Shown here piece after piece: positions 1-40,283 of a stretch of 40,283 nucleotides of DNA. The position numbers and the translations under genes are program-made. Below the pieces are notes generated by a model. It was not told the origin of the DNA. It did no database searches and saw only the letters and a program-made list of their open reading frames with translations. Origin of the DNA: Myxococcales bacterium (lineage in GTDB: Bacteria; Myxococcota_A; Bradymonadia; Bradymonadales; Bradymonadaceae); the NCBI GenBank assembly GCA_007119595.1, contig SKPJ01000178.1:1-40283 (forward strand), given 5' to 3'. How positions within the stretch are numbered: the first letter of the stretch is position 1; every line of letters begins with the position of its first letter.

Positions 1-1
1 G

Positions 2-1648
2 GGGCCGTGGCGATGCGGGCCGCAGGCATTGACCCGACTTCTCATGCACATATTTAAATCCGGCATGGTAGGTATTCCAGGCGGTGGCGCGCAGGTCGTC
101 GACGGCCAGGGCATTTTCCTCGGTAAATAACAAGATGATCCCCGCTTCGTGATATCCCTTGAAGACGGCGGCCATTTTTTGGTCGGTTTGATCGCGAACC
201 TCGTGAAAGCCGTTGCCGACCAGCATGACCGCCCCGCGGGGGTCTACACCCTCTCGTTCCAAGGCACGCAATAATTTCTGAGGTGCTCCGATATCGGCGC
301 GGCGCACGAACACCATATTCTGGGGCAGCCGTCCCTGTCGTTGCTCCTGTTCGGCGGCGTCGATGGCGGCGTCCTCCAGATCGGCTCCAAAATAGCGAAT
401 ATCTTCCTCGCCGCTTCGCTCAAATCGCTGGCGCGTCGCCTCTCCACGGCCGATGGCGTGTTCAATAAAGACCCGATAGGCAAACCCGGTATCCTCACAA
501 AACCGATCCAACGCATCATTGGCCCGCCGGAAGGTCTTTCGATTGGCATCCTGGCTGGCGCCGATATTTTCCCCTCTTTTAACCCACACGCTGGAGCGGC
601 CCTGCAACAAGATCTTTGGAGCGTAAGCCATATAGGGATGATAGGTCTGGATGATTCCGAAGGGGCCCGGTGCGCGGGCGAATCCCCGGGCGCCCAGCCG
701 GGTTACCATGCGCTGGTCACCGTCGCCCAATACCCAGCCGGCGGCGCTCAAAATATCGAGCCCAATTCGGGCAAGCGGCTGTTGGTTGGGGGCCAACTCC
801 CCGGTGCTGATCGACTCCCCGACCCCTCGGTCGCGGCACAGACCATTGGCCCGCAGCCCCAATACCAGGGGCACCAATAGGTAGCCGATGCGCACCTCGT
901 CGACCGTGGGGAGCCAGTGGTTTTGAGCCAGTTCTGTTCGAGGAGCGGGGATCCCGGGCGTGGAGCGCTGAAGTTGCTGCAGGGCCTCGATTTCCGAGGT
1001 CTTTAGCCTCTGATCGCCGTCGAAGAGTTTTCTCCACAGTGGAGTGGCCGGAATGGGCTCTTTTTCCGGCACCGGTCCAATCTGCGCCAACAGATCCCGA
1101 GCTCTGCTGTGGCCGGCGATGCGAAAACTCTCGTCGTATTGTTCGACCACTCCCCGGGCCAGCAAAAAATGCAGATCGATCGCCAGTTGTTCGGCATCCA
1201 ACCAGGAGCGGTTTTCGCCGCCGCCGACACGACAAAACTCGGGATGGATCGCTTCCCCCTCCAGCAGGCGATCGGCGATCCCCCATTGGCTGTGAACGCC
1301 GAGGATATGGCGCATCAGCCACAGGTCAGTGGGGGCCGTGATCGCCGCCGTGCGCGTCATCTGGCCCGCTACTCGGCAACCTCGTTTGACGTTGTCACGG
1401 GCCTCTGTGGAGACGTCCATCTCATCGACGGCCTCCACCAGGATGGTCAATGCTTCTAAAACCCGTGCCCCTGTTGCGAAGAGATAGGGGATGGTATCGC
1501 GAAATTGTTCAAATGTTCGCCGCTCGAAGTAGGGATATCCGGCACTGGTGGTCCCGGTTGGCCGCGTTACCAGCGTTGCCAGTCGGACACACAGGGAGTC
1601 ATCGGAGACCTTCGGGGCGGATAAGAGTTTTTCGGTCAGTTCTTTCAT
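2..1648 (-). CDS. Class I SAM-dependent methyltransferase-like protein. The N-terminus is in the window and the C-terminus runs off the left edge.
   Basis: This ORF is absent from the supplied track because it has no in-window stop. The reverse frame from ATG 1648-1646 (MKELTEKLLSAPKVSDD...) stays open to position 2, about 549 codons, in my hand translation. Every listed ORF in 244-1662 lies in another frame. The C-terminal half shows Rossmann methyltransferase-like motif order: VFIEHAIGRGEA, YFGADLEDAAIDAA, FVRRADIG, AVMLVGNGFHEV. Confidence 0.5.
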   Translation of the reverse strand, partial: MKELTEKLLSAPKVSDDSLCVRLATLVTRPTGTTSAGYPYFERRTFEQFRDTIPYLFATGARVLEALTILVEAVDEMDVSTEARDNVKRGCRVAGQMTRTAAITAPTDLWLMRHILGVHSQWGIADRLLEGEAIHPEFCRVGGGENRSWLDAEQLAIDLHFLLARGVVEQYDESFRIAGHSRARDLLAQIGPVPEKEPIPATPLWRKLFDGDQRLKTSEIEALQQLQRSTPGIPAPRTELAQNHWLPTVDEVRIGYLLVPLVLGLRANGLCRDRGVGESISTGELAPNQQPLARIGLDILSAAGWVLGDGDQRMVTRLGARGFARAPGPFGIIQTYHPYMAYAPKILLQGRSSVWVKRGENIGASQDANRKTFRRANDALDRFCEDTGFAYRVFIEHAIGRGEATRQRFERSGEEDIRYFGADLEDAAIDAAEQEQRQGRLPQNMVFVRRADIGAPQKLLRALEREGVDPRGAVMLVGNGFHEVRDQTDQKMAAVFKGYHEAGIILLFTEENALAVDDLRATAWNTYHAGFKYVHEKSGQCLRPASPRP

Positions 1649-1767
1649 GGGCCGCATTCTGATCTGCTGGCCTTCGAAAGGCAATGCCTTTTCTGCTTCC
1701 ACATCGTGATTGATGAAGTCCCGACCCCGGTCGTCGATTGTCGTTTCTGGAACTTTCGACGCCGATA

Positions 1768-1806
1768 TGTCAAAATTGACAATGAGCTCCGGCGCTATTT
1801 TGTCAA
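1768..1806. promoter_or_regulatory. Candidate operator and promoter in a divergent intergenic region: palindrome TGTCAA-aa-TTGACA plus a third TGTCAA half-site.
   Basis: A perfect inverted repeat, tgtcaaaattgaca, lies at 1768-1781, and TGTCAA recurs at 1801-1806, about 20 nt upstream of the 1825 ATG. TTGACA could also serve as a -35 box, but no well-spaced -10 box was seen. Confidence 0.3.
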
Positions 1807-1824
1807 TTATGTCGAGAGTGAGCC

Positions 1825-4800
1825 ATGAAAGTTCTGAATGCGATCCAAAGCGGATCCTCATTGGGGGCGCAGTGCTGGCGTATTGAGCGCAATGATCACC
1901 CATGGGTAGCCAAGTGCTTTCGCCTGCCGAAACAAAGATCAGAGCGCCGATGGGACAGTGTCGATCCCTTTCAGGTTCATATGCCCTGCATCGATGGGGT
2001 GGCTCATTGGCGTGATTTTCGCCCTCTCCCGCAGGCGGCCTGCGATGAATTAGGGCTACCGGCCAGGGGAGGCGATGAGATGTGGATCGTCGCCTTGCGA
2101 CCTTTTATCGAAGGCACTTCACTTGCTGACTGCCCGGAGCAGGCGGCTCGGTCCTGGGCCCAGTGGTCTCTCCAGCTGGCGTACTCATTGCGTGGATTGG
2201 TGGCTCAGAAATGCCCGTCCAGTGAATTGGACGCAGATGATATCGTGATCGGAAAACAGGGGCGTCCCTGGATCGTCGCTTCACCGCTGGCACCTGCGGC
2301 TGGACGAGAATCTGCTGAACTGCACAAAGGGCAAGACGTCCTGCAACTGGCGGAGTTGATGTGCTGGATGGTCTCTGGCGCAGCCGTCGATACTCCCATC
2401 GACGAAGTGCCGGATCGGTTGCCCTCCGAGATCGCAAGCCTCGTCGAACGCACGATGTCCCAACCGGCAGAGCTGCGGCCCAAGATTCAGAATTATATCG
2501 ATTCCCTCCAAGATGTCGTCGGCCCATCGAATCCCCCTTTTTTATCACTTCCGCCGAGCTTGTATCGCGGCCTGGAACGGAGGGTGGTTGAGGCGGTCGC
2601 CGATGGTAGCGAACCCCTGTTCTTAGTGGGTGATGCGGCGACGGGGAAGAGTTTCGCCCTGCAGCGAATCGCCGCCCGGCTTCGCCTGGCCGGCCAGCGG
2701 GCCTTGTTGTGTTCGACAGGGGAGCCGCTTCGCTCCCGAGAGTTCGGTGCTCGCCCCGGGGCGTCCCATTCTTGTTGGGATGGAATTCGCAGACTGATTC
2801 ACAGGCTGTCCGGCGATTTCGACCCTCCATCCCTCGAAGATGTCACCGGCGATCATCGATTTGTCTTATCATGCTGGACCGAGCGCGTACAAAAAGCCTT
2901 ACCACCGGGCGAGACCATCGTGTTGTGGGACGATTTCGATGCCATCGGGCCCGACGTCCGGGCATTTTTTGAGCATTTTATGGCCGAAATCTCCAATCAC
3001 TCCCAGAAATCGCTTCGCCTGGTGGCCACCCTCGAGGAGGGCGACGATTGGGATGGTCCGGCGACCCGGATTCCAGTGACTGGACCGGAGCCAAAGGCAT
3101 GGGATGGTTGGCGTGCTCGTACACGCTTCACTGAGGTACGACAGATTCCGGTGGAGCGCTGGCGCTCGCTGGTCACCGAAGTTGGCAGTCGCCCGGTCGC
3201 TCTCTTCGAAGCAATTTCGGAGGCCATCGATGCCGCCGAACGACCTCCTTTTGCGATGCCCCGATCGGCGGCTCGAACCACCCCCGATGTCTCCGTGCTC
3301 TTTGCCTCCGATTGGAGGGGCCATTTGGACCGCCTCTTTGCCAGTGGCGCCTATTTGGAGGTCGCCGATACAAGCCGTCGCCTCTACGAGGTACTGTCTC
3401 GCTCGGGTCGAGAGGAGCGAATCGATATCTTGAGAATGTGGACGGAGGCGACGCTGCGATGTGGAGCCAATACGGAATGCCGGGATGCGCTCCATCGTGG
3501 CCTCCAAGAAAGTGCAGAGCCCACCGGCTCGGGGGCCGACGCACTTTTGTTGCGGGCCCGCTTGGACTGGGAGAGCGGCCACTTTCAAAATGCATTATCC
3601 GTACTCGATCAAACGGGCGAGCTCGACGACGCCCGAGAGATAGAAATCAAGCGGTGGCGGGCACAGATCTTAGTCTCCTCCGGTCAATTCGAAACCGCCC
3701 TGCGGCTCGCCGAGGCGGGACTCCAACAGTGCCACGCAACCGGGGACGCTTCCACGAATGCGCGCCCACACCTGACGAGCGTAGCACTCGGTGCCCGGGC
3801 GATGACCGGCGATGCCACCGCCATCGATGCTCTGAAGCGTTTTATCGCCTCTTCGGAGGCGAAAAAGCTTGATCCCCGGCTTCGCGCTCGGTGTCACGTC
3901 TATCGTGCTGTGGGGTCTACGCGTCGCCAAGAGTTCGAGGATGCCACCGATGCCTATATCAGGGCCCTCGAGGAGGTGGAGGGAGCAGGCTTTTTCGCGC
4001 GCTTACCGACCCGATTGCTCGATCTGGGCACGTCCTATCGCCGGCGAGGGTGCCTGGGCTTGGCCCACCAATATTATCGTCGAGGGCGCCGACTCTCCCA
4101 CGAGGGAACGAGTCCGGCCACGCGGGCGCTGCTCCAGGTTCACGAGGCGGAGATCGACGTGGTGTTCCGACGTTTCGATCGCGCTGAGCCCAATATCGAG
4201 GGTGCCCACAGGTTGGTCGAGGCGCACGATCTGCAGCCCATCAAGGCCCGCTGCGCTCGACTGGCCGGTGATATCGCCTGCGCCAACGGAGAGCCCGAAC
4301 GCGCCCTCGAGCTCTATGGCGCATTGCTCGCCGAATCGCAGATCGGATCTGACCGCCGGGCTCGTTTGTGTTTTGGAAGCGCCGAAGCCTGTCTTCAGGC
4401 CACCCGACTCGACCGGGCCGCTTATTTTCTCGACGAGGGCCGTCGCCTCATCGAGCAAGATGAATTGATCGAGCTCGAGCCCCACCACGGGATATTGCGC
4501 GCTCGTCTGCAATTTGCCGTTGACGATCCCCTGGCTCAGATGACGGGTCTGGAGCGCTTTCGACGCCACTTGTTGGAGGCCTCCGAAGCCGGCGATCATC
4601 TGCTGGTACTCAAGGAGGCCCCCCATCTATTCCATGGGCTTGTCGACGACGGAAATACCGCCGAAGCTCACGAGATCGCCGGGGTCTTCGAAAAGGCAAA
4701 ACAGGCCGTGGCCACCGGGCTGAATCAATCTCTTCGAGCCACCTTATTCGCCCAACTCCCAGCGTTGGAACTTCCACTCGATTCCCGCAACGACGCAGTC

Positions 4801-5151
4801 CAGAAGCCGAGAAATCCGGAACTCACAAGGGTGGAGCAATTGCGTCAGCAACGCGATCGGTTGAGAAAAGAGGTCGAGGACCTCCGGAGACAAATCGCCG
4901 ACCGCGACGAGGCGTTGCACAAATTAAGAAAGCGCTTGGCCGGGTTGGAAGAAAAACAACCATCAATCTCCCACAACGCATCGTCGGACAACGGCAACAG
5001 TCGCCGCGGGCGCCGTCCCAAGGCATCGCGTGCCGACGTGGTGGAGGCGTTGCAGCGCTTTAATGGAGACTACGCGGCGGTGGCCAACTTCCTCGGCGTC
5101 TCCGAGCGCACGGTCTATCGCTATATCCGTCGCTACGATATCGAGCGCTGA
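1825..5151 (+). CDS. Large signal-transduction protein: degenerate protein-kinase-like domain, P-loop STAND/AAA ATPase, TPR-like helical repeats, coiled coil and a C-terminal Fis-type HTH.
   Basis: The ORF is 1108 aa. The N-terminus follows kinase subdomain order (WVAKCF, IEGTSLAD, DVLQLAELMCWMVSG, PAELRP), but the HRD and DFG positions read SSELDADDIVI and IVASPLA. Walker A is LVGDAATGKSF and Walker B-like is IVLWDDFD. A long Ala/Leu/Arg-rich helical region follows, then a heptad-like stretch (RVEQLRQQRDRLRKEVEDLRRQIADRDEALHKLRKRL). The C-terminus, AVANFLGVSERTVYRYIRRYDI, resembles a Fis/NtrC HTH. Confidence 0.85.
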   Translation: MKVLNAIQSGSSLGAQCWRIERNDHPWVAKCFRLPKQRSERRWDSVDPFQVHMPCIDGVAHWRDFRPLPQAACDELGLPARGGDEMWIVALRPFIEGTSLADCPEQAARSWAQWSLQLAYSLRGLVAQKCPSSELDADDIVIGKQGRPWIVASPLAPAAGRESAELHKGQDVLQLAELMCWMVSGAAVDTPIDEVPDRLPSEIASLVERTMSQPAELRPKIQNYIDSLQDVVGPSNPPFLSLPPSLYRGLERRVVEAVADGSEPLFLVGDAATGKSFALQRIAARLRLAGQRALLCSTGEPLRSREFGARPGASHSCWDGIRRLIHRLSGDFDPPSLEDVTGDHRFVLSCWTERVQKALPPGETIVLWDDFDAIGPDVRAFFEHFMAEISNHSQKSLRLVATLEEGDDWDGPATRIPVTGPEPKAWDGWRARTRFTEVRQIPVERWRSLVTEVGSRPVALFEAISEAIDAAERPPFAMPRSAARTTPDVSVLFASDWRGHLDRLFASGAYLEVADTSRRLYEVLSRSGREERIDILRMWTEATLRCGANTECRDALHRGLQESAEPTGSGADALLLRARLDWESGHFQNALSVLDQTGELDDAREIEIKRWRAQILVSSGQFETALRLAEAGLQQCHATGDASTNARPHLTSVALGARAMTGDATAIDALKRFIASSEAKKLDPRLRARCHVYRAVGSTRRQEFEDATDAYIRALEEVEGAGFFARLPTRLLDLGTSYRRRGCLGLAHQYYRRGRRLSHEGTSPATRALLQVHEAEIDVVFRRFDRAEPNIEGAHRLVEAHDLQPIKARCARLAGDIACANGEPERALELYGALLAESQIGSDRRARLCFGSAEACLQATRLDRAAYFLDEGRRLIEQDELIELEPHHGILRARLQFAVDDPLAQMTGLERFRRHLLEASEAGDHLLVLKEAPHLFHGLVDDGNTAEAHEIAGVFEKAKQAVATGLNQSLRATLFAQLPALELPLDSRNDAVQKPRNPELTRVEQLRQQRDRLRKEVEDLRRQIADRDEALHKLRKRLAGLEEKQPSISHNASSDNGNSRRGRRPKASRADVVEALQRFNGDYAAVANFLGVSERTVYRYIRRYDIER

Positions 5152-5160
5152 GCGTCGCAG

Positions 5161-7545
5161 TCACCCGTCGTCCCCTTCCCACCGGAGGATGGGCCGCGGA
5201 TTCTCTCCTTCAGACATCTCCCAGACATTGTCGAAGTCGAATTCTTCAAAATTGTCCTGGTCCCCGAATTCGCCTGTGCTCAATGGTGTACCCTTGGGGC
5301 TGTCGGGTGCATCGCTGGACTCCGTGTCCCAGTAGCAATCGATGACGTCCCCCGGCCCGCCGCCGATCAGTCCCCCCACAAGGGTTTGTCCCGTCGGCTT
5401 ACCAGTCGAGTAGGAGGTCCGGACTATGGCATTCGGGTTTTCGCCACCTGCGACGAACCCAATGAGGCCTCCCACTCGATCCTCACCCACTACGTCGCCC
5501 TTTGCGTAGGTGTCACGGATCTCGCTACCCCAGCGAGCCAGGCCGACCAGACCGCCGACACGGTGCGCATTGGGGGCGTTGATATCTCCGGTGGCCGTCG
5601 ATTCTTCGATCGAGCCTCCGTGAAGGCCCACCAGACCACCGATCATGCGGTCGCTCCCGGTCACCGATCCCGAGGCCCAGGATGTGGCGACGCCGCCGTC
5701 GTTACTTCCCACCAGACCGCCGACGAAATTTACTCCGGTGACTTGGCTGGTGGCGTGAGAACGGTCGACGGTAGCGCTGATTTCATCGGAATCCTCCGGT
5801 CCCAGTTGACCGACCAGACCGCCGACCGCTTCAGCGCCTTCGACGGTGCCACCGCCACGACTGGAGTGGATCTCTCCGTGACTGCGCCCCACCAGCCCTC
5901 CGACCCGATCGACACCTGTTACCACCGACTCTTCGTCGGTTTCAGAAGCGGTGATGACACCGCCCGAGTCACTATAGCCCACCAATCCTCCCACCTGATC
6001 GCCAGTGCTGCTGACCTCTACATTTCGGACCGCTGAATCGTCGACGCCTGCGCCGTTGCGTCCGATCAGCCCGCCGATCTGGCTGTCTCCGGTAACGCCG
6101 CTATCCTCAGTCCTTGAATCCTCGACGGTACCGTTATTGCGTCCAACGAGTCCGCCGATGGTATCACCTCCCTCAACGGCGCTGTTCACGGCTGTGGAGT
6201 TGGTGACGAGTGCTTGTGCAACCGATAGACCGACGAGTCCGCCGACATTTTCCTCGCCAGCGACGCCCGCAGAGCTGGTGGAGTCGTAGATTTCACCGCT
6301 ATTTCGGCCCACCAATCCGCCCACGCGTTTTCTGCCATCGACCGCACCGCTTACCGATGCTCCGCGGATGATGCCATCATTGCGACCGGCCAATCCACCG
6401 ACACTATCCTGGTCGCTAGTAACGTCGATCCCCGTCAGATGAAGGTCGATGACTGCGCCCTCCTCACCGATGGCCCCGAAGAGAGCGGCGCGATTATGCT
6501 CCGGCAGATCGATGGTGAAGTTCGAGACGGTGTGGCCGTTGCCATCGAGAAATCCCTGAAAGCTATCTAGCAAGTCCTCGCCCTCCCAATGGGCGTGGGC
6601 AATGGGCTGGATAACGGCGTTTTCAAAATCGATGTCATCGCGCAATTGAAAATGGGCATCCAGGTTGGCATTTGGCGCTTCCCCTTGACCTCCATCAGAT
6701 GCGCGGGGATCGATATTTTGTAAATGTTCTCGATGACAGATCGTAAAGGGATGCTCCTCCGTACCGTCGCCGCTTCCAAATGGACGCTCCTCCGGATCAC
6801 AGGGAATGGTCTTGCACTGACTCTGGACGCAGTGTTCATCGGCGGCGCACGAGACGTTACAATCGCCGCAGTGATTGTCATTGCTTTCAAGCGTACTACA
6901 GACACCCTCGACGCACTCTCTATAGCCAGAGATGCAATTATGAGCGCAATCACCATCGATGCAGACCGGAAATGCATTCGAAATGCCCGTTGTGCATCCA
7001 TTGTCGCATTCACCGCAGTGCTCCACGCTTTGCAGGGGATCAATGCACTGTCCGCTACATACCAGGTCTCCGTCTTCGCAGGGCATAGTGCACGCTCCAT
7101 TACTGCACACCGAGTCGCCTTCACACCGGTTGTTGCAGCCTCCGCAATGAGCGTTGTTGGAGTCGGGATCGACGCAGGATAATCCACATTGAATATCGGT
7201 GTCGTTGGGGCAGCCACAGCTTCCATCGATGCAAGGAGTCCCTTCGCCGCAGGGATTGTTGCAGCTTCCGCAGTGGTCGTTGTCCGTACTGAGATCGACG
7301 CACCGTCCATCACAGGATTCGCGGTATCCTTCGCAGGTTGTGGCACCGTTGGCAGCGAGGCCGGATACACAATATCCCTCGTCACAGACACCCGAACCCT
7401 CGCACTCCTCATCGGATTCACAACTCAATTGACCCAAGTTGCTGTCGTATGTGCAGGAGCCGATAAACAATACGGAAGTCAGGGCAGTCACCACAACGAT
7501 CAATGGCATCCACACAGATCGGATTGATCTACGAATTTGTGGCAT
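5161..7545 (-). CDS. Secreted lipoprotein: four Stig1-like cysteine modules followed by a GLUG-motif repeat (beta-helix-like) region.
   Basis: The ORF is 794 aa with a signal peptide and lipobox (LFIGSC). It has four modules of the form C-x3-4-C-[VI]-D-x3-D-x2-HCG-x-C-x3-C. About 14 GGL[VI]G repeats follow at roughly 28-30 aa spacing. The C-terminus (CYWDTESS...FDFDNVWEM...PILRWE) is typical of GLUG proteins. GAGGAAA lies upstream of the ATG. Confidence 0.85.
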   Translation of the reverse strand: MPQIRRSIRSVWMPLIVVVTALTSVLFIGSCTYDSNLGQLSCESDEECEGSGVCDEGYCVSGLAANGATTCEGYRESCDGRCVDLSTDNDHCGSCNNPCGEGTPCIDGSCGCPNDTDIQCGLSCVDPDSNNAHCGGCNNRCEGDSVCSNGACTMPCEDGDLVCSGQCIDPLQSVEHCGECDNGCTTGISNAFPVCIDGDCAHNCISGYRECVEGVCSTLESNDNHCGDCNVSCAADEHCVQSQCKTIPCDPEERPFGSGDGTEEHPFTICHREHLQNIDPRASDGGQGEAPNANLDAHFQLRDDIDFENAVIQPIAHAHWEGEDLLDSFQGFLDGNGHTVSNFTIDLPEHNRAALFGAIGEEGAVIDLHLTGIDVTSDQDSVGGLAGRNDGIIRGASVSGAVDGRKRVGGLVGRNSGEIYDSTSSAGVAGEENVGGLVGLSVAQALVTNSTAVNSAVEGGDTIGGLVGRNNGTVEDSRTEDSGVTGDSQIGGLIGRNGAGVDDSAVRNVEVSSTGDQVGGLVGYSDSGGVITASETDEESVVTGVDRVGGLVGRSHGEIHSSRGGGTVEGAEAVGGLVGQLGPEDSDEISATVDRSHATSQVTGVNFVGGLVGSNDGGVATSWASGSVTGSDRMIGGLVGLHGGSIEESTATGDINAPNAHRVGGLVGLARWGSEIRDTYAKGDVVGEDRVGGLIGFVAGGENPNAIVRTSYSTGKPTGQTLVGGLIGGGPGDVIDCYWDTESSDAPDSPKGTPLSTGEFGDQDNFEEFDFDNVWEMSEGENPRPILRWEGDDG

Positions 7546-7671
7546 GGCGAATTTCCTCGATGAAACGATCGTTCAACAACAGCCCGGTAGCTATAGTGTA
7601 GTCGGTCTATAGAATCGATGGGAAGCTACCTTGAGCCGTAGTAGTCCGATGATATCGAATCAGGTTCAACA

Positions 7672-8568
7672 GTGAAGGACCGTTATCAGACACAACACGT
7701 CCGCGATCTCTGGTGGGCGCTGCGAAGTCCGATGCTCATGGAGCACTCGTGCATCGCCAATTCGGCGATAGGACAAAGCGAGACGGATCGCTATCAAGGC
7801 TTGTTAAAAAAGCTCGATCAACCGCGGTCGGCGCTCGAGGAGTCTGTTCGCCGAGGGGCGGGCGATGGACTTGGAAACTATTTTGAGTGCCTCGTACAGA
7901 CCTGGATTGACGAAGTGCCCCCGGCGGCGCCGATCGCAGCCAATTGGCAGGTCTATTCCGGCGGTCAAACCATCGGTGAATTCGATCTGTTATTTCGCAG
8001 AGATGCTCGGATCTGGCACTGGGAATTGGCGGTGAAATTTTATCTGGGCCATCCCGCTCCGGATGGGCAATTTCGGTGGTACGGTCCAAACCCGGTGGAT
8101 CGTTTGGATCGAAAGTGGGCCAAGATGCGCGGTCAACAGCTTCGATTGTGTCGCCATCCGGCAAGCGCGGGGGCGCTCGACGTTTTGGGCATCGAATCAG
8201 AACCCATCTCGAGGGCCTTCATCAAGGGATATCTCTTTTTGCCCCTCGATGAAAAATTAGAGGTTGAATATCCACCGGATATCAATCCTCAAGGACTGCG
8301 TGGATGGTGGGTTCATCACGGCCAACTGGCCGATGAGCGCCACCTCCTCGATCCCGGCGGCCAGCTACAGTGGCTGGCGCTTCCTCAATCACGCTGGTTG
8401 TCCAGGACCTTTGTCGGCCCAGCGGATCGCCTCTGTAATTTCGACGAATTGAGGTCCGAACTGCATTGTGGGACGCCGACTCTCGTCGCCGGCCTTCGGT
8501 CCACGGCGCAGGGCCCACAGGAGGTGACTCGCGGTTTTATCGTACCCGATGGTTGGCCCGAGCTATGA
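7672..8568 (+). CDS. DUF1853 family protein (PD-(D/E)xK nuclease-like fold).
   Basis: The ORF is 298 aa with a GTG start. LGNYFECLV ... TIGEFDLLF ... HWELAVKFYLG ... WYGPNPVDRLDRKW matches my recollection of the DUF1853 signature and gives D, E and K in PD-(D/E)xK order. Confidence 0.65.
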   Translation: MKDRYQTQHVRDLWWALRSPMLMEHSCIANSAIGQSETDRYQGLLKKLDQPRSALEESVRRGAGDGLGNYFECLVQTWIDEVPPAAPIAANWQVYSGGQTIGEFDLLFRRDARIWHWELAVKFYLGHPAPDGQFRWYGPNPVDRLDRKWAKMRGQQLRLCRHPASAGALDVLGIESEPISRAFIKGYLFLPLDEKLEVEYPPDINPQGLRGWWVHHGQLADERHLLDPGGQLQWLALPQSRWLSRTFVGPADRLCNFDELRSELHCGTPTLVAGLRSTAQGPQEVTRGFIVPDGWPEL

Positions 8569-8573
8569 ACGCG

Positions 8574-11500
8574 TCAATTACTCTCCCATTGCAAAATGGG
8601 CCGGTCGGGATCCATCTCCCAAACACTGTTGAAATCAAAGCCCGAAAAACTGCTCTGCGATCCGAACTCCTGATTGTTGAGCGGTTGTCCGCCGTCGCTG
8701 TCCGAGACCCCGCTGGTGTCGGTATTCCAGTAGGAATCATCCACATTTCCGTGATTGGTGCCCACCAGTCCACCCACATTCTCGCTGCCACTGACGGCTC
8801 CCGTCGAATACGTGCGCCGTACATCACCGCTTCCCAGGCCTCCCGAGCTGGAGACACCGCCAGCGAGTCCGCCGACGTGAATCGCACCGGTGACGCTGCC
8901 CGTGGCATAGGTGTCGACGACCTCGGCGCGACGCTCGACGCGTCCCACCGCACCGCCGACGATTTGAGCACCGCTTCCGTCGATATCTCCGGTGGCGAAG
9001 GATCGACGCAGTATTCCGCGATTTTCGCCGATGATTCCGCCGATTCGCTGTCCCGAACCGACGACGTCACCGTTGGCAAAACTGGTGGTCACCACGGCGG
9101 CATCAAAGAAGGTGTTGTCCGTATTGCGCCCCACCAATCCTCCGATCTCATTGGTGCCACTGACCGTGCCCGTGGCGTGGCAGTGCGCGATGCGGCCCGA
9201 CTGCAGGCCCACCAATCCACCGACTCGCACGTCGCCGTCGACATCGCCGGTAGCATAGGAGTCCGAGATCGCACCGGCGGTTCCAAAGTCCGTCATGCGC
9301 ACGTGACCGACCAAGCCGCCTACCTCGTTGGTACCGTTGACCGCTCCCGTGGCATACGAATCATCGATCGTCCCCTCATTTCGACCGACGAGCCCACCGA
9401 CGACATTTTGACCGGTGACGTCGCCATCGGCGTACGCGTTTTGCACGGGCGGATCGCTTTCACTCCAGTCCTCGCCCAATATACTGCTGACTCGACCGAC
9501 GAGTCCGCCCACAAAATCCGCCTGAGCCGCCGATACCTCGCCGGTGGCGTGGGAATTGGTCAATCGCCCATTGGGACGAAGCCAACCGACCATTCCGCCC
9601 ACCGCCTCGCTGCTACCGCTGGCGCTGACGTCTCCCGTGGCCGCCGAATCGGCGATCGAGCAGCCGACGTGGTTTCTGCCGACGAAGCCGCCGACGGCGG
9701 TGGCGCTCGATGCGGTGACGTCGCCATGAGCCTCAGAGTCCCTGATATCGCAAGAACCATTGTTGTGATTGTCACCGACGAGCCCTCCGATATATGCACC
9801 AAATCCCTGGACATCCGCGTCGCTCTGAGACTCCGTGATGACTCCGTCGTTTCGGCCGACCAATCCGCCGATTTCACTGTCTCCGCTGACGGAACCCGTA
9901 AATTGGGAGTTGTGGATCGAAACCGAGGAGTGGCTATAGCCCACCAGGCCACCGACCTCGTCATTGCCGCTGATGTCGCCATTGGCGACAGATGAGTTAT
10001 CGACGCTGCCGCCGCCGCGGATCATCCCCACCAAACCGCCGACGAAGTCGTCGCCACTGAGATTGGCTTCGTCGATGACTACATTTTTTATTTCCCCGCC
10101 GTCGACGAGCCCGAATAGACCGACTCGGTTGTCATTGCTCGCCGAGACGGTCAGGTGTTGGATCTCGAATCCATTGCCGTCGAAGCTGCCCTCGAATCCA
10201 CCGGTGAGGTTGTCCCAAAAGCCGCTTCCCCGTGCCAGTGGTTCGAAGGTTTCGCCATCCAGATCGATGTTGTCGGCCAGGATAAAATGGCTGGAGCGAA
10301 AGGCCGCGGTGTCATCGACGCTGCGGAGTTGTTGGGCCGTGCAGATGCGATAGGGGGTTTGTTGAGAGCCGTCACCTCCACCGAAGGGACCATCTCCACC
10401 GGAGGGACTGGGGTCGCAGTCGATGGGCTCGGCGATGCACTGACCAGACTCACAAAATTGATTGGCACCACAGGAGTTGCCGCAACTTCCACAATGATCA
10501 TCATTGTCGTCGGTGTCGACACAACTGTTGCTGCACAATGTCTCTCCGGCGTCGCAGGCGTCGGTGCAGATACCCTCCTCGCAGGACTGACCAGCGTCAC
10601 AGGAATTGCCGCAGCCTCCGCAATGCTCGTCGTCTTCATCGGTGTCGACACAACTGTCGCCGCACAGCGTTTCTCCGGTGTCGCAGACGTCGGTGCACAC
10701 ACCGCCGTCGCAGGACTGAGCATCGCCACAGGAGTTGCCGCAACTCCCACAGTGTAGTTCATCGGAGCTTAGATCGACGCAGGAGTTGGCACAGATGGTC
10801 TCGTCGTCTTCACATTGATCGGGAGGAGACGTGGGAATACATGTGCCGTTGTCACAAAATTCGTCGCTTTCACAGGACGTGTTGCACGCCCCACAATGCT
10901 CGTCGTCTTCATCGGTGTCGACGCAGGAGTTGGCACAGATGGTCTCGTCGTCTTCACACTGATCGGGATCGGGAGGAGAGGCCGGACTACACGCGCCATT
11001 GTCACAGTATTCGTCGTTTTCACAGGAACTATTGCACGCCCCGCAATGGTCTTCGTTGGAACCGGTGTCGACACAGGAGTTGGCGCAGATCCTCTCATAT
11101 TCTTCGCATTCATCTGGATCGGGAGGTGACGTGGGGATACACGTACCATTGTCACAGTATTCGTCGTTTTCACAGGACGTGTTGCACGCCCCGCAATGGT
11201 CGTCGCTGGAATCGGTGTCGACGCAGGAGTTGGCGCAGATCGTCTCAACTTCTTCGCATTCATCGGGATCCGGAGCAGACGCGGGTTGGCACTGGCCGTT
11301 TTCGCATCGATCGCCTTCCTCACAGCGGCTGTTGCATCCGCCGCAGTGCTGATCGTCGCTTTCTGTATCGATGCACTGATCGGAACAGGCCGTCAGGTCT
11401 TCGTCGCACTCCGGCGCCTCGTCACACACCGTGTATTGACAGGTCTCGCCATCGTCACAGGGGATATCGCATCCCCCACAGTGGTCGGCGTCGGTAAATG

Positions 11501-11831
11501 GATTGACGCACTCGCTGCCGCAGCGAATTTCATCGCTGGCGCACTCCTCGATATTGAATCCCCCTTGATTGTCGTTGCCCTCTTGTACGGCGATGCAATA
11601 TCCCTGGATACATCGTCGATCCGTGGCGCACTCCTCGTCGCCTTCGCACAACACAGTTTCATGTCCCGGATCGAAGCTACACGCCGCGCCGACAGCGACC
11701 ATGAACAACCCGACGACCAGAGTGCACACCATCGAAAGGTGATTTTGATTCGCTCCATTGATCAGCATTGACGATCCCTGTGGCGGTACGAAAACGATCC
11801 AGTTTCTTAAACCCATCCAGTAGTTGGACAT
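8574..11831 (-). CDS. Secreted lipoprotein and larger paralog of 5161-7545: about 8 Stig1-like cysteine modules plus GLUG-motif repeats.
   Basis: The ORF is 1085 aa. A hydrophobic segment ends in VGAAC (lipobox-like). The true start may be the internal ATG at 11768 (MLINGAN...), which has an AGGGA upstream. Cysteine modules span about aa 96-466, followed by many GGLVG repeats and the same SYWNTDTSG...FDFNSVWEM...PILQWE tail as the paralog. Confidence 0.85.
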   Translation of the reverse strand: MSNYWMGLRNWIVFVPPQGSSMLINGANQNHLSMVCTLVVGLFMVAVGAACSFDPGHETVLCEGDEECATDRRCIQGYCIAVQEGNDNQGGFNIEECASDEIRCGSECVNPFTDADHCGGCDIPCDDGETCQYTVCDEAPECDEDLTACSDQCIDTESDDQHCGGCNSRCEEGDRCENGQCQPASAPDPDECEEVETICANSCVDTDSSDDHCGACNTSCENDEYCDNGTCIPTSPPDPDECEEYERICANSCVDTGSNEDHCGACNSSCENDEYCDNGACSPASPPDPDQCEDDETICANSCVDTDEDDEHCGACNTSCESDEFCDNGTCIPTSPPDQCEDDETICANSCVDLSSDELHCGSCGNSCGDAQSCDGGVCTDVCDTGETLCGDSCVDTDEDDEHCGGCGNSCDAGQSCEEGICTDACDAGETLCSNSCVDTDDNDDHCGSCGNSCGANQFCESGQCIAEPIDCDPSPSGGDGPFGGGDGSQQTPYRICTAQQLRSVDDTAAFRSSHFILADNIDLDGETFEPLARGSGFWDNLTGGFEGSFDGNGFEIQHLTVSASNDNRVGLFGLVDGGEIKNVVIDEANLSGDDFVGGLVGMIRGGGSVDNSSVANGDISGNDEVGGLVGYSHSSVSIHNSQFTGSVSGDSEIGGLVGRNDGVITESQSDADVQGFGAYIGGLVGDNHNNGSCDIRDSEAHGDVTASSATAVGGFVGRNHVGCSIADSAATGDVSASGSSEAVGGMVGWLRPNGRLTNSHATGEVSAAQADFVGGLVGRVSSILGEDWSESDPPVQNAYADGDVTGQNVVGGLVGRNEGTIDDSYATGAVNGTNEVGGLVGHVRMTDFGTAGAISDSYATGDVDGDVRVGGLVGLQSGRIAHCHATGTVSGTNEIGGLVGRNTDNTFFDAAVVTTSFANGDVVGSGQRIGGIIGENRGILRRSFATGDIDGSGAQIVGGAVGRVERRAEVVDTYATGSVTGAIHVGGLAGGVSSSGGLGSGDVRRTYSTGAVSGSENVGGLVGTNHGNVDDSYWNTDTSGVSDSDGGQPLNNQEFGSQSSFSGFDFNSVWEMDPDRPILQWESN
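10434..11546 (-). repeat. Intragenic tandem array of cysteine-module coding repeats; the core is three near-identical 150-bp (50-aa) units at about 10818-11276.
   Basis: The peptide units are PPDPDECEE[VY]E[TR]ICANSCVDT..S.DHCGACN.SCENDEYCDNG.C.P.S. The DNA string gtcgacgcaggagttggc[ag]cagat recurs at about 150-bp spacing. Flanking copies are more degenerate, at 42-47 aa. Confidence 0.8.
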
Positions 11832-11949
11832 ATCTTAACGCACCGGCACTGAGGAAACCAATTCCCTCCTTCACGCTCGCCGCACCGGTGTTCATCACCT
11901 ATGGTGCGGTCGATATTCGAACTCAGCGTTCCCGAATCGAGGAGTTGCC

Positions 11950-12534
11950 ATGTATAAATTGCGCGCCGATACCCCTGACAAGTGGGCGGTCCACGTCGCC
12001 GATCATCTCGACGAATTTCTGCCCGATCACGCTGCTGCCGAGCGCAAGGCCTCGGCCAATGCCATGCATATGGTCGTCCGATACTCCGATAAGCTCGACC
12101 TCGTCGATGCCATGATCGAGGTGGCCCGAGAGGAGCTCGAGCACTATCATCAGGTGTTTCACATCATGCGCGATCGCGGCGTCGGACTCGAGCCCGACGA
12201 GCCCGATCCCTACGTCAATGCTCTCCTCGATCACTCCCGCTCCACCGGTGGAGATCGCCTCCTCGACCGTTTGTTGCTCGGATCCATCATCGAATTTCGG
12301 GGCTGCGAGCGCTTCGCCATGATCGGGCGCGAACTCGCGAAGCGGTCAGACGACGCAGAATTGGCTGAGTTCTACCGTGTACTCGCCGCAAGCGAGGCCA
12401 AGCATCGCGGCGATTTTTATGAATTGGCGCTCCAGTACTTCGATCGCCCGGTGGTCGAAGGGCGGCTGGAGGAATTTCTGGACGTCGAAGCCGACATCGT
12501 CGAACAACTCCCCATCCGAGCCGCGCTGCACTAA
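11950..12534 (+). CDS. miaE: MiaE-like diiron tRNA-(ms2io6A)-hydroxylase family protein.
   Basis: The ORF is 194 aa. LPDHAAAERKAS, AREELEHYHQV, IIEFRGCERF and ASEAKHRGDF reproduce the paired E...ExxH-type ferritin-like motif layout of the short, Pseudomonas-type MiaE proteins. Confidence 0.65.
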   Translation: MYKLRADTPDKWAVHVADHLDEFLPDHAAAERKASANAMHMVVRYSDKLDLVDAMIEVAREELEHYHQVFHIMRDRGVGLEPDEPDPYVNALLDHSRSTGGDRLLDRLLLGSIIEFRGCERFAMIGRELAKRSDDAELAEFYRVLAASEAKHRGDFYELALQYFDRPVVEGRLEEFLDVEADIVEQLPIRAALH

Positions 12535-12543
12535 AAGAGATCC

Positions 12544-13902
12544 ATGATCGACACGGAAGAGACGGTCGCCCGATATCTGAAGCGCCACGCCATCGAATTT
12601 CCAGATTGGCTCGATCTGGAGCCACCGGATGAGCAGTTGCGCATCTGCGTCGTGGTCCCCGCTTACGATGAATTGGAACGCATCGAGGATGTCCTCACCG
12701 GTCTGGATACCGTGGAGTTGCCCACGTCCGCTGTTGAGATCATCGTCTGTGTCAACAATGCCACCGATTCTCCCGCGCCGGCCGTCGCGGCCAATCAACA
12801 GACGTTGAGCCGGCTTCGCACTCTCGATATCCCCTTTGCCCTCCATCTCATCGATCGCAGCTCGCCGGGCAGGGCGTTTGCCGCCGGACGATCCGGTGTG
12901 GGGCGCGCGCGGCGCTTGTTGATGGATCTGGCTACCAGCCGGCTCCATCAGGTGGGTCGGGCCCACGATGGTCTGATCGCCTGTCTCGATGGAGACTCGC
13001 CCGCCGATCCCGGCTATCTCGATGCGGTGTGGCGCGAGATGTCGGCTTCGCCAACCGCGCTGGCCGGGGTCTGCCGCTACCGACATCCGATTCCCGATCA
13101 TCGAGCCCATGCCCGGGCGATGATCGCCTATGAGGTGTGGATGCGCTATTTCGAGGCTGCCCTGCACCTGACCGGTACTCCCTACGCCTTTCAGTCCATC
13201 GGCTCCTGCATGGTCATTACCGCCCGGGGCTATGCCCGTGCCGACGGCGTTCCTCCACGGGAGGCGCTCAGTGATTTTTATATGCTTCAAAAGATCGTCA
13301 AGACCGCCGGCGAGGGCTCGGTTCGCCAATTGCGAACTCCCCTGGTTCGTCCTTCCCCCCGCCTCTCGACCCGGGTTCCCCGAGGTACGGGTCCCTCGGT
13401 GAGAGCCTCGATGCACGACGGGGACGAGCGCTTCGTCTGGGTTGAACCGGTTCGTTCATTTGTCGATCTTCGCCAGCTCTTTGCTGCCGTCCGGCCGGGT
13501 TTTACGGAGCCCCAAATGCTGCGCCGGGCCGCCAGTCCCTTTCTGTGCGAGATCATCGAACGGTGGGGCGGTTGGAAGACCATCGATAAACTTCGCACTC
13601 ACGCTCCCGACGAGCCCCGTTTTGAGCGCCAATTTCATACCTGGTTCGACAGCCTCAAGATCGTGAAATTCGCCAACCGCTCCAAGGAGCGCTGGGGCGG
13701 TGTCTTTATCTTTGAAGCCCTTCATCGACTCTTCGATGAGATCGGCGCCGACGATCTTCTCGAAAAACTCCCCAATGTCGACGATGAACGGGCCGAACAC
13801 CACCATTGGCGGCGCTTGCTGGAGCTGATGAGGAGCATTGAACTTCTACCACCTACGTCGCCGAATTTGCCCTCTGGCTCACAGGGCAGTGAAGGACTCT
13901 GA
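12544..13902 (+). CDS. Family 2 glycosyltransferase (GT-A fold) with a C-terminal extension of unknown function.
   Basis: The ORF is 452 aa and starts 9 nt after the miaE-like stop. ICVVVPAYDELERIEDVL, IIVCVNNATD and ACLDGDS (DxD-like) are typical of the GT2 N-terminus. The last 200 aa or so have no motif I recognise. Confidence 0.7.
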   Translation: MIDTEETVARYLKRHAIEFPDWLDLEPPDEQLRICVVVPAYDELERIEDVLTGLDTVELPTSAVEIIVCVNNATDSPAPAVAANQQTLSRLRTLDIPFALHLIDRSSPGRAFAAGRSGVGRARRLLMDLATSRLHQVGRAHDGLIACLDGDSPADPGYLDAVWREMSASPTALAGVCRYRHPIPDHRAHARAMIAYEVWMRYFEAALHLTGTPYAFQSIGSCMVITARGYARADGVPPREALSDFYMLQKIVKTAGEGSVRQLRTPLVRPSPRLSTRVPRGTGPSVRASMHDGDERFVWVEPVRSFVDLRQLFAAVRPGFTEPQMLRRAASPFLCEIIERWGGWKTIDKLRTHAPDEPRFERQFHTWFDSLKIVKFANRSKERWGGVFIFEALHRLFDEIGADDLLEKLPNVDDERAEHHHWRRLLELMRSIELLPPTSPNLPSGSQGSEGL

Positions 13903-14134
13903 AGATTGCTAGCCCGACTCCGTGTTTCTGTGTTACAGTTCACAAGTCATAGACGACGTATGTGTTTTACAGAACGGAAGACGCTTATTTTTTGCGTCCA
14001 CTTTCAGCTTTGAGCGACCTGGGCCGAGCTCTTGAGCAGGGGGTAGATTTTCACTCTACTGACGAGGAGCGGCGGTTGCGATAAGGGCAGCGTTTCTGTG
14101 CAATTGACAGAACCGGGTCACGCAGGCAGCTCCA

Positions 14135-16816
14135 GTGACTGATAATTACGAGTGGAAGAAGTTTGGGCGGTACGCACTCCTCCAACAGATCGGAAGTGGA
14201 GGGATGGCCGAGATCTACCGGGCCAAGACCTTTGGTGCCGCCGGATTCGAAAAAGAATTCGCCATCAAATTGATCTTGCCGGGGCTCGTCGACGATACCG
14301 AGTTTGTCGACATGTTCATCAACGAGGCCAAGCTCACCGTAAACCTCTATCATGCCAATATCGTTCAGGTTTTCGACCTCGGCGAGCTCAATGATCAATA
14401 TTATATTGCCATGGAGTATGTCCACGGAAAGGACCTACTCTATGTTTTGGCGCGCTGTGCTGAACTGAATATCAAGATTCCCCTCGACATCGCTCTATTT
14501 GTCGCCATGGAGATGCTCAAGGGGCTCGATTTTGCTCATCGCGCCACCGATCCCTATGGGGAAGAACTCAATATCATCCACCGCGATGTCAGTCCCTCCA
14601 ATATCATGATCAGCTATGCTGGCGACGTGAAAGTCGGTGATTTTGGGGTCGCCAAAGCCGCCATTGAGCGAACGCTGACCGAGACGGGGACGCTGAAGGG
14701 CAAAGTTGGATATATGAGCCCCGAGCAGGTGATGGGCAATGAGATTGATTCTCGAAGTGATCTATTCTCGGCGTGCATTGTCCTATTTGAGGCACTGAGC
14801 ATGAACCGACTCTTCGTCGGTAATTCCGATCTCGATGTGATGCTCAAGGTCCGCGATGCCGACATCGAAGACAGCCTCCAACAGGCGGGGCCGATGCCCA
14901 ATCAGCTCGTCGAGATCATCCGACGGGGGCTTGCCAAACATCGCGAGGATCGATTTCAGTCCGGCGGTGAATTTTATCAGGCGCTCGTCGATTTTTGCTT
15001 TCAGCACAGCATCAAGGTCACGGGCAGTGACCTCTCCAATTTCATGCGTCGACTCTTCAATGAAGAGATCGAGAAGGAAAAGAGACAACGGCGATCTGAG
15101 CCGGGAGGCGAAGCCCTGAGTCGCCAGATGGCGCTCGCTGAACAACAAGAAGAAATGGGGCAAAAGCCTGCCCCGATGGCGGGGCAGGCGGATTCGTCGC
15201 TGGGCTTGAAACAGACCTCCGCCGAGGTGATCTCGTCGGCCGATCTCTCGTCGCCGGAGTTGGAGGCACCCGAATCCGATGCGGTTGAATCGCCGCCCGA
15301 TCAAGAGACGTCCTCGGAGCCGCCGGAATCAAAGCCCAAAAAGCAGCCTCAGACCCCTCACTCCATGGCACTGAAACAGACGGCGAAATTCCAACAACCC
15401 GAAAGTCCCGCCAAGGCTTCGAGCTCGGCTGTGCTCAATATCCCCTCCAAGAAACGAGGGTCGTTGTCCGAAGAACAGGACGCCACCGCAGGGTCGTCAT
15501 CGCAATATCGCTATCGCGACGCCAGTGGGTTGGTGTTTGGGCCGATGGGGCCGGATACCCTCCTCAATTTATTAGGCGTGCGGCGCCCGCGTTCCGAAGA
15601 TCGAATTTCCGTCGATGACGGCAAGTGGTTGGCTCTCGATGAGGTCGACGAGATCGACCTGAGCGACGTAGCCAGTCTGCGAGATCGACGCGCCGAGCGA
15701 CATGTCTCCGTCGATGCTGGCACGCCGGAGATCCAAGGCGATCCAACTTCCGATGACGATGAAGTGTTGGTCCAAGATACGGAGGTCATGGGAGGCGAAC
15801 CAACCTCGACCGCTGAGGGGCGTACGTCCGAAGAAGACGACGCTGGCCTTGGCCACGCCGGGATTATGGAGGGCTCCATAGGAACGCTGGCCGACTCCAG
15901 CACCGAGCTTGCTCCTCCCCCGGAGATGAGCGAGGCGTCGAGCGCTGAAGACGAAAACCTCGGGGACACCGAAAGTCCGGTCGCCCAATCCACTCCCGTC
16001 CTGCAGAGCAGTGAACTAGGCGCCAGCACCTCCCTGCAGGAGCTCAAAGACCAATACGCCAGTTACGAAGGAGATATAGAGAAGATCCCCTTTGCCAAAA
16101 TCCTCGCGCGCCTGCACCTCGTCAAAGAGACGGGCCGACTCCACATGCAGCGCGATGAGGTCGAAAAGTCGATCTTTTTTCGCAATGGAGAGCCCATTTT
16201 CGTTCATTCCAACAAAAAAGACGAACTGTTGGGTCAGTTTTTGCGTTCGCGAGATATCATTACACAAGAGCAACTCGACGAGGCTCTGGATCGATTGAGT
16301 GAGTGGGGTGGGCGATTGGGCGACGCATTGGTAGCCATCGGTGCTCTGCAAGCGCACTCCATCTTCGAGCACCTGTCCCTGCAGATGAGTGAGAAATTAC
16401 TCGAGATCTTTAGCTGGGAAGACGGTTACTACGGCTATTATGAAAACCAGGAGCCCGACTATCAGGCCTATTCATTGGACGTGAATACCTACAAGATCTT
16501 GGTCACGGGATGCCGCGAACGCGTCCGTATCGACCGCATTCGTGATTGCTATGAAAATCGCATGTTCGTGCGGATCTACGTCAACGATCCTGCCCCATTT
16601 AATGTCGATAAACTCGGCCTGCGCGCTCGGGAGTTGCGGGTATTAAAAGAGCTCGAATCGGGCGCCAAACTCGAGGAGTTGCTCGAACAATTTTCTCCCG
16701 AACATCACGAGACCGTTTTTCGGACCATTTATCTATTGCACCATACTCAGCTTGTCTCCTTCGAGGTGACACAAAAATTCAGCGTCGAGCCCGCCCTGCC
16801 TCCGCTGGAGAGTTGA
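14135..16816 (+). CDS. Active Ser/Thr protein kinase with a low-complexity acidic linker, a GYF_2-like domain and a C-terminal DUF4388 (PatA-N-like) domain.
   Basis: The ORF is 893 aa with a GTG start. Kinase motifs are intact: GSGGMAEIYRAK, FAIKLI, IIHRDVSPSNIMI, VGDFGVAKA, GYMSPEQ. The mid-protein stretch YRYRDASGLVFGPMGPDTLLNLL...DDGKWLAL is GYF_2-like. The C-terminal stretch IPFAKILARLHLVKETGRLHMQRDEVEKSIFFRNGEPIF is DUF4388-like. Confidence 0.9.
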   Translation: MTDNYEWKKFGRYALLQQIGSGGMAEIYRAKTFGAAGFEKEFAIKLILPGLVDDTEFVDMFINEAKLTVNLYHANIVQVFDLGELNDQYYIAMEYVHGKDLLYVLARCAELNIKIPLDIALFVAMEMLKGLDFAHRATDPYGEELNIIHRDVSPSNIMISYAGDVKVGDFGVAKAAIERTLTETGTLKGKVGYMSPEQVMGNEIDSRSDLFSACIVLFEALSMNRLFVGNSDLDVMLKVRDADIEDSLQQAGPMPNQLVEIIRRGLAKHREDRFQSGGEFYQALVDFCFQHSIKVTGSDLSNFMRRLFNEEIEKEKRQRRSEPGGEALSRQMALAEQQEEMGQKPAPMAGQADSSLGLKQTSAEVISSADLSSPELEAPESDAVESPPDQETSSEPPESKPKKQPQTPHSMALKQTAKFQQPESPAKASSSAVLNIPSKKRGSLSEEQDATAGSSSQYRYRDASGLVFGPMGPDTLLNLLGVRRPRSEDRISVDDGKWLALDEVDEIDLSDVASLRDRRAERHVSVDAGTPEIQGDPTSDDDEVLVQDTEVMGGEPTSTAEGRTSEEDDAGLGHAGIMEGSIGTLADSSTELAPPPEMSEASSAEDENLGDTESPVAQSTPVLQSSELGASTSLQELKDQYASYEGDIEKIPFAKILARLHLVKETGRLHMQRDEVEKSIFFRNGEPIFVHSNKKDELLGQFLRSRDIITQEQLDEALDRLSEWGGRLGDALVAIGALQAHSIFEHLSLQMSEKLLEIFSWEDGYYGYYENQEPDYQAYSLDVNTYKILVTGCRERVRIDRIRDCYENRMFVRIYVNDPAPFNVDKLGLRARELRVLKELESGAKLEELLEQFSPEHHETVFRTIYLLHHTQLVSFEVTQKFSVEPALPPLES

Positions 16817-16858
16817 GCAAGTCCAGAGAGGGGGAATGAGCCCGACAGGTGGTGCGAT

Positions 16859-18478
16859 TTACGAGTCTTTGGAGGGGGCTTTAAACCCCGGGAGCTTGTC
16901 CCGGAGGCGATCCCAGATGACATCCATCTCCGGGGGTTTAAGAAGTGTCGTGGTGAGCGCCAATACGGCGAAGAAGGCAATTCCCATCGCTGTCACCAAG
17001 AGCAAAAGCGGTACAAATCCAGCATCCAGACGCTCAGGGCGAAACGTCAAATAAACGGCCCACGCCACACCACCAGCCAGTGCTCCGTGCACGCTCCCAC
17101 GCAGTGTCCCCGCCACAATCGGCCCCACCGGGAGAGTCCCGGCCCGCCAGCGATAGACAGCGATCGTCGCCACAGCGTTCAAAAAGATCCCCACCGACGT
17201 CGCGGCAGCCAACCCGGGCGTGCCGAAATGCTCGTTGAAGTAAATATAAACCGGGATCGCCAATACCACCGTCACCGTGCCGATGAACATCGGCGTCAAA
17301 GTGTCTTTGCGGGCATAAAACCCCCGAACCGCCAGTGTCTGGAGGTTCCATGCCACCAAACCGACGGCGAAGAAGCACAGCAATACAGCCGTCATATGGG
17401 CGTCGGACGCCGTAAATTGACCGCGCTGAAATACGAGATAGACCAGGGGGAATGCCGCTGCGAGTAGTCCCGCGGTCCCGATCATCGATAGAAATGAAAC
17501 CCGTTGGAGGCTGCGCGACAACATCTGTCCCATCTGTTCTTCTTTGCCCTCATGATACAGGCGCGACAGATAGGGCAACGCCGCCTGTCCGGCGGCTTGG
17601 CCGATGACGGCGAAGACCACGAGCATCATCTTGCGGGAGTTGTTCAGCCACGTGATCGCACCGTCTTGTTGCATCGAGCCGAAATAGCGCAACAGCCACT
17701 CGTCGACGGTGACCAGACTCACGCCGATCATCAAGGGCAGCGTCAGGGCGATAAAGGCTCGAAAATCCCTGTCCAATGGAGCAAACCGAAACCGAAATCG
17801 GATCTCCTTTCGCGCGGCCCACAGTGGAACCAACAGGGGGCCCAGAAGGGCGCCAACGACGACGCCGATGGAAAATCCCTTGATGCCGAAGAAGGGCTCC
17901 AGCAACACCCCGCCCAGGATGATGCACAGGTTGTAGATCAGGGGCGCCACGGCGCTCGGCCAAAACACCTCGCGCACAAATAACGCCCCCTGAATTAGCC
18001 CCCCGAAATAAAAGCCGAGCTGAGCGGGAATGATGATCCGCGTCATGGCCACCGTCAAATCGATCTGTGCCGGGTCGGTGAACCCGGCAAAATAGATCGG
18101 GATGAACCAGGGCGCCAAAAGCCAGCCCAAAATCGTAATGCCGCAAAGGGCCAGTCCCATGGTGGTGGCGATCGTCGAAAAGAGCCTCCACGCTCCCTCC
18201 TCATCTCCCTTCGAGATATAGGACGAAAATAAGGGGATAAAGGTAATGGAGAGGGTGCCCCCGGCGAGAAAATAGTTCATCAAATCCGGCAGCTGAAAGG
18301 CCGCATAATAGGCATCGGTCGTCACCCCCGCTCCATGGGTATAGGCGATGACCGCTTCCCGTAAAAACCCCAGAATTCGGCTCAAGAAGATGCTGATCGA
18401 TAAGATGAGCGCCGCGATTCCCATCCGTTTTCCGACCGACATCTGTGCTTTCTCGGATTTTGATTCGGTGTCTGTCAT
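16859..18478 (-). CDS. murJ: Lipid II flippase MurJ (MviN family).
   Basis: The ORF is 539 aa and polytopic. The N-terminus, LSRILGFLREAVIAYTHGAGVTTDAYYAAFQLPDLMNYFLAGGTLSITFIPLFS, is the canonical MurJ signature. Confidence 0.9.
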   Translation of the reverse strand: MTDTESKSEKAQMSVGKRMGIAALILSISIFLSRILGFLREAVIAYTHGAGVTTDAYYAAFQLPDLMNYFLAGGTLSITFIPLFSSYISKGDEEGAWRLFSTIATTMGLALCGITILGWLLAPWFIPIYFAGFTDPAQIDLTVAMTRIIIPAQLGFYFGGLIQGALFVREVFWPSAVAPLIYNLCIILGGVLLEPFFGIKGFSIGVVVGALLGPLLVPLWAARKEIRFRFRFAPLDRDFRAFIALTLPLMIGVSLVTVDEWLLRYFGSMQQDGAITWLNNSRKMMLVVFAVIGQAAGQAALPYLSRLYHEGKEEQMGQMLSRSLQRVSFLSMIGTAGLLAAAFPLVYLVFQRGQFTASDAHMTAVLLCFFAVGLVAWNLQTLAVRGFYARKDTLTPMFIGTVTVVLAIPVYIYFNEHFGTPGLAAATSVGIFLNAVATIAVYRWRAGTLPVGPIVAGTLRGSVHGALAGGVAWAVYLTFRPERLDAGFVPLLLLVTAMGIAFFAVLALTTTLLKPPEMDVIWDRLRDKLPGFKAPSKDS

Positions 18479-18694
18479 CGGAACAGTGGGTGGAAAGAGG
18501 TTGTGACAATGGTCACATTAACGGGAAGCCGTCGAGACGCCAGTAAATTCAGCGCCCGCCGGCAAACGGTGAAGTTGCAAGAACAGCAGTTGTATTTGAT
18601 GTTGCGATAACCGAAATTGATTCATCGCGCTGCCACCACGACGCCATCCACTACGGGTGTGAACGCTTTGACAACCCATGGAGATGACGAGTTT

Positions 18695-19755
<1,061 letters not shown>

Positions 19756-19850
19756 GAAGCTGTAAAAAATTCTCCCATCGGCATTCGCTGGCTGATTTTT
19801 ATCGCTCTCTTTGCGCTCAAGCCTCGACGAAGTCCTACGGATACGCCGTT

Positions 19851-20597
19851 GTGGGAGCGCGAAAAAATCATCTCACCGAGCGCCCTGAGCGATCGCGAGG
19901 AAATGCCCTTGGGGTGCTCGGTCCGACTATTTTGATAAGGGCTAAGTCAGTGTTCGCATCGCCTTTGCCAACCCTTTATCTGATCGCCGATGTCGATACC
20001 GCCGGGGACCTCGATGTCGACCTGCTCGATATTGTCTCTCAATTTGTGCGGGCCGGAGGACGAATGGTCTCGCTGCGGCCCGGCGATATCGATGATCGAA
20101 GTCTGCTGGACATCGGTGCTGAGATCGCGGGCCTTCTCTTTGCTGTCCGAGGGATATTCCTGGTTCATCGACGCGTCGATGTGGCGATTGCATTGGGAGC
20201 TGATGGCGTTCATCTTCCATCGCGGGGCATGGATCGCCGCGAGTTGCGGCATCTGCTTTTGCCTTCCGCTGTGATCGGCCGTTCCTGTCATGGCCGCCAG
20301 CAGGTTCAATACTGTGCCCGAAATGCATGGGATTTCGTCACATTGGGCCCCCTTTTTGCCAGTATTTCTAAACCCGGGTACGGTCCGAATGTGGAGGTTT
20401 CCGAATTCTCGCAGATAGCGGCTGCTGCAGAATTACCCATCTATGCCCTGGGCGGTGTCGTACCCGACAATGCCCGGAGTTGTCTGGATGCCGGAGCGTC
20501 GGGGGTCGCCGTCGTGGGCGGTATCATCGGTGCATCTTCCCCCTTTGAGGCCACGGCTCAATATCTGGAGGCCCTTCAGGCCGACTGCGGGGGGTGA
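19851..20597 (+). CDS. thiE: Thiamine-phosphate synthase ThiE (start uncertain).
   Basis: LYLIADVD, GADGVHL, DFVTLGPLFASISKPGYGP and IYALGGV match the TMP-TENI family. The annotated GTG at 19851 gives a 33-aa non-conserved extension. The in-frame GTG at 19950 (VFASPLPTLYLIAD), preceded by AAGGG, is an equally good start. Confidence 0.8.
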   Translation: MGARKNHLTERPERSRGNALGVLGPTILIRAKSVFASPLPTLYLIADVDTAGDLDVDLLDIVSQFVRAGGRMVSLRPGDIDDRSLLDIGAEIAGLLFAVRGIFLVHRRVDVAIALGADGVHLPSRGMDRRELRHLLLPSAVIGRSCHGRQQVQYCARNAWDFVTLGPLFASISKPGYGPNVEVSEFSQIAAAAELPIYALGGVVPDNARSCLDAGASGVAVVGGIIGASSPFEATAQYLEALQADCGG

Positions 20598-22105
20598 TTA
20601 CTCTGTCGAGCCGGATGTCGACTCAGCGATTGACTCACACTGACGAACGCGACATAGAAAAATCCAAATTGGAACAAGAGCAAAAAGGGGAGACTCGCCA
20701 GGGAGTGGCCAACATCGGTGACGATGCACCAGATGGCGTAACTAAACCACAGGCCAAATCCCGCTTCCACGATCGGCGACAGCGACATCTTTCCGATATA
20801 CAGCTTCGACGTCCAGCTTTCGTCGAGCTGATCGATGGCGTATTTCGGTGTTCGCACAAAGGGGGTCTCATATCGAAACATCGCCTCCACGACGCCCCGG
20901 GCATTGTTGATCGACAAGCCGATCCCCAACCCCAGCACGGCCGGCAAAAGCCTCAGAATCTCCCGACGGGAACGGCCCGTTTCCCGTTGCGAGACCCAAT
21001 AAAAATAACAGATCGAAAAAGTCGCCCCGAAAAAGATGGGAAGGTCGAGCAGCAACACCTCATACCAACCCTGTTGGATGCGGACCAACGTCGCCATCGG
21101 CATCAATAGGGCGAGGATGACCATCAGTACATATGCAATATTGCCCGTCAGGTGATAGATGGCTTCGAGCTTGATTTTCCAGGAAAAATCACTGCGAAGC
21201 ACCGCGGGAAGCACCTTGCGTGCGGTCTGCAATGCCCCTTTCGACCACCGGTGCTGCTGGCTTTTGAAGGCATTCATCGTCACCGGGATCTCACTGGGAA
21301 CCGTGAGGTCGCGCAGAAATCGAAATTTCCATCCCGCAAGTTGTGCGCGATACGACAGATCGAGATCTTCGGTCAGTGTCTCGTGTTCCCACCCTCCGGC
21401 CTCGTCGATCGCGGCCACCCGCCAGATGCCCGCTGTGCCGTTGAAGTTGAAAAATCGCCCCGAGCGATGGCGTGCAGTATGCTCGAGCACGAAGTGACCA
21501 TCCAACAACACCGCCTGCGCCTTTGTCAGCAAACTAAAGTCGCGGTTTATATAGTCCCAACGAGCCTGGACCATACCGATGGAATCGTCCGTAAAATGAT
21601 GGACCGTGCGGCGCAGAAAGTCCGGCTTCGGTATAAAGTCGGCGTCGAAGACTGCGACGAATTCTCCCCGTGCCTGGCGAAGACCCTCTTGCAGTGCTCC
21701 GGCTTTATAGCCATGTCTATCCACTCTGTGTATCAAAGAGATATCGACACCGCGATCTCTCCAATCTTGAACCCGACGGCGAGCTCGCTCAGTGGTATCG
21801 TCGGTGGAGTCGTCCAGGATCTGAATCTCGAGCCGATCTGCGGGGTAATCCAGACGACACACTGCATCAATGATGCGATCGACGACGTATCGCTCGTTGT
21901 ATAAGGGCACCTGAACGGTGACGAATGGGAGCTCACCGTCTGAATATCGTCGCTTCGGCTCCGGATCATCGCCCGTGGCATACTTGCGATAAAGGCGCAC
22001 GATCGCGTACCGATGAAAGCCGTACATTGCGAGCACGGCCAGTACTGCGAAATACCCCAGAAGAATAATGAGCTTCCAGGTGGCGTAGTCTTCTAACAGC
22101 GTCAT
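20576..22105 (-). CDS. Membrane-embedded processive family 2 glycosyltransferase (cellulose-synthase/CslA-like, QxxRW type).
   Basis: The ORF is 509 aa. It has an N-terminal TM segment, then VQVPLYNERYVV, ILDDSTDDT, VAVFDADFIP, TEDLDLSYRAQLAGWKF and QQHRWSKG, followed by C-terminal TM helices. Its 3' end overlaps the thiE 3' end by 22 nt. Confidence 0.8.
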   Translation of the reverse strand: MTLLEDYATWKLIILLGYFAVLAVLAMYGFHRYAIVRLYRKYATGDDPEPKRRYSDGELPFVTVQVPLYNERYVVDRIIDAVCRLDYPADRLEIQILDDSTDDTTERARRRVQDWRDRGVDISLIHRVDRHGYKAGALQEGLRQARGEFVAVFDADFIPKPDFLRRTVHHFTDDSIGMVQARWDYINRDFSLLTKAQAVLLDGHFVLEHTARHRSGRFFNFNGTAGIWRVAAIDEAGGWEHETLTEDLDLSYRAQLAGWKFRFLRDLTVPSEIPVTMNAFKSQQHRWSKGALQTARKVLPAVLRSDFSWKIKLEAIYHLTGNIAYVLMVILALLMPMATLVRIQQGWYEVLLLDLPIFFGATFSICYFYWVSQRETGRSRREILRLLPAVLGLGIGLSINNARGVVEAMFRYETPFVRTPKYAIDQLDESWTSKLYIGKMSLSPIVEAGFGLWFSYAIWCIVTDVGHSLASLPFLLLFQFGFFYVAFVSVSQSLSRHPARQSNHPPQSA

Positions 22106-22208
22106 GACAGATCAAACGTTATGGAAGTATCCTCAATCGGTGACGAGCGGAGCAGCCAAACGCTGAGCAACCCACGCAATCGGAATCCGATCACGCCGAT
22201 CGACCCCG

Positions 22209-23192
22209 GTGGCCGACTCCTTTGACCTATCAGATATAAACCGTTCATTTCCAGTTGAGTCCTCGATGGCAGGTCAGAACAACGATACTTCGAGCTTTGC
22301 TACGCTGACCGGGATATTGCGCACTATGCGGCCCCATCAGTGGGTCAAGAATCTATTTGTGTTGGCACCGCTCTTCTTCTCACAGGCCTTCTGGCACTGG
22401 GAACCATTGATGCGGGGAGTCAGCGCTGCCGTACTTTTTTCCCTGATGGCCGGGACGGTCTATCTCGTCAACGATATCGCCGATCGCGAACGCGACCGGC
22501 GTCATCCCACCAAACGTCATCGGCCCATCGCCTCCGGACAGCTCTCGGTACGCAGCGCAAAAGTCGCTGCCTGGTCCATTGGAATTTGCACCCTCGGCGC
22601 AGCCTTTGTTCTGGATGTGGGCTTTTTGGCCGTCGTATCACTGTATTTGGTCATCAATATCGCCTATTCCAAGGTCCTCAAGGACTTGGCATTCGTCGAT
22701 GTAGGTGTCATCGCGACGGGCTTTGTGTTGCGCGTATTGGCCGGCAGCCTGGCGATTGGGGTCTTTTTATCGGAGTGGCTCGTATTGTGCACCTTTTTGC
22801 TTGCCTGTTTCTTGGCCCTGGGAAAGCGGCGCCACGAAGTGGCGATGTGTGCAGAAGGCGATGTCGAGGGAACACGTGATGGCTGGGATAGCGTTCGCGT
22901 CGAACATCTCGACGTGGGGCTATTCGTCGTCGGCTCTTTGACCGTAGCGGCTTATACCATCTACGTGCTGACCGCGTCGCTTCCCGATCAGCCGCTGCGC
23001 ACTCAATACACACCCTTTTCCAGTCCACTGCTTCCGGTAACCATTCCCTTGGTGGTTGTCGGTTTGGGGCGATTTTTTCAGATCGCCAAACAAACGACGC
23101 CCGTGAGCCCCACGGAGTCGATGTTGCGCGACTGGTGGATTCTGGCCGTTGGCCTCCTATGGGTCGGTGCTCTATTGGCCCTCGGGACCTGA
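22209..23192 (+). CDS. UbiA-family prenyltransferase resembling decaprenyl-phosphate phosphoribosyltransferase (DPPR synthase).
   Basis: The ORF is 327 aa and polytopic. RPHQWVKNLFVLAPLFFS and YLVNDIADRERDRRHPTKRHRPIASG are characteristic of the DPPR-synthase subgroup. The start may be the internal ATG at 22266. Confidence 0.7.
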   Translation: MADSFDLSDINRSFPVESSMAGQNNDTSSFATLTGILRTMRPHQWVKNLFVLAPLFFSQAFWHWEPLMRGVSAAVLFSLMAGTVYLVNDIADRERDRRHPTKRHRPIASGQLSVRSAKVAAWSIGICTLGAAFVLDVGFLAVVSLYLVINIAYSKVLKDLAFVDVGVIATGFVLRVLAGSLAIGVFLSEWLVLCTFLLACFLALGKRRHEVAMCAEGDVEGTRDGWDSVRVEHLDVGLFVVGSLTVAAYTIYVLTASLPDQPLRTQYTPFSSPLLPVTIPLVVVGLGRFFQIAKQTTPVSPTESMLRDWWILAVGLLWVGALLALGT

Positions 23193-23243
23193 ACCCTGGC
23201 CAGGGCACGCTGGTAGTGATGCTGCAGAAAAGGGGACAGTTTC

Positions 23244-23276
23244 AAAAAAAAACCGGCGTGGGAATACCCACGCCGG
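23244..23276 (-). terminator. Rho-independent terminator downstream of the HU-like gene.
   Basis: A perfect 10-bp stem (ccggcgtggg at 23253-23262 pairing with cccacgccgg at 23267-23276) has a 4-nt loop. On the minus strand it is followed by a U9 tract (plus-strand A9 at 23244-23252). It lies 47 nt past the stop codon. Confidence 0.85.
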
Positions 23277-23323
23277 CAACAGGACCAAACACACTCAGTC
23301 CTGACTTTCAGTCCACGCTACTC

Positions 23324-23614
23324 TCACTCGTTGACCAGCTCTTTGAGATGCGGAGACGGCTTGAAGCCGACCGAGTACGAGGAGGGAATCCGGATCTTCT
23401 CACCGGTCCGCGGGTTGCGGCCGTCGCGGGCCTTGCGGAATTTGACCTTGAAGGTTCCGAAATTGGGGTAGGAAAACCGCTCTTCCTCTTTGATCGAACC
23501 CGAAACCGTCTCGAATAAAATATCAATCAGGGCGCGCGTATCTTTTTTGGTAAGGTCAATGCCCTGGTCAGCGGCGGTGGCGTTTACTGCATCAATCAAT
23601 TCCGATTTCGTCAT
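23324..23614 (-). CDS. HU/IHF-family nucleoid-associated DNA-binding protein.
   Basis: I trimmed the 23638 ORF to the ATG at 23614, which has a GAGAGGAA RBS. MTKSELIDAV...TKKDTRALIDILFETV...FGTFKVKFRKARDGRNPRTGEKIRIPSS..V.FKPS..LKE is the bacterial histone-like fold signature. I cannot tell HU from an IHF subunit by eye. Confidence 0.9.
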   Translation of the reverse strand: MTKSELIDAVNATAADQGIDLTKKDTRALIDILFETVSGSIKEEERFSYPNFGTFKVKFRKARDGRNPRTGEKIRIPSSYSVGFKPSPHLKELVNE

Positions 23615-23994
23615 GGTATTCCTCTCAAAAAAAAACAAAAACTAGGTGAACGAAGCAACGATATCAGTTCGAACGCACTCTATGAGACGATCCCCGCATG
23701 GCGGCACAGGGAAATCGAAAGTCTCAGGCAATGAACTTCATCTATGAATCGACGCGAGCATAAAAACGCCCTGATCCGATGTCAACCCTTATTTATGCGG
23801 TTTATAGCAATTTTAGGCCGCTCAGTTTTTAGGATCATCACCGAGGTGACTCGGTTTTCCGAAAAGGTGGCCCATCACGGTCAGGATCGTCGTTGGAGTT
23901 TGCCCCAAAACCGACGACGGATTCGACCGATTTCGTATTGCTTTGGAAGGCGCAAATTCACTGAAAACCGCCACCAGCGGGCATAATAGCCGCG

Positions 23995-24849
23995 TCAGCC
24001 AATTGTCTTTGCAGTTTCCGTGGCCCCGTCGATCCGAAGCAGCTCCCGAGCCTGTGCGACGGAAGCTAGAGGGCGCTTTCGTCGCCGTGCATATTCCACC
24101 ACTTTTTCGACCAATTCAAAGGAGCCACGGGCCAATCGACCTTTCTTCAAGTAGATATTGTCTTCCAGTCCCACCCGCACATGGCCTCCGTGCTCCACAG
24201 CAAAGCGCGCCAGGGGAAGTTCGTGACGTCCCATTCCGGCCACCGACCAGGTACAGTTCTCGGGGATCGAGTTCACTAGAAATTCGAGATTTCGCTGCGA
24301 CGCTCCCATCGCCCCTGGAACGCCGAGCACGAAATCAAAATGAAGCGGGCTTTCCAAAAGCCCTTCGTCGCATAATCGCAACGCGGTGTCGATCATCCCC
24401 GTATCAAAGACCTCGATCTCGGGACGAATACCGAATTTTTGTAGCCGTTTGGCGATGGTCCGAATCGTCGGCAGAGAGTTCATGAAGACTTCGTCGCCGA
24501 AATTGACCGTTCCCGTCGTCAAGGTAGCCATATGTGGTCGCAGCGAGAGGGCTTCGATGCGCTGCTCCACGTCCATTCCCACCGCTCCACCGGTGGAAAA
24601 TTGCACCAATATATCTGTGCGCTGGCGGATGGCATCGAAGATCGCGGCGAAGGTCTCGCGATCCTGAGTCGGTGTGCCGTCGTCTCGACGACCGTGGATA
24701 TGGACCATTGCGGCACCAGCGTCGGCGCAGCGAAGAGCCTCGTCGGCGATTTCTTGCGGAGTGTATGGAACATGCGGGGTCTGTTCCCGCATGGTCTCGG
24801 CGCCGACGATGGCGGCCGTAATGATCAGGGGAGCAGTCGGTTCAGTCAT
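23995..24849 (-). CDS. kce: BKACE-family beta-keto acid cleavage enzyme (3-keto-5-aminohexanoate cleavage enzyme-like, DUF849).
   Basis: I trimmed the ORF to the ATG at 24849 (MTEPTAPLIITAAIVGAE). PYTPQEIADEALRCADAGAAMVHIHGR.DDGTPT, plus a TIM-barrel-like remainder containing HVRVGLEDN, matches the BKACE pattern. Confidence 0.75.
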   Translation of the reverse strand: MTEPTAPLIITAAIVGAETMREQTPHVPYTPQEIADEALRCADAGAAMVHIHGRRDDGTPTQDRETFAAIFDAIRQRTDILVQFSTGGAVGMDVEQRIEALSLRPHMATLTTGTVNFGDEVFMNSLPTIRTIAKRLQKFGIRPEIEVFDTGMIDTALRLCDEGLLESPLHFDFVLGVPGAMGASQRNLEFLVNSIPENCTWSVAGMGRHELPLARFAVEHGGHVRVGLEDNIYLKKGRLARGSFELVEKVVEYARRRKRPLASVAQARELLRIDGATETAKTIG

Positions 24850-25037
24850 GGCATTGGAGATGGCAGAAGAGGGAAGTAGATGAGAGAAGACGAGAATTCG
24901 AGGCACGATTCATTGGCCGACCCGAAGCTTCTTCGGCTTCCGAAAGCTCGTCCCCGATCGCTGCGGGCAATGGGTCGAACTTGTGATGGACCCAATACGC
25001 AACGCGTAGAGTAGATAAACGTCAGATACAGGTCGTT

Positions 25038-25415
25038 TCAATGCAAAACCACACAGGTTCCACTGGCGCGACAGACGGCGATGGGCTCGTCCAACACCTC
25101 TGCCCGCGAGGGTTGATCCGGGTCACCGACCAGCCGAATGACCTTGTGGGCCTCAAAGGACATTTTACGGCTCGTATTGCCCACCTCGGTGATCGTCCCC
25201 GTGGCTTCGATGTAGTCACCGGCGTTGACGGGGGCCAGAAACTCCACGGAGTCGTAGGCTCGAAACAGACCCTCATCGCCATCGTGCCGGATCAACAATT
25301 CCGTCGCCACGTCACCAAATAATTGCAAAATATAAGCGCCGTCGACCAGATTCCCCGCATAGTGGGCTTGCTCCATGCCGATACGCTGACGGATGAGTAC
25401 TTCGTCGCCGTTCAT
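25038..25415 (-). CDS. Small hotdog-fold protein, possibly 3-aminobutyryl-CoA ammonia-lyase (Kal-like).
   Basis: I trimmed the ORF to the ATG at 25415, which has an AAGGA RBS. The protein is 125 aa. [24 protein letters not shown] and [30 protein letters not shown] look like a hotdog helix plus sheet. It sits directly upstream of and on the same strand as the kce-like gene, as kal does in lysine-fermentation clusters. Confidence 0.5.
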
Positions 25416-25434
25416 GATCAATCCTTGAGAGTAG

Positions 25435-25487
25435 AAAAAATTAAAAAGCCCGTCATTTACCACCTCAGAGGATGGTAAACGACGGGC
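25435..25487 (-). terminator. Strong rho-independent terminator after the 25510-27546 lipoprotein gene.
   Basis: A 15-bp stem (25448-25462 pairing with 25473-25487, with one G-U pair) has a 10-nt loop. On the minus strand it is followed by UUUUUAAUUUUUU. It lies 22 nt past the stop codon. Confidence 0.85.
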
Positions 25488-25509
25488 TCAATGCAACCAA
25501 CTACGGGCC

Positions 25510-27546
25510 TTATGGCGATGCTGAAGGAAGACTGTGATTGGGGGTCAGCACGTCCTGGAAATCCACATAGGGTGTTTCGGCCCACTCGATATTGCCGAGG
25601 TACCAAAAGTCGCCGGTGCCGTTGAGACGCTTTTCGTACTGGTCGTGGAGATAATCATCGAAGTACACGCGCACTCGGGCATCGGCCGGTCCGTGGTTTT
25701 TGTCATCGAAGTAATGAACCCCGAGCCGATATCGCTCCCCGAGTGCCGGATCGGTGTGGTTGATATTCTCCGGATTTTCGCCGTAGAGGTCGTCGATGTC
25801 CAGAACTGCGTAACCGTATTCACCCCAATCTTGCTCGGGGTACCAGTAGTAGATCGTATCGGAACTTCCCCAATTGTCGTTGACGGCGGGGCTCAGATAG
25901 TGGACGTCGAGGTCGGTACCAATACCCATATCGCTATTGGGTCCGCCGTAGGTAGAGTCAACCTCCGGGGCACTCCAGGTCAGTTGAATATGAATATCTT
26001 CGGTGGGGGCGGCGAGAATATCGACGATTGCGGGCTCGCAGTTGCGCAGCCCCGTCTCGTCATAGACCGTCAATTCGATCTTGAAATCACCAACAATATC
26101 GACCTCGAATTGCGGCTCCGGCTCAAAGGGCGAGGGCTGAATTTCAGACATCGACCCGTCGGGGCGGGTGATCACCGACCATTCGTAGGAAAGATCGGTA
26201 CCATCGGGATCCTCGGATCCCGCGCTGGTGAGGTGGACGACATCCTGGTTGGTGGCGATCACCGTGGTATCCGGTGCCGCCGCTCCACCGACACTTCCGG
26301 CGGCCACCGCCACGGGACATTCGGCATCGACACCATTTCCGGTGATCGGAATCCGCAAATTTGGATTTCTGGTATCGTTGCTTTCGATGAGCAACTCGCC
26401 CTCGTCCTCCGCTTCATCGATTGGACTATAGGCGATGACGGTAGTGGTGACGTCGCCGGGGGTCAGGATGTAGGTCTCGTCGGGCAATGTTCCCGGCTCA
26501 CCGCCTTCTTGGATGGAGAAGACGCCTCCTGCGTCCTCCGAGATGCTTACGCCTTCCAATTCCAAATCCGCTTGCGGAGAACAATTGCGCAGGGTCGCTG
26601 TGTGATGGGTGGTGTTGTCGATGGCCGACGGTCCAAAGGCAATCTCGCCGTCGCCGACGACCTCCAGGCAGGGCTCACCGCTGTTGCCACTCAAATCGAG
26701 GGTATAATCGCCCGCGTTGTTTTCGATCAGTACTGAACCTTCTTTTGGATCTTCGTCATCGGGTTCAAACCACACCCGCATATAAACCCGGTCTTCATCG
26801 CTTTCGAGGTGCGTCATCGGCGGGGTGTCCGAATCTTCTTCAACAGGGGGATAACTTCCGTCCTCGAATCCCCCGGACATAAATGCGATCTCGAAGTGCT
26901 CGTCGCCGGAGGTGACGAAGATGTCGCCCAATTCCAGGGTGCCGGCACCGATATTTCGAATTTCGACGGGTTCCCATTCTCGATAGCCCGGCGGGGTCTG
27001 GGGAAAGTCGACATGGGAGGGATTGACGAAGATTTCGGCGCCGAAGCCGGCGGTTTCGATCTCGATTTCGGCGGGGTCGGTGTTGGGATCGTTGGTCGAC
27101 ATACGAATCAATCCGGCATGCTCTTGCTCGTCGGTGGGCTCGTATTTGACCTGAAATTCATGTTCCTCATGTTCCTCCAGCGTCACCTCATCGGGCCAGT
27201 CGCCCGATTTGCTCAGCGAGTCCCCTACTTCGTTGATCAATTCGATATTCGTCAGCCGCAGACTGCCAGTGCCCGTATTTTCGACCCACACGCTGCGAAC
27301 GTCGTTTTCGCCGACGCTAAGCTGTGAGAAGCCGATCGACGCCGGGGCGGCGCTAAATCGCGGTGCATCGCCGGTGATGATTCCACCTCCGCCATTTCCG
27401 CCGCCTCCTCCTCCGTTGTCGGCGGCGGCGTTTTCGCCGCCCTCGTCTTTCCCACAGGCCATCACAACAAACCCGGCGAGACTGGCAAAAGCCAGCACGA
27501 GGAAACATTTTCTAATAAAAAATCGAAAGGAGGGGAAGCTCTTCAT
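25510..27546 (-). CDS. Lipoprotein with a Gly-rich tether, three Ig-like (ASH/choice-of-anchor-D-like) domains, a PKD-like domain and a YfaP/DUF2135-like C-terminal domain.
   Basis: The ORF is 678 aa. The signal peptide ends in the lipobox VVMAC, followed by NGGGGGGNGGGG. A pattern recurs three times (F..v.vG....r.v.v.N.G.g.L.l..i). SEDPDGTDLSYEWSV is PKD-like. The C-terminus reads IHIQLTWS...DLDVHYLSP...DIDDLYGENPENINHTDP...YRLGVHYFDD...ARVRVYFDD. Confidence 0.8.
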   Translation of the reverse strand: MKSFPSFRFFIRKCFLVLAFASLAGFVVMACGKDEGGENAAADNGGGGGGNGGGGIITGDAPRFSAAPASIGFSQLSVGENDVRSVWVENTGTGSLRLTNIELINEVGDSLSKSGDWPDEVTLEEHEEHEFQVKYEPTDEQEHAGLIRMSTNDPNTDPAEIEIETAGFGAEIFVNPSHVDFPQTPPGYREWEPVEIRNIGAGTLELGDIFVTSGDEHFEIAFMSGGFEDGSYPPVEEDSDTPPMTHLESDEDRVYMRVWFEPDDEDPKEGSVLIENNAGDYTLDLSGNSGEPCLEVVGDGEIAFGPSAIDNTTHHTATLRNCSPQADLELEGVSISEDAGGVFSIQEGGEPGTLPDETYILTPGDVTTTVIAYSPIDEAEDEGELLIESNDTRNPNLRIPITGNGVDAECPVAVAAGSVGGAAAPDTTVIATNQDVVHLTSAGSEDPDGTDLSYEWSVITRPDGSMSEIQPSPFEPEPQFEVDIVGDFKIELTVYDETGLRNCEPAIVDILAAPTEDIHIQLTWSAPEVDSTYGGPNSDMGIGTDLDVHYLSPAVNDNWGSSDTIYYWYPEQDWGEYGYAVLDIDDLYGENPENINHTDPALGERYRLGVHYFDDKNHGPADARVRVYFDDYLHDQYEKRLNGTGDFWYLGNIEWAETPYVDFQDVLTPNHSLPSASP

Positions 27547-27674
27547 CGTCGATCATCCTTCTTCGTTGATGGCCTGGCAAAGTTGCGAAACCATGAATGG
27601 ATCAAGCCGCTCCAAACGCTCGCCGAGCCGGTAGATTCGACGACTGCTCACCAGCGCCTGAAAACAGTTCCGAA

Positions 27675-27703
27675 AGTATAGAGATCGGCTCATGACGCGT
27701 CAA
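27675..27703 (-). promoter_or_regulatory. Candidate sigma70-type promoter for the 25510-27546 gene.
   Basis: On the minus strand, TTGACG (27703-27698), a 17-nt spacer and TATACT (27680-27675) lie about 130 nt upstream of the ATG. The -35 box sits within a 10-bp palindrome, TGACGCGTCA (27694-27703). Confidence 0.45.
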
Positions 27704-27824
27704 TTACGAACCGAAACCCCCGCCAACAAGCGCTCAAATGCAGTGAGCTTGTCCGATTGAAGCCTGCTCAGAACAGGGGGTCTCGTTGGTGCATTTTCTC
27801 AACGGTGCAACACAGAAAAGTGCA

Positions 27825-29873
27825 TTAGTTGCCTGGAAAGCCGGCATCCTCCAAAAGCTCGTCGATGATCTGTAACTCATTGATATCGGGAGTGTTGGGA
27901 GGACTGACACCGATGTCGGCGACATACCAAAAATCACCGGTGGTCGCCTCCGGTCCCGCTCCACCTCCGGCGGTATGGAGGCGTTGTTGTTTTTCCAGGA
28001 TCAGCGCGTCGTGGAAGAAGATCCGTACCCGGGCGTCCGTTGCACCATATCCCGGTTGGTCACTGAAATAGTAGACCCCCACGGAGTAGTCGTAGTTGGC
28101 ATCCGGTCGGTCGTGGTTGATATTTTCCGGCTCTTGGCCGGTGCGATCGTCGATATCGAGACTGATCTCGCTGCCGTCGTTCCACTCGGTGGTGGGGTTG
28201 GGGTTGGCCCAGTAAACGCCCCACGGTTCCTCACTCCAGTTGCCGTTGGGGTGCAAGTAGTGCAGATCAAGATCGACGCCCGTGCCGTCTTGGGCGGCCG
28301 GGACCTCCCACGTCAATTCGACGTGGATCGCCGCCTGAGGCTCAATTTCAATGATGATCTGAGCCGGATCGCAGGTCGCGAGTCCCGCTCCATCGTAGAC
28401 CACCAATTCCACCACGTAGCGACCGGCGATGTCAGCGGTCAACGAGGGCTGGGCGGACTCCGGATTTTGCAGTTGGGCCGTAGAATTCAATGGTTGATCG
28501 GTAAGCGACCACTCGTAGACGACTTCGACGTCGGGCTCGTCGGGGTCATAGGATTGCCGGCCGTCGAATTCGATCTCGTCGAGGGGAACGCCGAAGACTG
28601 AATGTTCATCCCACATTCCGGTTTCTGCAATTCTCGCTTCCGCCTTGGCGATCGGGCACTCCAGATCGACGCCGTTACCGACGATGTCCACCAGCAGGGG
28701 AGAGGCGTCGTCGGTGCTGCTGACGCTCAGCACCGCCTCGTCATCCACCGCATCCAACGGGGTATAGGTCATCAAAAAACTCATATTCCCGTCCGGTTCC
28801 AGAGGTTCGACGCCGCCGTCGGCGAACTCCGGAGGCAATGTGTCTTCGTTGATCGCAAAACGAACGTCTTCGTCTTCTTCAAACTCTCCTTCCTCGTCGA
28901 GATAGCCGATGGCCATATCGGTGATCACCGTCTCCGAAAGACCGCTGCAGTTTTGGAGGGTCACCGTTTGTTGACTCGTATTATTGATGGAGGCTCGCCC
29001 GAAGTCGATATAGTCACCGACGTACTCCAGACAGGCGGCATCACTATTGGCGCTGACAGCGACGCGATGCTGCGGCACATTGGTCTCGATGATGAGTTCG
29101 GTCCATTTGAAATCGTCGTCCGGTGCTTCGAAGTGGACGCGAACCCACATCGATTCGTCGGCAGCCACGACCTCCTGGTGAGTGTCCGTGTCATACGATT
29201 CGGGAGCGACCACCGAGCCGTCGCTTACCTCGGAGGCGTCTGCCTCCGAGATATCTGCGGGAAAGGAAATATCGAAGTGGTTTTCGTCTCCACCGGACAG
29301 GAAGATATCTTCGATCTCCAGGTCCGAGTAGCCGATATTCTGGATCTCCGTCAGGCGCCACTCCTGACTGCCCACCGGTGTGCGATCGAATACCACCGTT
29401 TCCTCCGCGAGAAGCTCCGGAGCCGGCGTCGGTGCCGAGACTTCAATATCGACCTCGGTCATCTCCGAGATATTGGTCCGAAAGCTCAACAGGGCATCGT
29501 GTTCTTCGGCGGCCACCGGAGCATACTCAATTTCCAGGGTATAAAACTCGTCGGGATCCAGGCTCAACCGGTCATCCCAGGGATTGAGTAATTCGAAAAC
29601 TTCATGGGTGCCCGGTCGAGAGCTGTCCTCTCCAAGGGACAGTTCCGACAGCGTGATATCACTTTCTCCGGTATTGGTCAGGGTGATCGTATCGATGGCC
29701 GAACTGCCGACGTTGACATCCGAGAACGTCACCGCCGCCGGATGGATCTCGAGTTCGCCGGGGTCGTCGCCGCCGATTCCCTCCTCGCCGCAGCCACTCA
29801 GCGCAAAGCAGAGAACAAAAATCGGTGTGATTCGACGTAGTAGGTGCGCGGAGTATTTTCCAGATGCATTCAT
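27825..29873 (-). CDS. Lipoprotein and diverged paralog of 25510-27546: Ig-like x3, PKD-like, YfaP/DUF2135-like C-terminus.
   Basis: I trimmed the 30092 ORF to the ATG at 29873 (MNASGKYSAHLLRRITPIFVLCFALSGC, with a lipobox), giving 682 aa against 678 aa for the paralog. The domain order is the same. The C-terminus reads IHVELTWE...VDLDLHYLHP...DIDDRTGQEPENINHDRP...YSVGVYYFSD...ARVRIFFHD. Confidence 0.8.
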   Translation of the reverse strand: MNASGKYSAHLLRRITPIFVLCFALSGCGEEGIGGDDPGELEIHPAAVTFSDVNVGSSAIDTITLTNTGESDITLSELSLGEDSSRPGTHEVFELLNPWDDRLSLDPDEFYTLEIEYAPVAAEEHDALLSFRTNISEMTEVDIEVSAPTPAPELLAEETVVFDRTPVGSQEWRLTEIQNIGYSDLEIEDIFLSGGDENHFDISFPADISEADASEVSDGSVVAPESYDTDTHQEVVAADESMWVRVHFEAPDDDFKWTELIIETNVPQHRVAVSANSDAACLEYVGDYIDFGRASINNTSQQTVTLQNCSGLSETVITDMAIGYLDEEGEFEEDEDVRFAINEDTLPPEFADGGVEPLEPDGNMSFLMTYTPLDAVDDEAVLSVSSTDDASPLLVDIVGNGVDLECPIAKAEARIAETGMWDEHSVFGVPLDEIEFDGRQSYDPDEPDVEVVYEWSLTDQPLNSTAQLQNPESAQPSLTADIAGRYVVELVVYDGAGLATCDPAQIIIEIEPQAAIHVELTWEVPAAQDGTGVDLDLHYLHPNGNWSEEPWGVYWANPNPTTEWNDGSEISLDIDDRTGQEPENINHDRPDANYDYSVGVYYFSDQPGYGATDARVRIFFHDALILEKQQRLHTAGGGAGPEATTGDFWYVADIGVSPPNTPDINELQIIDELLEDAGFPGN

Positions 29874-30422
29874 ATCGAAACCGTCGGTATTCTTGATTGT
29901 CAGCCGCCGTTCAAGACAGCGGACCGCATTCACGGATTGAGTCGATTCGATCCTACACGGAATCGACTGCGGTGGACGGGCCCAAACACGGTGCCCAGAT
30001 TGCGGGAGACTAGCGCAAGGCGCAAGGGTCGTCAAAGGCTCCGGCGGCCCGGGTTGATTCCGGTGCTCAATGGAGCAGTACGATCGGCCCATACGGAGTT
30101 TTGATGACGCTTTGGGGGCCTCCCGGGTTTGTTCGACGGCTGCATGACGCTAGTGGTGTTCGGCGGAAGTCCTGAGCCTTATTCGGCGAGGACCCGGTGA
30201 CGAGGTCGAAGCCGTCGAAGTGAGGCGATGGATGTGTATCGTCAAACACAGACGGCAAAGAGATCGTCGTTCAGGACCGGCGAAGAATGGTTTAAGACTT
30301 CTGTCGGGCATCACTAGGTTGAATAAATTGTGACGCCATGGCGTCGAATCCAGTGTCGAACAGTCACCAAGTCACCAAGTGTGACACAGGCGCACAAACC
30401 TGAACTGCTGGGAGAGAGGAAG

Positions 30423-31799
30423 ATGAGAGAGCCGACGAGATGGAGGGTAGGGAGCACGGGGGTATTGCTGGGATGGTGCGCCATACTCCTGGTGGCGGCG
30501 GGATGTCTGGTCGTCGATGGCAACGGTGACAACGAAAACGGACACCACGGCGATCATGACGGGGGGGAGTGTTATACGGACTGCTACGAATACGAGACCT
30601 GCAATACCTATTGCGATTCCCACGGTTGCTACGAAGACACCGATAGTTGCGTACGGCGAGAAACCTGCGCCATCACCTGTGATATCAATGCCTCGGACCC
30701 CGATTCTGCAGATGCGTTCGGTGAGCCCGAGGTCTGTTATAGCGACTACGACTGTAGCCAGGGGCGGATCTGTACCAATGGGAAATGCACTGCGGCAGAC
30801 ACGGATCAACGAGGAAGCGCCGGATTGTGTCAGAGCTGTGAGAGTGACCGGGATTGCATCGATGAGGGAGCGCTTTGTCTGGGCATCTTTGATGACGACT
30901 CCGACAGGCCGGCCGAGACCATCTGCGGGCGTGCTTGCGACAACGATCAGGATTGTCCGAGCGATTTTTCCTGTATGGAGATCTCCGATGCTCCCGGTGA
31001 ATCCGATCAGTGTGTCCCCATGATCGATGCCGACAATGAGCACCTGTGCGCAGCAAGTGATGATCTCGAATGTGTATCCGCCGGTGAGTGTGCACTCGGT
31101 GAAAGCTGCATCGACAACCGTTGTCAGCCTCCGCCGGGCGCGCAGTGTACGGGGGACTCCGATTGTGGAGACGACGAGGTGTGCCATGTCTTCGAATGCA
31201 TCGCCGCCGACGACGCGCCATGCCTTGCGGGATCCGATTGTGGAGACGACGAATTGTGTATCGACGGGGAGTGCTGTGCCGCCGGCGAGTGCAGCAGTGA
31301 ACCCCAGAGCTGTGTGTTCAACGCCGATTGTCCCTCCGATCAGCGCTGTGTCGATGGCGCCTGCACCGCCACCTGCGATGACCACACCGATTGCGGCAAT
31401 AGCGAGCGCTGCCGTCAGGGTATCTGCGAGTTTATCGAGTGCAATCTTACCTCCGACTGCTCCGCCGGTGAGATCTGTGTGGAGGCTTCATGTGAGCAGG
31501 CCTGTGACCGCGATGATAACTGCGCCCATGGCTTTATATGCTCCGAATTTGGATTCTGTACCGTCGACCCCGATGTTGAATGCCGTTCGTCGGCCGAATG
31601 TGCTTCCGACGAATTATGCAATGAACAGGGCGTCTGTGAGACCCCCTGTGATTGCAATCAGCAATGCGGCGAAGGCGATGTCTGTGATGAGGAAATAGGC
31701 CTGTGCGAGACACCGGACGCAGGGGCCGACGAAGTTCAGTGTGATGACGACTGTGATTGTCCCAGCGGGGAGACCTGTGAAGACGGTCAATGTGTCTAA
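30423..31799 (+). CDS. Lipoprotein composed almost entirely of short DxDC-type cysteine-rich repeats.
   Basis: I trimmed the 30330 ORF to the ATG at 30423, which has a GAGAGAGGAAG RBS. MREPTRWRVGSTGVLLGWCAILLVAAGC contains a lipobox. At least 12 repeats fit C-x3-[DS]-x-[DE]-C-x4-5-C-x2-G-x-C, for example GDSDCGDDEVCHVFEC, NADCPSDQRCVDGAC and HTDCGNSERCRQGIC. Confidence 0.8.
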   Translation: MREPTRWRVGSTGVLLGWCAILLVAAGCLVVDGNGDNENGHHGDHDGGECYTDCYEYETCNTYCDSHGCYEDTDSCVRRETCAITCDINASDPDSADAFGEPEVCYSDYDCSQGRICTNGKCTAADTDQRGSAGLCQSCESDRDCIDEGALCLGIFDDDSDRPAETICGRACDNDQDCPSDFSCMEISDAPGESDQCVPMIDADNEHLCAASDDLECVSAGECALGESCIDNRCQPPPGAQCTGDSDCGDDEVCHVFECIAADDAPCLAGSDCGDDELCIDGECCAAGECSSEPQSCVFNADCPSDQRCVDGACTATCDDHTDCGNSERCRQGICEFIECNLTSDCSAGEICVEASCEQACDRDDNCAHGFICSEFGFCTVDPDVECRSSAECASDELCNEQGVCETPCDCNQQCGEGDVCDEEIGLCETPDAGADEVQCDDDCDCPSGETCEDGQCV

Positions 31800-31862
31800 A
31801 GCACTGACACCGGAAGGGGTCGATCGTTACCACGAACGCTCGATCTCGATCCGAAGCACATT

Positions 31863-31901
31863 CCCCCGCTGTGCCGTTGGTGCAGCGGGGGTTGTTCGTG
31901 T
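31863..31901 (+). terminator. Probable intrinsic terminator after the cysteine-repeat lipoprotein gene.
   Basis: A 9-bp GC-rich stem (cccccgctg at 31863-31871 pairing with cagcggggg at 31883-31891) has an 11-nt loop, followed by ttgttcgtgtg. It lies 64 nt past the stop codon, in a convergent gap. Confidence 0.5.
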
Positions 31902-31911
31902 GTCGATGCGC

Positions 31912-32535
31912 TCAGGAAGTCGGGGCCGGATCGTCGCCGGGCTCAGCTCTTCGAAATTCGAAGCGCTCGCTCTGTGTGCACTCCATCTGAGCGTGGTATT
32001 GGGCCGCCAGATCCGTGTTGCACGCTTCGTCGCCCTCGATGGGAAGATCGAGGTCGTAATGACTGCGGACCAATTCCAGAGTGGAATCGTCGGGAAGAAG
32101 TAGAGTACGAACCGTCGAAAGGCGGCATTGGGTTTGAAGTGGATCCGTCTGGGTCAGGCTCGCCGTATGGTGGACTGCTTCTGCTCGCAGATGCTCTGAG
32201 TTCCAGGGAAGCTCGTTTTCCGGGGCCACCACCCCGGCGCAGGCATCGGCGCTTACGCATGGCAGCAGATCCAGCCTTGGCGGTCCCCCGTCGTCGACTT
32301 CGATGACCGCCGAGATTTTCAGATGTGCAAAAGGAGGGCTTCCACCGGTCGGTTCACAACCGGTGTCGTCGGCGGCGTAGGATTCGACGACCCAATCTCC
32401 GGCGAATTCGTCGGGAGTCGGCGGAGCAGACGTCGCCGAGCCCGTTACATCACATCCATCGCAGCCAGCGAGGAGGATGGTCACTCCGGCGGTGACGATT
32501 AGAAGCATTGTATTTTTCGAGACGGTCAATCTCAT
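31912..32535 (-). CDS. Small lipoprotein of unknown function, translationally coupled to the upstream ceramidase-like gene.
   Basis: The ORF is 207 aa. The signal peptide ends in the lipobox LLAGC, with Asp at +2. Its ATG (32535-32533) overlaps the upstream gene's stop (32534-32532) as ATGA. I recognise no family motif. Confidence 0.7.
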   Translation of the reverse strand: MRLTVSKNTMLLIVTAGVTILLAGCDGCDVTGSATSAPPTPDEFAGDWVVESYAADDTGCEPTGGSPPFAHLKISAVIEVDDGGPPRLDLLPCVSADACAGVVAPENELPWNSEHLRAEAVHHTASLTQTDPLQTQCRLSTVRTLLLPDDSTLELVRSHYDLDLPIEGDEACNTDLAAQYHAQMECTQSERFEFRRAEPGDDPAPTS

Positions 32536-35408
32536 GGATGGAACTCCAGTGTCGCCGACGTAGAAGCCTGATTTCCGAGGGTGTCGCCGGCTTCAATCTC
32601 GACTCCCAACTGCTGGCCCGGCTGAAGCTGGCCATTGAGATCGATCTGAACCCGTGTGACTGGTGTGCCGTTTTCGGGCCCGGTGGTCGCACTAAAGTCC
32701 TGGACACCGATCTGTGATCCCGGCGGCTGATCGGTGATGGTGACGTCCACCGAATCGATCTGGTCGGCGTCGACGAAGATGGGCTGGCCCGTTGCGACAT
32801 CGCGATGATGCATCCGATACGAGCCGGTTACCGCTCCTCGATCTCCAGATACCTCCTCGACCCTCAATTCCTCAGCGGCCGGATAATCCAGACGAAATGC
32901 GATCGTATTTTCATCGGCCACCGCCAGCTCACCGATCATCAGCTCTGTCGATGGCACCAACTCAAAGGATTCGGTGACGGCCTCGTACGGGACGCGCTCG
33001 TCGATGTCGGCGTCGAGGTGGTGGCCATCAATGCGGAAGCGATAACTTCCGGTGGGGAAATCCACCAATTCCTCCCAGTAGATGACCCACTCGTATTGAT
33101 CGTCACCATCGCCTTCTCGAAGGCGGGTGAGCATGACGAACTCGCGGTTGTCATAGGGCAGATAGTTGTCCAGTTGGACCGTTTGAAACTCACCTTCCTC
33201 GAGCCTCTGGAGGGTGGCACGGGGAGCCTGGGGCATCTCGGCGCCGGGGTCTCCGCCGAGCCAGGCGAACTCCACGAATTGGCGTCGCTCCACCACCGCT
33301 GGAGGCTGTTCCACGATGGTGCCCACCTCAGCGGAGTCGGTTGCATCCACCGCAAAGGGCTCGTGACCGCGAGAGGAGAACTGATCGGGATAGGGTGCGG
33401 GATGGGCGGGGGCGTCGATTTCTCCCTTCATCAAACCCACGGCCTCCACGGCGCGATCGACCAGAAAGTCGCCGAGATTGTGGCCCCAGGGGCTCATCTG
33501 GGTTTCATATCCGCCCTGAAGATAGGAGAAGGCGTAATTCGGATATTCGTCGGGAGCCTTAGGGGTGGAGATCCCCGGAAAGGGAGGCAACTCCCCGCGT
33601 AGATTGGTGGGAAGAAGATAGAGTAGATGGTCCTGCGCGTAACCCCAGGTAAAGGAGTTGAAGGGATCGATATCAAAGCTGTCGCGCAACTCGCGCTGGA
33701 CCTGCCATCCCAGAGGCATCGTTAATTCTCCCGGCATGGTGACCAGCGTCAGATCGTTGAGTTCAAAGGCGCTGATCTGGCTCTTCGCCAAGATGGTCGC
33801 CGGGCGATGGGCGAGCATGTGATGGAGGCCGATGGCACATCCGTAGTCATTCGGGTCGGAGTGATCAGCGAAATCCTCGCTCGTCTCCGATCCACACATC
33901 AGCGCGCCGAATGGGTAGTCGTCGAATTCGCGTTCCCCATAATCGAGGTGCTCATGGACGATGGAAAAGCGGTGGGTGTGGCCGGAGAACGACCACTGCT
34001 CGGTGGTCTCCATGGACGTGATGGCATCGAAGGTGCGGTCAACCAGGTGGACCCCCAGGTTTTCAAAACGCTGGGTATGGCGGTGGCCATTGCTACGACC
34101 GCGGGGCGACATAGATCCACCGTTTTGGTTGAAATAATACACCGGCACGTGGCGCGCGTAGCGGTCGCCCAGGGTGTATTCCAGTTGTTTTTCGATTCCC
34201 ACCATGACGTCGTTGTTGGCGTAGGAGCCGCTGTGGACGGTGCCGTGGGTACCGAAACTGACCAGGACGCCCCGTGGATTGTCGTCGGGATCGTCGATTC
34301 GCATCAAGAGCACGCGGTTGTCGTCAAAGGGCGGGGTTTCACCTCGGCGATCGCTGGAGATGACGTCGTCGACATCGAAGGATTCGACGACCTCCCAGCC
34401 CATCTTGGCAGGCGCCAGATCATCGAGGGCTTCCATGGCGGCTTCCGTCAATGACTCGACGAGCCATCGATAGGACTCCTCGTGATACTCGTCGATTCCG
34501 AACAGCCCCATTCCGTCGCCGAGGATGTCGTTGGGATCCGGCAGTTGCCAAAAGCGGGCCGGTCCGGAGTGGGTATGAGAGCCGGAGATGACGAGACTGG
34601 AGCGCCAGTCGTGCCCAGTTTCTTGCTGGAGGTTGCGGGAGACCGCTTCGTGGACCGCCATCGACGGAAAGATGATCGGTGCCCGCAAAAATAACAGTTG
34701 CCGCTGCCCATCGTCGAGGGCTACGCCGCCGGCGTGGAGTCCGTGCATCTTACCGTGACTCGCCGCCAGGGCGTCGACGTAGCGACCGTCATTGATGGCC
34801 GCCCGAGAGCCGTAACCTCCGAGGGACAGGCCGATCGGAAAATGCATCAACACATTGCTAAATCCCGCCTGTAGTGGCGCCGATTGATCGCCGCCGGGGT
34901 GTTCACCCGTCAAATCGCCGGTGAACTCGCGGCATTTTCCGTCGTCGGTGCACACATGGCCGTCGGCGCATTCCTGGTCTGTGAGGCAGGAAATCCGACA
35001 ATGTGACCCGCCGCAATGGGCCCGGCGTGCCAGATCGTCGTCGATATCTTCGAAGGCCGACACGCAGGGTAGCCAGGATGTGACGGACGAACACTCCGGT
35101 GCCTCGTGGCACTCCTGTTCGTGACAGTACTCGTCGTCAGCGCAATCGCCTTGAATTTGGCATCCCTCATCGGGGGTGACGTCCGGGGAGGCGTCTTCTT
35201 GGTGTTGGTTTGCGTCGGGTTCGCCGTCGGCATCGTCGGGGTCTGCCACATCGGATATTTCATCGACATCCCCCTCTTCTTCGATATCATTGCCCACATC
35301 TTCGACCCCGGCGTCTGGATCGACGGTCTCGTCATCATCCGACGAGCAGGCAACGGCGGTGGTCAGACACAGAGTCATGGCGGCGAGTAGGGAGGTGAAT
35401 CGAGTCAT
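32532..35408 (-). CDS. Lipoprotein: acidic linker, DxDC-type cysteine module, neutral/alkaline ceramidase-like catalytic region and a beta-rich C-terminal extension.
   Basis: I trimmed the 35603 ORF to the ATG at 35408 (MTRFTSLLAAMTLCLTTAVAC, with a lipobox), giving 958 aa. The cysteine module spans aa 83-159 (QGDCADDEYCHEQEC, TDQECADGHVCTDDGKC). GGYGSRAA...MHGLHAGGVALDDGQRQLLFLRAPIIF...SLVISGSHTHSGPARFW resembles the N-terminal motif block of neutral ceramidases (MGY...RA.v....THTHSGP). Confidence 0.6.
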   Translation of the reverse strand: MTRFTSLLAAMTLCLTTAVACSSDDDETVDPDAGVEDVGNDIEEEGDVDEISDVADPDDADGEPDANQHQEDASPDVTPDEGCQIQGDCADDEYCHEQECHEAPECSSVTSWLPCVSAFEDIDDDLARRAHCGGSHCRISCLTDQECADGHVCTDDGKCREFTGDLTGEHPGGDQSAPLQAGFSNVLMHFPIGLSLGGYGSRAAINDGRYVDALAASHGKMHGLHAGGVALDDGQRQLLFLRAPIIFPSMAVHEAVSRNLQQETGHDWRSSLVISGSHTHSGPARFWQLPDPNDILGDGMGLFGIDEYHEESYRWLVESLTEAAMEALDDLAPAKMGWEVVESFDVDDVISSDRRGETPPFDDNRVLLMRIDDPDDNPRGVLVSFGTHGTVHSGSYANNDVMVGIEKQLEYTLGDRYARHVPVYYFNQNGGSMSPRGRSNGHRHTQRFENLGVHLVDRTFDAITSMETTEQWSFSGHTHRFSIVHEHLDYGEREFDDYPFGALMCGSETSEDFADHSDPNDYGCAIGLHHMLAHRPATILAKSQISAFELNDLTLVTMPGELTMPLGWQVQRELRDSFDIDPFNSFTWGYAQDHLLYLLPTNLRGELPPFPGISTPKAPDEYPNYAFSYLQGGYETQMSPWGHNLGDFLVDRAVEAVGLMKGEIDAPAHPAPYPDQFSSRGHEPFAVDATDSAEVGTIVEQPPAVVERRQFVEFAWLGGDPGAEMPQAPRATLQRLEEGEFQTVQLDNYLPYDNREFVMLTRLREGDGDDQYEWVIYWEELVDFPTGSYRFRIDGHHLDADIDERVPYEAVTESFELVPSTELMIGELAVADENTIAFRLDYPAAEELRVEEVSGDRGAVTGSYRMHHRDVATGQPIFVDADQIDSVDVTITDQPPGSQIGVQDFSATTGPENGTPVTRVQIDLNGQLQPGQQLGVEIEAGDTLGNQASTSATLEFHP

Positions 35409-35570
35409 CACGAAACGGCTCCAAAATAGGAGTCCAGCGGAGGGGATTCTGCTCGATGCCACTAGAGGGTAGCGCCTCGATCCACCGAGAACAACAGATG
35501 GTCCACCCGCCCAGGCAATAAATGGCCCGGAATAACACCCGGAATAACCCGTTTCTCTCGATGATTTTCG

Positions 35571-35599
35571 TTGACAGAGTTTCAGGTTGTACCTATACA
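35571..35599 (+). promoter_or_regulatory. Candidate sigma70-type promoter for tRNA-Leu.
   Basis: TTGACA (35571-35576), a 17-nt spacer and TATACA (35594-35599) lie about 48 nt upstream of the mature tRNA 5' end. The leader contains a GC-rich hairpin (gcggcggctg...cagccgcc). Confidence 0.45.
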
Positions 35600-35646
35600 C
35601 CACAGTCCTCGCGGCGGCTGGGATACAGCCGCCCGCGCACGCCTTA

Positions 35647-35706
<60 letters not shown>

Positions 35707-35733
<27 letters not shown>

Positions 35734-36618
35734 TTCTTATTATCCGACGTCCAGTCCGATTCATTCGGCGTCGCCAGTACGCCCGCCCAGCTCACGGTGA
35801 CTGAGCAGCCATCTTTGGCCGGCAAGGAGCTGGCCATCGGCCCGCCACTCGTCGTCGAAGTCCAGGACGTCATGGGCACCCGCGTCGCCGGCGATAACGA
35901 GACCGTCGTCAACCCACAGCTTCAGGGCATAGGCTCGTTGTCAGGCGGCGACGCCGAGGGCGTTCAGGCCGAAGAGGGACGAGTCACCTTCGAAGATCTC
36001 CGCGTCGATACTCCACAACTCGACGCCACCCTCCAGTTTGTCGCCGACGACCTGAGCGAGGATACCACCGAGCCCTTTGATGTGGTCGGTGATGGCGTGG
36101 CATTGGAGCTCGTCTCCGAAACGGTGCCGCTCAATCAACATCAGGAGTCGACGGTCAATATGATCGTCGACGCCGACGCGCCGATGGTCCTCATGATCGT
36201 CGACGCCAACGAATTGCCCGTCTTCTTCGATGACACCACGGAAGTCAGCGCCTCGCTCAAGCCGGAAAGCGGAGACCCCGACGCTACGCTTTCCGGTACG
36301 CTGACGGTGACCGCCGAAGAAGGGGTGGTGGCCTTTGACGACCTATCCATCGATCTGCCCGGCGACGACTACGTCCTCGAATTTAGCGCTCCAGGGTTGA
36401 TCGGCGTACAGACGCAGCCCTTTGCCATCTACGGTGACCAGCCGGTTGACGACGACTTGTCCGAGGAGGAGCAATACGGTGAGGAGTCGGGCACCGCAGA
36501 GGGTTGTTCATCGAGTTGCATGAGCATGCGCACTCCGGGGGACATGACCTGGCTTTTCATCGCGCTTGCCCTACTGGCGATTGTCGCCGCTGGTCGAAGG
36601 CGTTCAGCGAACGCTTGA
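35707..36618 (+). CDS. Ig-like-repeat surface protein with a MYXO-CTERM-like C-terminal sorting signal. The 5' end is doubtful and the gene may be truncated or a pseudogene.
   Basis: The ORF is 303 aa. The C-terminus, EGCSSSCMSM...WLFIALALLAIVAAGRRRSANA, gives a Cys motif, a TM helix and an Arg cluster. The body has repeated units of the form ..V.D..G..V.....V...L.......L.G......EG...F.DL.ID. An in-frame TAA at 35680-35682 blocks upstream extension. The first start (GTG 35707) lies inside the tRNA gene, and I see no N-terminal signal peptide. Confidence 0.5.
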
Positions 36619-36759
36619 AGCCCTCGGTCATTGCGCATTCGAAAAAACTCCTGCCGGGCCCGTCGGACGACCGCACACCACACCGGCCAGGATTGCACAA
36701 ACCACACCTGGTGGGGCTTGCGAAAGGTCCTACCGCCCACCGGGGCGAGATCGGACCGA

Positions 36760-39219
36760 TCAATCGCGCTCTATATCCAGGGCTATAGTGACATAAGGAT
36801 AGGGCGCACCAATCCGACTTCTAAACCACAGCAGGCGTGTCGGTTGGGGGCCAGCCCATAGGGGGTGATTCGGGTTTTGCAGCAAGATGCTCAACATCAC
36901 CAACTGCTCCCACATCAGTTCGGTCTCCCCGGTCTCCACCACCACCGCCACTTCTCCGCGACCGGCGCGCCAGGTCGCGACGGTGGGCATGACCGACAGG
37001 AGTCGCTCGAAGATTTCTCGCCTATCCTCTCCTTCCCCAACGCAGATGGTGGGTCCCGCCGTCCGGCAACCGTCGATGGGTTTAAGCGCCACGCTATCTT
37101 CAACGATCTGAATACCGTCACTCCGGAGGTGTACGCCGATCTTTGGTGGGTCGGAGGCCACGGATGCAAACGGCGGTGGCCACGTCGAATCGACCTTCAA
37201 TGTAGACCACGCAAGCCGCTGTTCAGCCATGGATTCCGACGTCACCAACGGTCGAATAAACTGTGGCGATGCCCCGCCTCTTGGAGTCCATAGCCGCAGG
37301 ACCGTCGCGGCGTCCATTCCGCCCGGTGCAACCAATCCAACGGTGGATACGGCCTGGTCTCTTAGCTCATCATCGGCACTGGCGAGTGCCAATGGGGTGC
37401 GCATCGAAAGGTTTTGAAGCCGATCGACGAAGAGCTGCTGGTGTGCTGAGTCCGCCAGTTCCCCGGCGCGCCCAATCAAGCGATCGCCGACATATAGTCG
37501 CTGGTTCTCATCGATGGTGATGTAGGTGTGGACCACATCGCCAAATGTCGTGGAGGGACGCTGTGCATCGAGAGCAGCGCCCCCATCGGGCAGATCGGCC
37601 GTGGCTGCTCGCTGCAGCCGCGCGGAATACTCACAGGCCAGGCGTTCGCCCATCGAACAGGATTCTCCGTAGAGAGTCACCGCTCCTTCCAATCGTCCAC
37701 GGCGCTCGGCCTGCAGGCCCAGATACCACAGATGGCGGCTCACCACGACGGAGAGCTGTGGCAATTGAGGGTGATGCCTCTCACACCGACGGGCTTGTTC
37801 CAATACGGAGAGAATTCGCCGATCCAATATTCCACGCCCCTCACGGGGGGTAATGCGCTGCAATTGCCCCAGACTTTGAGTGGCAAAAAGCCGCACGTCG
37901 AATGCGCACGACGGTAGCCGGTCCAACTCCACGGCAACCTCCGGCAACGACCGATGCCCCTCGACGAGCACTTCCCCGTCGAGATCCTCCGCCTTGGATT
38001 GGAGTACTTCATAGGTCCCACCGGCGGATACTCGCCGCTGTAATACGTCTCCACCGCGATCAAAGAGAGCGGCCAGTAATTGGGCGAATCCACAGGAATC
38101 CTGAAGCAGCACGCCGACCGACTCCAGGGGCTGTTGTTGCGCCTCTTTGAGAGCCAATGGTTCACATATCGTGTCGTCCGGGGCTGGATTCTCATCATCT
38201 GCTTTGCCCCATCGCGATCGGGTTGTCACCGCCGATACCGTTTCGGGCCCATCATCGAGATGAAGTTCTACGGTAGCGTCTGCATACACCGATTGTATCT
38301 GGTGGAACTCGTGAAACACATCGGCCGCTCGGTGATTGCTCTGAGCCCAGAAATGCATCAGATGGGACGTAGTTGCTCTATTCTCGCCGACCGATGCGAC
38401 ATATCTATCGAATGCCGTGGCCGCCTGGTGAATCGCCATCAACTGCCCGATGCGGCGGTAATCAATGTGGAGTGAAAGCGGGGCCTCTGAGCGGGCGAAT
38501 TGGCTTCGCGCCGCCGAATTGCTCCGCCCCGACTGTTGACCGGGCGCATTGAGGAGATGAAAAAAGGCGGTGGCGTCGTCGCCCTGCAAGTCGGGATGAA
38601 GTGGCACTCCAAAATCAATCACCACCCGGTCGCCGCTGATCTGCGACTGCCAGGCAACCCCCTGTTCCCGAGATAACTTCCATTGCAGTTGACGCTGCAA
38701 TGCATCGGCTCCTCCCTCGCCTGCCGGTAGCACCAGACGGACATGAAACCACTGTGGATACCACTCCAGCGGTACGATCGGCGACTGGGATATATGGTCC
38801 ATAAACTCGGAGCTTCCGAGCGGTGTCAAAGCCAGATAGGCCGCCGAATCCCTATCCAATTCCGTCGGCGCTGTACCATCGATTAGCGTCCCCGCCAGGA
38901 CATCGAGCATCCTTTGTGCCACCCGATCATCATCGCCGTGTATCCCGGCCAACAATTGGCGTATCACGCCCTGTGTGGCGGCCAATGACTCCTCGACATA
39001 AGCCGGATCATCGAGTTGAACTCGAAGCATCAGAGCAGCCGACGCGACAAGCGGATCAACGGGGTCTACCTGTGGCCTGGGCGTTTCTGCTCGGGTCGCC
39101 GGCTCCGGGGCCGTCGTGGTGCTACAGCCCATAACGCAGATCAGAAAGCAGATCAGAAAAAGGACCACCCATCGCACTATTAGCCCGATCGATTTACGGG
39201 AACTCCACCTCATCGGCAT
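36760..39219 (-). CDS. Large lipoprotein of unknown function (orphan-like).
   Basis: The ORF is 819 aa. The signal peptide ends in the lipobox ICVMGC. The frame is long and uninterrupted, and its residue composition looks like that of the neighbouring genes by eye. I recognise no catalytic or repeat motif. Confidence 0.7.
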   Translation of the reverse strand: MPMRWSSRKSIGLIVRWVVLFLICFLICVMGCSTTTAPEPATRAETPRPQVDPVDPLVASAALMLRVQLDDPAYVEESLAATQGVIRQLLAGIHGDDDRVAQRMLDVLAGTLIDGTAPTELDRDSAAYLALTPLGSSEFMDHISQSPIVPLEWYPQWFHVRLVLPAGEGGADALQRQLQWKLSREQGVAWQSQISGDRVVIDFGVPLHPDLQGDDATAFFHLLNAPGQQSGRSNSAARSQFARSEAPLSLHIDYRRIGQLMAIHQAATAFDRYVASVGENRATTSHLMHFWAQSNHRAADVFHEFHQIQSVYADATVELHLDDGPETVSAVTTRSRWGKADDENPAPDDTICEPLALKEAQQQPLESVGVLLQDSCGFAQLLAALFDRGGDVLQRRVSAGGTYEVLQSKAEDLDGEVLVEGHRSLPEVAVELDRLPSCAFDVRLFATQSLGQLQRITPREGRGILDRRILSVLEQARRCERHHPQLPQLSVVVSRHLWYLGLQAERRGRLEGAVTLYGESCSMGERLACEYSARLQRAATADLPDGGAALDAQRPSTTFGDVVHTYITIDENQRLYVGDRLIGRAGELADSAHQQLFVDRLQNLSMRTPLALASADDELRDQAVSTVGLVAPGGMDAATVLRLWTPRGGASPQFIRPLVTSESMAEQRLAWSTLKVDSTWPPPFASVASDPPKIGVHLRSDGIQIVEDSVALKPIDGCRTAGPTICVGEGEDRREIFERLLSVMPTVATWRAGRGEVAVVVETGETELMWEQLVMLSILLQNPNHPLWAGPQPTRLLWFRSRIGAPYPYVTIALDIERD

Positions 39220-39328
39220 CCAATGCTGCTTGTATTGTCATCGTCGATGCATCTGTCTCAACATAGCAGAGACGCCGGCTTCTTCCCGACGCCCCCGGAA
39301 TCTCCCACCGCCGAGACAGACAACCGGT

Positions 39329-39922
39329 TCATCCCAATAGATGTGCCACGAGAAGTCCCAACACCACGAGATAGCCCAAGATCGTCGGCAGCATGGTCAG
39401 GGTCATCCCCAACGCCCGCCCCTTTGCTCCCTCTGGGTAGCCCCGATAAAACAGGATTCGTCCCACCGCAAAAAACACAACCGCTACACAGATCAAGGCC
39501 AACCACGGACCACCGGCTAGGGCGGCCAGACCGGCGAAAAAACCCACACTGAGAACGGCCTGCTCCAGCGTATTTTGCAAAAACGCGGCCTTGATGGCGA
39601 GCTGGTCACTCGGCGGACCGGCTGCCGAGCCACCGATATCCTCGGCGGATTGCCGGCGCCCCGTGGAGACCATCATCACCCCGATCAACACCCATACCAG
39701 CACAAATACACTGGCGATGGCCGCAAACGCCAATCGCTCGCTCAATCCCGTCGGAAAATCGACGACATAATTCAGTCCGTAATACGCCCCCACAAAGGCC
39801 ACCACATTGGCGACAAAGGCAATCGTCCCTGCCCGTTGAATCGCCCGCTCCTCGTCATCCAGGTTCACCTCTTCAGGGGGCTTTAAATAGTCTCGTTCAC
39901 TCATCATTACCACCGGTTGCAA
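39329..39922 (-). CDS. MAPEG-family integral membrane protein (start may be the Met at residue 6 or 7).
   Basis: The ORF is 197 aa with four predicted TM segments. QNTLEQAVL and FFAVGRILFYRGYPEGAKGRALGM resemble the MAPEG (microsomal glutathione-transferase-like) signature. Confidence 0.6.
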   Translation of the reverse strand: MQPVVMMSERDYLKPPEEVNLDDEERAIQRAGTIAFVANVVAFVGAYYGLNYVVDFPTGLSERLAFAAIASVFVLVWVLIGVMMVSTGRRQSAEDIGGSAAGPPSDQLAIKAAFLQNTLEQAVLSVGFFAGLAALAGGPWLALICVAVVFFAVGRILFYRGYPEGAKGRALGMTLTMLPTILGYLVVLGLLVAHLLG

Positions 39923-40283
39923 TAATCAGTTCCGGGCCGAGCCAATTGGATATATCCCCTAAAAAAGACGCCCTTTCTACATATTAGCATGGATACACCT
40001 CATCTCATCCTACACCTCCAACACCACGAGGCGACGATCCAACGTCGAGAGCTTTCTTACACACAAGGGAAAAACGTGCATTTCATCTCCCTCCAAAAAA
40101 AGCCGTATGTCGGTTATGAAGGCCATCCTGTGATGTATTCGCACAGGTAATAAGTACTACGTCGTGAGCAGAAGTTGAGTGAAGCGTCTGCGCGCCGAGA
40201 GCACGTCGAAGCGGCGTTGCGGCTCGCTCGACGATGCTACATCGCATCGCCTCGTCGCCGCGCCTTGTCCGACGCACACTCGA

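Follow-up and report, generated by a model that had tools for sequence, protein, structure and literature searches.

Five consecutive ORFs in a 40,283-nucleotide stretch of DNA from a Myxococcales bacterium (the window in what follows) encode proteins that each begin with a signal peptide and a lipobox. An earlier note on this DNA proposed that the five genes, here called P1 to P5, form a surface module with no match to a named system. This raises the question whether they act as one functional unit, or are a neighborhood of envelope genes in which only some members belong together.

A run of five lipoprotein genes

The five ORFs between positions 25510 and 35408 were found where the earlier note had placed them, as was the divergent spacer between P2 and P3 (Table 1). 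Their domains also agree with its description: two paralogs with three Ig-like domains, a PKD domain and a YfaP-like domain, a Cys-repeat protein, and a neutral-ceramidase-like enzyme that has a coupled partner and bears the same Cys unit as an N-terminal fusion. No named system was recognized. None of the component HMMs of the PADLOC anti-phage defence models gave a match, and neither NCBIfam nor Pfam gave a system model that applies.

Table 1. Positions of the five genes and associated features in the window
Feature	Position	Strand	Description
P1	25510..27546	-	678 aa lipoprotein; from ORF calls, Pfam and NCBIfam, lipobox, paralogy to P2
P2	27825..29873	-	682 aa lipoprotein counted from an internal ATG; the ORF extends to 30092
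P3	30423..31799	+	458 aa acidic lipoprotein; from ORF calls, Pfam and NCBIfam
P4	31912..32535	-	207 aa orphan lipoprotein; from ORF calls, homolog search, predicted structure
P5	32532..35408	-	958 aa lipoprotein, neutral-ceramidase-like; from Pfam, NCBIfam, family profile
P2-P3 divergent intergenic spacer	29874..30422	.	549 bp
Terminator-like hairpin with T-run, 19-bp stem	25446..25489	-	Directly 3' of the P1 stop
GC-rich hairpin, 13-bp stem	31863..31891	+	Inside the 112-bp gap of convergent P3 and P4
tRNA-Leu(AAG)	35647..35733	+	Marks the boundary of the cluster on the upstream side of P5; specific to this genome
P1 DUF2135/YfaP-like C-terminal domain	25513..26004	-	aa 515-678
P2 DUF2135-like domain	~27828-28337	-	
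P5 12-Cys module	34932-35162	-	aa 83-159

The lipoboxes (VMAC, LSGC, AAGC, LAGC and AVAC) all passed a rule of the PROSITE PS51257 type, which was applied to the ORFs of the window and predicts lipidation from sequence. The same rule was passed by 1 of the 18 other ORFs. With six positives among 23 ORFs, the probability of such a run of five is 0.003, a value that overstates independence, because P1 and P2 are a duplication and P5 and P4 a probable operon. Five consecutive lipoproteins are unlikely to have arisen by chance. The lipobox is also kept in related proteins (81 of 98 in the P5 family, 21 of 22 in the P1 family).

The hairpin following P1 separates it from a 4HBT thioesterase gene, and the one between P3 and P4 is probably a bidirectional terminator. 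Promoter-like sites lie upstream of P1; they and the terminators were assigned solely by consensus scans. Taken with the divergent orientation of P3 and P2, these elements imply that the five genes would be transcribed as at least three units. The start of P3 is preceded by a Shine-Dalgarno sequence, GGAGAGAGG. No Rfam family and no tandem repeat was found in the P2-P3 spacer, and an Rfam search of the whole window, spacers included, returned only the tRNA.

The tRNA-Leu lies 240 bp upstream of P5, as would be expected for a horizontally acquired island inserted at this tRNA gene. Against such an origin, the GC content of the block (0.54-0.61) matches that of the remaining window, no integrase or mobility genes are present, the block adjoins MscS/baeRF and has no tRNA at the equivalent position in two related loci (L001 and L086), and its distribution tracks the phylogeny of P5. 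With no compositional shift, no mobility genes and no conserved tRNA adjacency, a mobile island is very improbable, and we rejected it.

Domain structure of P1, P2 and P3

P1 and P2 align colinearly over 648 aa (33% identity, E 4e-96) and are paralogs that share one order of five domains, as the earlier note had claimed. In P1, a Gly-rich linker is followed by three Ig-like domains (choice-of-anchor D/ASH), a PKD domain (aa 426-504) and the C-terminal DUF2135/YfaP-like domain. The Ig-like and PKD domains of both proteins were confirmed by Pfam and NCBIfam. The NCBIfam scan gave two stretches of NF012200 (choice-of-anchor D) in P1 and three in P2, with scores of 66.2 and 69.0 bits, respectively, against a cut-off of 45. 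The sole match of P1 among PDB sequences was the PKD domain of ColH.

P1 and P2 thus resemble choice-of-anchor D/ASH surface proteins with PKD domains, whose relatives occur in tandem paralog arrays. They differ from these in being anchored, as predicted, by an N-terminal lipid instead of a C-terminal sorting signal, and in ending with the DUF2135-like domain. The distant relatives of P1 are likewise found in tandem arrays of Ig proteins, with no ceramidase or Cys-rich gene adjoining. Like other choice-of-anchor D surface proteins, this duplicated pair of Ig-PKD lipoproteins most likely serves as binding or adhesion modules.

The motifs on which the earlier note had based the DUF2135/YfaP resemblance are present in the C-terminal domains of both proteins. 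The Pfam model for DUF2135 (PF09906, 48 positions) did not match the C-termini of P1 and P2 at E values up to 10; E. coli YfaP, the positive control, scored 66 bits. A distant member of the family, P0127, fell just below threshold (21.7 vs 22 bits, 2e-4), and none of eleven family members scanned with Pfam gave a match above threshold over the ~150-160-aa domain. Homology to YfaP was thus missed by the direct Pfam scan and was settled by hhalign of the C-terminal family against E. coli YfaP (96.3%, E 1.7e-9), with 92 aligned columns that cover YfaP residues 143-237 and include the DLDLH and GYGPE motifs. At the level of profile alignment, this supports the assignment of the domain as a distant DUF2135/YfaP homolog. 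The motif logic of YfaP, DLDLH ... D.D..GYGPE ... Y.V.V.YY, is shared with P1 and P2, and DLDxH and LDxDDxxGxxPENxN are invariant in the domain alignment.

The DUF2135-like domain is widespread as a C-terminal module (4828 clusters at 50% identity), and its partners elsewhere are either zero to three Ig domains with a PKD domain, or a subtilase. A literature search on DUF2135 found no paper. YfaP belongs in E. coli to the yfaA-T-S-Q-P alpha-2-macroglobulin operon, whereas the domain here terminates Ig-PKD lipoproteins. The alpha-2-macroglobulin association mentioned in the earlier note has no counterpart in this locus: YfaS (A2M), YfaQ, YfaT and YfaA are absent from the window and from the gene lists of related loci.

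An AF2 model of the domain (pLDDT 94.5) had the TerD-like structures 2QNG and 2QZ7 as its best Foldseek matches (probability 1.00, TM ~0.5); a search of PDB sequences with the domain profile gave nothing useful. Both have clustered acidic motifs like those with which TerD binds Ca2+. However, the two show no match at the level of sequence, the structural match reaches a TM score of only ~0.5, and TerD proteins reside in the cytoplasm. The terminal DUF2135/TerD-like beta-sandwich of P1 and P2 would probably bind Ca2+.

P3 contains 68 Cys, 110 Asp and Glu, and 17 Lys and Arg residues. It had been described as at least 12 DxDC repeats. Literal D-x-D-C occurs only six times, and the repeats are better described as ~13 four-Cys units (C-x4-5-C-x5-C-x4-5-C). 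No tandem repeats were found in the DNA of the gene. The short four-Cys units are like those of Myxococcota Cys-rich repeat proteins (TIGR04201 Myxo_Cys_RPT, DUF7107, Stig1-like), although the scores of P3 are weak (26 bits for DUF7107, under the cut-off for TIGR04201), and a search of PDB sequences gave nothing useful. Stig1/GLUG Cys-rich proteins are also encoded elsewhere in the window. P3 may be pictured as an extremely acidic, cysteine-knotted repeat lipoprotein that probably serves either as a stiff stalk or as a surface component that binds cations.

As the earlier note had observed, the P3-type Cys unit is also fused to the N-terminus of P5 (tblastn E ~1e-5). The common unit could mean that the two proteins interact, or reflect shared ancestry only.

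The ceramidase-like enzyme P5 and its partner P4

P5 consists of an acidic linker, the 12-Cys module, a catalytic domain (aa ~180-680), a C-terminal beta-sandwich (aa 682-816) and a tail. The last 140 aa have no match, and a search of PDB sequences with the tail found nothing. Taken as a single sequence, P5 scores under the Pfam gathering cut-offs for Ceramidase_alk (28.1 vs 32.1 bits) and Ceramidse_alk_C (17.4 vs 30.5 bits), and far under the cut-off of the NCBIfam equivalog NF041649 (24.3 bits vs 1200), above which an identical function would be implied. Most of its homologs bear a precomputed PF04734 assignment. The P5 family profile aligned with human ASAH2 (4WGK, E 6e-18) and with PaCD/CerN from P. 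aeruginosa (2ZWS, E 8e-12), including the HTHSGP motif.

Five residues of P5 (H278, H280, H388, E561 and Y597) are invariant among 30 homologs. By profile alignment and residue counting, they correspond to H97, H99, H204, E411 and Y448 of PaCD, which we take to be the Zn-binding and catalytic residues of the published structures, and to H194, H196 and H303 of the human enzyme. Together with the profile matches, this convincingly places P5, as judged from sequence, in the neutral ceramidase superfamily, and on this point the proposal of the earlier note stands. P5 is like these neutral/alkaline non-lysosomal ceramidases in its catalytic N-domain and C-terminal beta-sandwich, and keeps all four Zn ligand positions. 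It differs from them in its low identity (only ~25%) and in several additions: a lipobox, the acidic linker, the 12-Cys module, a C-terminal tail of 140 aa, and a partner gene coupled to it. We propose that P5 would be a lipid-anchored, Zn-dependent amidase, held off the membrane by its acidic linker and 12-Cys module. Its most likely substrate would be a lipid with an N-acyl amide bond, ceramide-like or of another kind, which it would cleave either on the cell surface or in the periplasm.

The partner gene is P4. The ATGA overlap of the P5 stop and the P4 start is present in the window, and was also found in the related loci L001 and L091. P4 contains six invariant Cys residues and a GxW motif. 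The Asp at +2 to which attention had been drawn is not a conserved position, and orthologs have D, N, Q, K or A. The homolog search for P4 gave only three database proteins. A metagenome scan found none; the P4 alignment (A3) was too divergent to yield scan patterns. An AF2 model built on the three-sequence alignment showed an all-beta barrel of 8-9 antiparallel strands with a C-terminal helix, with a core pLDDT of ~90. The best Foldseek match, BFA1, was not significant (E 0.014); FABP, RBP4 and avidins followed at E 0.2-0.3 with TM scores of at most 0.35. P4 may have a calycin (lipocalin/FABP/avidin) fold, which is a tentative reading of this model.

P5 and P4 look like a functional unit, the sole such pair in the cluster. 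They probably form one operon, in which P4 would be translationally coupled to P5. As a small three-disulfide beta-barrel lipoprotein, P4 may bind a hydrophobic substrate or product, or may escort or regulate P5.

A housekeeping role for this pair has to be considered: P5 together with P4 would recycle or remodel the N-acyl or ceramide-type lipids of the cell's own envelope, and P1, P2 and P3 would be surface or matrix proteins that have no relation to it and are adjacent by chance. The P5 family is kept across Bradymonadales, with identities of 40-75%; it is encoded by one gene that often stands alone, and in three distant genomes this gene lies directly downstream of a two-component system, LytS/LytTR, that senses the envelope. 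The genes that adjoin the block in the window (MurJ, GT2, UbiA, 4HBT and BKACE) have metabolic or envelope functions, which also fits. P4, however, is confined to the Lujinxingiaceae-type clade, which puts the P5-P4 pair outside a conserved core function, and we consider a housekeeping role of this kind unlikely.

Gene order across Bradymonadales

The order P5-P4-P3-P2 is kept at all eight informative loci, the window included, of one P5 clade of the Lujinxingiaceae type. This clade includes Lujinxingia litoralis, whose P5 ortholog is DL240_17785, as well as L. vulgaris and several MAGs (clade loci with the cluster: L001, L019, L006, L011/L086, L018/L092, L091 and L093). P1 is less constant. 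It is missing from L086, and in L092 genes for Usp, a 686-aa protein and MscS stand between P1 and P2, and P3 is inverted.

Synteny in related genomes, which the earlier note had made a test of its proposal, therefore holds inside this clade, but not in its sister lineages. In Persicimonas, Bradymonas and five further Bradymonadales-type loci, the other four genes are absent within 10 kb of P5 (stand-alone loci include L010, L012/L087, L014/L088 and L016). A 571-aa gene adjoining P5 in Persicimonas was considered as a hidden equivalent of P3; its product carries a lipobox, but with no more than 3 Cys residues it was rejected.

The housekeeping flank, 4HBT-BKACE-UbiA-GT2, is also collinear at most of the syntenic loci, which suggests that much of the conservation is ordinary collinearity. 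However, P5-P4-P3-P2 is kept even where both flanks differ, for example in L092 (which lacks 4HBT/BKACE and has a different upstream flank) and in the window with its tRNA-Leu. This goes beyond simple collinearity, and a functional link is possible.

These observations bear on the proposal of the earlier note, in which the five lipoproteins constitute one surface module of a predator: P1 and P2 would bind the prey envelope, P3 would be a disulfide-knot scaffold, P5 would hydrolyze sphingolipids or ceramides of the prey, and P4 would deal with the resulting lipid. Bradymonadales are known predators, all five proteins have a lipobox, P3 and P5 have the Cys unit in common, and the active-site residues of P5 are intact. 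That no informative locus of the clade lacks the P5-P4-P3-P2 core, even where the flanks have changed or P3 is inverted, points the same way. Set against this, none of the four partners lies within 10 kb of P5 in sister genera, P1 is missing or out of place in the clade itself, the genes fall into at least three putative transcription units, and the P1 family has other neighbors elsewhere. A conserved five-gene system, syntenic across related genera independently of its flanks, was not found. The claim of a five-gene functional unit is not borne out by clade-limited synteny, the inconstancy of P1 and the predicted split transcription, and we regard the one-module proposal as improbable.

We favor a different reading, and think it probable: the block is a lineage-specific neighborhood of envelope lipoprotein genes in Bradymonadales of the Lujinxingiaceae type, and not one integrated machine. 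The gene structure, lipoboxes, domain homologies, Zn ligands and clade-limited synteny are its observed basis, whereas we infer where the proteins reside, what their substrates are, what P4 does and how far the units may act together. The locus is a neighborhood of genes grouped with a ceramidase-like enzyme; it does not demonstrate a new system.

In its most far-reaching form, P5-P4-P3-P2(-P1) would be a dedicated surface assembly of Lujinxingiaceae-type predators. A cysteine-knot stalk and the Ig-PKD-DUF2135 proteins, as binders, would hold a ceramidase-like amidase and a beta-barrel that binds lipid close to the prey envelope, to strip or harvest amide-linked lipids of Bacteroidota prey (for example sphingolipids, sulfonolipids or N-acyl amino-acid lipids). 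We give this little credence; if true, the assembly would be a kind of predation device not described before.

None of these results overturns current understanding. Two of them stand regardless of the lipid question. The C-terminal domain of P1 and P2 is a member of a very large family, homologous to YfaP/DUF2135 and with a TerD-like fold, and the 12-Cys ceramidase-like lipoprotein defines a conserved family that marks Bradymonadales-type Myxococcota. If P5 and P4 act on envelope lipids, they would offer a tractable entry into how Bradymonadales handle their own or prey amide-linked lipids, and L. litoralis and L. vulgaris are cultured carriers of the same cluster.

Adjacent lipoprotein genes and their genomic setting

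All five ORFs named in the earlier note (P1 to P5) were found in place. As it had claimed, each carries a lipobox by a PROSITE-type rule, compared with 1 of the 18 other ORFs in the window. A run of five among 6 lipobox ORFs out of 23 has an arrangement probability of 0.003, with fewer independent events than counted because P1 and P2 are a duplication and P5 and P4 an overlapping pair. The lipobox is kept in 81 of 98 P5-family and 21 of 22 P1-family proteins. A consensus scan revealed two hairpins, one with a 19-bp stem and a T-run after P1 and a 13-bp GC-rich one where P3 and P4 converge, as well as promoter-like sites ahead of P1. Together with the divergence of P3 and P2, which lie 549 bp apart, these signals imply at least three predicted transcription units: P5-P4, P3, and P2 (perhaps joined by P1).

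The window comes from the chromosome of a Bradymonadales-type Myxococcota, and the nearest relatives of its proteins belong to Lujinxingia, Persicimonas, Bradymonas and related MAGs. Flanking genes have housekeeping or envelope functions (MurJ, ThiG, ThiE, GT2 glycosyltransferase, UbiA, the beta-keto acid cleavage enzyme BKACE and a 4HBT thioesterase), and a DUF4388 Ser/Thr kinase is also encoded. The mechanical ORF at 35707 overlaps a tRNA gene, so its real start must lie further downstream. For the 819-aa ORF that follows, Pfam and PADLOC gave no match. Two large proteins contain many Stig1-like Cys-rich repeats and GLUG motifs, indicating that Cys-rich secreted proteins are common in this genome and not island-specific.

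Coordinates of features in the window and in related loci (L-numbers)
Feature	Locus	Position	Strand	Remark
P1, Ig-PKD	window	25510-27546	-	
DUF2135-like domain of P1	window	25513-26004		
P2, Ig-PKD	window	27825-29873	-	
DUF2135-like domain of P2	window	27828-28337		
P3, Cys-repeat	window	30423-31799	+	
P4, small partner	window	31912-32535	-	
P5, ceramidase-like	window	32532-35408	-	
4HBT thioesterase and BKACE	window	23995-25463	-	directly downstream of P1
tRNA-Leu(AAG)	window	35647-35733	+	240 bp upstream of P5
Mechanical ORF	window	35707-36618	+	overlaps tRNA-Leu(AAG)
819-aa ORF	window	36760-39219	-	
794-aa Stig1-like/GLUG protein	window	5161-7545	-	lipobox present
1085-aa Stig1-like/GLUG protein	window	8574-11831	-	
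Inverted P3 and insertion	L018/L092	13499-14734 and 17259-22000		P3 inverted versus all other loci
LytS/LytTR pair	L002	6663-8734		
LytS/LytTR pair	L003	7632-9862		
LytS/LytTR pair	L087	4897-6977		
DksA/TraR-type gene	L088	12754-13143		
Ceramidase-N-like match; murJ	L047, L048, L055, L057-L059, L061, L062, L064, L066, L070, L071, L077, L078, L080, L082, L083	~10001-11100; ~11600-12900		

The ceramidase-like protein P5 and its partner P4

As a single sequence P5 falls under the Pfam cut-offs, and it is far under the NCBIfam equivalog cut-off. A 30-sequence family profile matched human neutral ceramidase (4WGK, E 6e-18) and P. aeruginosa 2ZWS (E 8e-12) with the HTHSGP motif aligned, which bears out the proposed neutral-ceramidase likeness at the level of superfamily membership. 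Residues H278, H280, H388, E561 and Y597 are invariant in the family alignment; residue counting in the profile alignments places them at the positions that, in the published structures of solved enzymes, bind Zn or supply the catalytic His. The active site is apparently competent, judged from these alignments. Remodeling of the cell's own lipids by P5 is about as plausible as a role in an integrated surface module of the five lipoproteins, both being of low probability. The 12-Cys module of P5 is nearly invariant across the family, and is missing in the Nannocystis and Polyangia homologs, which are more distant and match from about residue 176 onward.

Two different P5-family proteins, P0010 (937 aa) and P0011 (941 aa), come from one 9586-bp contig (L007, SKNI01000658.1), suggesting tandem duplication of the gene in that MAG. 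In Rokubacteria, Methylomirabilota, Binatia and Acidoferrum MAGs, a murJ homolog consistently lies about 500-700 bp downstream of a short, distant ceramidase-N-like gene and on its strand, which makes this a conserved gene pair in those loci.

The reported ATGA overlap of the P5 stop and P4 start is present, likewise in the L001 and L091 orthologs. P4 is fast-evolving (24-64% identity where P5 holds 48-75%), and has only 3 database homologs. Once orthologs translated from the loci are included, six invariant Cys and a GxW motif are common to all nine sequences; the Asp at +2, previously singled out, varies among orthologs. In the AF2 model, the core of P4 (pLDDT ~90) consists of an antiparallel beta-barrel and a C-terminal helix. 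Foldseek returned no significant match for this model, and the weak ones were mostly calycin-type barrels (BFA1, FABP, avidins, RBP4). We hypothesize that P4 could bind lipid. In a distant MAG (L088), the place of a P4-like gene is taken by a 129-aa DksA/TraR-type zinc-finger gene, whose start shares 4 nt with the stop of the P5 ortholog.

Cysteine repeats of P3 and the C-terminal domain of P1 and P2

P3 contains 68 Cys in 458 residues, and 110 acidic versus 17 basic residues. At least 12 DxDC repeats had been proposed; about 13 units of C-x4-5-C-x5-C-x4-5-C are present, but literal D-x-D-C occurs only 6 times. Matches to DUF7107 and Myxo_Cys_RPT were weak. In tblastn (E ~1e-5), the repeats matched the Cys module at the N-terminus of P5 orthologs, so the repeat type common to P3 and P5, suggested earlier, is real.

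P1 and P2 are colinear paralogs, as had been recognized (33% identity over 648 residues), each with a PKD domain and 2-3 detectable choice-of-anchor-D/ASH Ig-like domains that exceed the NCBIfam cut-off. A Pfam scan of their last ~160 residues gave no match even at E 10, and none of 11 members scanned had an above-threshold match over this domain. Aligned as a family (A2), it matched E. coli YfaP residues 143-237 (hhalign probability 96.3%, E 1.7e-9), and a distant member scored 21.7 bits on Pfam DUF2135 (cut-off 22), a model of 48 positions only for a domain of ~150 residues. The suggested YfaP likeness thus holds as distant homology, but the alpha-2-macroglobulin (A2M) context of YfaP is missing here.

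An exhaustive profile search gave 4828 representative clusters at 50% identity, 2733 of them at E 1e-10 or better, for this family, which includes the window domains and P0137-P0283. The domain almost always forms the C-terminus of proteins that carry 0-3 Ig domains plus PKD, most of them with a lipobox, and is occasionally combined with subtilase or other modules. The best PDB matches of its confident AF2 model (pLDDT 94.5) were the TerD-like beta-sandwiches 2QNG and 2QZ7 (TM ~0.5) and DUF4425. Together with DLDxH and LDxDD..G..PEN, two acidic motifs that are invariant, these matches suggest a putative Ca2+-binding sandwich. Distant P1 relatives are encoded in tandem arrays of Ig-like paralogs, and neither a ceramidase nor a Cys-rich gene neighbors them.

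Conservation of the gene order

P5 synteny was surveyed in loci from 80 genomes plus look-ups. The order P5-P4-P3-P2 was present in all 8 informative loci of one P5 clade of the NJ tree (L. litoralis L001, L. vulgaris L019, L006, L011/L086, L018/L092, L091, L093 and the window), and in pieces in L005 and L008; L086 has one P1/P2 gene only. In L092 the P2 and P1 orthologs are not adjacent: an insertion of genes for Usp, a 686-aa membrane protein and an MscS channel separates them. 4HBT-BKACE-UbiA-GT2 follows P1 in most clade loci, L092 excepted. The 4HBT and BKACE pair shows 72-84% identity in most syntenic loci, far above the lipoprotein genes. The upstream flank is MscS/baeRF/kinase in L001 and L086, and tRNA-Leu in the window; it is very improbable that the cluster is a mobile island inserted there.

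Outside the clade, no P1-P4 partners were found within 10 kb of P5 (Persicimonas L002 and L009, Bradymonas L003, L010, L012/L087, L014/L088, L016). There a LytS/LytTR pair is often encoded upstream of P5; it may regulate the ceramidase-like gene and has no counterpart in the window. In Persicimonas caeni, Bradymonas sediminis and a 7.5-Mb MAG, the genes for the LytS-type histidine kinase and LytTR response regulator immediately precede the P5 ortholog.

The retention of P5-P4-P3-P2 despite flank changes and the Cys unit common to P3 and P5 lend some weight to an integrated surface module of five lipoproteins; with P5 lacking these partners outside the clade, we consider such a module unlikely. 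The observation in the earlier note was thus confirmed and its interpretation partly supported. PADLOC models gave no match and A2M partners were not found, so the cluster matches no known system, in agreement with that note. It is probably, on the safest reading, a clade-specific neighborhood of genes for envelope lipoproteins, with P5-P4 as the only tight pair. Within it, P1 and P2 are Ig-PKD lipoproteins of a known kind, new in ending with an unmodelled DUF2135/TerD-like domain, and P5 is a ceramidase-superfamily lipoprotein whose added Cys module and partner gene make it a new variation on a known kind.
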